Source of the DNA: an uncultured Planctomycetaceae bacterium
Lineage (GTDB): Bacteria > Planctomycetota > Planctomycetia > Planctomycetales > Planctomycetaceae
Assembly: GCA_963813715.1 (NCBI GenBank)
Contig: CAWFAK010000007.1
Span: forward strand, 672,001-736,000
Length of the DNA: 64,000 nucleotides
Reading direction: 5' to 3'
The translations under genes and the position numbers were made by a program. Numbering within the stretch: the first letter of the stretch is position 1; each line of letters starts with the position of its first letter. This document shows, in pieces, positions 1-64,000 of this stretch. The notes beneath the pieces are model-generated. The model was not told the DNA's origin. It saw only the letters and a list, made by a program, of their open reading frames with translations, and searched no databases.

Positions 1-307
1 AAAGGCACGGAGCCCAGGGGGCGTAAATTCCGGCGTGCATCAGTCGGGCTTCCAGCTGTGTGCGTTCGCGTTGGTCGTTGGGGACGAGCCGGGCGGCAAT
101 CGAGAGACTCCGGCCGCGCAGCTGTATCCCCGGCCAAAGGTCGGGCCGACTCGGCTTTCCGCGAGGAACGAACGCGGCCGTCGGCAGGTCGCGCAGCCGG
201 GCGTCGACGCGTTCGTCGATCGCCCAAATCCGCTGCAAGGAACACCAGCGTCACGCCGCTGACGGCCGAGAAACGTACAGAACATGACATGAGGCTGTCC
301 AGCTCAT
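1..307 (-). CDS. tadC: Tad pilus inner-membrane protein TadC-like (T2SS-F family), 5' part only, frameshifted, runs off the left edge
   Basis: Minus-strand ATG at 307 after a GAGGA Shine-Dalgarno. N-terminal hydrophobic stretch (AVSGVTLVFL) then 'AIDERVDARLRDL'. Lies directly downstream of tadB. Assignment rests mainly on gene order. Confidence 0.55.
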
Positions 308-320
308 CGCTGGTCTTTCC

Positions 321-1262
321 TCAGTATCGAAATTCACGATCCGTCGAATCCAAAAGACACCGACAGCTTCCGCGACGAGGACGGCCATCAGCAACGCGGA
401 CGATCCAGCAGAATCTGCGCGTACGTCGGTTGAGAAAAAACGCCACGAATGCCATCACCGGCAGGATCGAGAGCACGACGGCCTGCAGGCGGCCTTCGCT
501 CGTGCAGGCCTTGACTTTGCCAACCATCCGGATCCGCTTGCGAATGACATCCGACAGGTTGTCCAGAATTTCGACGGGTTGCCGCCCGCGTGCCGTGCAC
601 CAGCATGGCCACGACAAACAATTGCAATTCCATCACGCTGGTGCGCCGGGCCAACTCCTGCAAGGCGACTTCGTGCGACAAACCCAAGTTTTGCTGCTCG
701 CAGCAGCAGGCGAATTCCCCGAAAGCGGCGGCTTCAGTTGCGTGCGACCAGGGACATCGCGCCCGGCATCGTCTGCCCGGCCCTGACGGCGCGGCTCATG
801 AGCTCGAACGCTTCGGGAAGCTGCTGGCACAGCGTCTGGATCCGCGCTTGCGGCCGATGTGAACGTAGAACAGCGGCGCAGCGAACCCGCAATGCGGCCA
901 GCAAGCCGACCGGCCAGAGCCGCGTGAGCGTGAACCCCAGGACCGCCACCAGAGCCGCCGTCGCGGCAATCTGCAGGATTCGTTCCGGCTCGACCTGCAG
1001 GCCCGATTGCACGACCGTCGCCGACAAGCGCTGCCAGAACGGCGGCGCGGCGCGCCGTTTGCGCGTCGCAGAGACTTTGAGGTCCTTGAAAAGATCGGAT
1101 TTGCTGCGATCGTCCGTCCGCGTCGATTCCGAACTGGTCCCGGATCCGGTCGCGGATCCGCGCTTTTTCGCGCAGCACGAGATCGGAGATGATGGAGAAG
1201 ACCCCGACGACCGTCAGGGCGGCCGCCGCGAACGTCGCCAAATTGATGAGTTTCGGGTCCAT
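321..1262 (-). CDS. tadB: Tad pilus assembly protein TadB (T2SS-F family), split by several indels
   Basis: Fragments in three frames: N-terminal TM '[21 protein letters not shown]', '[18 protein letters not shown]', '[34 protein letters not shown]'. These are typical TadB motifs. Confidence 0.85.
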
Positions 1263-1264
1263 CA

Positions 1265-2626
1265 CCGCACGCTGTGTGGGCGAGGGGTCGAGTCGGTTCG
1301 GCTCGAGGATGCGCCGCTCAAAGATCAGCGGATCGACACGCTATGACCGTGCGCCGCAGGTGCTCCAGGCACGCGGGCGCAGGCCGGTGGCTCTGAAGAT
1401 GCCCACCGGCGACCTTGTTTTCGTCCACGCCCGTTTGCTCGAACACGAACAGGTCGTGCATCGTGATGACTTCTCCTTCCGCGCCGGTCACCTCGGAGAT
1501 CTGAACGACCTTGCGGGCTCCTCCGGCCAACCGCGAGCACTGCACGACGATGTTGATCGCCGAGGCAATTTGCCGGTGGATGAACCAGATCGGCAGGTCG
1601 AATCCGGCCATGCCGATCAGCATTTCGAGGCGGCTGATCGCGTCGCGGGTGTTGTTGGCGTGAATCGTCGTCAGGCCGCCGTCGTGTCCGGTGGTCATGG
1701 CCTGCAGCATGTCGAAGGCCTCGGCTCCGCGGCATTCGCCGACGATGATGCGATCGGGCCGCATCCGCAGCGCGTTGCGGACCAGGTCGCGGGTGGTCAC
1801 TTCTCCCTTGCCTTCGAGGTTGGCCGGCCGCGTCTCCATCCGGGCGACGTGCGGCTGCTGCAGCTGCAGTTCGGCGGCGTCTTCGATCGTGGCGATCCGC
1901 TCGTCGTCGGAGATGTAGGCCGAGAGCATGTTGAGGAAGGTCGTTTTGCCGCTGCCGGTGCCTCCGGAGATCAGGATGTTGAGCCGGCGCGCACGCACGC
2001 GGCCAGGAATTCGACCATCTCGGGCGTCACGGATTTTCGGGCGATCAGGTCGCTGGCCAGCAGCGGGCGGGACAGAAGCGGCGGATCGAAACCAGGGCCC
2101 CGTCGAGAGCCAGCGGGCGGATGACCGCGTTGACGCGGCTGCCATCGGGCAAGGCGGGCGTCGACCATGGGGCTCGATTCGTCGAGCCGGCGGCCGACGC
2201 GGCTGGCGATCCGCTGCACGATCTCCAGCACGTGCTGCTCGTCGTGAAAGACGACGTACGTGCGTTCCAGCCGGCCGCGGCGTTCGACGTAAACGGTCCG
2301 CGGGCCGTTGATCAGGATGTCGGTGATCGTCGGGTCGCGCAACAGCGGATCGATCGGCCCGAGCCCCAGCATCTCGTCGATGATTTCGTTGATGAGCCGC
2401 TCGCGCTCCTCCTGGCTCATCAGCTCGGCGCGGTCATTGCAAAGCTGCTCGATTCCCCGCCGCAGCTCGCGGCGCAGCTCGTAATCATCGACGTGCCGAT
2501 CGAGGGAAGGTGCAGCCGCGTAACGAGCTGCTTATGGATCTCTTTCTTCAGTCGAACGAGCCGCTCGTTGCCGATGGCCTGACTGCCTGTCGAAGGGGCG
2601 GTCCGGGGTCCAATGGGCTGAAACAC
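1265..2626 (-). CDS. cpaF: CpaF/TadA pilus assembly ATPase, frameshifted; 3' end approximate
   Basis: '[21 protein letters not shown]', Walker A '[11 protein letters not shown]', 'TIEDAAEL', '[19 protein letters not shown]', '[13 protein letters not shown]' across ORFs 2420-2626, 1971-2420 and 1318-2145. Confidence 0.93.
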
Positions 2627-2691
2627 GATCTATCCTCTCCTGCGGTTCGGTTCAATCTCGGATTAGCTGGGATGCGGTCAGCTGCTCGGGC

Positions 2692-3891
2692 TCAATGCCG
2701 AAGAGCGACTTCAGCCGTATCGGCGACCGGAGACTTGCGGCCGTTGGCTGCAGACGGCCGACCCCGGTCGACATCCGGAATGTCTGATCGCCAGAGTGCT
2801 TTGCAGGCGATGCCCGCGATCGCTTTGCCGATGGCGCTGCGGGCGACTTCCAGCATGACCGAGACGCCGCAATTGACGCACGAGTTGACGGTGTGGGCGT
2901 CCTCGGGCAGATAGTGCCGGATTTTCATCGCCGAGCACGGCTTCGGCCTGCGAGCACGCTGATTTCCTTGGGCCGGCCGTAGCGAGCGGCAACCAGCTGC
3001 ACCTTGCCCGGGTCGACGCCGGCCCGATCGATGGCGCTAGACACCGGTGGGCGTTGCGAATCCCCGGAAAGTCGAGACGTAAGAGCAGCAGGACCGTCGT
3101 GCTCTGCTGCAGCACCGGCGACATTTCCGCTCAGCCAGGGGGAATTGAGGTCGACGACGACGGACGGGAAAAACGCCTTCCCGAATCGCAGACTTTTTGC
3201 AGTCCCTCGGCCGAGATCAACCGGGCATCTTCCCACTCTTCCGGAGCCGCCAGCACGAAGACGCCGCTCGGGTGCTCAACCAGCGACTGCTCGAACATCT
3301 TCTGGTCGAGCTTGTCGATGTTGTGGCACAAGTCGGCGATGCTGTGACGCGGTTTCAGATTGAGACAAGTCGCCACGTCGGCGCCGGCGACATCCAGATC
3401 GAACAGGCCGCACCGACCCTCGACCGTGCGCAAGCTCGACGGCCAGGTTCGCGGCAAAGAACGTCCGACCACAGCCTCCGTTGGCTGCGACGATCGTGAT
3501 CAGGCGACCCGACGTCAGCGCGCTTGGAAGCCGACTCGAGCAGCCGAGTCAGGGCCGAGGAAGATCGCTGTTAAGATCGCTCGATTCGTCGAGATAGTCG
3601 TTCGCCCCGGCGTGCAGCGTGCCCAGGATCAGGTTGGGATCCCGCGGACCGACCGCCAAAATTGGCGTCTCGACGGCCTCGCGAAGTGGCGCAACAGGGC
3701 CAGAGACGGTCGTCATCCTGAGACAACACAAAGACGATCAGGTCAGGCTGCGGCTGAATTGGATGCGGCGGCCTGCCGCGCAGCATCGATTGTCACCACA
3801 TTGTGAATGGGCAATCGTGGCCGTTCTGCGTCAGATGATGACGAAGCCGGGTCGCTTTCGTCTGGCAGTCGCTGGCGATCAGGATTGCCAT
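2692..3891 (-). CDS. cpaE: CpaE/TadZ-like receiver + MinD-like pilus assembly protein, frameshifted
   Basis: GGAGG SD then ATG at 3891 (MAILIASDCQ). Receiver-like 'DPNLILGTLHAGANDYLDE', 'CGLFDLDVAGADVATCLNLKPRHSIADLCHNIDKLD', 'HPSGVFVLAAP'. Immediately upstream of cpaF. Confidence 0.8.
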
Positions 3892-4017
3892 GGCATGAAC
3901 CTCCCGTGGCTGAGGCGAACCGATTGTCGCACCGACTCCGTCGCTTCCCGGCTCCGATCAGACCGGGAAAACTCGAGTGACTCAGAATTCCGAACTCACG
4001 CGTCTCTGAAATGGCGG

Positions 4018-4036
4018 GCGTCAGCCAGGCTGACGC
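4018..4036. promoter_or_regulatory. Perfect 9-bp inverted repeat (GCGTCAGCC-A-GGCTGACGC), candidate operator about 130 bp upstream of cpaE
   Basis: Exact dyad read from the sequence in the non-coding region 5' of the tad genes. Function is inferred. Confidence 0.4.
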
Positions 4037-5333
4037 ACCAAGACAGAGTCTTAGCGTTCGAGAGAGCATGGCCCACTGGGTCCTGTCGACGAGTAGTGGG
4101 CTATGTTCAACACGCGTAATTCCGCAGTTTCGTGGTTCGCGAATCGGGAGATGGTGGGATGGTCCGACTTTCGGATCGGCAAAGCTGCGGCAAAAAAATG
4201 GACGTATATCAATCTTCGGGCGGGCAGACCGCCCGCGCTCGGCAAAAGGCGAAGATGTACGCGCTTTTACCTAACGATTTTGCCTATCTCATAAGACAAT
4301 CGAGGAAACGAATAAGTCGTTCGCTCCAGAAGATCCAGGGCATAGCGGACACTTTTTACCGTCAGATGAATCGCAAGGACGATCGGCTCGGTCGCCCACG
4401 CCTGCCTACTGATGGGGTCGTAGGGGCCGCGAGGCCAGGGCACCTGAGGCTCGTTTCAACCACACATTGCCCGGATCCCGGCTTGACCAACGATTCTGCA
4501 GCGCGCAATCAGTCCGGACTAATCCCTACTTCCTGACAACCAGACTGCGTCGCCGCCGCACCCACCCCTGGATGTGGCAGCCAGGACGACGGCTGAATTC
4601 CCGACCCGCGGCCCAGAAACCCAACGGTCATGTCGAATCGGCGGCCTCGGCGTCGGAACCGGTGGTTTTCTGGCGATTGCTACACGAGTCTTAAAAAACA
4701 ACTACTCGTGCAAATGCCCGAAGAGCGTTTCGTAATGCCTACGGCCTGCAAGCCCGGCATTCGCCAGTCGCTGACGGCCTGAGTATCCCGCGATCGGTTG
4801 AGCATCGCTTCCGGGATGGGCCGTCCAGACATCGCCGTGTAATGGCTCCGCGCCCTTGCCTCCCACATACCGGCACGTGGCTCTGTGGAGCTTTTGGTCG
4901 GTCGGCCCGTTCAATTGCAGAACGTAGCCTTCCGGGTGCTCCTCCAGCCATGCCAGATAGCGGCGATGGTCCTCGGCGCCGGAGCTTCTTCCATTAGGGC
5001 CCTAGTTCTGGCGCTGACAATCCTGCAATCCGCCGCTGCAACTCGCGCATGCTTTTCGCTCATTGTGTGATTCATTCCGGTGCCGTTTGGCACGGCGGCG
5101 GCGATTGGTTTCAGCCGGTCTGATCCCGCTATCGACCGCACTAGAGCACACTCTCGTCTACAGACAAGAGATCGCAGCATTTTCGCGACCAATGGTCGCG
5201 CGTGTGACGTGGTGTGAGACCATATGTCGCACACCGCGGGGGAGTGCTTAAGAGAAGAGTCTCTGCTTATTAATAAGGCGATGGTTTGGAGAGTCAATAG
5301 ACGTCGCAAGCACGCCCAATCGCCTCAGCGACT

Positions 5334-6710
5334 TCACCTCATCGCTTTACGCCTATCCATGGCCTTGTCGTGTTGGAGAATCCGGTACAGCGTGCGTCGA
5401 TGCATTCCGAGCTCTTGCCGCGGCCGCCTTGTTGCCACCGTGCCTCCGGACGATCTCACGCACGACATGTCCTTCGATCGATCGCAAGTTTCCACTGAGA
5501 GGCACCGTGATGGTGTCACAAGTTGGGAGTGAAGTGAGCACTGAGGTATAGCATGCAAAATACTATCGAAGTCATCTCCATCTTTTATTGAAAGAGCAAT
5601 TGCGACCACATTGCTAATTCGCCAACATTCCCGGGCCAATCGAACTGAAGCATTGCCTGCCACGTGTTCTCGGTAACCTTCCGGCGGAAGGTTCCCGAAT
5701 CTGAGTATGCCGCCGGCAAAATCGCTCGAGAAAATGATGGACGATCGCCCGGATGTCATCCGGGCGTTCACGGAGCGGAGCGATGCTCAGCCGAGTCAAA
5801 CGTCACGCAGTCATGAGCCCACGATACAAGCCCCCTCCCGCAAGGGCGGCATCCAAACTTATGTCGGTGGCGGCAATCACTCGAACCGGAAGACCGCTGG
5901 GATCACGAGCACCCGCTGCGGAAATGCACGCCGCTTCAACCATTTCGAGAAGCTGCTCTGCCCCAAATGGCAGCTCGGCAATCTGGTCAAAGTAGAGAGT
6001 GCATCGGGGCATCGAAGGCTGAGAGGCAGCCGTCGCTCGAAGGCGGACCGACTTCCGCCAGTGAACGGGTTCCGAGCCGGGACGGGCCTCTTGCAGCTCA
6101 GCACACGCGAAACGAATGAACGAAGCGTCTGCCTTCGCATCTCTGCGATCGATCCATCGCGGGATCAACTGCTTGCCGACGCCGGCTTCTCCTTCGATGC
6201 AGATCGGCAATGCGCTTCGGCAAGTTGTTCGGCGTCCTTGAACGCCGTACGCATCTGCAGCTGACCATGACGTCGTCGTCCAAGGACAACAACGGATTAG
6301 CTCCCTCTGTCTGGCGATCCATGTCGAGTGGCCGTTTAATCGGCTTCTCGGACGGCACAATGGCGCAGCAAGAAGACTCTGACTACTGATTGGTTTGACG
6401 ACGTAATCGCGGACGCCATGCCGCATCGCCTCCACGGCGGAATCGAGGGTTCCGAAGCCGGTGATGACGATCGCCGCGAGATCGGGCTGGATTCGAAGCG
6501 AAGACTCAATCAGGTCGAGACCGTTCGATCCGTGCAGGTGCAAATCCGTGAGTAGAACGTCGAACGACTCCGATTTCAAAATCTGAAGCGCAGGTCGCGC
6601 AGGCGCATCGCGCAGCGAAACTTGGCGACGCAGGCGCTCAGCACCGCTTCGACAAAACGACAAATCTGGATCTCGTCATCGACGACGAGGACCCTGGATC
6701 CCTGCTGCAT
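5334..6710 (-). CDS. NtrC/Fis-family response regulator (REC + AAA+ + Fis HTH), frameshifted, no visible GAFTGA loop
   Basis: ATG at 6710 'MQQGSRVLVVDDE', 'FDVLLTDLHL', 'ITGFGTLDSAVEAMRHG', Walker A-like 'GEAGVGKQ', 'VRVIAAT', 'PLRERPDDI', HTH 'HGGNKAAAA..ELGMHRRTLYR'. Confidence 0.85.
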
Positions 6711-7044
6711 GCCCGGGCCCGATCAGAGACTTTTCAACTATACGCACAATTGAGAGGTGAAGCAACCGTCAGAATTGAGGTCGTTGAGTCGCGTGATCAT
6801 TCAACCTTAGACAATAACGTGGCTATTATAAACCTAATGCGACTGCCAGAAAATCGTAGACCAATCTTTGCTCAAGCGAGCTCCCTGCCAGAGACGGCTT
6901 TGAACGGACGCCTTTGTGATGGCTTGTTTGACTGAGGATGGCCGCATTTTGCCGCGGGGCGTAAAAGTTTGTTGAACGCGCCGACGCGTCTAGATTCAAG
7001 CAGACTTCCCTCTAACCAACGCTTCGGCGGCGGGAGGGCGACGG

Positions 7045-9346
7045 ATGACCGAATCCGATCGCGCCGAAACGGAATTCAACCGCAAGCGCGCCGAGGAGGA
7101 ATTGCGGCGGACGTGGGAGCTCCTCCGGGCCGTCGCCGACGAGGTGAGCGACGCGATTTTCGTCAAGGACCGAGGTGGCAAATACCTCGTGTTCAACAAG
7201 GCGGCCAGCCGTCTAACCGGTAAGTCGGCTGCGGAGGTGCTCGGGCGGGACGACACTGCGATCTTCGATCTCCACGACGCACGTCATGCAACGGGACCGC
7301 CGGGTCATGGAGGCCGGCGTCGCCGAGACGCAAGAGGAGGACCTGACTGCCGATGGCGTGGCCCGCACCTACCTGGCGACCAAGGCCCCCTATTACGACG
7401 AGCGTGGAAACGTCGGCGGCGTGATCGGTATCTCCCGCGACATCACCGACTGGAAGCGCGCCGAGGCGGTCCTGCGCGATCGGGAAGAACTCTACCGGTT
7501 ATTGACCGAAAAGGCGAACGACTTCATACGCCTGCACGATCTTACCGGCCGGAGCATCTATTGCAGCCCTTCGGTCGAGCGCCTCTACGGCCGTGTCCCA
7601 ATGACTCTCTTCGAGTTCCAACACCCTGACGATGCGGAGACCTGCCGGCGGTGGTGGGAGCACGTGTTGGCCGGAAGTGAGGAGCTATTGTACTGGCGTG
7701 TCCGTAGCAAGGATGGTACTTGGCAGTGGCTCAAAACGCAGGCGTCGATTGTGCCGTACCACGGGACGCCGCATGTGATGACTGTCTGCCACGATGTGAC
7801 CCTGCGGAAAGCGGCGCAAGACGCGTTAGGCCGAAGCGAGCGTCTCTTGCACCAGGTCTGAACGCAGTACCCGTGGGCGTTGTGGTCGTCGATCTGTCCG
7901 GGAACATCATCCTCGGCAACCCGGCCTCCCAGCGAGTCTGGGGGGGAATGATCACTGCCGGGTCCGAGCGTTACGCCAAGTCCAAGGGTTGGTGGCACGC
8001 CACGGGGAGGCCAATTGGGCCGGAAGAGTGGCCTTCGATGGCGGCCGTCACCACCGGGCAAGCCTCGGTCAAGCAGCTCATCGACATCGAGGCGTTCGAC
8101 GGCGTGCGGAAGGTCATCGAAAACTGGTCGGTCCCGATCCGGGCTGACGACGACAGCATCACCGGAGCGGTTGTGATCAACGAGGACGTCACCGACGTCT
8201 TGCGCCTCGAGGATCAGTTCCGGCAGGCCCAGAAGATGGAGGCGATCGGCCAGCTGGCCGGGGGCATGGCCCACGACTTCAACAACCTGCTCACGATCAT
8301 CAACGGTATCAGCGAATTAGTCCGAGCCAATTTCCGCCGGACGACCCGATCGCGAGACTGGCTCCTGGAGATCCGACAGGCCGGGCGAGCGAGCCGCGTC
8401 CCTGACCGGCCAACTCCTGGCATTCAGCCGCAAGCAAGTCGTGGAGCCGCAAGTGCTGAACCTAAACGCGTCGTCACCAACACGATGAAGATGCTGGGAC
8501 GGCTGATCGGAGAGGACGTCGAACTGAACACCGTGTTGGCCCCGAGCTGGGCGGGTGAGGGCCGAGCCGGGCCAGATCGAGCAAGTGATCTATCAACCTG
8601 GCCGTGAATGCGCGCGACGCCATGCCGCAGGGTGGCAAGCTGACCATCGAAACGGGCAACGCCGAACTGGATGAGACGTACACCGCAACCCACCCGGAGT
8701 CAGTTCGGGGCGGTATCGTCATGCTGGCAGTGAGCGACACAGGGTTGGCATGGAGAGGCGACCAAGGCCCACATGTTCGAGCCGTTCTTCACCACCAAAG
8801 GACCTGGCAAGGGCACGGGCCTCGGCCTGGCGACCGTCTACGGCATCGTCAAACAAGGCGCTGGTCATGTTGTCGTTTTCAGCGAACCGGGGAAGGGCAC
8901 TGCTTTCAAGATTTACCTTCCTCTCGTCGAAGAGGTCATTCCGTCGGGCAAGTCCGCGCGGACCTGCAAACCCCACCTCACGGCAACGAAACGATCCTCC
9001 TAGCAGAAGATGAACCAGCCGTTCGGGTGCTGGCTCGTCAGGTTTTGCAGATTTACGGCTACACGATCCTTGAAGCCGCCCAAGGTGAGATGTGCTTCAG
9101 ATTGCCGAGACATACAAGGGCACAATCCACCTGCTGGTGACGGACGTGGTCATGCCCGTAATGAGCGGTCGGCAGCTCGCCGAGTGCCTCGTTGCCATTC
9201 GACCCGGCATCAAGGTGTTGTACCTTTCGGGATACACCGATGACGCAGTGATTCGGCACGGGCTCTTGCAGGCGGAAACGGCCCTCCTTCAAAAGCCGTT
9301 CACCCCGAGTTCGCTTGCGTCAAAGGTGCGGGAAGTGCTGGATTAA
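7045..9346 (+). CDS. Hybrid multi-PAS sensor histidine kinase with C-terminal receiver (CckA-like architecture), frameshifted
   Basis: PAS segments, H-box '[23 protein letters not shown]', '[12 protein letters not shown]', '[18 protein letters not shown]', REC 'ILLAEDE', '[10 protein letters not shown]', 'LQKPF'. Stop TAA at 9344-9346. Confidence 0.92.
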
Positions 9347-10012
9347 TAAAAATAAGGAGACCAGGGGCCGCCCAACCAAACGTCGAAGCTGAGCGGCGGT
9401 CCCTAGGCGGTGACGAATTGCCGAATCAGCTTGGCACCTGGAGCGTGCATCGGCGGAGTTGGTCAGTCGAAGCCGCGGTGCAGAAAATGCGTATATTACT
9501 CATCGGGGCAGCCACAGCTCCGCGTTCGGTATAAATTTCGAGAACTTAATCCACGGATCGTAGTCTTTTTCACCATGTCTAAAGTTAAGGATTGGATGGA
9601 TCGCTCGTCTAAACCTTGATCACGAGTTGAGACGAAGCAGGCCGGCGTTGCATCCGATGGCGCCGGCCGAGTTCGATTCCCAGTTCGTCTACAGCGAGGC
9701 GGGATTGGGGGGAGACAGCGAGATCCAGTGGGAGACGGCCGCGACTGGATTGCAGAGCCTTCGATTGGCAGTCGCACCCAAGCGGTGCCTCGCGGGCCAC
9801 GCGCAAGCCGAGATCGCCTGAGCCGCATTTCAACCGGCGACTGAGCATCTGCGCGAACAGCAGCCCGATTGGCGATTGAGCGACCGAGCTCGATGGCTCG
9901 GCAATCCCTACAGACCCCACACTCCGAACTGCCTCCTCGTCCGCCGGCTCTCGCCTGCAACGGGCATGCTACGGTTGAGTGGCCGCATCAACATTCGTCC
10001 AGGCAAGAACAC

Positions 10013-11777
10013 ATGCCCAAACGCCGACTGAAAGCCCTCGTGGTCGATGACGAGAAGAGCGTGCGTTCGCTCGTCATCGGCTGGTTGTTTCGCGAAGGAT
10101 TTCTCTGCAACGAGGCCGAAGACGGATCCCAGGCACTCCAAGAAATCAATAGGCGCGATACGACCTTGTCGTGACCGACCTTCGGATGCCCAATCGGCAC
10201 GGGCATTCGCTCTGCCAGGCTGTTCTGGATGCAGAGGATCGGCCACGGCTGGTGGTGCTTACCGGGGTCGACGACCCGAGAATCGTCCGGGACCTGGAAT
10301 TGCGCGGGGTCGACCATATCTTCAAGAAACCAATCAATCCGCCCGAGTTTGTGAATCGGATCCGGGAGCTGACTCAAAGTTGCATCGCTCAACGCGGCAA
10401 CTCAGCGAATCAGTCCGGTGCGACTCCTTCTTGTCGGACGCGAAGACGCCTGATGGCGACGACGCAGCCCGGCTGCCGTCCGTCGCCGTCCTCTTGCATG
10501 ATCTGAGTCGAGCCAAGCGCTCGCGACGCTGTTGAAACATGAATCAATCCTGCCGCTCGTGCTGGACACCACCGACGCGCTTTGCCGCCTCGCCGAAAGC
10601 CGCCATCTCGACCTGCTCGTGCTGGAGGACGCACGATTTGGCTTTCTCGGGCCGAAGGATCTCGTCGGACATCTCAAATCCGCGGCGGCAATGATGCAGA
10701 TTGTTCTTGTCGGCAACGAGGGCAAGGCGTCGCCGGACGTGTCGACGTGGGCCACCGCGCCAAGTGGCTGCCCGCGACGGCAACGGACCCTGAAATCGTC
10801 CTGGCAGTTCGCGGCAAGATTACCTCGCTGACTCGATTTCGTAGCAACATCTCCGCGCAGGCTCGCGAGCTGACGCGTCCATTCGCCAACCTTTCGAGCC
10901 CAGCGGATCCAGTTGAATTTGGCAACCCACCTCACCGTGGCAGGGGCGGCGGAGAAGCCGGATCGCCTGGCGGCCGACGTCATGGCCGATCCCGAGCTGA
11001 CGGCGGACCTTCTGCGGCTGGCGAACGGAGCGAGTGCAGGCGTGCGAGGCCAAGTCTCATCCGTCGCCGACGCGATCAGCCGAATCGGAGTCGCCCGATC
11101 CGCGGCATTGCTCGTTTCGTCGGGGATCAAAGGGGCAGAAAAGCCGATGATGCGTCGCATGTCGTCGGCGATACGAGAATGGTATCAGCGTCGCAGTACG
11201 CTGAACGCGGTTCTGACGTCGGTCTTTGCCCAAAAGTGTCTTGGGTTCTCCGGGGATTGCGCCTTCATCCTGGGTTTGTTGCAGGATCTGGGGATTGCCG
11301 TGTTGGCCGCGACATTCGAGGACCGCTACGCACGTCTGGTGTCTCGAGCCCGTTCATGTGGCCCAACACATTTACACGTCGTCGAGCGGGAAGATCTTCA
11401 GAATCGACCATTCCGAGGTATCGGCCGCGCTGATGGAACAGTGGGGCTTCCCCGAGGAGCTGTCGATCGCTGTTCGCACTCACCATTCCCCCAAGCCAGC
11501 CGATCGTGACGACCGACGTGCAGGCTCGGTCACTGAAGCCATGCGGCTGGCCGAAAGCGTCGCCGATCTTTGCGACAACCGTCATCCGAGCCGTCGTCAG
11601 GAATTCCTGCGTCAATTTTCCGCGTGTGCCGCAGGAAAAGTCCCGCCGACAGTCGAATCACTCGAGCAATCAACGGCGCCTGCGTCCGACCTGGCGCAGC
11701 AATTCCGTATTCCGCTTCTTGATGAAGCGTCGCTCAAAAGCCTCTTTCGCAACGTTTGTCATCGGTCGCCCGCTTAA
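10013..11777 (+). CDS. Response regulator with receiver domain(s) and C-terminal HDOD domain, frameshifted
   Basis: 'LKALVVDDEKSVR', 'TDLRMP', HDOD motifs 'DPELTADLLRLANGA...VSSVADAISRIG', 'AFILGLLQDLG', 'DHSEVSAALMEQWGFPEEL'. Confidence 0.85.
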
Positions 11778-11855
11778 GACATCAGCGGAACCGTTCTCAC
11801 CGGAGCGGGTCCAGTCAAAAATTCACCGGCACGCGTGATTCGGCCAACGATCCGC

Positions 11856-12240
11856 CCGATCACAGCCGCCATTTCGCGTTTTAGTCGAAATTGACGATCC
11901 GCGTTCCGGGTCCGGTCGGAATCTTTGGTCGCAGGTACGGCTTGTCCCGCTGCTTTGTGGCACGCGTAGCAGCTCTCCAGCGAGAACTTGTGTGTCGCGA
12001 CAAAACGCTCATCATTCTTGGATTTGAGGGGCTCAGGCGCGACGCGTAGCGACTCAGCGACGCACACAAGCGTCGGGTTCAGCATCAACAGCGTTTCCCG
12101 ATCCGCGGTTGGCAGAATCGTCTCAAGCAGCCTGGCTTGTTGACGAAGAACGGGCAGCGCATCCGCAGGCGATGCTGTGGGAAGTAGGTCGGCCGGCGTA
12201 GCCCCCAACGCCCTCGCCAGCCGATCCACGAGGTCGATTC
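11856..12240 (-). pseudogene. Gene debris: C-terminal part of an XRE-like HTH regulator abutting the C-terminal part of a CxxCH protein
   Basis: 'VDRLARALGATPADLLP' (end of an XRE HTH) followed by 'FSLESCYACHKA..KPYLRPKIP'. Neither fragment has its N-terminus. Boundaries approximate. Confidence 0.45.
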
Positions 12241-12378
12241 CGGGTGTGGCACCGCCAGTCTCAAGTCGCCAAATGTAGGAAACCGTGACGTGGGTTTGCC
12301 GCTACGATTCCCCTGGGTAGCCGAGCGGCCGACGGGCTGCCGGCCGACACACCACTGCTGAGGGTTCCTTCGAGACTC

Positions 12379-12843
12379 GTGCGGATTCTCGACCGTGATT
12401 TGCGAGCCGCCGGCATTCCAAAGCGCGACGCACGCGGATGGGCGGTCGACGTTCACGCGCTTCGGCATTCCTTCGGAACGCTGCTCAGCAAAGAAGGTGT
12501 TGCACCGCGAACCGCTCAAGCCGCCATGCGTCATTCGACGATCGACCTGACAATGAACGTCTATACCGATCCGAAGTTATTGGACATTCAAGGCGCCCTC
12601 GACGCACTGCCCGCGCTGCCATTGGACCGGAAGCATCGGCGCACAAGTGTCACGTGCAAGGCGACAGGAACAGACGATTCCCAGCTTGCACCAACAAGCG
12701 GCGATTCGTGTCAAATTCGGTCCATCTGTGGCAAAGTGGCGACGGTGGCCGCTGATTGGACCGATCCGCGACGCGACGCCGGAACGTCTTGCGCCGTCAA
12801 AGAAAAGAACCCGCTGACAATTCGTTGTCAACGGGTCACTTAA
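12379..12843 (+). mobile_element. Tyrosine recombinase/integrase remnant (C-terminal catalytic part only) next to the tRNA-Ala 3' end
   Basis: 'VDVHALRHSFGTLL' (HxxR) and 'MRHSTIDLTMNVYT' (H and catalytic Y). No N-terminal integrase portion upstream. Confidence 0.85.
12798..12836 (-). terminator. Rho-independent terminator downstream of tRNA-Ala
   Basis: Minus strand ACCCGTTGACAA-CGAA-TTGTCAGCGGGT hairpin followed by TCTTTTCTTT. Confidence 0.75.
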
Positions 12844-12845
12844 AG

Positions 12846-12918
12846 TGGAGCGGAAGGGAGTTGAACCCTCGACCTCTGCATTGCGAACGCAGCGCTCTCC
12901 CAACTGAGCTACCGCCCC
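12846..12918 (-). tRNA. tRNA-Ala (anticodon CGC)
   Basis: Reverse complement GGGGCGGTAGCTCAGTTGGGAGAGCGCTGCGTTCGCAATGCAGAGGTCGAGGGTTCAACTCCCTTCCGCTCCA. Cloverleaf, G3-U70 alanine identity pair, anticodon loop TTCGCAA. Confidence 0.97.
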
Positions 12919-13081
12919 GGCGCTGACGACGCTCCGGCGAGTAAACCGCCGACGGCGTTCCAGTGCGGATTTTTGCAGAACCGGCGGCCCCGGTCAAGCT
13001 GTCGATTTAGAGGGCGACGCCACCGGGAAAACCAGAGTCGCAGGCATCTGATTTGCCTCGATCCTACAGACACTGCGAAAG

Positions 13082-13097
13082 TGGCACATTCTATGCA
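13082..13097 (+). promoter_or_regulatory. Candidate sigma-54 (-24/-12) promoter for the GH2 gene
   Basis: TGGCACATTCTATGCA has GG-N10-GC spacing matching TGGCAC-N5-TTGCA, about 125 bp before the ATG at 13223. Confidence 0.55.
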
Positions 13098-13222
13098 AGC
13101 AGCGGAAAGTTGACTCCCCTCAACTGGATCGAAATGCGCCGAGACATTCCGAGGGCAGCGGCTCGCCGTGCCTTCCGATAAGATGAATCCGCCGCCGATA
13201 TCTCCTTGAGGCTCGCCACCCA

Positions 13223-15097
13223 ATGATTCACAGCCTGATTCACCGCCTGTCGCTCCTGTTTCTTGGTCTCGTTTGCCTAATCGCCCCCTCGGCGAACGCC
13301 GCGGATTGGAAACCAGGGGCCGGACCGCTGATGACGCGCTGGGCCAAGGACGTCTCCCCCGCCAATTCGCATCCGGAGTACCCCCGCCCGCAGCTGGTTC
13401 GCCAGGAATGGCTGAATCTCAACGGGCTGTGGGACTTTGCCGTCAAACCCAAGGCCGAAGACCGACCGACCGCCTACGAAGGCTCGATCCTCGTCCCCTT
13501 CCCCATCGAATCGGCCCTTTCGGGCGTGATGCGGCGAGTGACCCCGGACGAACGCCTTTGGTACCGCCGCTCGGTTACGGTCCCGAAAGAGTGGGGCACG
13601 CGACGAGTCCTGCTCCATTTTGACGCGGTTGACTGGGAAGCCACCGTCCTGATCGACGGCAAACAAGTTGGCGCGCATCGTGGCGGATACGCTCCCTTCA
13701 CCCTTGATGTGACAGAGCAGCTGCTCCCTGGAACGCCGCACGAGTTGGCAGTCGCCGTCTGGGACCCGACCGATGCCGGCACGCAACCCCGCGGCAAACA
13801 GACCAATAAGCCCTCCGGAATCTGGTACACGCCGACGACGGGCATTTGGCAAACGGTCTGGCTCGAGCCGGTGGTGAAAACGCACTTGCAGGACGTCCTC
13901 TTCCTGCCGGGCGGAGCGCCCAACGCCGTCATCTTGACGGTGGCGACCGCAGACGCAGGCAGCGAACTGCCGATCGACGTCGAAATCTTCGATCGTCTGG
14001 GCGATCCGGGCGTTACGCCGACCAAGCTGGCGTCCGCCAGTGGCACGTCTGCGACTCCGCTCGTCCTCACCGTTCCTTCGGACGCCACAACCTACTGGAC
14101 CCCGGATACGCCCCAACTCTACGGCGTGGTGGTCAAGCTCTCTAGTGCCGATCGCAAGCAGGTGCTCGACGAAGTGCAGAGTTACTTCGCCCTGCGGATG
14201 ATCGATGTGGTCACCGGTCCGCGCGATCGCGTCGCCCGGATTCGTCTCAATGAGCGACCGATCTTTTTGATCGGTCCGCTCGACCAGGGCTTTTGGCCTG
14301 ATGGCCTTTACACGGCCCCCACGGACGAAGCCCTGCGATCGGATTTGGAAACCACCAAGCGGCTCGGTTTCAACATGGTCCGCAAGCACGTCAAAATCGA
14401 GCCGGCCCGCTGGTACTACTGGTGCGATCGATTGGGACTGATCGTCTTTCAGGACATGCCGAGCGGCGATAAATCCGCGCCGGAAACAACGTCGAGCAAG
14501 GCCGAAATCACCCGCTCCCCCGAGTCGGCCAAGGAGTACGAGGCCGAGCTATTGGAACTGATCGCCTCGCGGCGGCAGTTCCCTTGCATCATCGGGTGGG
14601 TGCCGTTCAATGAGGGCTGGGGCCAGTTTGACACGGGCGGCGTCGTGCGGACGATCAAAGAACACGACGCGCGGCGGCTGGTGACACCCGCCAGCGGCTG
14701 GAACGACTTCCCGTTGGGCGATATCCACGACGTCCACTCCTATCCAGGTCCCGCTGCCCCCAAGGGGGAACCGCAGCGCGCCTCCATGCTGGGTGAATTC
14801 GGCGGACTGGGCCTGCCCACTCCCGGGCACCTCTGGTCGTCCGGCGGCAAGAACTGGGGCTATCGCAAATACCAGAACAACGACGAGCTCACGAACGCTT
14901 ATCTCAACCTGACCACCAAGCTGGCGCCGCTCATCGAGTCGCGGCTCTCAGCCGCCGTGTACACGCAGACGACCGACGTGGAAACGGAAGTCAACGGCCT
15001 GATGACCTACGATCGCGCCGTCATCAAGATGGATGTCGAAAAACTTTACCAGGCCAATCGGGCGCTGATCGAAATGGGGAGCGGGTTGCCTCAATGA
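13223..15097 (+). CDS. Secreted glycoside hydrolase family 2
   Basis: Signal peptide, 'EYPRPQLVRQEWLNLNGLWDF', 'LLHFDAVDWEA', 'GPLDQGFWPDGLYTAP', 'GFNMVRKHVKIEP', 'WVPFNEGWGQ', 'GEFGG', 'YTQTTDVE'. Confidence 0.93.
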   Translation: MIHSLIHRLSLLFLGLVCLIAPSANAADWKPGAGPLMTRWAKDVSPANSHPEYPRPQLVRQEWLNLNGLWDFAVKPKAEDRPTAYEGSILVPFPIESALSGVMRRVTPDERLWYRRSVTVPKEWGTRRVLLHFDAVDWEATVLIDGKQVGAHRGGYAPFTLDVTEQLLPGTPHELAVAVWDPTDAGTQPRGKQTNKPSGIWYTPTTGIWQTVWLEPVVKTHLQDVLFLPGGAPNAVILTVATADAGSELPIDVEIFDRLGDPGVTPTKLASASGTSATPLVLTVPSDATTYWTPDTPQLYGVVVKLSSADRKQVLDEVQSYFALRMIDVVTGPRDRVARIRLNERPIFLIGPLDQGFWPDGLYTAPTDEALRSDLETTKRLGFNMVRKHVKIEPARWYYWCDRLGLIVFQDMPSGDKSAPETTSSKAEITRSPESAKEYEAELLELIASRRQFPCIIGWVPFNEGWGQFDTGGVVRTIKEHDARRLVTPASGWNDFPLGDIHDVHSYPGPAAPKGEPQRASMLGEFGGLGLPTPGHLWSSGGKNWGYRKYQNNDELTNAYLNLTTKLAPLIESRLSAAVYTQTTDVETEVNGLMTYDRAVIKMDVEKLYQANRALIEMGSGLPQ

Positions 15098-16045
15098 GGT
15101 TTCGATCCATGTCGGCCGTGCGGGCGGCGCTGGTCGCTGTCCAGCTTTCCTTTGTCACTTTTCGCGCCGTCGCCGACGAGCCGAACGAGTTCCCGCCCGA
15201 GCTGACGCGCTTCGAGCCGCGCTCAGAACCCCGTGTTCACGGCCGAAGGGCCCGGACATTGGGACGTCAAGATGCGCGAGCGGGGCTGGATCCTCCGCGA
15301 AGGCGATGCTTGGCACCTGTTCTATTCCGGCTACGACGGCACGCGCGCCGGGATCAAGCAGCTCGGCCACGCGACCTCTCCGGACGGCCTGCACTGGACC
15401 CGCGACCCGCGCAACCCGCTCTACGGGGAGCACTGGGTCGAGGACATGATGGTCGTCAAGCACGGCGACACCTATTACATGTTCTCCGAAGGGCTCGACG
15501 ACCACGCCCAGATGCTGACCTCCGCGGATCTGATCCATTGGACCTGGACAGGCTTTCTGGACATCCGCAAAGCCAACGGCGAAAAGATCGCGCCCGGCCC
15601 CTACGGCACGCCGACCGTTCTCTTTGAAAACGGCCGTTGGCTGCTGCTGTACGAGCGCTACGACGCGGGAGTGTGGCTGGCCCAGTCGAGCGATCTGAAG
15701 ACCTTCACCAACATCCAGGACAACCCGGTGCTCGTTCCTGGCCCGGACAAGTACGACCGCAAGCTCATCGCGCTCAACCAGGTGATCAAGTACCACGACC
15801 GGTACTACGCCTGCTATCACGGCTCGCCGGGCGACTCCAAGCCCGCCATCTGGTCCAGCAACGTCGCCGTTTCCACCGATTTGATTCATTGGAAGAAGTT
15901 CCCTGGCAACCCGCTGCGGCCGCTCTCCGAAAATCGATCCAGCAATTTGCTGATCGACGACGGCAAGCAATTCCGCCTGTATACGATGCACGACGCCGTT
16001 TGGGTCTTTTTCCCAGCCCGCGTGGCATCCCAGCCTTCCAATTGA
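15094..16045 (+). CDS. Secreted five-bladed beta-propeller glycosidase-like protein (GH43/32/130-like), one frameshift near 15230
   Basis: Signal peptide in ORF 15094, then repeats 'HATSPDGLHWTR..NPL', 'TSADLIHW', 'SSDLKTFT..DNPVL', 'STDLIHWKKFPGNPL'. Confidence 0.75.
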
Positions 16046-16297
16046 GCTGCCAAAACGCTGCGCGGTACAATGCCGCCAGTCTGCTAGAATGAGCCAACAG
16101 CTTGATAGAATAGTCTGACCAGCCAAAGGTTTACGCCGCTCGGCAATTCCCGCGTCAGATTTCGGCTGCCGATGCGACCAACAATCGATGGCCGGCGAGA
16201 CAAATTGAGGCTGTTCGGCCGTCTTCCTCTCGGGTGAATCGGGCGCACGGTTCGGAAAACAACCGCCGGCGCATCATCGCGAACACGGGGGCTAACC

Positions 16298-18009
16298 TTG
16301 CGAGCCATCCCCGCTCTCCTACGTCGACGTTGGCCGATAAGCGCGCTGGCGGCGGTGATCGTCTGTGTGGCTTGGATCGGTACGCAGACGTCGGCCGCTC
16401 CCCCGACGGAAAGCACGGCGACTGGCGGCGCCGCTTCGCAACCACAGGCTCGCGCGCCGGCGGAGGATCCCGTCACCTTGGTCGCCGCAGCCATCGACCG
16501 GCAGATTGCCGCCCGCTGGACCGAGGAAAACGTCGAACCGTCGCCTGCGGCCGACGATGCCGAGTTTCTCCGTCGCACGTTTTTGAACATCTCCGGCCGC
16601 ATTCCGACTGCCTCGGAAGCGCAGCAGTTCCTCGACGAGCCGGGCACGGTCAAGCGGCGGCGTCTGGTCGACCGCCTGCTGGCCAGCAGCGCCTATCCGA
16701 CTCACTGGGCCGATCTCCTTCGTTCAGTGATCGTCCCCGAGGCAAACACCGACCCCATTCTGCAGCAACAGGCGGAGGGTTTTGAGCGCTGGCTCCGCCG
16801 CCGCATCGCGCAAAATGCCGGCTACGACCGGATTGCCGCCGAGCTGCTCACCGACAACCCGCGTTCGGGCGACGCCCGCTTCTACTTCCTGGCGAAAGCC
16901 AACAAGCCCGAGAACCTGGCGGCCAGCGTGTCGCGGGTGTTTCTCGGCGTGCGCATCGAATGTGCCCAGTGTCACAACCACCCGTTCGCCAAATGGCGCC
17001 GCGAGCAGTTCTGGCAACTGGCGGCGTTCTTTGCGGGCGCCGAGACCGAGATGGGTGCGCGACCGTCTGATCTGCAGTTGGCCGAATTGACCATCCCGGA
17101 CACCGGCAAGAGAGTTTCAGCCCGCTTTCTCGACGGCAGCACGCCCATCTCGAAGTCGCCGAAACACGCCCCGCCAAAGGAGCTGCTCGCCCAATGGCTC
17201 ACAGCTCCCAGCAATCCCTATTTCGCGCGGGCAGCGGCCAACCGTGTTTGGGCGCAGCTCATGGGGACGGGGCTCGTCGATCCCGTCGATGACTTCGACG
17301 AATCGAATCCTCCGAGCCATCCTGAACTGCTCGACCTGTTGGCCGATGAGCTGGTCCGTCAGAAATACGACATCCGCTTTTTGATTCGCGCCATCTGCGC
17401 CAGCCGCACTTACCAGTTGTCGAGCATCCAGACCGATGCGCGACAGGCCAATCGCCGTCTCTTCGCCCGCGCTTCGGTCAAAGGGCTCGCCCCGGCCGAA
17501 TTGGCGGCGTGTTTGTCGCAGGCGATTGGCGAACCTGACGACCAGTCGGGCATGGAGGCCAATCCCTTCATCCCGGACCAAAACGGTTCGCTACGGTCGC
17601 TGGTGATGGAATTGTTCAAGAACGAGAACGTCGATCCGGTCGACAGCGAAACGACCATTCTGCAGGCCTTGGCCCTGATGAACAGTCACGTGATCGAAGA
17701 GTCGACCGCTCCCGGCCGCGGCACGACGCTGGCCGCCCTGCTCGACGCCCCGTTCCTCGACACGGCTGGCCACATCGAAATGCTCTATCTATCGACCTTG
17801 AGCCGCCGGCCGACCGCCCAAGAATTGCAACGCCATCTGGCCTATGTCGAACACGGCGGAGCGCACGCCGCCTCGAAGCCGAAGTTGGGCAATGTCTTTC
17901 AGCAGATGATCACGACAGACAAGTCGAAGACGCGAAGCGACCGCGACATCGCGCTGGGCGACATTTTTGGGCACTGCTCAACAGCAGCGAATTCTTGACC
18001 AACCACTGA
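16298..18009 (+). CDS. Planctomycete DUF1549/DUF1553 domain protein; 1-nt indel near the 3' end
   Basis: 'ADDAEFLRRTFLNISGRIPT', 'FLGVRIECAQCHNHPF', 'NPYFARAAANRVW', 'NPPSHPELLD', 'QALALMN'. The canonical end 'WALLNSSEFLTNH*' is restored by adding one T to the run near 17964. Confidence 0.92.
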
Positions 18010-18070
18010 GTTCGAGAAGACATTGAGCCGGACGCAGACGAGCTGGCGACCGAATTGAGCGAGGTGACGC

Positions 18071-19423
18071 ATGGTTTCTCGTCGTGATTGTTTGCGGATG
18101 GCGGCGGCGGGCGTGTCGTTTACCTCAGTCTCGGGTTGGTTCGGCTCGCTGGCGGCGGCGGCGCAAAAACATCCGGAGCGCAAACGCTCCTGCATCCTGC
18201 TCTGGATGCCCGGTGGCCCGAGTCAGCTCGATACCTGGGATCCCAAACCGGGACACGCCAACGGCGGCCCCTTCAAGGCGATCCAAACGTCGGCCCCCGG
18301 AGTGATGATCAGCGAACATCTGCCCGGCTTGGCCAAACAGATGAATCACGCCGCCGTCATTCGCTCCATGAGCACCAAGGAGGGGGACCACAATCGCGCC
18401 ACGTCGCTGATGCAGACCGGCTATCTGCCGCAGGGTCCGATTCGTTACCCCTGCTTCGGCTCGTTGTTCTCGAAGGAACTGGTCGACCCACATTCGGAGA
18501 TGCCCGGTTTCGTCAGCATCGCGCCCGCCACCTTCTTCCGCACGGGACCCGGCTTCCTAGGACCGCAATTTGCGCCGATGATTGTGGGCGGCGGCCCGGT
18601 TGCTCCGGCCAAGCCCGAAAAACCCGACTCGGATGCACCCCAAGAGATGGCTCCGGACGATTTTGGTCCGCCGCTCACGGTCGCCAACCTGGGGCGGCCG
18701 GCGGGCGTCACCTCGCGGCAAGCCGAGGCGAGGCTCGACATCCTCAAGCAACTCGACCGGCAATTCGCATCGGGCCGACCGGCTCCGCCGATTGCCAGCC
18801 ATCTGTCGGCCTACGAACGGGCCCTGCAGTTGATGAAGGCAAAAGGGAGCGAGGCCTTCGACCTCGATGAGGAACCGCAAAACCTCCGCGTGAAGTACGG
18901 CCGCAATCAGTTCGGCCAAGGCTGCCTGCTGGCTCGCCGGCTGGTCGAGCGGGGCGTGCCCTTCGTCGAAGTCTCGCTGTCCAACGGCGCCAACGCGCTC
19001 GGATGGGACACGCACGTCGAGAACTTCAAGGCCGTGCAATCGCTCTCCGAAACCCTCGACGCGGGCTTCGCGACCTTGATCGCCGACCTGGCCGATCGGG
19101 GCCTGCTCTCATCGACGCTGGTGGTCTGGATGGGCGAATTCGGCCGCACGCCCAAGATCAACGCCAACAACGGCCGCGATCACTTTCCGCTCGCCTGGTC
19201 GACCGTATTGATGGGGGGCGGCATCCGCGGCGGCCAGGCCATCGGCAAAACCGATCCGGACGGAATGCGCGTCGCCGCGCGCCCCGTCGCCGTCGGCGAC
19301 TTCCTCGCCACGATCTGCGCGAGTCTCGGCATCGACCCGACGAAACAAAACGTGTCCAACGTCGGACGTCCGATCCGCGTCATCGATCCCAAAGCCTCGC
19401 CGATCCGGGAAGCGCTCGCATGA
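18071..19423 (+). CDS. DUF1501 domain protein with Tat-like leader
   Basis: 'SRRDCLR' twin-Arg, 'CILLWMPGGPSQLDTWDPKP', 'GQGCLLARRLVERGV', 'WDTH', 'GEFGRTP', 'GRDH'. Confidence 0.95.
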   Translation: MVSRRDCLRMAAAGVSFTSVSGWFGSLAAAAQKHPERKRSCILLWMPGGPSQLDTWDPKPGHANGGPFKAIQTSAPGVMISEHLPGLAKQMNHAAVIRSMSTKEGDHNRATSLMQTGYLPQGPIRYPCFGSLFSKELVDPHSEMPGFVSIAPATFFRTGPGFLGPQFAPMIVGGGPVAPAKPEKPDSDAPQEMAPDDFGPPLTVANLGRPAGVTSRQAEARLDILKQLDRQFASGRPAPPIASHLSAYERALQLMKAKGSEAFDLDEEPQNLRVKYGRNQFGQGCLLARRLVERGVPFVEVSLSNGANALGWDTHVENFKAVQSLSETLDAGFATLIADLADRGLLSSTLVVWMGEFGRTPKINANNGRDHFPLAWSTVLMGGGIRGGQAIGKTDPDGMRVAARPVAVGDFLATICASLGIDPTKQNVSNVGRPIRVIDPKASPIREALA

Positions 19424-21297
19424 CCGATCCCGCGACAGGAAGTGGTCGGTGGCGTGTGGCCGCAGGCTTCGCTCTCGTATCGGCTCTGCTCGCTTGGACG
19501 GGTCTGCTTGGAGCCGCGTCGGCGGAAGGCCCGTCCCCGGCGGCGAACTCGACCGAGTCGCCAGCCGCCGCCAAGACTTCCGACACTCAGGCCGACACTA
19601 CGGATCTGATCTTCCTTAGTGCAGCGCGGCCGATCATCATCCGCTTGCACCTCTCAGTCGACGGACGGCGCATGGCGGACTTACGATCGGCCATCGCGCG
19701 GCGGATTTTCGACACGCTCGACGCGAACAAGAACGGCGTCTTGGACGGAAATGAGCTCAAGAACCTGCCCACGCCGCAGATGCTGGCAACCGCCGGCCGA
19801 GATCCGGAGGCGCCCGCGGAAACTGCGCCTGCGGAAACGACTGCCGCGGCCGCCCCGCTTGTCCCCAAGGACGGACGAGTCACCCCCGAAACGTGGACTC
19901 GCTTCTTGTTTCCGCCGACCGGTGGCCCGCTGACCCGCGTGACCTTCGCCGCGCCGCCTCCGGCGATGAGGGCCGTGGGAGGCGACATGGAGACGCCGAC
20001 CGGTGGCGACCTGGCAGCCCTGCTCTCGGCGATCGATGCCGACGGGGACGGCCGATTGAGCGCGGCCGAGCTGTCGCACGTCGATGGCCTGTTTCGCCTG
20101 CTCGATCTCAACGACGACGAACAGGTTTCGCGCTCGGAGTTTGTGGCGCCCATTGACGCTCGCTGGGCCTCCAACCCCACTCAGGGCGGTTCGACCGGCC
20201 CCTTACTCCCCCTCGAGCCAATTTCGCACAGAAGCGAAAACCAGGCCGGCGACAACGCGCGCGGCGATAATTCGGCCCTCATTCGTCGGCTGCTCCAGAC
20301 GTTCGCACCTAAGATCGCGGATCCCAAATCTGTGAAGCCGGAAGGCAAGCCCAAGGCACCCGCAAAACCAATGGGAATTCCGTTGGAAGTCTTCGCCCCT
20401 TCCGACGACGCGGCCCGCTTCGACAAAAACGCCGACGGGCTGCTCGACGAGCACGAGATTGAGGCGTGGCTTGCCGATCCGCGGCCGCAAGCCGAGTTGG
20501 CCGTCGACCTGGTGATGACGTCGCTCAAGGAGTCGCAAGTTCGACCGTTGAAGGTGCTGCCGATGGCCGCCGCAGCCGGACTGGCGATCGAGACGCCGTC
20601 GCCCGGGCGCGTTTTGCTTCGCGTCGGACCCGCGCCGCTCGACTTGCAGGCGGCCGACGCCCCCCGTCGCGCGGCCGCGCGGACGAGCCGGTATCGCTCA
20701 ATGTTCAAGCGGGCCGATCAGAACAAGAACAACTATCTGGAAACCTCCGAGATTCCTTTCCTGGGCCAGGGGCTCGATTCGCGGGATTTCGAGGCCATGG
20801 ACCGCGACCACAACGGCATGGTGTTTGAAGACGAGTGGATCGCCTACCTGCGGCTGCGGGACGCGCTGGCGGAGGGGCGGCTGTCGCTCACGATTTCGGT
20901 CGAGTCGGTCGACCCGCTCACGCAGTTCGACGCCAACCGCGACGGCCGGCTCAACCGGGCCGAGTTTGCCGCCGCCCTGTCAGCCGTCGCCGCCTGGGAC
21001 CGCAATCACGACGGCTTCGTCACGCCGGACGAAATTCCCCGCACGCTCCTGGGCACGTTTCATATCGGCCCGACGCGATCCGTTTCCCTGCGCGGTCCTC
21101 GGTATTCGCGAATGAAAGCGTCGTCAAAACTGCAGCCCGCCAGCGACGCGCCTGTCTGGTTCCAAAGGATGGATCGCAATCAGGACGGCGAAGTTTCGCT
21201 GCGCGAGTTTCTCGGCCCCATTTCCGTCTTCCGCCGCCTCGACACCAACGGCGACGGACGGCTCGATGTTCACGAGGCGCAGGCAGCCCAAAAGTAG
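19420..21297 (+). CDS. Secreted multi-EF-hand calcium-binding protein
   Basis: ATG overlaps the DUF1501 stop; N-terminal signal; many DxNxDG loops (DANKNGVLDGNE, DADGDGRLSAAE, DRDHNG, DANRDGRLNRAE, DRNHDG, DRNQDGEVS, DTNGDG). Confidence 0.88.
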   Translation: MTDPATGSGRWRVAAGFALVSALLAWTGLLGAASAEGPSPAANSTESPAAAKTSDTQADTTDLIFLSAARPIIIRLHLSVDGRRMADLRSAIARRIFDTLDANKNGVLDGNELKNLPTPQMLATAGRDPEAPAETAPAETTAAAAPLVPKDGRVTPETWTRFLFPPTGGPLTRVTFAAPPPAMRAVGGDMETPTGGDLAALLSAIDADGDGRLSAAELSHVDGLFRLLDLNDDEQVSRSEFVAPIDARWASNPTQGGSTGPLLPLEPISHRSENQAGDNARGDNSALIRRLLQTFAPKIADPKSVKPEGKPKAPAKPMGIPLEVFAPSDDAARFDKNADGLLDEHEIEAWLADPRPQAELAVDLVMTSLKESQVRPLKVLPMAAAAGLAIETPSPGRVLLRVGPAPLDLQAADAPRRAAARTSRYRSMFKRADQNKNNYLETSEIPFLGQGLDSRDFEAMDRDHNGMVFEDEWIAYLRLRDALAEGRLSLTISVESVDPLTQFDANRDGRLNRAEFAAALSAVAAWDRNHDGFVTPDEIPRTLLGTFHIGPTRSVSLRGPRYSRMKASSKLQPASDAPVWFQRMDRNQDGEVSLREFLGPISVFRRLDTNGDGRLDVHEAQAAQK

Positions 21298-21421
21298 CAG
21301 CCCGCGGGACCGGCAGCCGCAACGCCGACGAGCGAACCCTTCAGATGACCTTGGATTTGGGTTGATTTCGGACTATATTCGCCGAGTCGGTCGGTCCCTC
21401 CCGAGGCCGAGCCGCAAATGA

Positions 21422-21513
<92 letters not shown>

Positions 21514-21524
21514 CCTCGTTCCCT

Positions 21525-21575
21525 TCCCTTTCCAAGTCCTAGCAACCCTGGACTTGGGAAGGGACATTTTGTTTC
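21525..21575 (+). terminator. Rho-independent terminator after tRNA-Ser, possibly shared with the convergent DUF1684 gene
   Basis: TCCCTTTCCAAGTCC ... GGACTTGGGAAGGGA stem followed by CATTTTGTTT. Confidence 0.7.
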
Positions 21576-21600
21576 TCTCGACTGACATTGATCCTGGCCA

Positions 21601-22521
21601 CTACTTTTCGCGGTATTTCTCGCCGGCTTCGATCCGTACCTTCAGGACGTTCTGCTTCGGAGCGACCGGGCAGGTGGTGAAGTCGGAAAAAGCGCAAGGA
21701 GGGTTATAAGCCTTGTTGAAGTCGAGCGTAAAAGTGGCGTTGTCCTTCGGCTTCTTTTCGATGGTCAGGAAACGCGCCGAACCGTATGTGGTCTCCCCCG
21801 CCGTCTCATCCCGAAACACGAAGAACAGTCCTTCCTCCTCGGCGATGGCGTCAAGCTTGTAAGTTTCGCCGTTCAGTTTGAACTCCGCGAAACCGGGACA
21901 GGGTTGATTCGACACTTCGCCGATGATATTGACGACGCGGATCTTCTTGTCGGCCGCATAGGGCACGAACGTCGCTTCGACCTTAAACTTCTGGTCGGCG
22001 GGATACCAAACGCAGCCCTTGAAGTTCTTTCGCACCGCCGACTCGTTGTCGGCGAGTCGCAGGATGTATCGCCCACTCCGCACGATGATGTGCATGCGCA
22101 GGCGTCCCAAGCCCACCCAGTCAGGCTGATCGGTGCCGAGCACGCGCTCCTTCGTGAACGGCTTGTCGCCTCTGAGCATCGTAACGCCTTGTGCGAGGTG
22201 CAGCGTGACCTTTCCCGCGTCCGCATCGACGTGCAGCGTTCCCAAACGATCCGGGCCGACGCCCTTGAATTCGGGCGGAAAGACCACGTCATTGTCTTTG
22301 CCCGTGCCGAACGTGTTGTCCTCCGACTTCAGCGGGAAGCGGCCCGCAAGCGTTAACCATCCGTTGTCGGCCCGGAGGCTCTTTTCGCGGGACTCCCGCC
22401 ATGCTTGGAGTTCGTTGTCATAGACCCGATCGTAGGCGGCCGCAGGGATCGCCGTGCACACGGCGAGTGAAACCACGACAGACAACTTCACAATCACCTC
22501 AGTCGCCTCCGGAAAAAGCAT
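21601..22521 (-). CDS. DUF1684 domain secreted protein
   Basis: 'GWLTLAG', 'LFFVFRDETAGETTYGSARFL', 'LDFNKAYNPPCAFSDFTTCP..PKQN.L.V.IEAGEK'. Start may be slightly downstream. Confidence 0.9.
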   Translation of the reverse strand: MLFPEATEVIVKLSVVVSLAVCTAIPAAAYDRVYDNELQAWRESREKSLRADNGWLTLAGRFPLKSEDNTFGTGKDNDVVFPPEFKGVGPDRLGTLHVDADAGKVTLHLAQGVTMLRGDKPFTKERVLGTDQPDWVGLGRLRMHIIVRSGRYILRLADNESAVRKNFKGCVWYPADQKFKVEATFVPYAADKKIRVVNIIGEVSNQPCPGFAEFKLNGETYKLDAIAEEEGLFFVFRDETAGETTYGSARFLTIEKKPKDNATFTLDFNKAYNPPCAFSDFTTCPVAPKQNVLKVRIEAGEKYREK

Positions 22522-22898
22522 TGCGGAAACTGTTGAGTCCTAAAGTATTCGCACTGCCCGCCGAATAAAAGCGATGGATCGGCTACCATGTGAGTTACGC
22601 GCGCGAGGGAGAACTCGTTGACGACACAACACATTCCCGCCTCAGCGGCGACAAACGAACGCGAGGGCTCACGGTAATCAGTGTTCCGGGAAGGCACAAC
22701 CTGCAGTGCCGGCCGTAAAAGTGCGATAGCCGCGGATTTTTGTTGCTAACATCGAGTGCAGGGGCAGCGTCGTTCGGCACTCGCTTGACCCGGCGGCCGT
22801 CAGCGTTTCCCAGCGATGTGTACCATCCTCAACACGTATGAACACGACAATTGCGGCGTTTGAATCTGGTTCGCAAACAGACATCATTGGAGCACACG

Positions 22899-23568
22899 GT
22901 GAATCCCTTCCGTCAACTGGCAGTTTCAAAGCGACTGCCGAGCATCGACGGCTACGATCCAGGCGCCGCGCTCCCCCCGCACGGCGTCCTGCCATCCGAG
23001 GTCTCTGTGAGCGGTTTGAAGTCGCGAATTTGCAAACGAATCGGTTCGTTCCGCGCGTTCATTGCGATCGGCGTGGTGCTCAGCGCGACGCCGGCCTTGC
23101 AGGCGGAACACGCCAGAATCGATCTACGCGTGATCGGCGAGGGACAGGAGGTGTACGCCGCCGCGGACCAGGAACCGCCGGCGGGCGGGCGGAACAAACC
23201 GCCCGTGCTGAAAGTCCATGTGCACAAGCCGCTCGTCTTGCAGTTTTTTCTCACGAACACGTACCCGCACGCAGTTATCGAACACGTCAAGGTTCTTTAC
23301 TATGTCGTGCGCGTGGACAAGCTCGGCCCCAAGGCGGCGCCGTCGTTCAGCGAACCAACCGAGCCCGACAAAAATGCGCAGCCGGCGTTGGAAACGGGGA
23401 TCGTGACGAAGGGGCAGTTCGTCGCGGATTTCAAGCCGGACTGCCGCGTTGGTACCCGGTTGAAGTTTCAAATTACCGAACCGGGCCTCTATAGCGCCGC
23501 GCGTCGAAACGGTCGGCACTCAGAGCGATCACGAACATTTCTCGGCCATCGACCTGGTGGCCGAATGA
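22899..23568 (+). CDS. Secreted hypothetical beta-rich protein, frameshift near 23495; start uncertain
   Basis: Signal-like 'FIAIGVVLSATPALQA' then 'EHARIDLRV'. C-terminus in another frame, 'RVETVGTQSDHEHFSAIDLVAE*'. Confidence 0.6.
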
Positions 23569-23655
23569 GCGCGGATTGTGCTCAGGCGGGTCACCCGCCA
23601 ACTCGTGCTTCGTTCTGTTCCTCTGGAACCTGTTGCTAAACGATCTGAAGTTGCC

Positions 23656-24907
23656 ATGGCTGTGCCCTCTCTGGTCAAAGCGATACTCTCGGTGGTCTCC
23701 GCTCTATTTACGTCGGCGCTCCTCGCACGACTGCCTGCTGACGACGCCAAGGAGGCCCCGGGGCATCCCCAATCTGAGAGGAGCCCTTTTCTGGATGCCC
23801 TTTTGCGCCGAAACCGGTCGTCATCGCCAAGCCCGTGCAATGGGTCAGCGCTTTCGGTGAACAACAAGGCTTGCTGGTTCGAGAGGCTGTCAATGAACGG
23901 CTTCCCGCCCTGCTCTTGATTGCAAGTGCTCGCTCGAATAATTTTTTCCTGCAGTCAGCCCACGAGTTAGCCAGCATCGGCTTCACTGTCTTGCTGGTGG
24001 AAATCGACGGGAACCAAAATGAAGTGCCTCCCGGACTAGCTCCCCCCCAACAAAATGATGCGATCCGTCTCGAGCGAGGGCTCGCGCAACTCGGCTCGGC
24101 CGTCCGCTGGTTGCGGCGTCGCGGGGACGTGTTCCCCGAAAAGATCGGTGTCCTGGGTTGGGGGAAAACGACCCACCTCGCGCTGGAACTCGCCGCCGCG
24201 CAGAATTTGCAGGCCGCCGTCCTGACCGATGTCGAGTTGCCTCTGGTGCTCGATCCGCCGCTTTCAATCGGACTCGGGCAGACGGCCGTGTTCATCGTCG
24301 TCGGCGCGTACCAGGTGACTCCGTCGGATAGGGAATTTTCTGCGAGGCTGGAGCGCGCGTTTGAGATCGCACACGTCGAGCACCGCGTCCTAGAACTTAA
24401 ATCTGCGAAAACGGGCTTCATGGATAGCCAGCGACGCGAGGCATTCGACGCCAAGTCGGCCGATCGCGCCTGGTTCGAGATCTACGAATTCCTCGGCAAG
24501 CATGTCGAAGATGCGGAGCTCAAAACGCCACTCATCACCGCTCGAAGTTCCGACGTTGCGCCTGCGGCCCATCCATTTGTCTCGATCGGCGATGTGATGC
24601 GCGCGGTCAACGGTGCTTCGGGAGTATGCGGAGACGTGGCGCAATCGCTGAACGAAGATCCACGGGAAGAGAAGGATTGGAAGCTGCTTCGCGCCGGGCG
24701 GCAATCATGGCGGATTCCGGCGCATTGCTCATGGGCCTCCAGCCGCCGAAAGGTAGCCCGTCGAGTTGGCAGCGGCACGCGGCCTCGTATCGCGGAGCCG
24801 CTACCGCCTTAGCCGCTGCCGCCGATCGGCGCAACATTGCCGAAGTGCGGCAGGCTTTTGCTCGCCTCAAGGCCAACTGCAGTCGGTGCCATTCGGATCA
24901 TCGATAG
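23656..24907 (+). CDS. Secreted dienelactone-hydrolase-fold protein fused to a C-terminal helical CxxCH cytochrome c domain, frameshifted
   Basis: Signal peptide, 'AHELASIGFTVL', 'AVRWLRRRGDVFPEKIGVLGW', 'ADRAWFEIYEFLGKHV', then 'WQRHAASYRGAA..AFARLKANCSRCHSDHR*'. Confidence 0.65.
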
Positions 24908-25407
24908 TGCCAGCCCTGCGTCTCCCGCATCCGAATCCATGGTGAAGAATCGTCGCAACCCTAGGATCCCGAGGCTTGCGCGAGTCGTGGTCCGGAGCCG
25001 TTCGTAATGCCCGATTTGAGGTCCGACGAAGTACTTGGGCCGATCGATGGAATGAGCTGCCCAGTCTGCTACAGACAGCCCCTCCAATGCCCCTCGTAAA
25101 GCGGCGACAGGGATGATCAAAGATGACCAACCCAATCTCATTGGTCTCTTTGGAGTTACGATCACAAGATCGTTTGCAGCCGAGGGAAAGGGCTCGGCCT
25201 TCGTCGAATTCCGATCTCTCGCTTGAAAGGAACGAGGCTCGCAGGCACCAACAAGCGCCCTGCGAGCCTCGTGCCATTTCGCGTCCCGCCACTTCGGGAG
25301 ATCCGCCAGCGCTGGCGAAACCCTGGCCTACGAGATTTCTCGTCTCGCGCACATTCACGCGATCGACGACCTCTCCCTGAAGGTGGCGAAGCGTTTGATT
25401 CGATCGT

Positions 25408-25797
25408 TTATTTGGCCTTGAGCTTTTCAAGTTCCTCTTTGTTGAGCGCATCAAGCTCGTCCTTCGACGGGACCTTCGCCAGGGCTTCTTTCGCCGCCGC
25501 CGCGACGTCGGGATCCGGATCGTTGGCAAACCGTTCATAGGCCGTCTTCAGCCCGTAGATGCGTGCCGGGGACTCCTCTTCGGCGCTTTTCCTGATGTAT
25601 TTGGCCCGTTCAGGCGGAGTAAGGCCGGCCAGAAAATTCCCGTACGATGTATTCGAGCCCATGCCCATCAGGCTCTGGTAATACTGGCTGTCCTTGAAGG
25701 TGTCTGATTCGACATTGGGGGGAGCAATTCCGGACTTGCCGCACCCGGCGGCAAAGAGCACGCCAAACAAAAGTGCGAGGTAACTGGCATTCCTCAC
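25408..25797 (-). CDS. Small lipoprotein downstream of the DUF1559 gene
   Basis: Lipobox 'LFAAGC'; HEAT-like tail 'NDPDPDVAAAAKEALAK'. Confidence 0.75.
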   Translation of the reverse strand: MRNASYLALLFGVLFAAGCGKSGIAPPNVESDTFKDSQYYQSLMGMGSNTSYGNFLAGLTPPERAKYIRKSAEEESPARIYGLKTAYERFANDPDPDVAAAAKEALAKVPSKDELDALNKEELEKLKAK

Positions 25798-25981
25798 GTC
25801 AATTGATCCTTCGCTTTAAGGCCCAAGAGCGCAAGTGACGCGGCCAGTCGACACGGTGACCTGCTGGACCAGGGGCGACGCGTATCACCTGCGCGAAGAA
25901 AACGCAAAAAAGGGCAGGCTGCCAACACGATCGTTGGCAGCCCGCCAATCTTACGAGAACTTAAACCGCAAAGCAGAACGC

Positions 25982-27298
25982 TTACGGTTCGCCGACAGAG
26001 CCGGACACCGTTTCGCCACCCTGCATGGTGGAGAGGCCGGTGTAGATCGACATGTCGATGCTGTCGTTGATGAACTGCACCGAGCCATCGCACAACAGGA
26101 AGAGGCCCCCGTTCGGATGGTCGCTACGGAAGTTCGAGAGACTGCCGATCTCGGGATTCGCAGTCCCCAGGGGCGCCGGGTTGGGCTGGCCATTGCTGGC
26201 ATTCCCGACTCCGGTCAGCGACAGGCTGATCGGCGGGCCGCCGGCTCCCGAAGCCCACGTGCTCGTGCACGTGTTAAAGGCACTGGTCACAAAGGCTGGA
26301 CCGGTGCCGCCCGGAGGACCGCCCAAATCCACAAAGGTGTCGGTCACCGGGTTCTTATTGAGTTGCTCCATCGTGCAGGCGCCGTTGCCGGCCGTCAGCA
26401 CAAATTGGGCAGCAACGGAGTTGTTGGTGCTGTTCACGAACTGATCGTTGACGAGAACCTGAACCCAAACGGGCTGGGGCGCACCCGCCGCAGACGCTGG
26501 GACGCCGAGCGCCAAGACCGCGGCCGGTACCGGCGACGGCCAAGTGGGGGGAGTGAGGCAGTAGCGGCCACGACAAATCGTGAACTTCGGCGTCAGGATC
26601 AAGGGAGACATCGCGGCTTCGCCGATGGCAAACGTGCTGGTCGTGCCGTCCGTGATATCACGGATGCGGGTGTTACCGTTGATGTTGAACACGCCGAGTT
26701 CCCGAGCCGGAATTTTTGAACTCGACCAGCAGAGTTGGTCGCAGACGCCGTGGCAGAGGGCGTAGTTGATCGGGACGTCATAAAGTCCTTGCGACGTCAC
26801 CCCCAGTCCGGGGAACTGATCGGGGAAGGTGTCGGACGGGCAGCGGTACAGCCCACTGGCACCGGCCGCTTGCAGCGCGGTTCGCGTCAGCCCAATCCCG
26901 TTCGTGGCAGCCGTGACCGTTTGGCTGTTGACCGCGCGGTTCCACTGATAGGCGCGGGCAAAGGCGGTCTGCTCGTCGTACGGCGTCATCAGGACGAAGG
27001 CATTGGCCATCGCGTGATCGTAGACATTGCCCGGAAACGGGGCGCCTTGGGACGCCCAAGTGTTGCCATACACGGACGCGCCCATCGGGAACATGCGGCA
27101 GACGTCGTGGTAGTTGTGCATGGCAATGCCGAACTGCTTCAGGTTGTTGCGGCATTGGCTGCGGCGGGCGGCCTCGCGAGCCGCTTGGACGGCCGGAAGC
27201 AGCAGAGCGATGAGCGTCGCGATAATCGCGATCACCACCAACAGCTCGATCAGAGTAAAGCCAGCGCGCCGATCGCGCTTCGGCTCAAGTCGTAACAT
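25982..27298 (-). CDS. DUF1559 prepilin-type N-terminal cleavage/methylation protein
   Basis: AGGAG SD then ATG at 27298; '[43 protein letters not shown]', 'ITDGTTST', C-terminal H-X9-DG motif '[14 protein letters not shown]'. Confidence 0.95.
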
Positions 27299-27577
27299 CG
27301 ACAGACTCCTTGGAAAGTTTGGAAACCAAAACGAACTTAGTAGCACCTCAAAACCGCTTGGAAACTTGAGGATTGGGAACGCGAACAGACTCATAAAAGG
27401 TACGCGCGACGATACAGCATTAACGAATAATTGAGCAACCGGGGTGTCACTGAGATTTGCATCGGGGAATCCCCGATCCCCCTGATCCAGATCGCGCGAA
27501 CCGTTCCGCTTTGCGGGCTACTTACAGCGACGGCGACGGCCGGGGCCGCGATGGCATGATGTCCGCTCGCGGCGGTT

Positions 27578-30500
27578 TCATTTCGTCGAGCGCAGCAAGT
27601 ACGCGAGTAGATCGCCGAGCTCAGCTGGCGTTTTGACCAAGCCGGCGGGCATCGGCGACGTCTTTTGCACGCGACGCTGTTCGACCTCCGCGACGGCCAG
27701 CGTCCGCCGCGTCGCATCAGGCAGGAGCAGCTCGATCTTGTCGGCCGTTTCGCTCAGGACAAGCCCTGTGAGCACCTTGCCGTCGCGCATCACGAACGAC
27801 GTCGCGCGGAAGACCGGCGAAACCGTGCGACTCGGGTCGAGGACCGACTCGACCAGGTAGGGAATGGTGAAGCGGGCGGCCGCTCCGGCCAGGCTCGGAC
27901 CGCCGACGGCCGCCGAGGTATCGTCGATCGCGTGACATTTCGCGCAGCCGATGCCATCGGAGCTAAAGAGCTTGCGGCCCCGTTCGGGATTGCCACGACG
28001 GGCGGCGTCAGGCCAGTTCACCGCCAGAAACTCCGGACCAATTGTGCCGCCACCCGCGCCGGCCGACTTGAGCCGACTTAACAGCGCCCCATTGTCGAAC
28101 TTCTCCGGCAACGTCGCGCTCACTTCGCGCAACGTCCGATAGTGAGCGTAGAGTTCGCAAGCCCCCTCGACGTTGTTCACGCGAAATAACAGGTCGTTGC
28201 TGCCCGGTTGCAGATCGAGGTAGACCACGTCCTGCAGCGGCAGCGCGGCGCGGACGCCGGCATATGTCCAGACAGGTTTGCCGTTCTGCCAGATCTTCAG
28301 TCCGTCGTCCGAGCCGGGCAGCAGCAGCATCTGTTGGCGAATGGGACTCGTCACACGGCAGTACGCATAGAACGACGCATCGCCCGCTGGACCGAACGCC
28401 TTGATGAAATCGAACGCCCGCTCGTTCTTAAGCGGCTGCCAGGCGAGCGTTTTGGTCAGCGAACCGTAAGTCGCCGCCAGATCGACGGCCCCCTGCTCCG
28501 GTGGATGCACCGCGGCCAGGCCCCGTCCGCTGTCGGGAAAGGGGCCGATCGCCCACGCTCGACCCATCTGCTTGAGCGGCGCGTTCACCAATCGCCGGCG
28601 TTCCGTCTGCTTCCGCAGAGCGCCAATTTCCGGCTCGGTTCGAGGATCATTGAGCAGCGAGAGAAAATAGGCGGCCTGCAGCCGGACGGGGTCGCTCCGG
28701 TCGGCCAGCCGCTCACGCAGCAACGCGAAGAGTGCCTCTTGCTCGTCCGCATGTTTCGCGGCGCGCCAATGCTCGGCCACCGTGAACAGTCCGAGGCGGC
28801 CGCGCGTCCGCAAGTCGACGGTTTCGTCGAGATACTTCACGTGATAAACGTCGCCCGTCGACCACGGAGCCAGCGGCAGCTCGGTCGGAATCGGCTCCAT
28901 CGGACGGGGAACGGTCAGGCGGAACCCCGCTGCCAGCACTCCCGCGAGACGAGTCGGCTCGTCGGCGTCCGTGCAGGTCGTCTTGAGGAATGACAGCGGC
29001 GCCCGCTCGGCGAGCACTCGCGAGGCCGATTGCCGCAAGTAGGTGTCCGTCGAGCGCGCGACCCGCGTGATCGACTCCAGCGGCACAGGCGACGCCTCGA
29101 AGAAGGCGCAGGTCGCCGCCAATGCCACCTGGGGATCGGAGTCCCTCAAATTCGCCGCGAGGGTCTGCGAGACACGCCGCGTCGCTGCCGAAGAACTCGT
29201 GCAGAGCACGGACGGCTTGCAGTCGCACGGCGGCACTCGAATCAGCCGCCAACTCGCCGAGATGGTCTCGCGCAGCGTCGGAGCGGCCGGCGGCCGTCAG
29301 CCACAGGAGATCCGCAAAGGCCACATCTGCGGACTTCGTTTTCCCCAGTCGTACCGCGGCCTGCTGGAAGCACATCCCCGCCCCGCCGCAGCAGCTCGAG
29401 ATGGGCGCGGCGTCGGACTTCCCAAACGGGCGACGAAAGATCCTGAAACAAAGCCGTTGCATTCCGCGCGGTGATTTCTGCCCGTTCCGGCTTCGGCTGA
29501 GAATCCGCTGCCCGCGGCGATAAGCGAACGAGGTCGCTGGCATAAATCGGCGAGCCTTCGTTGTGTGCCATGTAAGCGATGGTGACGTAGATCGCATTGT
29601 CGGGTGCGACCGTTACGCCGACGGGGCGAGCCTGATTTTTCCCGACGAGCAGCGGCCGCTCGTCCGCGCGAAAACTGGCGCCGCGTGGCGCAAACGGGTA
29701 TCGCATGACGGTTCGCACGCCCCACCGCGCGATCAGCAAATTGTTCCGCAACTGCTGCGGCCAGCCGGCGCCGTCGAGATACGCCTCGGCGACCGGGACG
29801 GCGCGGCCCATGCCGTTAAACATCGTTTCGAGCAAATCGGCCCGGTCCGGCGTAATGTGCGGCATCCAGCCCCGCGGCCAACCGAAGTCCGCCTGCGGCA
29901 CGACATGAATCAGCCGTCCGGGCACGTATGCGTGCGGCAGCGATTCGTGATCGTTGTCGTTGCTGAAGAGATTCCAGTCCCGATCAAAGACCAGGCCGCA
30001 CGGATTGCGGAGCCCGCGGGCGATGACGCGCAGACCGCTGCCGTCGGGATGCATCCGCAAAATCGCTCCCTGCCCCGTGTAGGGGATCCCCGCAGGTTGC
30101 GTCGGTGTGAAGAACGTCCAATGTCCCCAATGATCCGCGCGATCGAAGTCCCCGTAATGAACGAGCGTGTCGCCCATGGAAATATAGAGATCGCCCTCCG
30201 GCCCCCACGCGAGCGCGTGAAAGCACTGGTGCACGTGGTAGAGCGGGACGCCCCACAGCAGCCTTTGGGGTCGCAGTCCTTCGCGTTTCACCACGCCGTC
30301 GGGGATGACGTAGAGCGCCGAGAGCGTGAGCACATACAGATCGTTGCCACGAAAGTCGACGTCGTAGACCCAAGAGTTCGGCGGGAATCTCAGCAACTCG
30401 CGGCGCGGGGCAAATCGCCCGTTGCCCATGGGCTCGTAAACGAACAGTGCTTCCCGCCCGCCGACGAACAGCCGTCCGGTCGTGTCGCCCCGTACCGAAA

Positions 30501-30711
30501 GAAAGGACTCATTCGGCGACGAATCGAGTCGCTCCAATCGCACCTCGGGATCGACAACCGCGTAGTCCAGGCTTGCGACGGGATCCGCGACGGGGCCTGC
30601 GGAGCACGCGACGGCGCCGAAAATCAGCGCCGCCAGGCTGGCCACGGCGCCCGGCGCTAGACGACATGCGAGCACACGAGTGGATTTCAACTGCTGGACG
30701 GGGTGCGACAT
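27578..30711 (-). CDS. PVC-type heme-binding protein (dehydrogenase-like beta-propeller + HEAT repeats + cytochrome c), split by indels near 29240-29360
   Basis: 'WGPEGDLYISMGD', 'RGLRNPCGL.FD', HEAT-like 'DSSAAVRLQAVRAL', 'GNPERGRKLF...CAKCH', 'GPSL', 'ESVLDPS', 'SPMPAGL'. Confidence 0.85.
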
Positions 30712-31000
30712 TGGAAGAATTTAAGCACAGGGGTGTGAGGTTAGCGAATCAACCAGGCAGGACGGGACAGGCTGGAACACTCAAGGAGCGTCAGTCCCAA
30801 ACTAGTAGAATGGCCCCGCCCCGATCAACGCGCTTGGCGAATGCCTGTCTCGCAGGTTGTAGATTCGCCGCGCCGTCTCTGTTAGCATCGAGCGTCACGC
30901 AAGTTTCCGCCAAATTTCGTCCCAATCGCCGTCATTCCGGGTCTCGCGTCCGATCGAGACCCGCCCATCCTGATGGCCTGCCTTCTCGGTTGGAACCGGC

Positions 31001-32365
31001 ATGACGGGTACCCAAACTCAGGCCGCCACAAAGAGCCAGGCGGGCGGGCGTTCCGGCTCGCCGACCATGCGGCGGATCTTGCGACGAATCACCTGTCCCC
31101 ATTGCTGGGAGCAGTTCGCGCCGGAACGCATCCTCTGGATCTCCGAGCACACCGACCTGCTGGGCGATCCTCGGCTCGGTTCCGAGCATCAGCAGCGGTT
31201 CCTGCCCACGCGGTTTACGGTCGCGGGCGAAGCCATCGACGGCAAGGGGTTTCCCTGCCACTCGCTGGCCTGTCCCAAATGCCATCTCAGCGTGCCGTCG
31301 GCGCTCCTGGAAATGGAGCCTCTCTTCTTTTCGATTTTCGGCGCGCCCGCCAGCGGCAAATCATTCTTCCTGGCCGCGATGGCCTGGGAACTTCGCAAAA
31401 CGCTGCCCCTCACGTTTTCGATCGGATTCTCCGACGCGGATCCGGCCTCCAATCGCCACCTGCACGACTATGAAGAGTCGCTCTTCTCCAGCGGCTCCCC
31501 CAAGAGCCTCGTTCCGCTCGGCAGCCTGATCCGCAAGACGGAGGAGCAAGGCGACCTCTATGACACGGTGGCCTTCGGCACGCAGACCGTGAGCTATCCG
31601 CGGCCTCTGCTGTTTGCGATGCAGCCACAGTCCGGACATCCCAGCGTGGACAAGATGGATCAGCTGTCGAGAGTCCTCTGCCTGTACGACAACGCGGGCG
31701 AATCGTTTCTGCCCGGAAAGGACACAGCCGCCAACCCGGTCACGCGGCACATGGCCCAATCGCGCGTACTCTTTTTCGTGTTCGATCCGACGCAGGACAG
31801 CCGCTTCCAATTGCAGAGTGACGGTCATCGCGTGGTGCAGGAATCGTCGCGCACGTTTCGGCAGGAACCGGTGCTGCAGGAGGCGGCCGCCCGCATTCGT
31901 CGCTACGCGGGCATTCCGCAGAAACAAAAGCACCGCCGGCCGCTAATTGTGATTCTCACTAAGTTCGACGAGTGGTCCCAACTACTCGGCTCCGCCCCGC
32001 CGCCTCCACCGTGGGTTGCCGTCGACGTTCCGCGACAGTCGAAGCCGGGCCAGACGCGGCGCGTCCACGCGCTCGATCCGGCGGCGGTCGAACGTCAATC
32101 GCGCCATGCCCGCGAGGCCCTGTTGAAGCTGACGCCCGAAATCGTCACTGCTGCCGAGGGCTTCGCCGACGAGGTGATTTTCATTCCCGTTAGTGCGATT
32201 GGTTGGAAAACGCAGTGGAGCGAATCGTCGAAGCAGCTGTCCATTCGCCCGGCCGATACCGAGCCTCACTGGGCGACGGTCCCCTTCGTGTACGCTCTTT
32301 CGCGCACGACTCCCGGACTGGTTCCGCTGATCACCAGGAAGAGCAAGGACCGCCAAACCGGTTGA
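31001..32365 (+). CDS. TRAFAC-class GTPase with N-terminal Zn-ribbon (double-GTPase/conflict-system type)
   Basis: CPHC and CPKC pairs, G1 'GAPASGKS', G3 'LYDNAGE', G4 'LTKFD', G5 'VSA'. Confidence 0.85.
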   Translation: MTGTQTQAATKSQAGGRSGSPTMRRILRRITCPHCWEQFAPERILWISEHTDLLGDPRLGSEHQQRFLPTRFTVAGEAIDGKGFPCHSLACPKCHLSVPSALLEMEPLFFSIFGAPASGKSFFLAAMAWELRKTLPLTFSIGFSDADPASNRHLHDYEESLFSSGSPKSLVPLGSLIRKTEEQGDLYDTVAFGTQTVSYPRPLLFAMQPQSGHPSVDKMDQLSRVLCLYDNAGESFLPGKDTAANPVTRHMAQSRVLFFVFDPTQDSRFQLQSDGHRVVQESSRTFRQEPVLQEAAARIRRYAGIPQKQKHRRPLIVILTKFDEWSQLLGSAPPPPPWVAVDVPRQSKPGQTRRVHALDPAAVERQSRHAREALLKLTPEIVTAAEGFADEVIFIPVSAIGWKTQWSESSKQLSIRPADTEPHWATVPFVYALSRTTPGLVPLITRKSKDRQTG

Positions 32366-32417
32366 TTCGACCGTGCCGATCGCGGCAGTGCGAATTCTTT
32401 CGCGGGGCCGTAGGACT

Positions 32418-35062
32418 GTGACACAGGAACTACTCTACACGTCGGCAGCGCAAGGCTTGGACCCAGGGAGCCGCGGTTTTTGCACCGTTGTCCGCACGCG
32501 GGGCATGCCGGCGCCGCTGGCACCGCTGCTTGGAGTCGCTGAGCGGTTATCGCCCAGCCTTTGCGCTGACCGACCCGCGTGCTGCCGCAAAACCCGGTCA
32601 ACTATTCGCACGTGCGTGTGGCGGCCGGCGGAAAAACTATAGCGTCTTGTCGCGCGTGGCCGATTACGGTCTGGATTACAGTCAGCGGACCAACAAGATC
32701 GCCCACCACATCGTGTTGGCAAGCGACGAGCGGCCCGAGGCCGGGCCTGCCTGGTTGCTGGCTCAACCCGGCTTTATGGACGCCCGCTGGGACGGCCAAC
32801 CGCGCACGCTGCCAGCCGGACGCCGCGTACCGACCGGAGCCGAGCGGCCCACTGCGTGCCCCACCTGGGCCGCCGTCACGGGCGATGCCGGCTGGGCGGG
32901 CGTGCTGGCGGAGAGCTGGCTCACGGGTACGGCTACCTACCTGATATTCGAGCCCGGGACCGACACGCTCGGGCTGATCCGCGAAGCCATCGCACTCTTG
33001 CCGCCACGCAAACGCTGGGAGGCCACTTTCGCGACCTATTACACCGGCATGCCCAGCAGCGCGACCTGCAGTTGCCGATGCGTCCTGACCGACTCGCAAG
33101 AACGCCATTCAGGCGCATCGCCTGCCGAATGTGCTGCGCATCGATTTGACGCAAAAGTTGCCCGCCGACCGAAGTGGCGACCTAGTCAATGTCGCCCGCA
33201 CGGGCCCCCTGAAAAGAACTCCCACCGGCCGTTCGCAGCCGGCGCCTGCTTCGCTGCCTCACACTTCCGAAAGCGAGAGCGTGCCGTTCGCGATCCCCTT
33301 GGCAGGCACGACGCCGAGAACGCGCGAGGGCATATTACTGCAAAATGTGCCTGCGGGGCCGCCTCCTCTCGAGCCACGCATCCGCAAAGTCGAAGACAAG
33401 AAACGCGTCCCCGTTTGGGTTTGGTTGATTGCGTCGCTCTCGGCCGCCGCAGTGGTTTTCGGTTCCATTTTTCTGTACGCCGTGAACCATCCACGGCAAG
33501 CGCCAATCCAAGTGGCAGGCGGTGATGCAACAATCGGCGAGGCCAAAAAACAGGCGCCTCAACCTGTGAACGCCGGCGAGGAAAACAAGAATAAAACGAC
33601 GGAGGAGCGGAAGGATCATAAAGCACCGGCGTCCGCGAAAGCTGTCGCCACGCCACCATCGTCGACGTCAGCGAGGACCAGCGTCGCCGCCAAGGCCGGA
33701 GCGGCCGGTCCCGAAGCTGCCAATCAAGCCTCACCCACGAACTCTACGGTCGCGAAAGACCCAAAATCGGTCGAACCCCTACCCTCCACATCCCAGTCGG
33801 CAAGCGGAAAGCCAAATCCCCAGTCGACGAGCAAACCGCTCACAGTGGCGGGCATTGCTGCAAATGCCGCTCGGCCGGACGACCCAAAGAAGCCTCCTAG
33901 GCCGCCAGCCCGTACGGATCCACGGGAGACTCAAAACCCGGCCCATGGTCTTAACGCTGCCAGCGCTCCCCTAAGGCTGCCAAGCGTCTTACTGTTGCCT
34001 TCAGACCTCAAGCCCAAACAAGAGGCTACGCTGATTGCGGGAGCGGACAGCCCGGGGCAATCACGTCCGTGGTCGCTGTCGCTTTGGCTCCCGAGCGACG
34101 GCAAACAGAGCCTCAAAGTGTCGAAAGGCTCCGATACCTCGGTCGCGCTTTGTCAGGCAGCAACCGGCTCGGACGATCTTGTCAGGTTTCGGTTGAATGA
34201 TCGGACGCGCGAAATCACGATCACAGCTTCGACTCCGAGAGCCGAGGCGATCAAAGCCTTGTACTTTTGTGTTTTGTGCGTCGGCCAGGGTCACGAGCGC
34301 AAGACGTTCCAATTCTTTCGCCCATCTGTTGCGGCACCCGGTTCTCCTGCCCCAGAACACAAGCGACCTTCCTGGACAATCCCGGTCTCTGGACCGATTC
34401 AAGAGATGCCTCCTCTTGCCGTGGAAGTCGCCACGGTTCAGTTAACAAGTAAGACGTCTCAAACGACGTACGCATTTCGTCCCGAGATGGCCCAGGACAA
34501 GAAAGGAGGAGCGCTGCTGGCCTCACTGATGTCGTCAGAACTCAACCAACAACTCCTTGCGGTCACCGGCTCCAAGTCCGAACGAGCAGACATCAACCTT
34601 GCTCTACATGTAAAACAAACTGCGACATCCGTCGATTTCTGGTTCGGCTCAGAGGATATGAAGAGGCTTTTCACAGCAGTCACGAATGTCCAGACCAGTC
34701 GCCTCATCGACATCATGGTCAACTACCGTGACCCGAGCCCCGACCAATTGAAAAAGCAACACGATGAAGCCGCTAGAAACATTAAGAGGCAAAAAGGCAA
34801 TGAACGGCAAAAGGTCAGCGCGGCTCTCAAGAGCTTTCGAGACAAGCTCCAGGAGCCGCTCGATCCGGCGAAGCTAAAGAGCTTTCAACGGATTCTTGGT
34901 GACCTCGATCGCCTGCAGAATGACCTCGAACGAACCGACGGATTGCAAAACGACCTCAACGCCGCAGTGCTTAAAGGCGCGCGGTTGTTCTATCACGTCA
35001 GTGACCAGGACGGCCAAATACAAAGAAACTATGTCGTCAAACTCGAGAGCGATCTAGACTGA
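32418..35062 (+). CDS. GTPase-associated protein with GAP1-N2-like N-terminus, single TM and variable extracytoplasmic C-terminus; at least two frameshifts
   Basis: GTG at 32418 'TQELLYTSAAQGLDPGSRGFCTV', 'LESLSGYR', 'SRVADYGLDYSQRTNKIAHH', 'LLPPRKRWEATFATY', TM 'VWVWLIASLSAAAVVFGSIFLYAV', then a Pro/Ala/Ser linker. Confidence 0.7.
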
Positions 35063-35091
35063 ACCTAAGCCGACTTTCAAGCTAAGAAACT

Positions 35092-38004
35092 ATGTCCGAT
35101 CTGCGACGCATCGTCGATGAAATCCGTTTCTACCTCGACTCCAACGAGGCGGAGATGACGGAGTCGGTGCGCGAGGCGGCCAGTGATTATGCCGAGGCTT
35201 GTCATCAGGCGAATCAGCGGTTGCGGCGGTGCGGCGAGTTTTTGAATCGCAACCTGCGTTCCGAGGCGATCCAGCTCTCCGAAGCAGAGCCCGACCTGTT
35301 GGAGGCCGTTTCCACCCTCGATTTCGCCGGCCGCGAAAATTGGGACTCGGTCGTCAGTCTCTATAACCTGCCGACCGTCGAGCCGCTGTTGATGGAGGTG
35401 GCTGAGGCACTCAACGAAGCGTATGCGTTGCAGGAGCCGGTGAAGAAGCTCCTCGACAAGCATCGCTTCCTGGCGCTGTCGCGGGCTCCTCTCAAACAGC
35501 GGTTGGCCGTCTTGTGGAAGCTCGTCGAGCAGGACCCGACGATCGGCAGTTGGGAGACGGATGCCAGCGAGATGGAGCGGGTCCGGCTCCGCGAGATCGA
35601 GGCCGAGACCCGCGATGCGGTCAAGCACGTCGACGCCTCCGGCATGAGCGCGATCGCCGAAGAGCTCGAGCACGGGAAGTGGATCGAAGCGATCTCGCAA
35701 CAATTCAAGACGGCCATCGCCCAGTCCGCTCGCGAGATCACGCGGCGGGACGCACGGACGCATGTCGAAATCGTAGCGGCCGCCCTCCAAACGGCCCTGG
35801 CCGAATCCGCCTTGGAACGGGCCCGTCAGCTCAAAACTCAATGGGACGATTTGCAGGAAGCGGCCGATCTCGACGGCTTCGATCCCGTTTCACTTCGTGC
35901 TCAACCGACGCTCCGCTGGGTCGCGGAAGAAGACGCGAAGGAGGCCACGCGTCAAAAGTTGGAGAAGGCCGTCGCCTCGTTCCGGCAGCTACTCGGAGAT
36001 GAGCGCACGCCCCGCGACACGCTCGAGAGCTCGCGCGCGGCCCTGCTCCGCATTGATCCGGCGATCCCCCCGCCGCTCGAGGAACGCTTCCGTGAGCGCG
36101 TGCAGCGGATCGAACGGCGTGACAAATTCCGACGCGTGTCGATCATCGGTGCCAGCGTCGCGTCGGTGCTGGTGCTTGCCGGTCTGAGTGGGCTCTTGGT
36201 TCGGCGGTCGTTGCAGAACGCCGAGACCAGCCGCCTGGCCGACTCGCTGTCACAATCGGTCGCCGAGGGGAAGCTCGTCCAAGCGCGGGATTTCGCGAAC
36301 GAGCACCTCGACCTGGCCGGCGACGCACACTGGGAGAAAGCAGTCAACAACTTGACCGACGCGGAAGGTCAGGAAAAACTTCGCGCGGCCGACTTCTCCG
36401 GCCAGCTCGCCTCCGCCGCCAAAGCTGGGGATTACGCCGAGGCCCGTGCCAAGCTCGACAAAGCGGTGCGCCTCGCCCGGACGGAGGATGAAAAATCGCA
36501 GGCGGAGCGGTTAAGCGGGCAGGTGGAGGAACAGCACCGCAAGGACGTGACGACAAAAACCAGCGAGCTGCAGCAGCGCTTCGACGCGATCACCGCCGAC
36601 CTCCATCGTGCCCAGACCATGCACAATGTCTCCGCGCCCGCGGCGGACATCGCCGCCCTACTCTCACAGATTGGCGAGCGGTTGACCGCGCTTCGTCAGG
36701 CTGCCAGCGGCTTGGAGGGGGATTACGGATCGCGGATTGGCGTGCTCGAAACCGAGTTGAAGTCGATCAAGGATCTGGTTCACGCGGACAGCCAGAAGGT
36801 GGCGGCGCTCGACGCGATCAAACACGCCTCGCTGATTCATGCGGCCGAGGCTGACTCCGGCAAGCAAGTGAGCGACTACATTGCCGCCCTTGCCGCATTC
36901 ACGCAGGCGTTTCCCGACGATCCGCGCACTCCCGACTTTCAAGAGGTGCGGAACGAGGCGGCGCTCTACGCAGGTATCTGCGCCTGGCAGAACATGGCCG
37001 CCCAATGGAAAACGCTCAATCCCGGCGATTTAAACGATGCTCGCAAGCGGGCCGGCGAATGCGCAGAGTTTCTCAAGCAGCATGCCCAGTCGCCGGCGGC
37101 CCCACTCGTGCAACAGTATGCCGCCTTCGCGGAGGCCGTGCAGCGTCGCGAGAGCGACGGCCTGGTCACCAAGCTGCACGACTTGTTCGCCGGCCCGCTG
37201 ATGCACAATGTTCACGTCCTGCGGGACAACGAGAGCAACGCATACTATCTGAAGAACGCGGTCGACCTTTCCGGCAAGCGCTTCGCGAACGTCAAATACT
37301 TGAGCGGTTTCGGCGGCGAGGAAAAAAACAAGACCCTGCCCACCGACACGCTGACGAAAGCCGTCTCTGATCCGGCGCCGCAAAGCCCTCTCTCTGACAA
37401 GGCCCTCATTGAGCTGGCGCAACTCTCGGTCGAAAACTGGGAGCCGAGCATCGGTCATCTGGCGCATCTCGTGCTCGAGACGGACAAGCTCGACCCATTT
37501 CTCCGCTACGCGCTGTTACGGTACGTGCTGGAGTACGGGGCGGCCGGCAGCGATCTCCTCAATCCCGGGCTGCAGCAGCCGCTTGGGGTGTTGCACAACG
37601 GCTTGGACCTTTCGACCCCTTGGATGCTGCCGGATAGCGCGGCCGCAAAAAAAGCCCGCCCCGAAGCCGAGCAGGTGGTGTTCCGCATCATCGACCTCGA
37701 CAAAGCCTGGACCCAGGCCGACCGCCGTCGCGAACAGCTCGCCCAAGCGTTCTTTTGTCCTTGCCTGTTCATCGGCCGGTTGTCCCGCAACGCCGAGGGA
37801 CAATGGGGCTGCGTGACGCGCTGGACGGCAGACGGCAACTACGATCTGGTTGTGGCCGTTCCCGGAGCGAACGGCGAGCCGTCACGCTGGGAGCCGATTG
37901 GGACCGTCAAGGACGGCAAGGTAACGATCGCGCGCCAGGAACGGGCCACCGTGCTCCGCGAGGGGCGACTCATCCTTGCCCGCCCACCGGAGGCCGCCAA
38001 ATGA
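35092..38004 (+). CDS. Large helical/coiled-coil membrane protein (970 aa, one TM near residue 350)
   Basis: Intact ORF with Glu/Arg/Leu-rich helical sequence and TM 'VSIIGASVASVLVLAGLSGLLV'. Its stop overlaps the next start. Confidence 0.8.
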   Translation: MSDLRRIVDEIRFYLDSNEAEMTESVREAASDYAEACHQANQRLRRCGEFLNRNLRSEAIQLSEAEPDLLEAVSTLDFAGRENWDSVVSLYNLPTVEPLLMEVAEALNEAYALQEPVKKLLDKHRFLALSRAPLKQRLAVLWKLVEQDPTIGSWETDASEMERVRLREIEAETRDAVKHVDASGMSAIAEELEHGKWIEAISQQFKTAIAQSAREITRRDARTHVEIVAAALQTALAESALERARQLKTQWDDLQEAADLDGFDPVSLRAQPTLRWVAEEDAKEATRQKLEKAVASFRQLLGDERTPRDTLESSRAALLRIDPAIPPPLEERFRERVQRIERRDKFRRVSIIGASVASVLVLAGLSGLLVRRSLQNAETSRLADSLSQSVAEGKLVQARDFANEHLDLAGDAHWEKAVNNLTDAEGQEKLRAADFSGQLASAAKAGDYAEARAKLDKAVRLARTEDEKSQAERLSGQVEEQHRKDVTTKTSELQQRFDAITADLHRAQTMHNVSAPAADIAALLSQIGERLTALRQAASGLEGDYGSRIGVLETELKSIKDLVHADSQKVAALDAIKHASLIHAAEADSGKQVSDYIAALAAFTQAFPDDPRTPDFQEVRNEAALYAGICAWQNMAAQWKTLNPGDLNDARKRAGECAEFLKQHAQSPAAPLVQQYAAFAEAVQRRESDGLVTKLHDLFAGPLMHNVHVLRDNESNAYYLKNAVDLSGKRFANVKYLSGFGGEEKNKTLPTDTLTKAVSDPAPQSPLSDKALIELAQLSVENWEPSIGHLAHLVLETDKLDPFLRYALLRYVLEYGAAGSDLLNPGLQQPLGVLHNGLDLSTPWMLPDSAAAKKARPEAEQVVFRIIDLDKAWTQADRRREQLAQAFFCPCLFIGRLSRNAEGQWGCVTRWTADGNYDLVVAVPGANGEPSRWEPIGTVKDGKVTIARQERATVLREGRLILARPPEAAK

Positions 38005-38879
38005 CTGCCGATGCCTCCGCCGAGGACACGGGCTTCGAGCCAACCACCTATTTCGTGCGCATCCGCGGGAAAATCCACGGCCCGTTCGACGTGGAAAAAC
38101 TGAAGAAGCTGCACGCGCGGGGCCAGTTCAGCCGGGCCCACGAAGTCTCGCGGGACAAACGCTCGTGGCAGCCGGCCGGAACGCTGCCCGAGCTTTTCGG
38201 CGCGCCCGAGCTGCGCCTGCCCCAAGCGGGAGACAACGTGTTCCTGCCGGAAATCGAAGAGACGGGCGACTCGTATCAACAAACTTCCGCGCCGCCGGGA
38301 ACGGCCAAATGGTACTACAGCGTCGGGGACGAGAGGCACGGCCCGGTTCCGCTCATGGACCTGCGGCAACTCGTCGTCAACGGACAAATGTCGCCGCACG
38401 ACCTCGTCTGGAAAGAGGGACTCGAGGACTGGGTGCCCGTCGCCAATCAACCTGAGTTCCAGGCGCAAATCGGCGGTGGCGGCAACCGCTTTCAGCAATA
38501 TGCTCCGGCGATGCACGGCATGGCGGCCGCCGTGCCCCACCACCTGACTCGGACAAGCGGTCTGGCGGTGGCCAGCGTCACGCTGGGAGTGATCGGACTG
38601 TTTCCGGCAGCCTGCACTTTGTTTGTGCTCATTCCCCAAACGGCGGCGATGGCCATCGCCAGCGTGGTCCTGGGATTCGTCGGGCTCTTTCTCGGAGCCA
38701 GCAATATCTTCGCGATCATTTTTGGAGCGGCCGCGATGAAAGACATCGGCCGCGCACGCGGGTACGTGACCGGTTGGGGCCTGGCTCTCGCGGGCCTGAT
38801 CATGGGTTCGATCGGCGCCCTCGGTTGGATGTTTTGGTTGCTCTTCTGGCTGCACGTGCTGACGTCCCCTTTTGCCTAG
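38001..38879 (+). CDS. Tandem GYF_2 (DUF4339) + DUF4190 membrane protein
   Basis: 'YFVRIRGKIHGPFDVEKLKKL', 'WYYSVGDERHGPVPLMDLRQLVVNGQMSPHDLVWKEGLEDW', 'TSGLAVASVTLG', 'GWGLALAGLIMG'. Confidence 0.85.
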   Translation: MTADASAEDTGFEPTTYFVRIRGKIHGPFDVEKLKKLHARGQFSRAHEVSRDKRSWQPAGTLPELFGAPELRLPQAGDNVFLPEIEETGDSYQQTSAPPGTAKWYYSVGDERHGPVPLMDLRQLVVNGQMSPHDLVWKEGLEDWVPVANQPEFQAQIGGGGNRFQQYAPAMHGMAAAVPHHLTRTSGLAVASVTLGVIGLFPAACTLFVLIPQTAAMAIASVVLGFVGLFLGASNIFAIIFGAAAMKDIGRARGYVTGWGLALAGLIMGSIGALGWMFWLLFWLHVLTSPFA

Positions 38880-39003
38880 CGAGACCACCGATTTTGTATT
38901 GGATGCGAACCCTCGTTGCGTGAAAGACGGACCATGAGTCGCTGAGGCAAACGAGCCCACTTGGGCAGCGGCGGCGGGCGATCGATCAAGCCAGGCCAAA
39001 CGA

Positions 39004-40554
39004 ATGACGGATCAATGGTACTACCGGCAGACAGCGGCCGAGTTTGGACCCTATACGGGAGCTCAACTGCGGCAGCTCGCCCAGTCCGGCCGGATCACGG
39101 CGGCGACCCTGGTCCGGCCGGCAAAGAATGGCGACTGGATCCTCGCGTCGCAGGTGAAGAGTCTGTGGGTGGCGGACCGACCGAAAGCCGCGCGTCTCGC
39201 CAACGTGCCGCCGCCGCTACCACCCCGCCCTTCCAGCTCGGCGGCGCGCGCGACGGTTCCGGGCGACGGTCAGCCCGTCGCGCCCGCTCGCCCTCAACGG
39301 AAGAGAACGGCGATCGTGATCGGAACGTGCATCGGCGTTGCCCTCCTCGTGGCCGGCTTGCTCGTCTACCTGGCCGCGGGCCGAGCGAAAAGAGCACTTG
39401 CGGCGACCGCCGGTGCGTCGGATATCGCCGAACCGTCCCCGGTTGCCGTCGCGGAACAGGCGGGGCCGTCGCCCGCCGAGGCGGCTCTCCCGGCAAACAA
39501 CCCCGCCGCAGGGCATGGCGGCGGGTTGTCGACGGAACAGATCGTCGCGAGATGCGAGTCGGGCGTCGCACTGATCAAGGGGCGGGTTTCCAGCGGTACC
39601 GGCTTCCTGATCGCGCCGGACGTCCTGGTGACGAACAAGCATGTGCTTTCACATGAATTGATCGACCTGGTCGAGGTCTATTTCCCGTCCGCGAAGGCGG
39701 CCGAGCAGGGCCCTTTCAAGCCGACGCTGTTGCTGGACGACGAGAAGCAGGACCTCTCGGTGCTGCGGGTGAAAACCAACCTCAACCCCGTGACGCTCGC
39801 GCGAAACTATCAATTTCGACGCGGGCAGGAAATCACCGTGATCGGCAGTCCGGGACTGGGCGGAGGAGCGCTCTTGCAGAACGCTGTCAGCCGAGGGGTG
39901 ATGAGCACGGAAATTACAATCCACGGACTCCCGTATTATCAAGTCGGCATTTCCATCAACCCGGGCAATTCCGGCGGCCCCGCCTTCGATTCGGATGCAC
40001 AGGTCATCGGCGTGGTGACGCTCAAGGCGTCGGACAAAGAGGGCCTGGGCTTCTGTATTCCCGTGGCCGAAGTCCGCCGGTTGCGCGATCGGCTGCAAAC
40101 TGTGACCCAGCACGAGATCGACCTGATGCAGGCGACTCATCGCCTTCGCGTCACCTACCGGTCGATCGCCCTGTTGGGGCAGGCCTACAAGTCCGGAATG
40201 CGGCTCTACGTTTCCGCAATGCAATCCGCGATTGACCAGCAACAGGGACCCGACGCAGGCCTTTCGGCCGTGCAGGACAAGGTGCAGTCCAAGCTGCAGT
40301 CCATCGATCACGTGCTGCTGGGCGTGCTGCGAAACGAGATTCCGCACATCACGAGCGATCCGAACGTTTCCGAACCGATCCGCCAGAAGCTGGCCGACTT
40401 CTGGGCAAACTACCTCGAGATGAAGAGTTACGTCGATAATCCCCGCGGCAGTTACCTCACCTACCAGGCCAAGTGCAACGAACTGTCCGATAGTCACGAC
40501 CGCCTGTCGGAGTCGATCAAGGCGATGCTCGGCCTGGGCGACGAAGAGGATTGA
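39004..40554 (+). CDS. GYF_2 + TM + trypsin-like (S1) serine protease + helical C-terminal domain
   Basis: 'WYYRQTAAEFGPYTGAQLRQLAQSGRI', TM 'IVIGTCIGVALLVAGLLVYL', catalytic motifs 'TNKHV', 'DLSVL', 'INPGNSGGP'. Confidence 0.9.
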   Translation: MTDQWYYRQTAAEFGPYTGAQLRQLAQSGRITAATLVRPAKNGDWILASQVKSLWVADRPKAARLANVPPPLPPRPSSSAARATVPGDGQPVAPARPQRKRTAIVIGTCIGVALLVAGLLVYLAAGRAKRALAATAGASDIAEPSPVAVAEQAGPSPAEAALPANNPAAGHGGGLSTEQIVARCESGVALIKGRVSSGTGFLIAPDVLVTNKHVLSHELIDLVEVYFPSAKAAEQGPFKPTLLLDDEKQDLSVLRVKTNLNPVTLARNYQFRRGQEITVIGSPGLGGGALLQNAVSRGVMSTEITIHGLPYYQVGISINPGNSGGPAFDSDAQVIGVVTLKASDKEGLGFCIPVAEVRRLRDRLQTVTQHEIDLMQATHRLRVTYRSIALLGQAYKSGMRLYVSAMQSAIDQQQGPDAGLSAVQDKVQSKLQSIDHVLLGVLRNEIPHITSDPNVSEPIRQKLADFWANYLEMKSYVDNPRGSYLTYQAKCNELSDSHDRLSESIKAMLGLGDEED

Positions 40555-40601
40555 GGCGTTCGCGAGCACTTGCCCTCGCTTGTTCCCACCGATTGGCAAC
40601 C

Positions 40602-41450
40602 ATGAAGCTATCCCTTTCCGTACGCGTAGCCGAGGCGCCCTGCAAGACTCGTCTCAACGCTCCCTTCGCGGACGTCGTTGCGCTCGCGGCCGAGTACGGT
40701 TACGGTGCAATATGCATGCGGGCCAGCGCCGGCGGCGTGGGCACTCCGCGTGAGGAACTCGCGCGAATGCGTGACCAGGTCGAGCGCGCCAGTCTCGTCA
40801 TTTCGATGGTGACGGCGGACTCCGACGTACCGCTCAACAACGAGTATGGTCCGGATAGTCTGCGCAACATCGGCCCCAGTTTGGATGTGGCCGAGGCGCT
40901 CGGCTGCGATCTGATCCGTGTCTGCCTCAAGTGCGAGGCGGACGTTGAACCGGCCAAACGAGCCGCCGACCTGGCCGCGGTACGAGGAATTCGGCTGGCC
41001 CACCAGTGCCATACGACGACGCTCTTTGAAGAGGTCGAGCCGTCGATCGCGCTGCTGGAGCAGATCGACCGCCGCAATTTCGGGCTGATTTATGAGCCAA
41101 TCAATCTGTTGATCTGCGGACAGCCCTACGGTTTGAAAACGCTCGAGGCGTTTGCACCCTACCTGATGAACGTCTACTTGCAGAATCATCGACTCGATCC
41201 CAACGGACCGGCCTCACTCGAGACCTGGTGCCTGGGGGTGCGGCGCTTTCATCACATCCCGCTCTGGGAAGCGGGCGGCGTCGATTTTGCCGAAGTCATT
41301 CAAGCGTTGCGGGCGATTGGCTACACCGGCTACGTCACCGTGCACCAGGCCTACGCTGAGCTGATGGGCCCCCGTGAAGCGGCCGCCAAGAGCGCCGAAT
41401 ATCTGCGCGGGCTCGGAGGGTTCAGCCCGCCCGGGAGCGACAACCCCTGA
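40602..41450 (+). CDS. Sugar phosphate isomerase/epimerase (xylose isomerase-like TIM barrel)
   Basis: 'LDVAEALGCDLIRV', 'GIRLAHQCH', 'NFGLIYEP.NL', 'GGVDFAEVIQALRAIGYTGYVTV'. Confidence 0.82.
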   Translation: MKLSLSVRVAEAPCKTRLNAPFADVVALAAEYGYGAICMRASAGGVGTPREELARMRDQVERASLVISMVTADSDVPLNNEYGPDSLRNIGPSLDVAEALGCDLIRVCLKCEADVEPAKRAADLAAVRGIRLAHQCHTTTLFEEVEPSIALLEQIDRRNFGLIYEPINLLICGQPYGLKTLEAFAPYLMNVYLQNHRLDPNGPASLETWCLGVRRFHHIPLWEAGGVDFAEVIQALRAIGYTGYVTVHQAYAELMGPREAAAKSAEYLRGLGGFSPPGSDNP

Positions 41451-41455
41451 ATCGG

Positions 41456-42859
41456 TCAGGAGTGCTCGGCTGCGGCTGCAATCGGGCACAGGCTGTTGAG
41501 ATATTCTTCGAGATTTGTGAATCCATCCCCGTCCCGATCGCCATTGCGGTCGCTGGGATCGTCTGGATTGAGTCCGTGGCTGCGTTCCCAGTCGTCGGGC
41601 ATCCCATCGCCATCGCTATCCAGGGCCGCCAGCGTGCTGCGAAGTTGGGGCCATCCGCCCACCTGGTCCTGAGAGTCGATGAGTCGGCCCGTGCGGTCGC
41701 GAACTCCCTTCACCAGCCGCTCGTCGGCGGCGTCGCGATGGAGCGACGCCCCGGCGTGTTGCAGGACGCTTTGAAAGGCTTCCATTGCCGACTGCGTCTT
41801 CGGCAAGGCCCCGTCGACGTCGAACTCGCGATCGACGCGAATTCGGTCAAGCGACATGCGGCGATAACCGCCGTCGGCCCAGCGATCGAAGGTGATCGCC
41901 AGGTAGTTGTTCTCAGTGAAGGCCGCGTTACCCTCAAACGCGTTGCCGCTGAGAAACGCCTTGAGCTGGTCCTCGGTTCCGGTCTTCGTCGCCAACGGAT
42001 GATTGCGTTTGGGCGTGTCGGGGCCGGGAAGATAGCAGTTGTTGATGAAATTGATGTGAGCGTCGCCCAGGTTGGTGGCACCACTCAGGTTGTACACGAC
42101 ATTGTCGCGGTAATCGACGATCATGCCGGGCAGCGTTTTCTCGCCGCTGGCCAGAGTCGGGTGGCGATCGCGGCTGCTGGCGAACAGGTTGTGATGAATC
42201 GAAATGTTGCCGGTGAGGTCGCGGAACGACGACAGCATCGCGTGGGTTCCCTTGGTGTGGAGACTGTGATTGAGGCACTCCGCGTAGATCGACCATTGCA
42301 GCGTGAAGTTACTTCCGCGACGCAAGTCGTGATTGCTGTCGATCCCCCAGGTCGAAGTGATGTGGTCGAAGATGACGTGGTCGACGTCGTTCGTAGTGAT
42401 GGCGTCCGGGTCGCCGTGCGGCTTGTGCTGGTCACCCAGGCGGACGCGCAGGTAACGGACGATAATGTGCGAGGCCTTTCTGATCTCGAACGTCCAATCC
42501 TTCAGACACACGCCATCGCCCGGGGCAGTTTGCCCGGCAATCGTGAGAAAGGATTTGTTTACGACGAGCGGCTTCTTCAATTCGATCGTGCCCGACACGT
42601 CAAAAACGATAGTCCGCGGACCGGAGGCCGAGCGCATGCCGTGACGCAACGATCCGGGCCCGTCGTCGTTCAAGTTCATGACGTGATAAACGTCGCCGCC
42701 GCGCCCGCCGCGTGTGAATCGGCCGAATCCTTCGGCTCCGGGGAAGGCGAGCTGCATGGGTGCGTCCGCATGCGCCGAGCGAAGCCCCGTCAACAGCAGG
42801 GCGAGAACCAGCATCCAAGTGATAAAAGGGGCCCAGCGTTCGCGAACTGTCAGGGGCAC
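41456..42859 (-). CDS. Secreted pectate lyase (parallel beta-helix) with C-terminal Asp-rich repeats
   Basis: Signal 'MLVLALLLTGLRSAHA', 'AFPGAEGFGRFTRGGRGG', 'NLNDDGPGSLR', 'TIAGQTAPGDG', 'ISIHHNLF..SRDRHP', 'DSDGDGMPDDWE', 'DGDGFTNLEEYLN'. Confidence 0.88.
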   Translation of the reverse strand: MPLTVRERWAPFITWMLVLALLLTGLRSAHADAPMQLAFPGAEGFGRFTRGGRGGDVYHVMNLNDDGPGSLRHGMRSASGPRTIVFDVSGTIELKKPLVVNKSFLTIAGQTAPGDGVCLKDWTFEIRKASHIIVRYLRVRLGDQHKPHGDPDAITTNDVDHVIFDHITSTWGIDSNHDLRRGSNFTLQWSIYAECLNHSLHTKGTHAMLSSFRDLTGNISIHHNLFASSRDRHPTLASGEKTLPGMIVDYRDNVVYNLSGATNLGDAHINFINNCYLPGPDTPKRNHPLATKTGTEDQLKAFLSGNAFEGNAAFTENNYLAITFDRWADGGYRRMSLDRIRVDREFDVDGALPKTQSAMEAFQSVLQHAGASLHRDAADERLVKGVRDRTGRLIDSQDQVGGWPQLRSTLAALDSDGDGMPDDWERSHGLNPDDPSDRNGDRDGDGFTNLEEYLNSLCPIAAAAEHS

Positions 42860-44290
42860 GAGGAATCTCCGGGCGGCAGCTTGCGTTGAGCTTCTTTCCA
42901 GATCGGCCCGTAGACTTCCTTGTCGAACGGCGGGCAACCCGTTGGGAATTGGCCAGCGGGATGAGCCCGGTTGCGCATCAGGTTGGTGCAATACGAGAAG
43001 GTTCGGCAGGTTCGACCATGATCGAGGCCGCCCTGCTCCTTGAGATTGCGCAAAATCGGGCTGCGCCAACGTCGCACGACCCAGTCCGACGATTGCGACT
43101 GAACCGTCGGTGACATTGGCCACCGCCGCCTGCAGCGCAAACTCCTGCAGCCAACTGTAGCCGCTGCCGACGACGGGCAGCTCGGGAACGGCCGCTTGAA
43201 CCGCGCGGGCCAGGCGAAAATGGCGGAGAACGCCCAACAGCGGATGTTCGGGCGCGTCGTAACCGTCGACCGGTGGATAATCGGCCGGCCGGACCACGTG
43301 CGGATTGACGTAGGGGTTGCCGGCGGTGACGTTGAGCAGGCTCACGCCGGCATCACGCAGGCGCTGTGCCAGCTCCAGGGGCTCTCGCAGATCCTCGATC
43401 TGGTGATCGTAGGGGTTGGTGCCGAACACATTTTCGAGCGGCAAGTGGTGCGGCGCCGGCTCACCGGCGGCTCCCACGGTTCCCTTGCGGTAGGCAATGC
43501 CGTCGTAGGCGTTGAATCGCGTGGCGACGATCAAAGACGGCAGCTCCTCGCGAATGCGAGCAACGATTTCCCGAACAAGCCGCGTCCGGTTCTCAAAGCT
43601 TCCGCCGAATCGGCCTGGCCGATTCCGGGCGGTCAGCAACTCCGAGAGCAAATAGCCGTGACACTGCTTGAGGTCGATGAAGTCGACGCCAATCCGGGCC
43701 GCGAGGCGTGCCGCGGCGACATATTGGTCGGCGATGCGTGCGAGGTCCTCGTCGGCGGCGAGCGGAAAGGAGTCATCGACTGGCCGGCCGCTGGCCTTGT
43801 CGATCGTGAGCGGATCGCGGATAGGATCGTGTGAAACCAGGAGCGTGCGGCGATATCCGTAGCGGCCCGAGTGCGTGAGTTGCAGACCGATCACCAAATC
43901 GTCGGCACTGCCGCACACTTCGCGATGAGCGCGGCGGCAACGGTTCAGCATGTCCTCGATCGACGCGGCTGTTCGGTCGCAGAGCCAAAGCTGACGGGGA
44001 TTGGCGCGCGCTTCGTCGCTGATCGCCGTCGCTTCGCCCCAAATCAGCTTGGCGCCGCCGCTGCCGAAGCGGACGTAGCGGCGGAAAGTCAACTCGTCGG
44101 GTCGGCCGTCGAGCGTGCCGTCGCAACCCTCCATCGGCTGAACGGCGAGGCGGTTGCCGCAGCGCTTGGGGCCGATTGCAATCGGTTGAAACAGGGCCTC
44201 GTATCGCTGGGAAAGCGACAGAGTGTGACCGAGGTGTGCGGCTTCGCTCGTCAGAGCGGCGGGCGTTTTGTAACGAAAGAAGCGGGCCAT
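42850..44290 (-). CDS. NADH:flavin oxidoreductase (Old Yellow Enzyme family), one frameshift near 43050
   Basis: 'NRLAVQPMEGCDG', 'GGAKLIWGEA', 'GLQLTHSGR', 'DLKQCHGYLLSELL', 'GGSFENRTR'. The true C-terminus is in ORF 42850-43140 ('CRTFSYCT..GCPPFDKEVY'). Confidence 0.88.
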
Positions 44291-44576
44291 GCAGCGAAAA
44301 ATCTTAGCCTCGGGTTGCCCCTCCGCCAACTCCTTCGCTTGTTGCCCGTTGGCGGCCGCATGCCTGAGCTCGGCACCGGACCACTCGCGCAAAAAAAACG
44401 CTGCCTGGGCTGACGTTGGCAAAGGGCCCATCTCTACCCAATGCCAACACAGTCCCAGGCAGCTTTCAATTAAATGTCAAGGTTTTTGATAAGGCACCGA
44501 TCAACGAACCTGAAAGGGGATCCGCTGTCGCCGGTCGCTCGGCCCAGGGCGGCGGTTGACCTAGGACCCGGAAAAC

Positions 44577-45179
44577 TCATGTGTCCGCACAAAATTCCCG
44601 ATCGATGGCAATCACCATCCGCGCGGTTTCGGGTAATTTCCGGCTGTTTTCTTTCGAGATTTTTTGCAGACGCTTGTACGCCTCTTCTTCGCCCAGCCGG
44701 CCGCGCCGCATCAGCACGCCCTTGGCGCGCTCGACCTGTTTTCGCTCTTCCAGCGACTGCCGCAACGCGGCCGCCATATCGCAAACAGCCCGATGCTCCC
44801 GAAAGCGGCGCATCGCCACGGCGACGGCCACTTCGAGATCGATCTGCTTGATGGGTTTGATCAGGTAGGCCAGCACGCTGGTGCGCAATGCCCGGCTGAT
44901 CAGTTCGGTTTCTCCAAACGAGGTCACCAGAATGACGGGCGTGGCTTGGCGCCGGTTGATCGTCGTCGCCGCCTCGATTCCGTCCACGCCCGGCATCTTC
45001 ACGTCGGTGACGATGAGATCCGGCGGACTCGTGGCGCACGCGTCGATCAATTCCTGCCCCGTGCTGCAACTGGCAGTCACGGTATGGCCCATTCCTTCCA
45101 GCAGATCTCGCACGAATTCGAGGATTGCGGGGTCGTCATCCGCGACGGCCACACGCAATCCGTCCCCCGAGGGAATCAT
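44577..45179 (-). CDS. REC-ANTAR response regulator (RNA antiterminator type)
   Basis: 'VAVADDD', 'PDLIVTDVKMPGVDG', 'AYLIKPI', ANTAR 'LEERKQVERAKGVLMRRGRLGEEEAYKRLQKIS'. Confidence 0.92.
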   Translation of the reverse strand: MIPSGDGLRVAVADDDPAILEFVRDLLEGMGHTVTASCSTGQELIDACATSPPDLIVTDVKMPGVDGIEAATTINRRQATPVILVTSFGETELISRALRTSVLAYLIKPIKQIDLEVAVAVAMRRFREHRAVCDMAAALRQSLEERKQVERAKGVLMRRGRLGEEEAYKRLQKISKENSRKLPETARMVIAIDREFCADT

Positions 45180-46246
45180 GGAATCGCCCTTTTGAGGACA
45201 ACAACGACGGCCGCTCCCGGACCATCGCCAAAGAAGATTTCGCCGCCATGTGCTTCCACGATTTGCCTGGCGATCGTTAGCCCCAATCCAAGTCCACGCG
45301 GTTTGGTGGTGAAAAAGGGGACGAACACCATCTTCTTGTGCTCATCGGCGAGGCCGGGGCCGCGATCGCGGATGACGATCCGCAGAGCCGGCGATCCCGA
45401 AATCTCTGCCTCTTCGTACAACGCTTTGATCTCAGGACCGTCGGGACACGCGGCCAGCGAGTTCTCGAAGATGTTGCGAAACACCTGGCGGACGGCGAAA
45501 GCGTCGATCTCGCAACAGGTGTCGTCAGCCAGTTGCATTTCCAAAAGCTCGAGGTGCGGCATGTCCGGCTGCGTGAGCGCCTCCCTCCAAGCGGCGCGAA
45601 CGACGTTACGCGCATCGACCGTTAGGGGCTGCAGCACCCGCGGCCGCACGAATTCCAACACGGTTTCATGCAGACGATGAAGCTCCTCGGTCCCCGAGGC
45701 CAGCTTGGCGATCCCACACTGCACCTTGTCGACGTCGTGGGAATGCTTTTTCAGCTGGTGCACTGCCGCTTCCATGCGTTGCAACGAATTTCGGCTCTCG
45801 TGAGCGATTGTGGAGACGGCCTGCCCGATGGCCGCCAACCGCTCCATCAGTTCCCATTGAGTGGTGGCGCGGTCGTGCGACGTGTTGTCCTGCGCCAGCA
45901 AAGTCCAGAGCACGCGCCGCTCGAATCGCACCGGGGCGATCGTCGCCTGGACGGCAACCGAATGCCCGTCTTTCCGCAACAAGCGGAAAGGACGCGGGCT
46001 CTCGAGCTCGATGCCGAACCCCTCCGCCTCGTCACTTTGAATGGCAGCTAGAAACGAAAGCTCACATTCGCGCGGCAAGAGAGACAACATGTCGCGGCCA
46101 AGCAATTCGTTCGGGCCGTACAGCAGCAACCCCTCCGCGGCCGGGTTCGCCGCCTCGATCCGTCGATCTTCGCCGAACGTGACAATCGCGTCGTTGCCAG
46201 TCGAGCGGACTGAGTTCGCCAAAGGCAGTCTGAGAACGGAGCTCAT
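45176..46246 (-). CDS. PAS sensor histidine kinase
   Basis: PAS 'NPAAEGLLLYGPNELLGR', H-box 'IAHESRNSL', 'QVFRNIFENS', 'DRGPG', 'PFFTTKPRGLGLGL'. ATG taken at 46246. Confidence 0.9.
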   Translation of the reverse strand: MSSVLRLPLANSVRSTGNDAIVTFGEDRRIEAANPAAEGLLLYGPNELLGRDMLSLLPRECELSFLAAIQSDEAEGFGIELESPRPFRLLRKDGHSVAVQATIAPVRFERRVLWTLLAQDNTSHDRATTQWELMERLAAIGQAVSTIAHESRNSLQRMEAAVHQLKKHSHDVDKVQCGIAKLASGTEELHRLHETVLEFVRPRVLQPLTVDARNVVRAAWREALTQPDMPHLELLEMQLADDTCCEIDAFAVRQVFRNIFENSLAACPDGPEIKALYEEAEISGSPALRIVIRDRGPGLADEHKKMVFVPFFTTKPRGLGLGLTIARQIVEAHGGEIFFGDGPGAAVVVVLKRAIP

Positions 46247-46334
46247 AGTTCGTGTCAGCGTCCTGCGGCTCTTCGGGGCATAAGCATCGTGGAGGGTGAT
46301 TGTCCTGCTATGACTCAACCGTCCGTGCACGATT

Positions 46335-47960
46335 TCACTTGGAGATTCGGAACAAGTCGTCCGAGGGCGTGTCGTTGAAGTCGACGTACATTCGCGTAGT
46401 CTTCGCCCGATTTCCCGAGACGTCACGGAGAATGACCGTTGGGTACCAGAAGCCGCGCGGCGACTGGTCGAAATCCTTGAATCCAACGTCGGGAGGCTTA
46501 GACGCAGCGGCGATTTGCTCCGCACCTGCCGACGGGTCGCGATAGACGATCTTGACCGCGACACTGCCCATGCTGGGATTCAGCCAGTATGTCGCGTCCA
46601 GTGCAATTGGCTTCCGAATGGTTGGATCCAAAGAAACGTCCACCTTGATTAATTCCTGATTGCCAACCGTTTGATGGTTAACCTCAAAGTGGCGGTCTAG
46701 TGCCCTGAAAGGGAAGGTTGGACGGCAACACAGCTCAGGAACGTTAAGAGTCTGCCCCAGGAAGTCCGCCTGAGAATCCTCTTTCACCGGAAAGATCTGA
46801 AGAGGTCCGTCGCTGGAGACCTTCTCTCCCCATGTAAAAACGCCGATGGTGTGACCATCGCAAATTGCGACGGGGCTAAATCGAAATTGTTTCTTGTTCG
46901 CATGCCAGGCCTTCAGCGCCTCGTTTTGGTCCACGGGCAAAACGAATTGCGCGTCTGCGGGCTTGACGTCGTCTATGCGCCACTTATTACCCCGGCGCAG
47001 CACCCGTTTCGGATCGCACCGACTCAACGGCCGAGGGGTATCGAATCTCGCGGTGACGGACAACGCTGAATAGTCGTCGAAGCCCTCCCGGCCTTCTTGC
47101 AGCGTTTGAGCAATGTCCGGCAATTCACCCGATTCATCGACGTCCCTCGCTTGGACCCCGACTGGAATCCCCAGCGACGATCGGTCCGCCAAGCCCTTGA
47201 TTGGGTAGTCGAAGTAGCAGGTCGTCGTGTGCGACGCGGCTTCAGTGATCGCAAGAGAATACGGCAGTGAAGACCGCTTATCGATCGTGAGAACGAGCGT
47301 GATTGCCCCACGGTCGGCGGGCCGCACGACAATCTGATATTCGTCGCAGGGTTTTCCGTCGATCATTTGGCTTTTCAGACTCCATCGCTCGATCCGCTCG
47401 TCCGGCAACAGCGACGGAGCAGAGGGAGATCGCCGAAATACCGCGGCTAGGTTTGATACGGACGAGAGTTCCTGCGTCAGTCGCGCGTTCCCTGGCCGAA
47501 CGGCACGGTAAAGGATTTTGCGCTTCTCGTCATAACGTAAGAACACATTGTTCGTGTAATCGAAGAGCAAAGCGGTCGTCGATAGCCTGCCTCCGATCAC
47601 GTCCAGACCCGGCGATACCCACAACTCGCCTTTTTCGACGTTGTCTCGCACGATGCGCGCGTGAATGCACGCTTGCGCACGGGCCCTCCGGATCGCAGAC
47701 GCCCAGGCCGGTTCGCTGTTGAAAAACCAAACGGTCCCCAAGACCACTGCCGATAGGCCAACCGCAAAGACTGATGCGAGCATGATTCGATGTTTCGAGC
47801 GCATGCGGAGGGGCTGGACAGCCACGGCCACGCTTAGCAGTCGACTCCGCAAATCTGCGGCGTACTCCGCCGACGGGCCGGACCGCACTCGGCTTTCGGA
47901 AAGCGCCGTCTTCAGCACTTCCATTTCCTCCGCGTCAAATTCGTCGGGCCGAGTGCTCAT
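46335..47960 (-). CDS. Putative anti-sigma factor: cytoplasmic N-terminus, one TM, LolA-like periplasmic region
   Basis: Start overlaps the ECF sigma stop. TM 'IMLASVFAVGLSAVVLGTVWFF'; 'IDGKPCDEYQI', 'FDYP', 'GFWYPTVI'. The fold call is inference. Confidence 0.65.
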   Translation of the reverse strand: MSTRPDEFDAEEMEVLKTALSESRVRSGPSAEYAADLRSRLLSVAVAVQPLRMRSKHRIMLASVFAVGLSAVVLGTVWFFNSEPAWASAIRRARAQACIHARIVRDNVEKGELWVSPGLDVIGGRLSTTALLFDYTNNVFLRYDEKRKILYRAVRPGNARLTQELSSVSNLAAVFRRSPSAPSLLPDERIERWSLKSQMIDGKPCDEYQIVVRPADRGAITLVLTIDKRSSLPYSLAITEAASHTTTCYFDYPIKGLADRSSLGIPVGVQARDVDESGELPDIAQTLQEGREGFDDYSALSVTARFDTPRPLSRCDPKRVLRRGNKWRIDDVKPADAQFVLPVDQNEALKAWHANKKQFRFSPVAICDGHTIGVFTWGEKVSSDGPLQIFPVKEDSQADFLGQTLNVPELCCRPTFPFRALDRHFEVNHQTVGNQELIKVDVSLDPTIRKPIALDATYWLNPSMGSVAVKIVYRDPSAGAEQIAAASKPPDVGFKDFDQSPRGFWYPTVILRDVSGNRAKTTRMYVDFNDTPSDDLFRISK

Positions 47961-48544
47961 AGGCGTGCACCCCCCTGTTGAGGTGCTGGTGCAAAATAAG
48001 GCCCCAGCAACGTCCGCAAGCGCGTCCGAGCGCGCGATAGCGACGACTCGACGGCTTTAGCCGTTGTTTTCATCGCCGTCGCTATCTCCTGAACCGAACG
48101 ACCATCGACATATTTCTGTCGCAGGACCACCTGGTGAGATTGTGGAATGGCCGTGAACGCCGCCCGCACGAGTTGCAATCGCTCGACACGCTCCATCACC
48201 TCTTGCGGAAGAAGGAGGGCGTCGTCAGCCAGTTCGATCGACTCCGCGTTCTCCGATACAAAGGCGCTCGACAAGCGGCGAAAATGCTGCGCCACTTGCA
48301 ATCTGGCAATGCCAAACAGCCAATCGCGCAACTCGCCTCTCGCAGGATCGAACCCTTTAATGCTGGAAATCGCCTGCAGCCAGACTTCCTGGTTCAGGTC
48401 CTCGCATAACGTCCTGTCGCCGTCCACGAGATGGCTGACGAAGGCGTAGATTTCGTTCAGATGCGCGTCATACAACGCCCTCCACGCTGCTCGATCGCGA
48501 CGTGCGAGCAATTGCAGAAACGCGTCATGCGACGAAGCTGGCAT
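47957..48544 (-). CDS. ECF RNA polymerase sigma factor
   Basis: 'AWRALYDAH', 'EDLNQEVWLQA', 'FDPARGELRDWLFGIAR', 'SVQEIATAMKTTAKAVESSLSRARTRLR'. Confidence 0.93.
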   Translation of the reverse strand: MPASSHDAFLQLLARRDRAAWRALYDAHLNEIYAFVSHLVDGDRTLCEDLNQEVWLQAISSIKGFDPARGELRDWLFGIARLQVAQHFRRLSSAFVSENAESIELADDALLLPQEVMERVERLQLVRAAFTAIPQSHQVVLRQKYVDGRSVQEIATAMKTTAKAVESSLSRARTRLRTLLGPYFAPAPQQGGARL

Positions 48545-48740
48545 TTGGCTGTCGTACTCGGCTGCTGCTGATCGGTCGACCAGACTCTATTTGCGCGAGA
48601 GCGCGGAATCCTTCGCACAATTTACGAAAAAGACGAAAGTCGGTCGCATCCCGGCTTATCCGTGCAAACCGGCTCCGTCAGGAGACTTCCCACAGGTAGC
48701 TAGGCGTACATGCGGGTAAACACTCACCCGAGGTCTTCTT

Positions 48741-50052
48741 CTAGCTGGGCGCCGGCGATCGTCGGCGACGCCACAAAAGTCCAGTCCCCAGGACGACCAG
48801 TGCCCCGGCATTAAGCAACAGCAAGTGGCGCCAGATGCCACGGCCACCTACTCCGGCAGGAAAGGGCTGTATTTCTCCATTGATAATCGGATTGGCCCGC
48901 GCGATTGCCTCGTCGAGCAAGTGTTCGCCGTGCGGAACGAAATAGGACCTATTGAGAATCAGATCCTGGACGTTAGTGCCGGGGGGGAAGTCGAGCTCGA
49001 AAACGTCATCCGGAACATTGTTGACGTTGATGTTCTCGATCGTAACGGTGTGCACCTCCGTCAGCATCCCCTGCGTATTCGCGGGCTCCAGCGATCCTGC
49101 AAAATCGAGCCGATAACACCGGTGCGGCAGCCAGATGGTGTCACCATATTGGCGCAAATCCTTGTTGGCATAGACGAACGCAAGCACGGGCATGCTGCTG
49201 AGGTTCCGCATTTGAAACCACAGCCGACGCCGCATCGCGAAGCCATTCTCCGTATCGATCCAGATGGTGTCGGCCCCGTTCGTGACCACGTGACACGGAA
49301 AACCGTCGACCTCCTGGAGAGTCGGTAGCACTCGATAGACGGATGGCAAGCTCAGTGCGGTAGGCACGTACCAGGCCGACTCACGTTGTCGAGCTGCGTT
49401 GGCCCCCGTCGGAATTGAAATTGAGTCGAAGTACCACACCAGCCGTGAATCCACCGCGTCAAGTTTCGCTGGATGGATGTGGCCAAGCGAACGGGTTGGC
49501 TCGAAGGCTTTCATTTGCGTGCCATTGAAGGCGTAATCGAACTCCGGCAATGGCCTCGTTCGCCGCTTACTCGCTGAGTTCTCTGCAGTCTTAATCGCAA
49601 ATCGGCCGGGCGTGGTCTCGCGAATATGGGTGAACCGCTTCTCGCCCTTCATCGCGACGCGCGCTTTCGAACGAGAAGTTAGCGGGGACCGCATGCTTTT
49701 GTCGCTTTTGCGAAATCACACGAGCCGTTTCAACCTGCCTCTGTAATGAATATTGGAACGACACTTCGATACTCTCGACGCGGCCCGCCAAGCCATCTGG
49801 CCGTCGTAGAGTTCCTTTAGGGAATGCGTGGCTTTTCTGTTCGCTTGCCGCACGTTTTGCCATTCGAGGTGATCCAGCCCTCGTTGGACTTCTTCGTAAC
49901 TACCGACTTGTCCGGAAAGGCCGACGTATCGCGTCGGCGACTTCCAATCTTGCGCGTGCGGTGACAAACCCGTCCAACATGACCACCAGGACCCCCATGC
50001 CGCCAAGCTTGAGAATCCCCAACCATGCCAATCGTCTCGCCTCGACTCCCAT
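48741..50052 (-). CDS. Exported protein with a LolA/LppX-like beta region and C-terminal TM anchor with basic tail; frameshifted 5' part
   Basis: GGAGG SD then ATG at 50052 with a hydrophobic N-terminus; 'QEVDGFPCHVV', 'IWIDTENGFAMRR', 'IWLPHRC', 'VPDDVFELDFPPGTNVQD', end 'LLLLNAGALVVLGTGLLWRRRR'. Confidence 0.6.
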
Positions 50053-50158
50053 CGGCCCGCACTCCTCCAGGTTTCCGATTCGCTTTTTGGCGCACTGACA
50101 GACTTGTTCGCCTTCAACAGCCCGGTTGCAGTATTTCAGCGGACTCGCGAGGGCTTGG

Positions 50159-51373
50159 CTATTTCCGGTCGCGAGACGGTCTCATCCGCTCGTCGGAATT
50201 GCGCGCGACCTCTGCCAGAACGGTCGGGTGATCCGTCAACAAGGCCCGTTGGAGCACGCAGGCGGCGTGCGAATAAGCACAGTAGTCCCTTTGGATAGTC
50301 GTCGAGTCCGATCGCTTGAGCGCATCGATCAAAAACTGGAGGGCGTGCGAAACACAAACGCTCGATGGCCTCAAAGAAACGGGCACGATCTGGATCCACT
50401 CGAGCTGATGTCCGGTAATCCGCACCAGGTCCTCGCCGCGAATCGTCTCGGCGGCTCGGTTGTCCGTGACAGTCGAAACACGGTTCGCCCAAAGAGGACT
50501 CCAGGCGCCGTTGGGCAGCTGCGAGCTTTCGAGCAAGCGACTGGATCGCGACAAGTAGACCTCGCATCGTCGCCGGAGATCCGCCGAGATACTGCGGGAG
50601 GCGTGTCGCAATAGGAAGGCCAGCGTCAATTGCTTGTGAGTTCCTCCACAGGAACCGCTGTCGAGCGGCAGCGCAAGAATGGCCTCAGCCATCGATTCAT
50701 AGGAACAGGTCTCACCGAAGCGATTTTCCCACTGCGGTTCGTCCGGCAAATATCCGCAGAAGGCGACCAGCGACCAACAGACTTCCTGGCTCGCGTCAAA
50801 ACTGCGGCGCGACGCATCGAGGAGTTCGCCGACCGTAAACGAGCCGAAATTGCTCTCAACGGATAAGCCCAAAGGGACACCAATCTCCGCACACGTAGCG
50901 AGGAATTGGTCGACATGATGTTCGTACTCCCAGTGGTCCTGGACATTGGGGGCGGTGCGCTGCCTCACATCCCAGCCATAGGGGGAACGGAAGAACAAAG
51001 GCGGCGACCTGGGAAACGTTCGACGAAAGTCTGCCTGACCGAGCACGCGACCCACTTCGCGCTGCAATTCGAGGTTGGCTGGAAAGGCACCCGCCAGACC
51101 CTCGAAGCGCCAGCGGTGAAAGTAATCCGACGCTCGTAGCGGCTGAGTCACGACGTATTTGGTAATAGCCTCCGCAGCCGAGACCTTCACCTCGGCGGCG
51201 AAAATGGGATTCGGCGAGGGTGGAGCGATTTGCCCAAGTTCTGTCGGGCTCTTGGGAACTCCGGAAGGACCGAGCCACATTTTGACCCCTAGAGTCGCGG
51301 CGACTCCCACGACAGCCATAGCGACAACTAAAGATGCCACCCGGTTAGTGGTCCTCAACCTGTCGGAGATCAC
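50159..51373 (-). CDS. Membrane-anchored helical protein with His/Cys motifs (possible alpha/alpha-toroid enzyme)
   Basis: GTG at 51373 overlaps the upstream stop, GGAGG SD; N-terminal TM; 'HHVDQFL', 'SCGGTH', 'QLPNGAW', 'TGHQLEW', 'YCAYSHA'. Confidence 0.7.
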   Translation of the reverse strand: MISDRLRTTNRVASLVVAMAVVGVAATLGVKMWLGPSGVPKSPTELGQIAPPSPNPIFAAEVKVSAAEAITKYVVTQPLRASDYFHRWRFEGLAGAFPANLELQREVGRVLGQADFRRTFPRSPPLFFRSPYGWDVRQRTAPNVQDHWEYEHHVDQFLATCAEIGVPLGLSVESNFGSFTVGELLDASRRSFDASQEVCWSLVAFCGYLPDEPQWENRFGETCSYESMAEAILALPLDSGSCGGTHKQLTLAFLLRHASRSISADLRRRCEVYLSRSSRLLESSQLPNGAWSPLWANRVSTVTDNRAAETIRGEDLVRITGHQLEWIQIVPVSLRPSSVCVSHALQFLIDALKRSDSTTIQRDYCAYSHAACVLQRALLTDHPTVLAEVARNSDERMRPSRDRK

Positions 51374-52220
51374 GCGCGGTGACCTCCGGGCGCCGGATCC
51401 GCGGGCAGAATGGACACGCGGATTGGGTATGTTAAGACCTCGCCGTCGACCGTAACCCGGACCGGCAACAGAACGTCCTGCCGCTTTTGAGCGACGTTGT
51501 CCTGCGGATTGACTCCCAGCGTGAACGAGCACTCTCGTCGCACATAATTTGACGTTTCGACGGACGGCCCAACGCGGATGTCCTGGACGACGAGTACGGA
51601 TTCCAGTCCGGTCCCGCCCAGTGGCACATCAACCTTTGGCTCGCTCGAAGAGGCCTTGAGAAACAGGGTGCCGACGATCGACGCGGTTCGCGCGACCTTG
51701 GCACGGCCGCCGATCATGTACGTGTAGTTTGGAAAATTGGCGCCGAGTTCGATGGCGTGGACACTGAGCGCTTCCGCCCAGGACCCGCCCTCTGCCTCGA
51801 CGTAAACCCGTGCATCCGCCGGGCCGGCGTGGCGCGGCCTGGACCGCATCATCATATGCACACTGGTCGATGCGCCCGCGACGAGCGTCTCCTGTTCCAA
51901 GCGCGCTTCGGTGCACCGACAAGTCGGCGATCCGAGATGCAACCGAACCGTCGAGTTACCCTGATTTTCGATGCGGAAAAGCCCCTCGGCAGCGCCGTCA
52001 CGCGGCAACACACCAAGATCGGCTTCGGTATTCCACGCAACCAGCCGGAGTGCATCTGGCGATGGTGTTCTCGCGACGATTCTGTCAGCGGACGACGCCG
52101 ATCGTTGAACGGAGCGGCCGACATTCGCCGGCAGAGCCGAGCATCCCAATGTCAGACAGCTGACTAACAGACTGGCGAGCGATTGGCGCGGCGCCGCAAA
52201 AACGCAGGTCGATGGCAAAG
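51370..52220 (-). CDS. DUF1573 (Ig-like) domain protein; start uncertain, possibly the frameshifted C-terminus of the C39 gene
   Basis: 'DLGVL...FRIENQGNSTVRL..GSPTCRCTEA..LVAGASTSV', a DUF1573-like CxC pattern. Preceded by lipobox-like 'CLTLGC'. Confidence 0.65.
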
Positions 52221-52853
52221 CGCCCAACGTGCGAGCGGAAAGCCGCCAATCGACACCGACGCTGCGATGACACACCACAGAGCGACTTCCAACCTGCGAT
52301 GCGAAGACATCTTGCGCGATTCGGGCAAGATCAGATAACCACTCCAACAGCGGACGAATTGACTGCGAGACACCGTTTCGATCGAAGCGGCATAGTTCGG
52401 TTCGATGTAGCGCACTGAACGGTCATCAATCTGCAGCACGAGCAGGAAGTGCCCGATGGCATTGTTGGTTTCGCGACGGGGCAAGACGTGCGCGATTAGT
52501 GGAGTGGCGAAATGATCGAGATCCCGCGGTTTCGCTCGCAAAACCGTTGCCGAAACCCCCAGTGCCGCTAATCCCTCTTGTAGGCCAAGCAAGGAACTCC
52601 CGCCTTTTTCGATCGGAATAGCGGCAACGGCGTCGTCGTAGGTGATTTCGCTACCAAGAAGGCGTGCCAGCATATAACCGCAGGCCACGCCGCAGCTTTG
52701 GGCTTCGCGCCAATGGTGATTATGCGCTGCCCCCCGTGCATCGACCTGACGAGAACCGCCAGTACTCGCCTCTCCGTGAGTTCGAATGAAGGTGATTGCA
52801 CTTGCGACGATTGCAATCAGAGCCCAGCGGCGATGGAAGGTCGTAGAAAGCAT
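52164..52853 (-). CDS. Stand-alone exported C39-family cysteine peptidase (no ABC transporter domain)
   Basis: Signal/TM 'RRWALIAIVASAI', 'QSCGVAC' (Gln and catalytic Cys), 'GSSLLGL', 'PLIAHV', 'GHFLLV' (His), 'IEP', 'FVRCWSGYLI', C-terminal TM. Confidence 0.85.
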   Translation of the reverse strand: MLSTTFHRRWALIAIVASAITFIRTHGEASTGGSRQVDARGAAHNHHWREAQSCGVACGYMLARLLGSEITYDDAVAAIPIEKGGSSLLGLQEGLAALGVSATVLRAKPRDLDHFATPLIAHVLPRRETNNAIGHFLLVLQIDDRSVRYIEPNYAASIETVSRSQFVRCWSGYLILPESRKMSSHRRLEVALWCVIAASVSIGGFPLARWALCHRPAFLRRRANRSPVC

Positions 52854-52960
52854 GAGAGCGGCTCGGCGGCTAGGCAGACAGTATTTCTGAGGTCGGCTCT
52901 GGGCAATTCAATAACGCCGTTACCAACCAGCAAGCATGCCACGCGATATGGGGGACCTTC

Positions 52961-53407
52961 TCAAGTCCCACTGCATCCCTGTTGGTCGAGATCAAAAGGC
53001 GCCGGACCGCACTCGACACTTGAGGAATTCAGGCATTGGCAGCAAGGCATGATCACTCCCGTAACCGAGCAAAACGTTTCGGTGCAAGTTGCTTGCGTCG
53101 CCGAGTCACACGCGTCTTGCACCAACGCGCCAGTAAATGTCCCGGATCCGCCATAGCTCGAGGTGGCACCGCACGCATATGAACATAATCCGTCGCAGTC
53201 CGAAGTCGCAGATGTGCAGGTGTCAGTCGCAGAATCCGTGCAAGCGCTATTCGACGTCGATTGATACGAGCCACACTGCCCTCCGCGAATGCTCGCCGCG
53301 GTCGTGGCTGAAACCTCGACGACGTCCCCCGGCAATCGATCCGCTGACGGGAGAATGGCAAGGGCCGCAGATGCGAGGGCAAAGGCAAAGACTGAGACGC
53401 GAGACAT
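52961..53407 (-). CDS. Secreted Cys-rich precursor peptide with double-glycine leader (candidate RiPP/bacteriocin-like prepro-peptide)
   Basis: Strong SD (GAGGAG) before the ATG; signal peptide; 'EVSATTAASIRGG' then a 105-aa core with 14 Cys. Confidence 0.8.
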   Translation of the reverse strand: MSRVSVFAFALASAALAILPSADRLPGDVVEVSATTAASIRGGQCGSYQSTSNSACTDSATDTCTSATSDCDGLCSYACGATSSYGGSGTFTGALVQDACDSATQATCTETFCSVTGVIMPCCQCLNSSSVECGPAPFDLDQQGCSGT

Positions 53408-53919
53408 TTTTCTACTCCTCCAGAAACCGAAGTTCCTTACGGATCGTCAAATCTTGGAGCACGTAGGCAGTCCACTGACGCGGTAGCCACCGTTCAGCCG
53501 AGCGCAATGGCACGACGTTCGACGGTCGAGGCGTCAACGAAATCTCGGTTGGATCGGAACTCAGCTAATGATCCAGGCGTAGATCGCCCGGAGCATTGGT
53601 GATTCCTATTCCTGCGCAAAGGCCGCGCACGCTTTGCCGGCGCCTTGGACAAGGCTCGGCGGCACGAAGATGCGCTCATCCGAAAGAAGCAGCCCGCGGC
53701 GACGACCAACCAGGGTCGTTCGCGCCATTTCCGTCCAGCCATTGGTCCGGAACTGGGAACATCCTGATGCGATGATCTCGGAATGTCAAACAAAAACGAC
53801 AAAAAAATCGGGGAAGCTGGAAAGTTATCGAGCAATCATTTTCCACCCACCATCACGAGCGACGACCAACACTCCACTGGATTCCACGAGATGCCAATTG
53901 TTCGGAGAGCGTCTCCAAT

Positions 53920-54189
53920 CTACTGATCACCCGGATGAGTTGACCGCGCAACAACATCGACGATGTCGCCGATGGTGCGCAAACCGATCGCCTGTTCGTC
54001 CGAGATCTGCATCCGCCACCGGTTCTCCAGCTCGAACCGCAACTCGAGAAGATCCAAAGACGCCAGGCCAACGTCCTCGATGATGTGTGATCCTTCCGTG
54101 AGATCAGTGAGCTTGGCTCGACCGTTGGAGGCGAGAGCTAACGCCGGCTTCAGTTGCTCGATGATCCGACATCGTTCGTCTTCGCCCAT
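53920..54189 (-). CDS. Acyl carrier protein
   Basis: 'IIEDVGLASLDLLELRFELENRWRMQISDEQAIGLRTIGDIVDVV'. The phosphopantetheine Ser lies in ASL, a variant of DSL. Confidence 0.85.
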   Translation of the reverse strand: MGEDERCRIIEQLKPALALASNGRAKLTDLTEGSHIIEDVGLASLDLLELRFELENRWRMQISDEQAIGLRTIGDIVDVVARSTHPGDQ

Positions 54190-54343
54190 TGATGCAAATC
54201 CAGTCACAGATTAAGTTCCTGCCCGCGCGGTCGGGAACTCGTTCGAATGAGCCCGGTAGTATTCAAATCCTACCCCGCGCATAATTCAACGACCTCGCCT
54301 CGCTTGAAACTCGCCCCATCGTGGGACACGGCCACTCCTCGCC

Positions 54344-55768
54344 ATGCCGTTCAATTCCCTGGTTTTCCTCCTGTTCTTCCTGATCGTGGCACTCGTGCAC
54401 TCCCTGCCGCTGCCGGTGATCGTCCGCAAGCTTAACTTACTGATCGCGAGCTACGTGTTCTACGCGGCCTGGGACGTGCGCTATCCCCTGCTGTTGGCCT
54501 TCTCCACGCTGGTGAACTTTGGTGCCGCCGCTCTCATTCAAAATTGCGAAGGAAAGACTCAGACACGGCGCACGGTGCTGTGGATCAGCGTGCTTTTAAA
54601 CTTCGGTCTGCTGGCCTGCTTTAAGTATGGCAATGAGTTTCTCTCGGCCTGGGGACTGCTGGCAGACCGACTGCGAATCGCTGAACCTCCGCAGGTTACG
54701 ATTCTGCTGCCAATCGGACTGTCGTTCTTCACGTTTCAGGCCATGTCCTACACGATTGACGTCTATCGCCGCCAATTCCGACCGACGTCGTTGTTGGACC
54801 TGGCGATCTTTGGCTCGTTCTTCCCCGTGCTCCTGGCCGGGCCGATTTTGCGAGCCGGGCAGTTCATTCCGCAGTGCACCCCGCCGCGACGGGCCACGGG
54901 TCGTGAGTTCTGCTGGGGACTCTCGCTGCTCACCCTGGGCCTGTTCTTGAAGGTCACGCTAGCCGATCATTTGCTTGCGCCGATCGCACAACAGGTGTAC
55001 GACCTCAGTCTGCGACCCGACACGCTCAGCTCCTGGACAGGCACACTGGTCTTCGCGGCTCAGGACTATTGCGACTTCGCGGGCTATTCGACGTGTGCGA
55101 TGGGCATTGGCCTATGCCTTGGCTTCGTGCTGCCGGCCAACTTCCGCTCCCCATTGGCATCGATCGGCTTTCGCGATGTATGGCAGCGCTGGCATATCAC
55201 GCTCGTCGTCTGGATGCGCGACTATGTCTTCAATCCTCTAGGCGGCGTCTTCAAAGGATATGCCCGCGCCGCACTCAATGTGATAATCGTGATGCTCCTC
55301 ATCGGAGTTTGGCACGGCGCGACGGCCACCTTTTTGATCTTTGGCTTTCTGCACGGATCGTTCTTGATCGGCGAGACATTGCTGCAACGTACGCGGCTGC
55401 GTCGACTGCCTGTCTGGGCAACGCCGTTCGGGAAGTTCGTCCTCTGGGCGGTCACTATCATGCTGTGCCTGGTCGCGTTCGTCTTCTATCGGGCGGCCAA
55501 CCTCGAGCAGGCTCGTTGGATATTGGCGTCCATGGCCGGCTTCCCCAGCGGTGTCGGGAGCTTCGGCCTGACGGATCACGATCTGTTGATCGGACTCGTC
55601 ACTGTCGAGTGTCTGATCGTCGCCCACTGGGTCGTGCGCAACCAGAATCTCGAAACGGCCGTCGCACGCATCCCTTGGTGGAGCGTTTCGTTCGGACTCG
55701 CGGCGATGTTGGTGGCCATCACACTGAGTTCGGGCGAATCGCAGACCTTTTTGTATTTTCAGTTCTGA
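54344..55768 (+). CDS. MBOAT family O-acyltransferase (AlgI/DltB-like)
   Basis: 'FNSLVFL', 'LPIGLSFFTFQAMSYTIDVYR', 'FFPVLLAGPI', 'YCDFAGYS', 'WQRWHITL..WMRDY', 'GVWHGA', end 'FLYFQF'. Confidence 0.95.
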   Translation: MPFNSLVFLLFFLIVALVHSLPLPVIVRKLNLLIASYVFYAAWDVRYPLLLAFSTLVNFGAAALIQNCEGKTQTRRTVLWISVLLNFGLLACFKYGNEFLSAWGLLADRLRIAEPPQVTILLPIGLSFFTFQAMSYTIDVYRRQFRPTSLLDLAIFGSFFPVLLAGPILRAGQFIPQCTPPRRATGREFCWGLSLLTLGLFLKVTLADHLLAPIAQQVYDLSLRPDTLSSWTGTLVFAAQDYCDFAGYSTCAMGIGLCLGFVLPANFRSPLASIGFRDVWQRWHITLVVWMRDYVFNPLGGVFKGYARAALNVIIVMLLIGVWHGATATFLIFGFLHGSFLIGETLLQRTRLRRLPVWATPFGKFVLWAVTIMLCLVAFVFYRAANLEQARWILASMAGFPSGVGSFGLTDHDLLIGLVTVECLIVAHWVVRNQNLETAVARIPWWSVSFGLAAMLVAITLSSGESQTFLYFQF

Positions 55769-55810
55769 GAGTTTTCCGCTGCTCCAAACTGTCATGACCT
55801 CAACGGACTC

Positions 55811-56873
55811 ATGAGTTCATCCGCAACGACGCCCGGGACAACTCCGACCACGCCGTCCGGCACGGCGCGCGAGGACACGTCGCGACGGTTGCCGGAAGCG
55901 CGGGTCTACCTCTTGGGTCTCGTACTGTTCGTCGGGATGATCGGTGCGCTGGAGGTATACTGGCGGGGACGAGCGTTCGAACCCAACGTTCCGGATTCCC
56001 CGGACCTGTGGGCCTATCACTGGTCCCGAGTCGTCGGCAACGATCCCAATCTGATCGTCGCCATCGGCACGTCGCGCATTCGCACCGCTGTGCGGCCGGA
56101 CGTGATTCAGGAGCGTCTCCCTTCCCAACGACTAATTCAACTGGGAGTGAACGGGCCCTCCGGATCGCTCGGTCTACTGGCCGAAATCAGTCGCATTCCG
56201 CATTTCCGCGGTCTCGTTCTCTGCGACTTGCTTCCGCCCCTGATGGCACCCGAGCAAGGGCGTGAACAGGTCGCCATGGCTCGTAGGCCGAATACCACGG
56301 CACACACTTTGAATACCTACTTGCGTTCGTTGCTGTGTGACCGACTGGTCGTCCTCAACTCGGCATTATCCGTTCGCAATTGGTTTGCACAGCGCGACTC
56401 GTTTCGTCCGGAGAGTGTCGGTCCGCGCCTGCGGGTCCACGCGGATCGGACTCTCGAGATTAGTTATCCCACGGACGAAGCGCTCGAAGACGATTCGTGA
56501 GAACCGTTTTCGCGACTACGCCGGCCGCTACTCAAAGGCCCGTCGTTACAAGAACATGGACGAATTCCGGGAAGCGATCCGCGACGTGGCCGACTCGGTG
56601 GCCCGCATAAAACAAAACGGCGGCAAGGTCGTGTTCTTGCGGTTACCAGCAGCCGGCGCCCGACTGCAACTCGAAGAAGCGACCTATCCTTCTGCGCTCT
56701 ATTTCGGGGTGTTGGCAGAAACAACTTCCGCGCCCTGGATCGACTTTCGCGAGCTCTCGCACGAAGACGATCTCGACTGCCCCGATGAGTCACATCTATC
56801 CGCGGACTCCGCCCCGGTCTTTACAAGTCGCCTCGTCGAAAGGCTGCGCCGCGGCTCGCTCCTGGGCCAATAG
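55811..56873 (+). CDS. Membrane-anchored SGNH-like acyltransferase partner (AlgJ/DltD-like), frameshift near 56497
   Basis: N-terminal TM, 'IGTSRI' block I, 'QLGVNG', C-terminal 'DESHL' (DxxH). Directly follows the MBOAT gene. Confidence 0.7.
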
Positions 56874-57345
56874 TTTGCCAGGACTCAGCTGCGCAAAACT
56901 CGGTGGCCGCACGAAATCGGTCGCGCCGCCGACGGCAAAAAGTGCATCGCTCGACGAGAGTCGTCCCTGGGGACAACCCTCGGGTCGCAAGTCGGTGCTT
57001 GGCGCTGGCACCAGGCTGGGACACAATAGTTGGAAGGCGGTTTTCTTCGCCGCGGAAGGACCGACGCAGGTAATGCGCAAATTTTGAAACCATTGCAGGG
57101 TGACCGGCGTCGAACAAGGTAGGGCAGGACCTCCGCGAACCTGACCGCGCGCCTTGGGCCAAACACCCAGGACAATTTTCGCCTCTCGCAGCGTCTATTA
57201 GGGCGGAAACTTCCGAACGGAGAGGCGGATTGACCGCCCGATCCGTCCGTAGCCCGAGATCCGGGAGGAAACCTTCAGGGAATCCGAAGGTACCCGGCGT
57301 AGAATCATCCGGACTCGAGACCCCAGCACAGAGAGAGTGCATCCG

Positions 57346-58377
57346 ATGGACCAAGTCGCGGCTTCGACTCTGCCGGCCGAGCGGCTCAGCGAGAACGACG
57401 TTCAGGCGATCGATGACCTCCGCTCGACTTATTCGCGGTTACGCAGCGAATTGGGACGGGTGATTGTTGGCCAGCACAACGTCATCGAGCGGCTCGCGCT
57501 CTGCCTTTTCGCCCGCGGGCATGCACTGCTACTCGGCGTGCCCGGCCTGGCCAAGACGCTCTTGGTCAGCAAGCTGGCCGAAACCATGTCGCTGAAATTC
57601 AGCCGCATCCAGTTCACTCCCGACTTGATGCCGATGGACATCACCGGGACCGACATCCTGCAGGACCAAGCGGGCGGAAAGCGGGAGTTTCAGTTCGTGC
57701 ATGGGCCGGTCTTCGCGAACATCGTGCTGGCCGACGAGATCAACCGCGCCCCACCGAAGACGCAGGCCGCCATGCTCGAAGCCATGCAGGAGCACAAGGT
57801 GACGGTGGTCGGCAAGCCGTTTCGACTGGAACCGCCGTTCGTGGTGCTGGCGACTCAGAACCCTGTCGAGCAGGAAGGCACCTATCCGCTGCCCGAAGCG
57901 CAGCTCGATCGTTTCATGTTCTTAATCGAGCTCGACTATCCCTCGGAAGCCGAGGAAGTGCAGATCGCCCGCACGACCACCGGCGACGCGCTGCCCGAAC
58001 TCAATCATCTTCTGAGTGCGGCGGACATTATCCAGCACCAAAATCTGGTGCGCCGCGTACCGGTGCCGGATCACATTTATAAGTATGCGGCTCGGCTCGT
58101 TCGCAAAACGCGTCCGAATGGCGCCACCGCGCCGGCCTGGCTCAAGCCCTTGGTTGCGTGGGGCGCGGGACCGCGAGCCGTGCAGTATCTGATCCTCGGA
58201 GCCAAGGCGCGTGCCGCCCTCTTGGGGAGTTACATGGTGCGGCTGGAGGATATCCAACAAGTCGCCGCGCCCGTGCTGACGCACCGCGTGATCACGACGT
58301 TCACCGCGCAGTCCGAGGGGATCGACGCTCGGCAGATCGTTCGCCGCCTGATCGAAGAGACCAGCACGGAAGAGTGA
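57346..58377 (+). CDS. MoxR-family AAA+ ATPase
   Basis: 'GVPGLAKT', 'RIQFTPDLMPMDITG', 'LADEINRAPPKTQAAMLEAMQE', 'ATQNPVEQEGTYPLPEAQLDRF'. Confidence 0.96.
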   Translation: MDQVAASTLPAERLSENDVQAIDDLRSTYSRLRSELGRVIVGQHNVIERLALCLFARGHALLLGVPGLAKTLLVSKLAETMSLKFSRIQFTPDLMPMDITGTDILQDQAGGKREFQFVHGPVFANIVLADEINRAPPKTQAAMLEAMQEHKVTVVGKPFRLEPPFVVLATQNPVEQEGTYPLPEAQLDRFMFLIELDYPSEAEEVQIARTTTGDALPELNHLLSAADIIQHQNLVRRVPVPDHIYKYAARLVRKTRPNGATAPAWLKPLVAWGAGPRAVQYLILGAKARAALLGSYMVRLEDIQQVAAPVLTHRVITTFTAQSEGIDARQIVRRLIEETSTEE

Positions 58378-59297
58378 GGGTTTCGGTGCTTTTCGACCGC
58401 CGTGCCCGTAGTTTTCTCGATGCCGCCGCCCTATCCCGGTTGGCCGCGGTGCCGTTGTTCGCCCGTCTCCCGATGCAGGGAACCGTGTCGGGGCGGCATC
58501 CCAGTCCGCATCGCGGCTCGAGCGTCGAGTTTGCCGAGTATCGCAAATACGTTCCCGGCGACGATTTGCGGCGATTGGATTGGCGGGCCTACGGCCGCTC
58601 CGACCGGTTCTACGTCAAGGAATTCGAGGCCGACACGAACCTCCGCTTGTGCCTCGTACTCGACACCAGCGGTTCGATGGGTTTTGGTCCGGCCAGCGCA
58701 ACAAAGCTCGACTACGCCCGCCGCGTCGCCGGCGCACTCGGTTACCTGGCCATTCAGCAGGGAGACGCTGTCGGACTCTCGTGTGTGGCCAATGGCCTCG
58801 TGCGGAACATTCCGCCCAAGCGCAACCCGACACACCTTATCGCGCTCTTCGACTTGCTCGAACAGGCCAAGCCCAGCGGTGAAACGCAACTCGCTCCGGT
58901 GCTTCATGAACTGGCCGAGACGATCCGCCAACGAGCGATGATCGTCATTATCTCGGACCTGTTCGTCGAACCAGAGCTGCTCGGCAGCTGCTTCCAGCAT
59001 CTGCGCTTCCGCCGACACGACGTGGTCGTCTTTCATTTGCTCGAATCTCAAGAGATCGACTTCGAGTTCCGGCGGCCCATGCGGTTTCTCGACATGGAGG
59101 GGGGCACGTCGATCTTCGCCGACCCCAACGAGATTGCCGACCGCTATCACCGGGCGCTCAACACCTACCTAACGGAACTGAAACGCGTCGTGCTGGAATC
59201 GTCGGTCGATTACCGACGCGTCCTGCTTAACGAGGACTATGAGCGGGTCCTGACTCGCTTTCTGATCGGCCGCGCCCGAGGAAGGGGCGCGCAATGA
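58374..59297 (+). CDS. DUF58 domain protein
   Basis: 'GSSVEFAEYRKYVPGDDLRRLDWRAYGRSDRFYVKEFE', 'LDTSGSM', 'IISDL'. Confidence 0.95.
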   Translation: MRVSVLFDRRARSFLDAAALSRLAAVPLFARLPMQGTVSGRHPSPHRGSSVEFAEYRKYVPGDDLRRLDWRAYGRSDRFYVKEFEADTNLRLCLVLDTSGSMGFGPASATKLDYARRVAGALGYLAIQQGDAVGLSCVANGLVRNIPPKRNPTHLIALFDLLEQAKPSGETQLAPVLHELAETIRQRAMIVIISDLFVEPELLGSCFQHLRFRRHDVVVFHLLESQEIDFEFRRPMRFLDMEGGTSIFADPNEIADRYHRALNTYLTELKRVVLESSVDYRRVLLNEDYERVLTRFLIGRARGRGAQ

Positions 59298-61282
59298 GTT
59301 TCCTGCAGCCCTGGATGTTGTTCTCGCTTCCGCTCGCGCTCCTGCCGGTCATCATTCACCTCATCAACCAGCGGCGGTACCAGACGGTTCGCTGGGGGGC
59401 GATGATGTTCCTGCTCACCGCGAACCGCATGGCGCGCGGATTCGCCCGGTTGCGGCAGTGGCTGATCATGGCGGCGCGCATGCTGGCCATCGCGGGGCTG
59501 ATCTTCGCCGTCAGCCGCCCACTCGCCAGTGGCTGGCTCGGCCTGGCGGCCGGCGGCCGGCCCGATACGACGATCATCCTGCTCGACCGCTCCCCGAGCA
59601 TGCAGCAAAAAGGGAGTGGCGGAGGCGACTCGAAGCTGGCCACCGGCGTCCAACAACTCGCGCAAACTCTGGCAACGCTCAAGTCGGCTCACTGGGTGCT
59701 GATCGACAGCACGACCAGGAAACCGGTCGAACTCGATTCGCCCGAGTCGCTGTTGAAGTCGCCCGCGGCCGAAGCGACCAGTGCCGCCTCCGATATTCCG
59801 GGCCTGCTCGAAGCGGCCTGTGATTACATCCAAACTAACAAGTCAGGGCGGACGGACATCTGGATTTGCTCCGATCTCCGCCAGAACGACTGGAATCCGA
59901 AAAGCGGACGTTGGCAGGCCATTCGCGAGTCATTGCTGGCGCTGCGGCAGGGAATCCGCATCAATCTGTTGGCCTATCCCGAAGCGGCCGACGGCAACGT
60001 CTCGGTGCGGGTTTCGGATGTCCGCCGCGTGCAAAATGGACCAGCCGCCGATCTCGTCCTTTCGGTGCGGCTGGCGCGGGAAGGCGAAGATCAGTCGCGA
60101 GTTTCGATTCCCCTGCATTTCGAGATCGACGGCGCTCGCTCGGAGGCGACCGTCGAAATGGACAAGTCGCCCTACGAGTTGAAGGATTACCGCATCCCGC
60201 TGGAATCCAAGCAGCCGCGCAGCTGGGGCAAAGTGACGATCCCCGCCGATCTCAACCCGGCCGACAATGATTTTTACTTCGCCTTCGAGAAGCCGGTTGC
60301 TCGACACGCCGTCGTGGTGGTCGAAGACAACCAAGTCGCCAAAGCGCTGCAACTGGCGGCGGCGATACCTCCAGAGCCGGGCATCCAATGTTCGGTGGAA
60401 ATCGTCGCCCCCGAGCAAGCGCCAAATGTCGAGTGGGAAAAGGTGGCCCTCTTGATGTGGCAAGGTCCGCTCCCCGAAGGAGACGCCGGGCGCCACGTCC
60501 AGGACTTCATCAAACGCGGGGGTTCGGCCATCTTTCTGCCTCCGCGCACGCCTAACGACCAGGAGTTTTTTGGGGCTCGGTGGAAAGCGTGGAATCCGGC
60601 GGGCAGCAAGGACTCGTTGATCGCAAATTGGCGCAGCGACCAGGATTTGCTCGCCAACACGCAAAGCGGCGCGCGGCTTCCGGTGGGGCAACTCCAAGTC
60701 CATCGCTACTGTATGCTGACGGGGGACTTTACGCCGCTGGCGAGCCTGCAAGGCGGAACACCGCTCTTAGCCCGGGCCGCGCAGAATCACAGCGGCGCGT
60801 TTTTCTTTGCGACAACCACCTCCCCGGCCGATTCGTCGCTGGCGACAGACGGCGTCGTGCTCTATGTCCTTGTCCAACGCGCGATGGCGGCCGGCGCTTC
60901 GGCCCTCGGGACGACTCACCAACTGAACGCCGGAGAAACACTTCCCGCCTCTCTACCCGATTCGTGGCAACGCTTGGCAGGCCCCGAAGACGCGCGGTCG
61001 GGCGCGTACTCCGTTCATCGCGGGGTCTACCTCGCCGGCGATCAGCTACTCGCGCTCAACCGTCCCGCCCAAGAGGACCAAGCGACCGTTCTCGACGACG
61101 GACGTGTCGCCGACCTGTTTGATGGGCTGAATTTCATCCGCGTCGATCACCGGGCCGGGCACATCGGCATTCTGATCGCGGAGATTTGGCGGCCGTTTCT
61201 CGCCGCCATGATTATCGCGCTGATTGCCGAGGCCGCACTCTGCATGCCTCGCACGGCAGCCAAAGCAGGGAGACCGGCATGA
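59294..61282 (+). CDS. BatA N-terminal domain + vWA-like membrane protein
   Basis: 'MSFLQPWML..LPVIIHLINQRR..VRWGAMMFL', 'LLDRSPSM', 'SDLRQNDW', C-terminal TM. Confidence 0.9.
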   Translation: MSFLQPWMLFSLPLALLPVIIHLINQRRYQTVRWGAMMFLLTANRMARGFARLRQWLIMAARMLAIAGLIFAVSRPLASGWLGLAAGGRPDTTIILLDRSPSMQQKGSGGGDSKLATGVQQLAQTLATLKSAHWVLIDSTTRKPVELDSPESLLKSPAAEATSAASDIPGLLEAACDYIQTNKSGRTDIWICSDLRQNDWNPKSGRWQAIRESLLALRQGIRINLLAYPEAADGNVSVRVSDVRRVQNGPAADLVLSVRLAREGEDQSRVSIPLHFEIDGARSEATVEMDKSPYELKDYRIPLESKQPRSWGKVTIPADLNPADNDFYFAFEKPVARHAVVVVEDNQVAKALQLAAAIPPEPGIQCSVEIVAPEQAPNVEWEKVALLMWQGPLPEGDAGRHVQDFIKRGGSAIFLPPRTPNDQEFFGARWKAWNPAGSKDSLIANWRSDQDLLANTQSGARLPVGQLQVHRYCMLTGDFTPLASLQGGTPLLARAAQNHSGAFFFATTTSPADSSLATDGVVLYVLVQRAMAAGASALGTTHQLNAGETLPASLPDSWQRLAGPEDARSGAYSVHRGVYLAGDQLLALNRPAQEDQATVLDDGRVADLFDGLNFIRVDHRAGHIGILIAEIWRPFLAAMIIALIAEAALCMPRTAAKAGRPA

Positions 61283-63477
61283 GCGTCTCCCGGGCCCTGA
61301 CCTTTCTCTGGACACCGGCGTCGCTGACCGCATCGATCCTGGCCGTGCTTTTGGCGGCCGGTTTCTGCTTTGCCGCCGCGCGTCGCAACGCGTTTCGGCC
61401 GGCATTCATCGCGCTCGAACTCTTTCGCTTCGCCATCGTTTGCTTGGCCGTTTTGCTCTTCAACCAGCCCGAGTGGATCGAAGAATTCCGCCCCGAAGGA
61501 AAGCCCTCCGTCGCCGTCCTATGGGATGGCTCCCCCAGCATGGAAACCCGCGACGTTGTGGTGCCCGGCCGCGCCGGGACCGCGCCGGTCGCGCGGCACG
61601 AGGCTATCACGGCGCTCACCACTCCCAGCTCCTGGAGCGATCTGCAGGAACGCATGGACGTCTTCATCGAGCCGTTCGCCTCGGAGAGACCGGGGCGCGG
61701 AACGAACCTTTACGATCCGCTGGCCCAGGCTCCCGACAAGTTCCGCAATCTGCGGGCCGTCGTCCTCGCTTCCGACGGCGACTGGAATATCGGCAAGGCC
61801 CCGGTGCAGGCGGCCGACAATCTGCGGCAAAAGGGCATTCCCATTTTTGCAGTTCCGGTCGGCAGTCCCACGCGCCTGCCCGACGTCGAAGTGCTCAGCG
61901 TCGACGCGCCGACCTTTGGCGTTGTCGGCAAAGCGGTGCGGATTCCGTTCACGATCGACAGTTCGCTCTCCCACGAATATGTGACGACTGTCACGTTGCG
62001 GACGTCGAGCGGCGAAGAGCTCTCCAAGGAAGTGCACATTGCTCCGATGGGCCGCACCAGCGACTGGGTTCTCTGGAAGCCGACGGCGATTGGCGATTTC
62101 ACGGTCACGCTCGACGTGCCGCCACATCCGGAGGAAACGCTGACGGACAACAATCGCAGGGCCGCGCCAATCGCCATCCGAGAAGAAAAGCTCCACGTGC
62201 TCGTAGTCGAGTCGTATCCGCGGTGGGAATACCGCTACCTGCGCAATGCTCTGTCCCGCGACCCGGGCGTGGAAGTCGCCTGCCTGCTCTTTCATCCCGG
62301 ACTGAGCAAGGGGGGAGGGGGCAACAAGGATTACATCAAGGCGTTCCCATCGCGACTCGACGAGCTGTCGAAATTCGACGTCGTGTTTTTGGGAGACGTG
62401 GGCGTCGGCGACGGGCAGCTCACGGTTGAGCAATGCCGGCTACTGAAGGGTCTGGTCGAGCGCCAGGCGAGCGGCCTGGTCTTCATGCCCGGCTGGCAGG
62501 GACGCGAATTCTCCCTGTTGGACACGGAACTTGGCGACCTGTGTCCAGTGGTGCTCGATCCAGCACAGCCGACCGGATGGGGTTTGCGCACGCCGAGCCA
62601 CTTCGAGTTGACCGACCTCGGCCGCCGCAGTCTGCTGACGAAGCTGGCCGACACGCAGGACGACAATATCGAAGTCTGGGAGGGATTGCCCGGCTTTCAG
62701 TGGTATGCACCGGTGCTGCGAGCCAAGGCTGGCAGCGATGTCCTGTGCGTGCACAAGGACGTTTCCAACGAGTTCGGGCGATTGCCCCTGCTGGCGACAC
62801 GCACGTTCGGCGCCGGCAAGGTCCTGTTCATGGGAACCGACGGAGCGTGGCGCTGGCGGAAGGGGGTCGAGGACAAATATCACTATCGTTTCTGGGGCCA
62901 AGTCGTCCGCTGGATGGCCTATCAGCGGAACATGGCGAAGGGCGAAACGATGCGGTTGTATTACGTCCCAGATCAGCCGCAGATCCGGCAGACGGTCACC
63001 TTCGATGCCAATGTCATGGAAAAAGGGGGCGAGCCGTTACACGGCGGACGCGTCAGCGGCCGGATCACGGCCCCGTCGGGCAAGGCCGAAACGATTCGCT
63101 TCGCCTCAGTGGGAGAAGAGTGGGGCATGTTCTCCGGCCGCTACACACCGGAAGAAGCCGGTAAGCACCAGGTGCACCTGTCCTGCGTGGAGACGGGGGC
63201 CTCGCTCGACGCATCATTCTTCGTTCAGGGCGATGCGGTCGAGCGTCCGGGACGTCCCGCGCGTCCGGAGGTTTTGGAGGAATTGGCCCGCGTGACTCGC
63301 GGTCGGGTGGTTCCGGCAGACCAGTTGAAGCAGATCGTGCAATCGCTGGTCGAGTTGCCCGAGACGCCACCGTCGGTCCGCCGCGTCCCGTTGTGGAGCC
63401 ATCCGTTGACCATCGGCCTCTTGGTGACGTTGCTGGGAGTATTCTGGTCGGTGCGAAAGATTTACGGGTTGATTTAA
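61279..63477 (+). CDS. vWA + glutamine-amidotransferase-like membrane protein of the MoxR operon
   Basis: 'LWDGSPSM', 'ASDGDWN', 'VLVVESYPRWEYRYLRNAL', 'FDVVFLGDV', 'GAGKVLF.GTDGAWRWR', 'RFWGQVVRW'. Confidence 0.85.
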   Translation: MSVSRALTFLWTPASLTASILAVLLAAGFCFAAARRNAFRPAFIALELFRFAIVCLAVLLFNQPEWIEEFRPEGKPSVAVLWDGSPSMETRDVVVPGRAGTAPVARHEAITALTTPSSWSDLQERMDVFIEPFASERPGRGTNLYDPLAQAPDKFRNLRAVVLASDGDWNIGKAPVQAADNLRQKGIPIFAVPVGSPTRLPDVEVLSVDAPTFGVVGKAVRIPFTIDSSLSHEYVTTVTLRTSSGEELSKEVHIAPMGRTSDWVLWKPTAIGDFTVTLDVPPHPEETLTDNNRRAAPIAIREEKLHVLVVESYPRWEYRYLRNALSRDPGVEVACLLFHPGLSKGGGGNKDYIKAFPSRLDELSKFDVVFLGDVGVGDGQLTVEQCRLLKGLVERQASGLVFMPGWQGREFSLLDTELGDLCPVVLDPAQPTGWGLRTPSHFELTDLGRRSLLTKLADTQDDNIEVWEGLPGFQWYAPVLRAKAGSDVLCVHKDVSNEFGRLPLLATRTFGAGKVLFMGTDGAWRWRKGVEDKYHYRFWGQVVRWMAYQRNMAKGETMRLYYVPDQPQIRQTVTFDANVMEKGGEPLHGGRVSGRITAPSGKAETIRFASVGEEWGMFSGRYTPEEAGKHQVHLSCVETGASLDASFFVQGDAVERPGRPARPEVLEELARVTRGRVVPADQLKQIVQSLVELPETPPSVRRVPLWSHPLTIGLLVTLLGVFWSVRKIYGLI

Positions 63478-63604
63478 CGCTTGAGAGGCCGATCCCGGAC
63501 GAGTGTCGGGGCCGCTGAGCGGAAGAAATACTGAAGTCCCTGCGGGGATCGGTTACAGTAATGCAGAGCGATACGAGGCGCCGCGACGATTTTAGGAGAG
63601 TCCG

Positions 63605-64000
63605 ATGAGCCTTGTGCGAACGACCGACCGTTTGGAACTGCCCGAGACCCTGCAGAACCAGCTGTACGATTTCCGCAAGCTGGTCTGGACGATCAAGATG
63701 ATCGAGGCGGTCTGTGGGGCCGCTGCCGGTGTTCTGGTCGCCTTTCTGGCGCTGTTCGTGCTCGACCGCTTGGGCGAGACACCCGGCTGGGCGCGGTTGT
63801 CCCTCTTCGGTCTGACGGTTGTCAGCTGCGCCTGCGTTCCGCTCGCCCTGCACCGCTGGGTTTGGCGCAATCGGCGATTGGAACAACTGGCTCGCTTGCT
63901 TGACCCGCAAGCATCCGCTTGTCGGCGACCAGCTGCTCGGCATTATCGAGCTCGTGCGGAACGACTTCGAGCAAGCGCGCTCGCCTCAATTGTGCGTCGC
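63605..64000 (+). CDS. Membrane protein of the MoxR-associated cluster, truncated by the window end
   Basis: AGGAG SD then ATG at 63605 'MSLVRTTDRLELPETLQNQLYDFRK', two TM segments, 'HPLVGDQLLGIIEL'. Confidence 0.7.
   Translation, partial: MSLVRTTDRLELPETLQNQLYDFRKLVWTIKMIEAVCGAAAGVLVAFLALFVLDRLGETPGWARLSLFGLTVVSCACVPLALHRWVWRNRRLEQLARLLDPQASACRRPAARHYRARAERLRASALASIVRR

Follow-up and report, generated by a model that had tools for sequence, protein, structure and literature searches.

Gene organization of the locus

The window analyzed here is a 64,000-nucleotide stretch from an uncultured soil planctomycete of the family Planctomycetaceae, whose genome is 82.6% complete. Its interval 31001..40554 is wholly occupied by five plus-strand genes, and the close spacing and common orientation that a first-pass annotation had reported for them were confirmed. 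The first gene (31001..32365) encodes a Zn-ribbon TRAFAC GTPase, probably of DO-GTPase2 type, which is a predicted cytoplasmic switch; the second (32418..35062) a GAP1 protein composed of GAP1-N2 and GAP1-M domains, a proline-rich linker, one transmembrane (TM) helix, and a variable C-terminal domain; the third (35092..38004) a 970-aa helical single-pass membrane protein; the fourth (38001..38879), whose start overlaps the stop of the third, a predicted adaptor with tandem GYF_2 domains and DUF4190 (two to three TM helices); and the fifth (39004..40554) a protein in which GYF_2 is followed by a proline-rich linker, a TM helix, a trypsin-like serine protease domain, and a helical tail. We consider this operon to be real and probably intact. 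Contigs from an RNA run (X3) are found in all 30 of 30 bins of the locus, and such contigs cannot show transcription. The N-termini of GAP1, the helical protein, and the GYF-trypsin protein are probably cytoplasmic, given the positive-inside rule (Lys/Arg counts across the TM helix of 6 versus 1, 7 versus 3, and a weak 4 versus 3, respectively) and the absence of signal peptides.

The GTPase is 454 aa long, or 434 aa if translation starts at the ATG at 31061, and contains the motifs G1 (GAPASGKS, residue 114), G2 (KTEEQG), G3 (DNAGE), G4 (TKFD), and G5 (SAIG) as well as two CxxC pairs, all of which are invariant or nearly so among 49 homologues; the earlier description of a Zn-ribbon TRAFAC GTPase with intact G1, G3, G4, and G5 is thus upheld. 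In the alignment, the two CxxC pairs supply four invariant cysteines of N-terminal zinc ribbon(s), and the Asp, Gly, and Glu of DNAGE are invariant in the 49 rows, corresponding to the conserved Glu in the Walker B region of this TRAFAC GTPase. The DO-GTPase family suspected in the first-pass annotation is matched by this protein only below the Pfam threshold (DO-GTPase2, 18.3 bits against a 27-bit cut-off), whereas 40 of the 49 homologues match it at E ≤ 0.01 (best 5e-10). A PDB sequence search with the GTPase returned a weak EngA/Der match.

The third gene product has an N-terminal part of ~345 aa, predicted to be cytoplasmic, a TM helix at residues 351-369, and a long helical C-terminal part, and it has no significant Pfam match and belongs to no Pfam family. 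In the predicted model (pLDDT 87, pTM 0.50), a helical bundle or rod lies on either side of the TM helix and is accompanied by small C-terminal beta domains; the previous label "coiled-coil" does not describe this all-helical bundle or rod, which is not a simple coiled coil. Because the versions in three loci (L116, L132, and L129) end just past the TM helix, the N-terminal part appears to be the indispensable one. A profile of this protein detected 30 genomes at E below 1e-20, 27 of which, by a manual count, are also on the GTPase list; in a representative library it matched 2,166 clusters (E up to 1e-30). We regard the protein as a core subunit of the system. Weak matches in ~70 genomes (E above 1e-12, mostly over residues 330-450) were discarded as generic matches to TM flanks. 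Structure searches with the model were uninformative: Foldseek returned generic helical bundles only (best E 5e-4, TM-score under 0.15), and the best VIA hit (Z 12.6) was a plakin/spectrin-repeat fragment over residues 410-568, from which no family was assigned. The ESM Atlas gave one match (0.78), to a planctomycete cluster.

The GAP1 reading frame and its variable C-terminal domain

The GAP1 gene lies directly downstream of the GTPase gene, and its product matches Pfam GAP1-N2 (48.6 bits) and GAP1-M (43.1 bits) above the cut-off of 24, so the GAP1-family membership on which the first-pass proposal depended is established. GAP1-C has no Pfam match at E ≤ 0.1, either in the GAP1 pieces of this locus or in three intact GAP1 proteins, and its place is taken by the TM helix and the variable domain. 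In this assembly GAP1 is not a single ORF: from its GTG start at 32418 the frame shifts four times, at single-base indels near 32529, 32588, 32637, and 33102, that is, four within 600 bp. This split frame had not been mentioned in the first-pass annotation. All four indels are absent from Illumina contigs of two runs from two other studies (X1 and X2), which carry the same GAP1 C-terminal allele at ~97.5% identity, and X3 contigs lack two of the four; in the sister genome G002 (locus L001), GAP1 is one intact ORF. The rpoC gene is also frameshifted in the same assembly, and an upstream heme-protein gene, which is an open frame of 1041-1099 aa in four of five congeners, is split here. Given the indel-free X1 and X2 contigs and the broken rpoC, the GAP1 frameshifts are most likely sequence errors of this assembly, a strain-specific pseudogene being the less likely alternative.

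The region 33482..35062 of GAP1 is hypervariable and consists of a low-complexity spacer, a beta-rich part, a helical hairpin, and terminal strands; its location is probably periplasmic. Over the last 340 GAP1 residues the identity to L001 is 20%, against a shuffled mean of 19%, while the same pair of loci shares 98% identity in the GTPase, 97% and 94% in the helical protein, and 94-98% overall in the flanks. DNA alignment to L001 is absent over 33214-35092, and GC3 is 0.61 in the variable region versus 0.77-0.79 in the other four genes. In view of this near-shuffle identity next to 94-98% identical neighbors and the low GC3, the C-terminal domain is likely a swapped allele of a recognition domain. 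Among close pairs of loci, the GAP1 C-terminal region always loses identity fastest, and 57 GAP1 C-termini fall into 42 BLASTP clusters. A profile seeded from the GAP1 C-terminus of L005 finds those of both this locus and L001 with zero reversed decoys, so that these, at least, are one family. No usable match for the variable domain was obtained in the ESM Atlas.

GYF proteins, the trypsin-like protease, and a candidate proline-rich ligand

Pfam searches confirmed the two GYF proteins described previously (2xGYF_2-DUF4190 and GYF_2-TM-trypsin). The fourth gene product scores 93 bits for GYF_2, of which it has two domains, and 41.6 bits for DUF4190; the fifth exceeds the cut-offs for GYF_2 and Trypsin_2, has its TM helix at residues 103-121, and retains the catalytic residues H213, D250 (by motif position), and S323 in a trypsin domain that is predicted to be periplasmic. 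A trypsin gene is linked in 14 of the 51 loci that could be scored downstream, compared with ~1.4% expected from the trypsin density of this genome, a comparison in which the loci are kin and not independent. Its sequence linkage marks the protease as an accessory part of the system, probably an accessory output. The protease output envisaged in the first-pass annotation is therefore present here, but it is accessory, and a motor trio (see below) is the commoner companion. Across the loci, the fusion partners of the GYF domains are DUF4190, TM2, trypsin, a T2SSE-type ATPase (L116 and L132), and an FHA-ABC transporter (L051).

The cytoplasmic linker of GAP1 contains a PPPL motif (33359..33370, +), which is a candidate GYF ligand. 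Of 68 cytoplasmic GAP1 linkers, 24 contain PPxL, and shuffled linkers give 7.1 (maximum 16 in 500 shuffles); of 58 post-TM linkers, 3 contain it, and shuffling gives 3.1, so that the enrichment is confined to the cytoplasmic side; the motif was picked after viewing the sequences, five motifs were tried, and the loci are kin. According to passages of PMC11135422, the bacterial GYF domain of Myxococcus GltJ binds a proline-rich sequence, as measured by ITC and NMR, which makes docking of GYF domains onto the linker reasonable. This analogy, the varied GYF fusions, and the motif enrichment lend indirect support to a role of the GYF domains as adaptors.

Conservation and distribution of the system

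The GTPase search yielded 63 loci, and 31 more regions were cut around genome matches, one of which is a duplicate of L001; L134 and L014 were also dropped as duplicates. The GTPase, GAP1, and helical genes were found together in 62 distinct loci, the exceptions being L060, which has the GTPase only, and L108, a distant type without the helical gene. Eleven of the 62 loci have under 2 kb of downstream sequence and were left unscored; a GYF gene is present in 49 of the 51 with enough sequence, and among loci with over 2 kb downstream GAP1 is missing only in L060. The order GTPase-GAP1-helical-GYF recurs (profiles were built from the loci), and the co-conservation of the first three genes is far beyond chance. 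Thus, four of the five genes joined in the first-pass annotation are kept together, but the trypsin gene is not.

The distribution of the system is patchy. It is present in 10 of 41 relatives, in 5 of 11 congeners, and in 30 of 401 Planctomycetota genomes (~7%, two of them weak matches), or 26 of 382 high-quality ones. The versions of the congeners are 49-50% identical to this one and are placed elsewhere on the tree. In an empty-site comparison, the two flanking genes proved non-adjacent in four of five congeners, the four that hold both, and hence no insertion site was defined. Many relatives have a lipoprotein-like upstream gene, which was not found in this genome.

A defense context, which the first-pass annotation had considered alongside envelope remodelling, did not emerge from PADLOC. 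None of its models matches the four core proteins, and among 113 neighboring ORFs from 24 loci (crude ORF picks) only five have matches at E ≤ 1e-15, all of generic kinase, helicase, or ATPase type, which indicates that these systems are not residents of defense islands. The operon contains no nuclease, NADase, or pore-forming effector.

A motor trio in related loci and its absence here

A MotA/TolQ/ExbB-family (PF01618) gene is present in 36 of the 51 loci and represents the commonest output. Wherever the locus sequence extends far enough, it is followed by genes for two single-TM coiled-coil proteins, which are paralogues of each other (hhalign, 99%), each with an invariant Asp in its TM helix. 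The AglRQS complex likewise comprises a TolQ-like motor with two TolR-like partners. PDB sequence searches gave no match for the motor protein (motor A) and coiled-coil noise for one partner (motor C), and fold searches with a model of the latter, dominated by coiled coil, found nothing specific.

Profiles built from the relatives' loci show that the trio is absent from this locus. In a genome-wide search with the motor A alignment, two motor-positive controls scored 451-465 bits, whereas no cognate motor A emerged from this genome or from 11 other carriers (53-83 bits or nothing), the best match in this 82.6% complete genome being an 82-bit unlinked paralogue. Four of the 11 other motor-less carriers are single-contig, 99-100% complete genomes, and motor-less carriers retain the core genes. 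Besides this genome, at least four other lineages are without the trio. On a quick GTPase tree of 51 rows, the motor-less state needs 11 changes, six of them forced by starred branches; on a second tree, from which long-branch and genome-unchecked rows were left out, it needs six changes when only the nine genome-checked rows are used, and a single motor-less clade is rejected (AU p 0.002). On the unrooted tree, this locus belongs to a set with 99% support that comprises 15 motor and three motor-less rows, and its nesting in a mostly motor-bearing set makes loss the likelier direction; the GTPase sequences thus suggest that this lineage likely lost the trio. It is possible that a motor is supplied in trans by another trio (C15), against which stands the presence of the C15 paralogue in a genome (G008) without the system. 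Trypsin is linked in 6 of the 15 motor-less loci and in 8 of the 36 with a motor (Fisher p 0.30), which does not support a replacement of the motor by the protease.

Relationship to known systems

GAP1-N2/DO-GTPase systems were defined computationally, as predicted conflict systems directed at invaders, by Kaur, Burroughs, Iyer, and Aravind in 2020 (PMC7159879). In the main-text sections of that paper, they combine a Zn-ribbon TRAFAC GTPase bearing a Glu after Walker B with a directly downstream GAP1-N2 and GAP1-M gene, GAP1 may be fused to a TM segment, planctomycetes are among the hosts, and some planctomycete systems have a pair of GYF domains fused to trypsin or to a TM-rich region, all of which agrees with our locus. 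The match of GAP1 HMMs and the co-conserved core genes bear out the earlier family call of a GTPase plus GTPase-associated-protein system, and by sequence the cluster is a planctomycete GYF subtype of the GAP1-N2/DO-GTPase systems. The GYF/trypsin variant noted in the first-pass annotation does exist, but it is not new, since this type of gene cluster, including GYF-trypsin and GYF-TM genes, is already in print in outline in the same sections.

Several features differ from that description. The published systems include an FNIII-repeat gene and GAP1-C, neither of which was found here (FNIII was sought in the five proteins with Pfam and in the helical model with fold searches), although the same sections allow a TM-fused GAP1 in place of GAP1-C, as in our case. 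The third core gene is instead the helical TM protein, the variable part is the C-terminus of GAP1 itself, and the GYF-TM and GYF-trypsin genes co-occur. The main-text sections do not describe the helical gene, and the main text contains no mention of MotA, ExbB, TolQ, or ExbD; Figure 6B and the source-data PDF may show the helical as well as the motor genes. The passages of PMC12505986 do not describe this motor trio. What our analysis adds is the helical core subunit, the swapped GAP1 domain, the motor trio in relatives, the alternative GYF outputs, and PPxL, and the locus itself offers a motor-less, protease-bearing state, a swapped allele, and a candidate GYF ligand. Our literature search found no experimental study of any DO-GTPase system, and two later preprints, in the parts available, only mention DO-GTPases.

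Two further systems are comparable in part. In the Myxococcus Agl-Glt gliding machinery (GltJ with ZnR-GYF, the MglA GTPase, and AglZ), according to passages of PMC11135422, a GYF adaptor on a membrane protein recognizes a proline-rich ligand under a small GTPase. The likeness extends to the loci of relatives, where a TolQ-like motor and its two partners join the operon. In contrast to Agl-Glt, the GTPase is of a different family, no Glt or AglZ homologues were seen in the loci, and this genome has no cognate motor; we therefore treat the likeness as analogy and not as membership. The motor A of relatives weakly matches ZorA (E 2e-5), and Zorya, whose ZorA and ZorB form an anti-phage ion motor, is similar in that a membrane motor is tied to a defense-like system. 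However, the linked motor A lacks the ZorA tail, its coiled-coil partners have no OmpA match, there is no ZorC, ZorD, or ZorE, the motor is missing from this locus, and the core has no PADLOC matches.

Possible functions of the operon

The reading that we favor, and to which we give about an even chance of being correct, is that the operon is an inner-membrane sensor-switch-effector directed against invaders. Its basis is the combination of a constant core with a variable module, the patchy spread, the range of GYF fusions, the proline-rich ligand of the GltJ GYF domain, the PPxL enrichment, the trypsin linkage, and the family match to the systems of Kaur et al. We infer all of its signalling steps around an observed conserved core, an exchanged GAP1 C-terminus, and a linked trypsin. 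The periplasmic domain of GAP1 would bind a fast-changing foreign partner in the periplasm, such as the ejection conduit of a phage or a protein of a predator or rival; the signal would pass through the TM helix, so that GAP1-N2/M and the N-terminal part of the helical protein control the GTPase; the switch would then expose or release the PPxL linker of GAP1, to which the GYF domains would bind; and the resulting clustering would switch on the GYF cargo, here a periplasmic protease whose targets may be the intruder itself or envelope proteins of the host cell. In most relatives, a MotA/ExbB-type ion motor would be driven instead or in addition. Several observations weigh against such a conflict system: its commonest output, the motor trio, fits mechanical envelope work equally well; the core has no PADLOC match, the loci lie outside defense islands, and no classical effector is present; the FNIII protein and GAP1-C of the family, as given in the main-text sections of Kaur et al., were not found; and PPxL was chosen post hoc among kin loci of a group for which we found no experimental study.

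Should the sensor-switch-effector reading hold, planctomycetes would possess a variable receptor in the periplasm that is connected to exchangeable effectors. We tentatively extend it to a broader scheme, which we think less probable, in which the core is a plug-in envelope immune receptor that connects an allele-cassette periplasmic domain through the GTPase and a proline motif to interchangeable GYF-tagged outputs, namely a protease, a MotA/ExbB-type motor on two different axles, a pilus-type ATPase, and an ABC exporter. In that scheme the receptor-type defense would act in the periplasm, before invader DNA or toxin enters, and this locus would be its minimal, protease-only form. DO-GTPase systems have been predicted since 2020, and this locus is a compact version that lacks the motor and has a predicted protease as its catalytic readout; it also offers a candidate sensor swapped in nature and, in GYF and PPxL, a candidate pair of adaptor and ligand.

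A serious, if rather unlikely, competitor is an Agl-Glt-like machine of the envelope that would serve adhesion, movement on surfaces, export, or uptake, and of which this copy would be a reduced form. In it, a helical rod spanning the periplasm would be pulled by the GTPase switch, the GYF adaptor, and a TolQ-like motor acting with a pair of TolR-like proteins, and specificity for a substrate or surface would come from the variable domain. The PF01618 protein and two single-TM Asp paralogues in 36 of 51 loci, which reproduce the parts list of MglA/GltJ/AglRQS, the coupling of GYF to a pilus-type ATPase or an ABC transporter elsewhere, and the position of the loci outside defense islands are all consistent with such a machine, but a search for the cognate motor A found none in this genome or in 11 other carriers that have kept the core, only ~7% of Planctomycetota genomes carry the system, and an arms race better explains the exchange of alleles at near-zero identity.

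It is improbable that the operon serves self/non-self (kin) recognition among rosette or biofilm partners, with the variable GAP1 domain as an allele-specific tag of identity and the GTPase-GYF-protease set as response. Allele-level swapping of the GAP1 domain would suit this function, as would the enrichment of GAP1-N2 systems in multicellular or aggregating bacteria listed in Table 1 of PMC7159879; however, GAP1 is a predicted inner-membrane protein, the operon encodes neither an outer-membrane nor a secreted partner, and this genome did not yield the lipoprotein-like gene that lies upstream in many relatives. Least probable is a decaying relic, inactive after motor loss and with GAP1 a true pseudogene, for which the four clustered frameshifts, the missing trio, and an IS630-like element in the upstream region of the sister L001 might speak, but X1 and X2 contigs of the same allele (~97.5% identity) are free of all four indels, this assembly also breaks rpoC and a neighboring gene, several lineages have motor-less operons whose genes are full-length, and for the sister strains this possibility is largely refuted.

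Possible exchange tracts, and mobile elements, around the GTPase system

Contigs from two Illumina runs of other studies (X1 and X2), which are about 97.5% identical to the window, break near the end of GAP1 (window 34634-35608 region), and the listed substitutions that separate these contigs from the window cluster within the helical gene's first 500 bp. These breaks, together with the substitutions at the start of the helical gene, hint that exchange tracts extend beyond the variable domain of GAP1 (33482-35062). In the sister genome (locus L001), a transposase that we take, from its motifs, to be IS630-like is inserted directly upstream of the GTPase (L001:8568-9744) and is absent from the window. 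A distant GAP1-N2 system of the congener G005 (L108) lacks the helical gene and is followed by a DDE transposase.

Relatives of operon components in the source genome

A stand-alone paralogue outside the operon, with GYF (30.6 bits) and trypsin (164 bits) matches within one frame, was detected on the minus strand of contig C16 of the source genome (G000), and thus the GYF_2-TM-trypsin gene of the operon may have been recruited from a wider family. Contig C15 (about 91870-97980, equivalent to L133:3872-9982) carries a B-C-A trio akin to the motor genes of relatives but unlinked to the operon, whose partners have an Asp-bearing TM, one of them with a long glycine-rich extension, and whose A gene is frameshifted and has a long C-terminal tail. 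An A protein with a similar score is present in G008, a genome without the GTPase system. Many motor-bearing operons have a small lipoprotein-like gene upstream of the GTPase (such as L016:9386-9940 and L030:9279-9938), and no homologue of it was found in G000. Gene breaks in the G000 assembly should be distrusted: the split heme-binding protein gene (window 27578-30711), an apparent oxidoreductase/lyase-like fusion (window 41456-44431) and rpoC (G000:C9:456683-460787) are all frameshift artefacts.

Variant architectures in relatives

Short versions of the system, in which GAP1 and the helical protein each end right after their own TM helix, were observed at L116:9559-15057 and L132:642-6436, and in both loci the next gene encodes GYF fused to a T2SSE/pilus-type ATPase. 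Other variants include a GYF-FHA-ABC transporter fusion (L051:10388-13330), an 836-aa GTPase fused to FHA (L126:5239-7746), and an additional GAP1 gene lying upstream of the operon (L114:2207-4819).

Follow-up and report, generated by a model that had tools for sequence, protein, structure and literature searches.

A probable module for double-glycine leader processing outside the cytoplasm in Planctomycetia

In textbook accounts of how bacteriocins and RiPPs are exported, C39 peptidases process double-glycine (GG) leaders in the cytoplasm. An operon in the 64,000-nucleotide stretch of DNA analysed here (the window) encodes a GG-leader precursor and a C39 peptidase that both begin with signal-like segments, and it raises the question of where the leader is removed and of what is thereby released. 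We consider it probable that the operon is an extracytoplasmic GG-leader processing module of Planctomycetia, in which the leader-protease pair has apparently been moved behind the Sec system, together with membrane-anchored periplasmic partners of its own.

The ORFs are co-oriented on the minus strand at the positions first given for them, which are those of Table 1 for the precursor, C39 and DUF1573 parts, 50159-51373/51532 for the His/Cys protein that we call HC405, and 48741-49694 for the LolA-like protein. Comparison of the window with contigs from three public runs (X1, X2, X3) revealed small indels at 49665, 49778, 49951/49953 and 52185. When these were applied, the C39 and DUF1573 ORFs merged into a single ORF of 494 aa and the LolA-like gene became one ORF of 437 aa. 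The operon genes are thus real, this assembly carries four small indels, and there are four genes rather than the five of the original prediction, whose common orientation stands. The C39-DUF1573 junction depends on one extra base after 52185 in the contigs of all three runs; the fused gene is a single ORF in three of the four same-genus orthologous loci (L016, L017, L018), and tblastn with a fused ortholog switched frame between 52227 and 52161. The start listed at 52347 for the DUF1573 ORF is artefactual and results from the break in frame near 52185. A C39-DUF1573 fusion was also seen in a distant genome (L066, 6883-8292). The LolA-like gene, which extends to about 50055 and not 49694, is broken in this assembly by the three remaining indels (49665, 49778, 49951/3) and by an in-frame TGA at 49716-49718, and its alternative frame matched an ortholog with an E value of 3e-14. 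HC405 starts with GTG and shares 4 nt with the stop end of the gene upstream.

Table 1. Positions of the operon genes and of two downstream neighbours in the window
Feature	Position	Strand	Basis
Precursor, 148 aa, Cys-rich	52961..53407	-	ORF; ortholog alignment; GG leader
C39 peptidase part of C39-DUF1573 gene	52164..52853	-	PF03412; separate ORF in this assembly
DUF1573 (Ig-like/PapD-like) part of C39-DUF1573 gene	51370..52347	-	PF07610
HC405, 404 aa, His/Cys (alpha/alpha)6 toroid	50159..51373	-	Alignments, AF2 model, structural matches
LolA-fold protein, C-terminal anchor	48741..50055, start approximate	-	Ortholog alignment; indel-corrected 437-aa ORF
ECF sigma factor	47957..48544	-	Sigma70_r2/r4, TIGR02937
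Single-pass membrane protein, 541 aa	46335..47960	-	ORF; position; synteny

The precursor begins with a signal-like stretch (residues 1-22), followed by a leader of the GG type that ends ...AASIRGG at residue 43, and a core of 105 aa with 14 Cys. All 14 Cys and R41-G42-G43 were invariant in an alignment of five orthologs, and no Pfam or NCBIfam family matched. The leader motif is common to 23 other cluster-linked ORFs, so that a consensus could be drawn from 24. It should be noted that the GG sites were picked by positions -1, -2 and -4, which makes the agreement there partly circular: G at -2 in 24/24, G, A or S at -1 in 22/24, and L/I/V/F at -4 in 24/24 (L/I in the consensus). Independently of site picking, position -12 was V, L or I in 22 of 23 ORFs (V in the consensus), position -8 was E in 12 of 23, and position -7 was A in 18 of 23, Ala being usual here where classical leaders have Leu. 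The 24 ORFs thereby conform to the GG-leader pattern (G at -2; G/A/S at -1; hydrophobic at -4, -7 and -12; E at -8), which PMC10885120 confirms as canonical. Their cores are 50-105 aa long with mostly 6 or 8 Cys, rich in Ser/Thr and Cys, and highly diverse in sequence between loci; at that length they are small proteins rather than peptides. In a precursor-profile search of 401 phylum genomes (E <= 0.01), 6 matched, namely the source genome itself (G000) and five weak ones (E 9e-4 to 8e-3, with internal stops in 4/5); the precursor family was not found outside the genus in this sample, so homology of the cores across loci cannot be claimed.

The peptidase was identified by its match to Peptidase_C39 (PF03412; residues 50-180, E 2.7e-18; score 66.5 bits, cut-off 22), and the remainder of the fused protein by DUF1573 (PF07610; E 1e-7, 32.3 bits against 26.1). 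These two, with Sigma70_r2 and r4_2 and MBOAT, were the families over the Pfam cut-off in the 10 ORFs at 46335-56500. In the C39 part, a signal-like N-terminus leads into the C39 domain with its Cys and His, behind which come a TM segment and then a tail rich in Arg. Its SCGVAC and GHF motifs, which we take to hold the catalytic Cys and His of the family, align with those of relatives (alignment A6); both residues are kept in the window protein and in one C39 copy per distant locus, and four paralogous copies in distant loci have neither. Two features count against our reading: the classical oxyanion Gln position is not conserved in A6, and as third, acidic catalytic residue the window protein has Glu where many relatives have Asp. 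An exporter of the PCAT/AMS type, with C39 and ABC parts in one protein, was rejected, as TIGR01193, the PCAT model of NCBIfam, reached 29.7 bits (cut-off 523.85) and covered the peptidase part alone, and no ABC family was found among the 57 window ORFs. A complex of the C39 domain with precursor residues 22-72 was predicted with a score of 0.45 (best of 3 controls, 0.00), with at least 64% contact agreement between runs and partner pLDDT of at least 49. The mark used for such predictions is reached by 116/157 solved complexes and 2/215 mismatched pairs, and passes at 0.60 or below comprise 18 of the 157 solved complexes and both of the passing mismatched pairs. The prediction lends weak backing to the cleavage reading, and as C39-leader complexes are already solved, the pass may reflect likeness only.

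HC405 consists of an N-terminal membrane anchor followed by an (alpha/alpha)6 toroid, with invariant residues H86, H153, C242-x-G-x-H246, H322-x-x-E325 and H369 (alignments A1 and A7), and matched no Pfam or NCBIfam family. Its AF2 model (pLDDT 82), compared by VIA-align, gave Z 18.1 to the GH105 structure 4xuv_B (rmsd 3.6, 265 aligned), and Z 17.0 and 16.7 to the class II terpene cyclases 8zg0_A (rmsd 3.3, 244 aligned) and 1gsz_A, respectively, so that the structural scores for terpene cyclases and glycoside hydrolases tie. A single profile match, of 32 residues, was to squalene-hopene cyclase 8pak_A (E 0.0016). The 50 structural matches listed were glycoside hydrolases, terpene cyclases, epimerases and thioester domains, and neither LanC nor prenyltransferase was among them. 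The general superfold is also that of LanC and protein prenyltransferase beta, which alkylate thiols in a Zn-dependent manner. The HC405 family numbers 2374 representatives (50% identity) at E <= 0.001; among the best 150, four of the longest five have an N-terminal C39 domain, and a fusion of GT2 with HC405 is seen in one representative.

The LolA-like protein matched no Pfam or NCBIfam family. It carries a signal-like segment at the N-terminus and, towards the C-terminus, a TM segment followed by an Arg-rich tail. Foldseek on the low-confidence AF2 model of its L015 ortholog (pLDDT 56.6) gave 7 matches at E <= 0.001, of which the best was to the LolA superfamily (3buu_B, E 4.9e-7), with 3bk5, LolA3 9tp6 and LolB 9tpm among the further best. 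The original description of this protein as LolA-like thus holds at the level of fold, as far as such a model can carry it, and the C-terminal membrane anchor argues against a soluble-shuttle role.

With regard to location, the C39 and LolA-like proteins carry basic residues ahead of their N-terminal segments and Arg-rich tails behind their C-terminal TM segments (alignments A5 and A6). Read by eye with the positive-inside rule, this charge distribution would place every catalytic domain outside the cytoplasm. Pfam scans of the 57 window ORFs (10 at E <= 0.1, 47 at E <= 1e-6) agreed with the original prediction in finding no ABC, LanB/LanM, YcaO or radical-SAM gene; these genes are better described as not found than as absent, since indels may have broken other window ORFs. 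Nor did Pfam and NCBIfam show any RiPP-modifying enzyme (LanB/LanM/LanC, YcaO, radical SAM, MNIO, ATP-grasp, SunS-type GT) in the operon and the 57 window ORFs. Maturation outside the cytoplasm, as originally proposed, is consistent with the charge distribution and with the failure to find an ABC exporter, but as a departure from known systems it is weakened by the precedent of periplasmic C39 peptidases (FapD, NapP/NapF). The RiPP-like label is not established, modification chemistry being hypothetical; no known modifying enzyme was found in the operon or the 57 window ORFs, and the cores are of 50-105 residues.

We used sampled genomes of the class to determine whether the genes travel together. 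Among 401 genomes, the LolA-like profile matched in 106 and the C39 profile in 141. A partner lay within 10 kb for 49 of the 150 LolA-like matches listed and for 46 of the 150 C39 matches listed, and for 23 of the best 25 C39 matches; the pair occurs within 10 kb in at least 31 genomes, a lower bound, as 26 further LolA-like and 147 further C39 matches lie outside the 150 listed for each. Twenty loci were then selected solely by presence of the C39 and LolA-like pair. HC405 was present in 18 of them. In 16, the same strand carried a Cys-rich ORF that combines a GG-type motif with a hydrophobic N-terminus (2 others had a partial or variant one, and 2 had none). The expectation that the C39 and HC405 families would co-occur with GG-leader Cys-rich ORFs was thus borne out. 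Also, C39 is fused to HC405 in L065 and to the LolA-like protein in L080 and L081. By these counts the gene arrangement is far beyond chance; linkage across many genera and domain fusions speak against the outcome that the original prediction named as its refutation, a failure of the genes to co-occur in other genomes, and comparison of the loci supports a functional unit.

The neighbours of the operon are less constant. An ECF sigma gene lies 197 nt downstream and is overlapped by 4 nt by the gene of a 541-aa membrane protein, which had no Pfam family over cut-off and which, by position only, is a probable anti-sigma factor. The ECF gene is syntenic solely in 4 same-genus loci, and tblastn (E <= 0.01) over 15 distant loci (L062-L076) gave an ECF match in L072 only, a locus without a C39 or HC405 match; judged by sequence, both genes lie outside the conserved core. 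PMT-like GT-C glycosyltransferases, proteins that act on the outer face, are frequent neighbours, being present at 5/20 pair-selected loci and besides at L063-L066. The window locus has no GT-C gene, and the two GT-C genes of the genome are unlinked to it.

We propose that the Cys-rich precursor is probably exported by an ordinary secretion route and its leader removed outside the cytoplasm. The signal-like segment at its N-terminus would direct the 148-aa precursor into or across the membrane, its Cys-rich core would fold with disulfides in the periplasm, and the anchored, outward-facing C39 peptidase, fused to DUF1573, would cut after Gly43 of E-x-x-x-x-A-A-S-I-R-G-G. On the evidence of motif, family and the weak complex prediction, cleavage at Gly43/Gln44 would free the 105-residue core. 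HC405 and the LolA-fold protein, both membrane-anchored and periplasmic in this scheme, may act on or escort the substrate, a placement for which we rely on the conserved linkage and the C39 fusions. At related loci, not at the window locus, the GT-C genes suggest periplasmic glycosylation of Ser/Thr-rich cores. The released protein could be bacteriocin-like, a signal, or metal-binding.

A bolder reading is that of a true extracytoplasmic RiPP pathway, in which HC405 would be a metal-dependent enzyme acting chemically on Cys (or Ser/Thr) while the precursor is still tethered and not yet released by C39, and GT-C, where present, would add sugars, making a periplasmic glycocin or lanthipeptide counterpart. 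The invariant His, Cys and Glu of the toroid, the superfold that it shares in general terms with LanC and protein prenyltransferase beta, the recurrence of HC405 in 18/20 loci and its fusion to C39, the GT-C genes (5/20 loci and L063-L066) with the one GT2-HC405 fusion, and cores rich in Ser/Thr and Cys would all suit such a pathway. Yet no known RiPP-modifying family was found in the operon or the 57 window ORFs, LanC and prenyltransferase are missing among the 50 structural matches listed, and the cores, at 50-105 residues and with Cys in even number, are in keeping with ordinary disulfide-rich proteins, so we regard it as unlikely. We are similarly doubtful of its fullest form, with the whole pathway on the outer side of the cytoplasmic membrane: a signal-anchored precursor, modification by HC405 as a hitherto unrecognised enzyme family that has no Pfam model, polyprenol-dependent GT-C in many species, an anchored LolA-fold escort and C39 release as the last step; if true, this would be a periplasmic counterpart of glycocin/lanthipeptide biosynthesis and a new RiPP-like class.

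Two further explanations were weighed. The ECF sigma gene and probable anti-sigma gene directly downstream, in the window and in 4 orthologous loci, recall the bufferins, which PMC11626156 describes as Cys-rich, Sec-exported periplasmic RiPPs with adjoining sigma/anti-sigma regulation; the products might then be periplasmic stress or metal-buffering peptides under ECF control, with C39 just trimming a pro-segment. That is improbable, given that the ECF pair lies outside the conserved core (only L072 of L062-L076 matched, without C39 or HC405), that no MNIO/DUF692 or DUF2063 gene was found among the 57 window ORFs, and that high core diversity is more readily expected of molecules used in conflict or signalling than of a metal buffer with a housekeeping role. 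Very improbable, in our view, is conventional cytoplasmic C39 cleavage with an unlinked exporter, or mere synteny of genes without common function. Classical C39 domains are indeed cytoplasmic (PMC10885120), and a 12-kb block that is syntenic within the genus takes in unrelated flanking genes, so that synteny inside the genus proves little; but linkage and fusions recur over many genera and families, hydrophobic N-termini and Arg-rich tails behind the C-terminal TM would put C39 outside, precursors have signal-like N-termini, and no ABC gene was found in the 57 window ORFs.

Our literature search found no paper on this C39/HC405/LolA-like module; periplasmic C39 peptidases are already published. 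With the PCAT/AMS exporters (ComA, CvaB, LahT, PCAT1; reviewed in PMC10885120), the module shares a papain-type C39 peptidase with Cys and His, the leader pattern given above for positions -1, -2, -4, -7, -8 and -12, diverse cores, and several precursors at some loci. Unlike them, its C39 has no fused ABC transporter, with none found nearby, and is membrane-anchored and apparently periplasm-facing; a Sec-type hydrophobic segment precedes the leader, the cores have 50-105 residues and 6-14 Cys, and the conserved extra partners are the (alpha/alpha)6 toroid and the LolA-fold protein. The Fap amyloid system of Pseudomonas includes a periplasmic C39 peptidase, FapD (PMC5557850), and periplasmic C39 action is proposed for NapP/NapF of the Neisseria nap island (PMC11798529). 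In both systems, C39 stands alone with an export signal and no ABC exporter is involved, as here, and GG-motif substrates are proposed, periplasmic action being shown for FapD and proposed for NapP. The Fap and Nap peptidases are paired there with a FapF-type outer-membrane barrel and amyloid or cationic peptides, and the FapD substrates have no canonical GG leader, whereas the present module combines a canonical leader and Cys-rich cores with a TM-anchored C39, of which a second, inactive copy is often encoded, and with HC405, the LolA-fold protein and GT-C as partners.

Other systems also overlap with the module. Bufferins (PMC11626156) share a ribosomal product, a Sec-signal precursor and a sigma/anti-sigma pair adjoining the cluster, but are modified by MNIO in the cytoplasm and cut by signal peptidase, neither enzyme being in this module. 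TMcins (PMC13712780) are likewise ribosomal products and share processing in or at the membrane and extracytoplasmic disulfide formation, but come from Gram-positive bacteria and depend on an intramembrane protease of the S2P type together with an ABC transporter, again not in this module. Glycocins of the sublancin and glycocin F type (PMC12457901) share the GG leader, disulfide-rich cores and cluster glycosyltransferase genes, the last in part of the related loci only; their glycosylation is cytoplasmic and of GT2 type with PCAT export, whereas the enzymes linked here are PMT-like GT-C proteins of the outer face, with a putative role in glycosylation.

If our preferred reading of the operon as an extracytoplasmic processing module is true, it would provide a transporter-free route to disulfide-rich, perhaps glycosylated, secreted mini-proteins, and a first functional context both for HC405, a large unannotated family, and for anchored LolA-fold proteins. 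Genome-mining rules based on PCAT would probably miss such clusters, TIGR01193 being far under its cut-off here. Parts of the stretch were present in six RNA libraries, which may contain DNA, so that this presence is no proof of expression. Thirteen runs, from soil, rhizosphere and peat, contain the stretch at half or more of its words, and the source organism is widespread in soil metagenomes.

ORF calling in the window found co-oriented minus-strand ORFs, separated by short gaps or overlapping, that fill the segment 48741-53407, in agreement with the layout proposed in the original prediction of an operon for extracytoplasmic, RiPP-like peptide maturation. The five genes claimed there, however, read as four. 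As assembled, the C39 and DUF1573 ORFs overlap in different frames, and in 3 of 4 same-genus loci the two form a single ORF of 486-504 aa. The LolA-like ORF is exceeded in length by its orthologs (434-448 aa); its conserved N-terminal part is encoded further upstream in the same frame, separated from the rest by a TGA codon at 49716-49718, and a conserved stretch of 38 residues sits in another frame (E 3e-14 against an ortholog). We compared the window with contigs from three public sequencing runs (2 DNA runs and 1 RNA library) that were at least 99% alike to it, and observed four indels, each of which coincides with a frame break in a conserved gene. When these are applied, the region encodes a 148-aa precursor, a C39-DUF1573 protein joined in one ORF of 494 aa (hence four genes), the 404-aa His/Cys protein designated HC405, and a LolA-like protein of 437 aa. 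The frameshifts in the window are most likely assembly errors, and the assembly is probably indel-rich at further places too; 18 contigs with a marker completeness of only 82.6% would fit an indel-rich long-read assembly. A Pfam family was missing for many window ORFs in a window-wide scan.

Features of the window and of related loci, with indels in public contigs
Feature	Source	Position	Strand	Remark
Precursor, 148 aa	window	52961-53407	-	no Pfam or NCBIfam match
Peptidase_C39 part	window	52164-52853	-	Pfam E 2.7e-18
DUF1573 part	window	51370-52347	-	Pfam E 1e-7
HC405, 404 aa	window	50159-51373	-	no Pfam or NCBIfam match
LolA-like ORF as in assembly	window	48741-49694	-	no Pfam or NCBIfam match
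ACP-like ORF, upstream of precursor	window	53920-54207	-	NCBIfam ACP models E 2e-11, below cut-offs
MBOAT (DltB-like)	window	54344-55768	+	upstream, divergent
229-aa ORF without family	window	55811-56500	+	upstream, divergent
Indel	public contigs vs window	49665		one base left out
Indel	public contigs vs window	behind 49778		G added
Indel	public contigs vs window	49951 or 49953		two bases added
Indel	public contigs vs window	behind 52185		C added
Second C39-like copy	L062	2210-2839		without catalytic Cys/His
Second C39-like copy	L063	6298-6897		without catalytic Cys/His
Second C39-like copy	L064	8555-9148		without catalytic Cys/His
Second C39-like copy	L065	9191-9784		without catalytic Cys/His
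Second-subfamily HC405 pair	L021	7125-8711 and 8711-9928

The block bounded by the response regulator and the 229-aa ORF is syntenic in 4 of 11 genus genomes; such within-genus synteny says little on its own for a functional unit. Among 401 sampled class genomes, the LolA-like profile matched 106 and the C39 profile 141. A partner family lay within 10 kb of 49 of 150 LolA-like and 46 of 150 C39 matches among those listed, and a LolA-like gene within 10 kb of 23 of the 25 best C39 matches, the pair being present in at least 31 genomes. Twenty loci, chosen only for this pair, were scanned with HMMs built from our own alignments. HC405 was found in 18 (it is missing in L096 and in L088, a locus truncated at the end of its contig), and 16 carried a same-strand Cys-rich ORF of ~100-155 aa with a hydrophobic N-terminus and a GG-type motif, usually between HC405 and C39; the substrate ORF was partial or variant in 2 loci and absent from 2. 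A substrate-type ORF was also present in 4 of 6 relative loci found earlier, in which Pfam identified C39, PMT_2/PMT, DUF1573 and a DUF1559 pseudopilin. The co-occurrence on which the original prediction hinged was thus borne out by this neighbourhood check: C39, LolA-like, HC405 and GG-leader Cys-rich ORFs occur together in distant genomes. Moreover, domain fusions (C39-HC405 in L065, C39-DUF1573 in L066, and C39-LolA in L080 and L081) tie the parts of the module together, and within the best 150 HC405 representatives the five longest include four with an N-terminal C39 domain, the fifth having a GT2 glycosyltransferase. The locus is real and conserved, and its families, its conserved linkage and fusions, and its leader motif are established.

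The precursor opens with a basic n-region and a hydrophobic stretch of 16 residues; next come ...EVSATTAASIRGG, QCG and a core of 105 residues. In an alignment of five orthologs (A2), 14 Cys and R41-G42-G43 were invariant. The A2 profile gave no credible match beyond the genus in 401 phylum genomes, and an Atlas look-up with the precursor returned no usable match (Atlas model pLDDT 0.31). The cores, 50-105 residues long and in most cases containing 6 or 8 Cys, differ greatly from one locus to the next; a second precursor is present in two of the loci. We aligned 24 leaders on the presumed cut, and observed that position -12 was V/L/I in 22/23, -8 was E in 12/23 and -7 was A in 18/23, none of which had been used in choosing the sites; positions that did serve in site picking were L/I/V/F at -4, G at -2, and G, A or S at -1 (22/24). 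Cys occupied +2 in 10 of the 24. The leader set matches the classical double-glycine pattern (PMC10885120), with a Sec-type segment in front. A different Cys-rich family is represented by two homologous ORFs with 14 Cys each, L068 5392-5715 and L070 5982-6320, in two genomes of another family; each lies ~2 kb upstream of a long ORF that bears C39. Also, in L071, from a same-genus genome without the main cluster, a 73-aa minus-strand ORF with 12 Cys (10050-10271) lies upstream of a short same-strand C39 gene (8035-8409).

The window C39 retains the Cys and His motifs (alignment A6); a hydrophobic N-terminus precedes its domain, and a TM segment and then an Arg-rich tail follow it. Many loci contain two C39 copies, one lacking both Cys and His. 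Some type 1 secretion ABC transporters carry inactive C39-like domains, which the second copies of L062-L065 resemble; the inactive copy may be a substrate-holding pseudo-peptidase. Complex prediction for the window C39 domain with precursor residues 22-72 scored 0.45, compared with 0.00 for the best of 3 controls, and the runs shared at least 64% of contacts with a partner pLDDT of at least 49. Of 157 solved complexes, 116 reached the mark used, as did 2 of 215 mismatches; at scores of 0.60 or below, only 18 of the 157 did so, together with both of those mismatches. The model weakly suggests a pairing of C39 with the precursor segment, and, since solved C39-leader complexes exist, the prediction may reflect likeness only.

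HC405 carries an N-terminal anchor, and two alignments (25 and 16 sequences) share the invariant residues H86, H153, C242-x-G-x-H246, Q285, H322-x-x-E325 and H369. AF2 models it as an (alpha/alpha)6 toroid (pLDDT 82), for which VIA-align gave the GH105 hydrolase 4xuv_B as best structural match (Z 18.1, rmsd 3.6, 265 aligned), followed by the class II terpene cyclases 8zg0_A (Z 17.0) and 1gsz_A (Z 16.7). GH88, epimerases and thioester domains also match, at most 3 Z units lower, so that the matches settle the fold but not the function. Foldseek of the model against the PDB gave zero matches at E <= 0.001, and the profile gave a single 32-residue match among PDB sequences, to a squalene-hopene cyclase repeat (E 0.0016). 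A search at E <= 0.001 assigned 2374 of 1.84 billion representatives to the family, and an Atlas look-up returned Planctomycetota clusters without a name, and nothing else. Membership in this family alone does not mark the module, since a second subfamily (L019-L026, L028) lacks a link to C39. Its members in L019-L024 directly follow a co-oriented gene of 528-597 aa without a Pfam family; a GT2 glycosyltransferase comes after the pair in L023, and in the database representative P0222 GT2 and HC405 are fused. In L021 the pair is immediately preceded by a secreted-looking 218-aa protein with 18 Cys, including CC and CCC runs (6307-6963, +). As for the LolA-like protein, the model of the L015 ortholog (pLDDT 56.6) had LolA-superfamily chains as its best Foldseek matches (3buu_B, E 4.9e-7), and its C-terminus consists of a TM segment and an Arg-rich tail.

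We consider the locus likely to be an extracytoplasmic GG-leader processing module. The precursor would be inserted into the membrane by a Sec-dependent route and would form disulfides; an outward-facing C39 would cut after Gly43; and HC405 and the LolA-fold protein would escort or modify the substrate. Where GT-C genes occur, the substrate might be glycosylated: a PMT-like GT-C glycosyltransferase is present in 5 of the 20 pair-selected loci, and the window's own genome has one such cluster, its two GT-C genes lying elsewhere. True chemical modification by HC405 and/or GT-C seems to us unlikely. Periplasmic C39 peptidases are already in print, namely FapD, with periplasmic action shown and target unknown (PMC5557850), and NapP, for which a model with the NapF barrel was proposed (PMC11798529). 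Also described are bufferins, RiPP precursors with a Sec signal (PMC11626156), and TMcins, matured at the membrane (PMC13712780). As described in these four sources, none of the systems has this operon's gene set. The C39 domains mentioned in PMC3482391 are toxin-type only, and full-text searches found no paper on this planctomycete module. The locus is a variation on the known C39/GG-leader theme, with a gene set for which we found no published description.

In other classes of the phylum, C39 matches were mostly in ORFs of at least 700 aa, PCAT-like in look. HMMs detected HC405 in 0 of 20 short-C39 loci outside the class, many on short contigs, and only three loci of one genome there (G262) looked related. 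At least half of the words of the stretch were present in 13 metagenomic runs, from soil, rhizosphere and peat. Six RNA libraries, which may contain DNA, had parts of the stretch; contigs of one RNA-Seq library (X3) cover 30/30 bins of 48700-53450, one of them, 1575 bases long, reaching across the genes of DUF1573, C39 and the precursor. These contigs may stem from carried-over DNA, and are no proof of operon transcription or co-transcription.

The operon is followed downstream by genes encoding an ECF sigma factor, a single-pass membrane protein of 541 aa, a histidine kinase and a response regulator. On its upstream side, same-genus loci share synteny for the MBOAT gene and the 229-aa ORF, and tblastn did not find the ACP-like ORF in these loci; the three may constitute a putative extracytoplasmic acylation system. 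A consensus scan gave 12 terminator-like sites, where 6.8 were expected, and no promoter-like site. Close HC405 and LolA-like homologues have 'Planctomycetaceae bacterium' as their database source, and planctomycete hallmark families occur elsewhere in the window (DUF1549/DUF1553, and DUF1559 with an N-terminal methylation motif). The window also contains a fragment whose match to the phage integrase family is confined to that family's C-terminal end (12379-12840, +) and a 764-aa protein built of many EF-hand motifs (19003-21294, +).

Follow-up and report, generated by a model that had tools for sequence, protein, structure and literature searches.

We think it reasonably likely that a 148-aa ORF in the window (the whole 64,000-nt stretch of DNA that was analysed) encodes a prepro-protein that is exported and then cut after Gly43 by a periplasmic C39–DUF1573 peptidase, without an ABC exporter. 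In the proposed mechanism, a Sec-type N-terminal segment, either a cleaved signal peptide or an uncleaved anchor, would carry the precursor across the cytoplasmic membrane. On the periplasmic side a membrane-anchored C39 cysteine peptidase, joined in one protein with a DUF1573 Ig-like lipoprotein domain, would recognise the propeptide of about 20 residues that ends in a double-glycine (GG) leader, and its cut after Gly43 would release a 105-aa domain starting at Gln44 that may fold with 6–7 disulfides. Comparative sequence evidence confirms the ORF as a real, intact and conserved gene and establishes its architecture, its linkage to the peptidase gene and the presence of catalytic Cys and His in the peptidase; topology, cleavage site and disulfides are what we infer from it. 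The features concerned are the following, with coordinates of the window:

52961–53407, minus strand: precursor ORF, 148 aa, intact
53415–53421, minus strand: Shine-Dalgarno sequence GGAGGAG, 7 nt 5' of the ATG, read from the sequence
53342–53407, minus strand: residues 1–22, putative Sec-type signal peptide or signal anchor, by hydropathy
53279–53341, minus strand: residues 23–43, propeptide ending in the double-glycine-type leader VSATTAASIRGG, by the 29-sequence leader profile
53279–53284, minus strand: GG codons of the leader
52961–53278, minus strand: residues 44–148 and stop codon, conserved Cys-rich core with 14 Cys, by family alignment
52164–52853, minus strand: C39 peptidase part (PF03412, 2.7e-18), consisting of N-terminal hydrophobic anchor, C39 domain and second hydrophobic segment
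52692–52694, 52449–52451 and 52401–52403, minus strand: Cys54, His135 and Glu151, the residues at the catalytic positions
52185–52186, minus strand: one-base gap, a C absent from a short C run, by contigs and homologues
51370–52184, minus strand: Arg-rich loop, third hydrophobic segment and DUF1573 Ig-like domain (PF07610, 1e-07)
52141–52155, minus strand: lipobox-like LTLGC ending the third hydrophobic segment
50159–51532 as read, minus strand: membrane-anchored (alpha/alpha)6-barrel protein, by AlphaFold2 (pLDDT 77)
48741–50117, minus strand: protein with N- and C-terminal hydrophobic segments, in three frames in the window and 448 aa long at locus L005
47957–48544, minus strand: ECF sigma factor, by Sigma70_r2/r4 and TIGR02937 matches
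46335–47960, minus strand: single-pass protein at the anti-sigma position, placed by position and one hydrophobic segment only

The original prediction had described a 148-aa ORF with a strong Shine-Dalgarno sequence, a signal-like N-terminus and, after the GG, a core of 105 aa containing 14 Cys, 17 Ser, 15 Thr and 10 Asp/Glu but lacking Lys, Arg and His. All of this was borne out: GGAGGAG lies 7 nt ahead of the ATG, residues 4–22 are hydrophobic (Kyte-Doolittle 2.03 over 19 residues) and preceded by Arg3, and the figures for the core are exact, with Cys, Ser and Thr together making up 44% of it. The leader occupies residues 31–43 (EVSATTAASIRGG). An internal near-repeat had been pointed out as well, and both of its strings are present, but the likeness is not significant, its best self-alignment score being equalled by 72 of 300 composition-matched shuffles; in the 29-sequence alignment distant family members keep only a C-x7-C spacing from it. 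The six frames of the genome contain 45,270 ORFs of 60 aa or more; 15 of them match a loose leader pattern preceded by a hydrophobic segment, and among these the window precursor alone is Cys-rich after the leader (14 Cys vs 0–5). We found no Pfam or NCBIfam family and no PDB relative for the precursor; a Pfam scan of all 29 family members gave nothing meaningful, and the profile of these sequences had 0 matches among PDB sequences at E up to 5. The AlphaFold2 model built from 24 sequences (pLDDT 34.7) is unusable, and that of the ESM Atlas is poor (pLDDT 0.31) with no usable structural neighbour. A promoter and terminator scan of 52700–54300 gave 0 promoter-like sites and one terminator-like site, against 1.6 expected.

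The precursor family is rare, with 16 cluster representatives in an exhaustive search of 1.84 billion proteins. One soil planctomycete genus has members in 5 of 12 genomes, the rest of the order in 0 of 386, and among 400 other genomes of the phylum there was a single marginal match (E 0.0054), interrupted by a TGA. There are 23 homologues of about 148 aa at 50–94% identity, and a wide alignment of 29 members reaches down to 24% identity; the representatives P0026 and P0034, left out of it, also carry GG by eye. G42 and G43 never vary in the 24 rows of the near alignment or the 29 rows of the wide one, in which GG, one Ala and 11 Cys are the only columns without variation, so the loss of GG among homologues that the original prediction had named as evidence against itself is not seen. 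The leader profile of these 29 sequences fits the double-glycine consensus, as had been claimed: position -12 is V/L/I and position -4 is I/V/L in 29 of 29, -7 is Ala in 27 of 29 (a small residue, not the Leu of the classical consensus), and -8 is Glu in 18 and Asp in 2, with Thr in the window precursor. Ahead of the leader, 28 of the 29 members have a hydrophobic N-terminal segment preceded by K/R, which stops 19–44 residues before the end of the GG. The proposed signal-pro-core design is conserved.

Across the family 11 of the 14 core cysteines are invariant and one more is nearly so. The Cys count is even in all 29 members (12 or 14), which by sequence fits 6–7 disulfides and is consistent with the predicted maximum of seven. 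The variable Cys-rich core that had been anticipated was not found; instead, both the 24- and the 29-row alignment show a domain of roughly 100 aa that is conserved from end to end and has no variable region. The lack of positive charge stands for the near clade (net charge -5 to -11 in the first 17 rows of the 29-member alignment) but not for the 12 distant members, whose net charge lies between +3 and -9 and which contain as many as 11 K/R/H. Since the trait is limited to the near clade, charge is a poor guide to function.

The C39 gene starts 107 nt downstream of the precursor. In the window its C39 domain (PF03412, 66.5 bits vs a cut-off of 22, E 2.7e-18) and its DUF1573 domain (PF07610, 32.3 bits vs a cut-off of 26.1) read as two overlapping ORFs, because one C is missing at 52185–52186 from a single C39–DUF1573 gene. 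The extra C is present in all three public-run contigs that span the site (from two RNA libraries and one DNA library), the contig of a fourth public run ending at the gap; the near-identical P0064 is a single 494-aa C39–DUF1573 protein, and the gene reads through in one frame at 6 of 6 metagenome loci. PF03412 and PF07610 are both present in most of 40 peptidase homologues. All 23 peptidase sequences compared share Cys54, His135 and Glu151. The best solved relatives of the C39 domain are PCAT1 chains, with whose catalytic Cys and His our Cys54 and His135 align, Glu151 falling at the PCAT1 Asp position. PCAT1-type enzymes have an oxyanion Gln six residues before the catalytic Cys and an Asp in the triad. 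Here an invariant Trp48 stands six residues ahead of Cys54, a Gln at -2 alternates with Glu, and the HMMER alignment stops short of the PCAT1 Gln position.

The peptidase has three hydrophobic segments. In 22 of 22 fused homologues the loop between the second and third contains 3–7 K+R vs 0–2 D+E, and the third segment ends in a lipobox-like x-G-C. Because of the three segments, the Arg-rich loop and the lipobox, both C39 and DUF1573 seem to face the periplasm, a topology predicted from hydropathy, charge counts and the lipobox-like motif. The stand-alone C39 expected beside the precursor is thus present, and its predicted place is outside the cytoplasm. Two PF03412 matches were found in the genome (82.6% complete), in frames of 247 and 289 aa; as both frames are shorter than 300 aa, neither is an ABC fusion. 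The genome, at that completeness and by that search, holds no C39–ABC transporter, in agreement with the claim of C39 maturation without an ABC exporter, and the conserved gene row contains no transporter. No GG-leader ORF was noticed near the second C39 locus of the genome (L044).

C39–DUF1573 directly follows the precursor at 10 of 10 other loci (4/4 genomes and 6/6 metagenome loci), which amount to about six distinct lineages and belong to the near clade, the scope of this count; metagenome contigs scanned with the distant member P0028 yielded no relative. The barrel protein, with a true start probably near 51350, is syntenic in 4 of 4 genomes, and a homologue adjoins a precursor in another genus. 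In VIA-align the barrel protein is most similar to GH105 4xuv_B (Z 17.3, rmsd 3.3 for 260 residues), followed by terpene cyclases, GH88 and thioester domains; Foldseek found nothing in the PDB at E 0.001 or lower. The gene row ends with the ECF sigma factor and the putative anti-sigma protein (46335–48544), also syntenic in 4 of 4 genomes; the second membrane protein shows no homology to the putative anti-sigma protein (best E 0.40).

We found the same leader on another core. Locus L037, from another genus, contains a 122-aa ORF with a signal, a GG leader and an 8-Cys core, flanked by a homologue of the barrel protein on one side and a double-C39 protein on the other. Its leader shares the V, S, E, A, I and GG positions with that of the window precursor, and BLASTP aligns the two over residues 6–43 only, the similarity stopping at the GG. 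Locus L042 has a third, weaker case of a Cys-rich ORF with signal and GG beside a C39. Small GG ORFs beside stand-alone C39 genes, as the original prediction envisaged, are thus found at 2 to 3 of 7 other non-ABC C39 loci, while four (L039, L040, L041 and L043) have no such Cys-rich ORF under our filter (no longer than 260 aa, 4 or more Cys, Cys above 5%), which would miss Cys-poor substrates. That an unrelated core in a second genus bears this leader hints at a broader class of leader-guided, Sec-dependent processing in Planctomycetota that has so far gone undescribed. In the full-text literature outside subscription journals we found no published account of such processing.

Textbooks pair GG leaders and C39 peptidases with ABC exporters and cytoplasmic cleavage. 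In the leader consensus LSxxELxxIxGG, positions -4, -7 and -12 are hydrophobic and -8 is acidic; Gly-Ala or Gly-Ser may take the place of Gly-Gly at -2/-1. In the present case this familiar combination of leader and protease probably operates outside the cytoplasm, with no ABC exporter involved. As in the PCAT1/ComA/CvaB/LahT type, positions -12 and -4 are hydrophobic, -8 is mostly Glu and -2/-1 are GG, the PF03412 peptidase has its catalytic Cys and His, and the leader occurs on unrelated cores. Unlike in that type, the leader is not at the extreme N-terminus but comes after a Sec-type hydrophobic segment (28/29), and the C39 has no ABC fusion but is membrane-anchored, fused to DUF1573 and predicted to be periplasmic; the acid position of the triad is Glu, leader -7 is Ala, and the cargo is a conserved 105-aa Cys-rich domain. 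RiPP precursors, for example those of lanthipeptides, differ in that the core here is conserved and no known modifying enzyme is found among the neighbours. LapG/LapA of Pseudomonas is alike in outline, with a periplasmic cysteine protease that cuts a short motif near the N-terminus and so releases an exported protein, but it involves another protease family, a di-alanine site, a giant adhesin as cargo and control by c-di-GMP through LapD.

The nearest published precedent for a C39 working in the periplasm without an ABC partner is FapD of the Pseudomonas Fap functional amyloid system. FapD is a C39 protein with a Sec signal that was shown to be active in the periplasm and needed for secretion, and it acts on Sec-exported proteins without an ABC partner; according to its authors its target is unclear, the Fap proteins have no canonical leader, and this C39 class is uncharacterised (PMC5557850). 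FapD also has no defined cut site. The present system differs in that its candidate substrate has a near-canonical leader and its peptidase is a polytopic DUF1573 fusion. Among the neighbours, Pfam scans picked out no component of the Fap type (FapF channel or amyloid subunits). A near-canonical leader behind an export signal, beside a peptidase that seems to face outward, provides a concrete candidate cut site after Gly43.

It is rather unlikely, in our judgement, that the precursor is an ordinary Sec-secreted disulfide-rich protein with a structural GG stretch, the C39 cutting another operon product or itself. We read GG cleavage of the precursor from its sequence, the peptidase deviates at the canonical acid and oxyanion positions, and FapD, the only studied periplasmic C39, has no assigned target and, as its authors note, may use another recognition sequence (PMC5557850). 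However, positions -12, -7, -4, -2 and -1 fit the double-glycine profile in 27 to 29 of 29 sequences, the leader recurs on an unrelated core beside another C39 with the similarity stopping exactly at GG, and the linkage to C39 holds at 10 of 10 other loci. A C39 that faces the cytoplasm and cuts there classically, with the hydrophobic N-terminus as part of a long leader and another transporter as exporter, would agree with the biochemically characterised cases of PCAT-type GG cleavage, all cytoplasmic (as PMC5557850 also says), and the outward topology is a prediction. We regard this as very improbable given the genome without a C39–ABC fusion, the conserved gene row without a transporter, the Arg-rich loop and lipobox-like segment end in 22/22 each, and the arrangement of Arg, hydrophobic segment and a domain with 12–14 Cys, which is a standard export layout.

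Equally slim chances attach to a heavily modified, RiPP-like product, for example one with Cys-Ser/Thr thioethers, in which the barrel protein would be cyclase-like or an MBOAT and a carrier protein would O-acylate the core. The 44% Cys, Ser and Thr would suit such a product, and so would the barrel protein, whose invariant residues include His152, Cys241, His245 and His319 and which accompanies precursor and C39 in two genera. An MBOAT also adjoins the operon in 4 of about 6 lineages, with a carrier-protein (ACP) match in 2 of these, but both are absent beside the L005/L050 and L012 loci. Pfam and NCBIfam scans found no dehydratase, radical-SAM or other known RiPP enzyme among the neighbours, all 29 members have an even number of Cys, the core is conserved and not variable, and, as a weak argument, the top 50 fold matches of the barrel contain no lanthionine cyclase. 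That the ORF is a chance open frame might be suggested by its lack of a family annotation and of a confident fold. Full-length homologues at 50–94% identity with Cys positions kept, the strong Shine-Dalgarno sequence, conserved synteny and RNA-library contigs over the ORF reduce the probability of this to next to nothing, and conservation rules it out for practical purposes.

If the precursor is exported and cut after Gly43 as we favour, the released domain could tentatively be assigned to the envelope or to adhesion. A ligand for the co-encoded ECF sigma pair is a somewhat more speculative possibility, a bacteriocin is doubtful and a metal binder improbable. The envelope or adhesion and ECF-ligand roles are favoured over the other two because the core does not diversify but is conserved, and no gene stands out as immunity-like. 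It is likewise a long shot that maturation outside the cytoplasm is leader-guided in full, with the propeptide docking the core on the barrel protein and on the DUF1573 lipoprotein, where it would be modified or handed over before C39 cuts, and the product being sensed by the ECF sigma/anti-sigma pair. If true, this would be a periplasmic counterpart of bacteriocin/RiPP maturation, coupled to self-signalling.

Complex prediction lends weak support, from a model, to the pairing of precursor and C39. The pair scored 0.53 and the best of three controls 0.00; of 157 solved complexes 116 pass the mark, as do 2 of 215 mismatched pairs, and passes at 0.60 or below comprise 18 of the 157 solved complexes and both passing mismatches. 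The runs share at least 61% of contacts, with a partner pLDDT of at least 47 and an uncertain partner fold. Because C39–leader complexes have already been solved, the pass may reflect likeness only. As for expression, contigs from metatranscriptome libraries of three studies cover the precursor ORF at a depth of 1–7, where DNA carry-over is possible, and one RNA-library contig of 1575 nt joins the 3' part of the precursor, C39 and the start of DUF1573.

The precursor ORF and the genes and sites that follow it on the same strand of the window are listed below.

52961..53407, minus strand: precursor ORF, 148 aa, read from the sequence
Downstream of the precursor, minus strand: C39 peptidase (PF03412, 2.7e-18)
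Downstream of the precursor, minus strand: DUF1573 protein
52141-52155, minus strand: lipobox-like LTLGC, at the end of the third hydrophobic segment of the C39-DUF1573 fusion
50159-51532, minus strand, downstream of the precursor: 457-aa membrane-anchored protein
Downstream of the precursor, minus strand: protein with terminal hydrophobic segments
Downstream of the precursor, minus strand: ECF sigma factor
Downstream of the precursor, minus strand: single-pass protein in the anti-sigma position

The precursor ORF, which is itself intact in the window, has a Shine-Dalgarno GGAGGAG 7 bases ahead of its ATG and a hydrophobic stretch at residues 4-22 directly behind Arg3. Residues 31-43 (EVSATTAASIRGG) end in the GG, and among the 105 residues past it are 14 Cys, 17 Ser, 15 Thr and 10 Asp/Glu, with no Lys, Arg or His. 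On recount, the original description of the ORF, its N-terminal segment, leader and core composition was exact. An internal near-repeat had also been pointed out in the core, and both strings are indeed present, but 72 of 300 composition-matched shuffles gave the same self-alignment score and the near-repeat is therefore given no weight. None of the Pfam and NCBIfam models matched the ORF. Word-indexed searching of 5.8 billion proteins retrieved 23 relatives that match over the full length at 50-94% identity, almost all of them close to 148 aa long. When 1.84 billion cluster representatives were searched exhaustively with a profile, only 16 passed E <= 0.001 (5 of them E <= 1e-10). With the window's genome included, 5 of the 12 genomes in the genus carry the precursor; none of the 386 remaining genomes of the same order does, and a single marginal match is all that turned up in a 400-genome sample of the phylum. 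DNA near-identical to the window is present in soil, rhizosphere and peat metagenome runs.

To compare leader and core, 29 sequences were aligned, comprising the window protein, 14 of the 23 near relatives and 14 of the 16 distant representatives. Excluded were P0004, P0006, P0007 and P0013 as near-duplicates, P0008, P0010, P0021, P0022 and P0023 because each was either a fragment or called too long, and the distant representatives P0026 (279 aa, an over-extended call) and P0034 (an 81-aa fragment), in both of which the GG is also visible by eye. Conservation at the GG had been named as one point on which the original prediction could fail; Gly42 and Gly43 are invariant in all 29 sequences, as are Ala55 and 11 Cys, down to 24% identity, and a twelfth Cys is nearly so. 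Counting backwards from the GG at -2 and -1 (29/29), the leader has V, L or I at -12 (29/29), Ser or Thr at -11 (19/29), Glu at -8 (18/29), Ala at -7 (27/29) and I, V or L at -4 (29/29), a profile that reads, at the level of sequence, as the double-glycine consensus with Leu at -7 replaced by Ala. A hydrophobic segment with Lys or Arg ahead of it is present in 28 of 29, and it ends 19-44 residues short of the end of the GG. Every core has 12 or 14 Cys. The expectation of a variable core behind the leader did not hold, since the core is conserved over its entire length, which makes it a small protein domain and not a variable peptide. Its strongly anionic character was borne out in the 17 near-clade rows (net charge -5 to -11) but not in the 12 distant ones (+3 to -9).

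The gene order downstream of the precursor is the same in all four other precursor-bearing genomes, and the C39-DUF1573 gene directly follows the precursor in six of six metagenome loci, with the 457-aa protein next in the three that have enough flank. Their identities group these ten linked loci (four genomes and six metagenome loci) into about six lineages. The precursor ORF is covered by contigs that three studies' metatranscriptome libraries gave, at low depth and with DNA carry-over possible, and one contig of 1575 nt from this set spans DUF1573 and C39 and runs into the precursor ORF. The gene immediately upstream, on the precursor's strand, encodes an acyl-carrier-like protein (53920-54207, minus strand), and a DltB-like MBOAT acyltransferase (54344-55768, plus strand) is divergent from it. 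The MBOAT gene adjoins the operon in the window type, the 77% type and loci L010 and L011, and is not adjacent at the L005/L050 or L012 loci; a link of the MBOAT and acyl-carrier-like proteins to the Ser/Thr-rich secreted protein is possible.

Within the window, C39 and DUF1573 are read as separate ORFs in different frames that share 184 nt. Outside it, C39-DUF1573 is a single protein of about 480-500 aa, with both Pfam domains on most of 40 homologues; P0064, near-identical to the window, is one 494-aa protein, and in each of the six metagenome loci the frame runs on without a break. Contigs of three public runs (all three contigs that span the site) have one more C behind 52185, and the contig of a fourth run stops there. 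We conclude that C39-DUF1573 is one gene, broken in the window by a one-base gap. A 448-aa protein (48741-50117) is likewise spread over three frames and an upstream 345-aa protein (55811-56873) is split, both being whole in relatives. Given a genome of 82.6% marker completeness in only 18 contigs, these breaks look like indel errors in the assembly and not biology.

Cys54 and His135 of the peptidase align with the catalytic Cys and His of PCAT1, a C39-bearing ABC transporter with a solved structure, and Glu151 aligns where PCAT1 has Asp; none of the three varies among the 23 peptidase sequences compared. An invariant Trp stands at the presumed place of the oxyanion Gln of PCAT1. The fusion has three hydrophobic segments, and the loop between segments 2 and 3 carries 3-7 Lys/Arg versus 0-2 Asp/Glu in 22 of 22 homologues. 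The third segment, which an Arg-rich stretch precedes, ends in a lipobox-like x-G-C in all 22 fused homologues of alignment A3. Lipoproteins are processed at the outer face of the membrane; this and the positive-inside rule place the loop in the cytoplasm, so that the C39 and DUF1573 domains are both predicted to be periplasmic. The third segment looks like an internal lipoprotein signal peptide, and lipoprotein signal peptidase may cut the fusion in two, a C39 portion in the membrane and a DUF1573 portion carrying lipid. C39 is matched just twice in the window's genome, by frames 247 and 289 aa long, and thus neither is an ABC fusion. The other C39 gene (locus L044, 6633-7424 on contig C5, outside the window) encodes 263 aa with a signal peptide, keeps the canonical Gln, Cys, His and Asp-Pro positions, and lies directly behind a 538-aa protein resembling an outer-membrane barrel; no ORF with a GG leader was noticed near it.

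When the C39 domain was modelled with precursor residues 24-75, the complex-prediction score was 0.53 and that of the best of three controls 0.00, with at least 61% contact agreement between runs and a partner pLDDT of at least 47. Of 157 solved complexes 116 pass the mark used, as do 2 of 215 mismatches; at scores of 0.60 or below the passes are only 18 of those 157, plus both of these mismatches. C39-leader complexes have already been solved, so the pass may reflect likeness only, and the prediction lends weak support to a C39-precursor complex.

Searching the window's peptidase against the 400-genome phylum sample gave nine non-ABC matches, seven of which were examined with their flanks. 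At L037, in another genus of the same family, a 122-aa ORF with a signal, leader and 8-Cys core is flanked by a homologue of the 457-aa protein on one side and a protein with two C39 domains on the other. Its leader shows the same V, S, E, A, I and GG positions, and its sole similarity to the window precursor covers residues 6-43, ending at the GG; leader-guided processing predicts this pattern, a leader that is kept while the cargo behind it is unrelated. The L037 peptidase (5891-7078, minus strand) has a hydrophobic segment after each C39 domain (two Pfam stretches). L042, in another family, has a 161-aa ORF with a hydrophobic segment, a weaker leader ending VFGG and 14 Cys, in a row with a sigma factor, a C39 protein, a candidate DUF1573-like protein (assigned by eye, without a Pfam match) and a MauE-like protein. 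The latter, a membrane protein with a CGCFG motif (525-989, minus strand), closes the row and may be linked to disulfide handling. L038 is a doubtful third case of a leader with a Cys-rich core, and four of the seven loci had no such ORF under the Cys-rich filter.

An exported GG-leader precursor with a C39 system is well supported in silico. We think it most likely, with moderate confidence, that Sec would export the precursor, that the membrane-held C39 domain would recognise the propeptide in the periplasm and cut after Gly43, and that a 105-aa domain with 6-7 disulfides would be set free. The N-terminal segment could be removed early by signal peptidase I or could act as an anchor until C39 release; no conserved small-x-small site is evident in it across the 29 sequences. 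For the released domain we prefer an envelope protein or signal to a bacteriocin, because the core is conserved, the gene is single copy and a sigma pair is linked to it. The precursor and peptidase would work as the GG leader and its C39 domain do in PCATs, but two defining features of that family are absent here: a leader that starts the precursor with no Sec signal ahead of it, and a partner ABC transporter. In the portions of the literature available to us, the nearest published case is FapD, a C39 peptidase shown to be active in the periplasm, whose target is given as unknown and whose class its authors term uncharacterised (PMC5557850). Those portions of the full-text literature yielded nothing that describes a double-glycine leader behind a Sec signal, or C39 together with DUF1573.

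The 457-aa protein is predicted to form an (alpha/alpha)6 barrel (pLDDT 77), with GH105 4xuv_B as the best fold match (Z 17.3, rmsd 3.3 over 260 residues) and terpene cyclases, GH88 and thioester domains as close runners-up. Foldseek found no match at E <= 0.001, and the modelled fold suggests no function. No Pfam family covers the protein, and most of its relatives come from planctomycetes; among its invariant residues are His152, Cys241-Gly-Gly-x-His245, His319 and Glu322 (residue numbers as in P0080).
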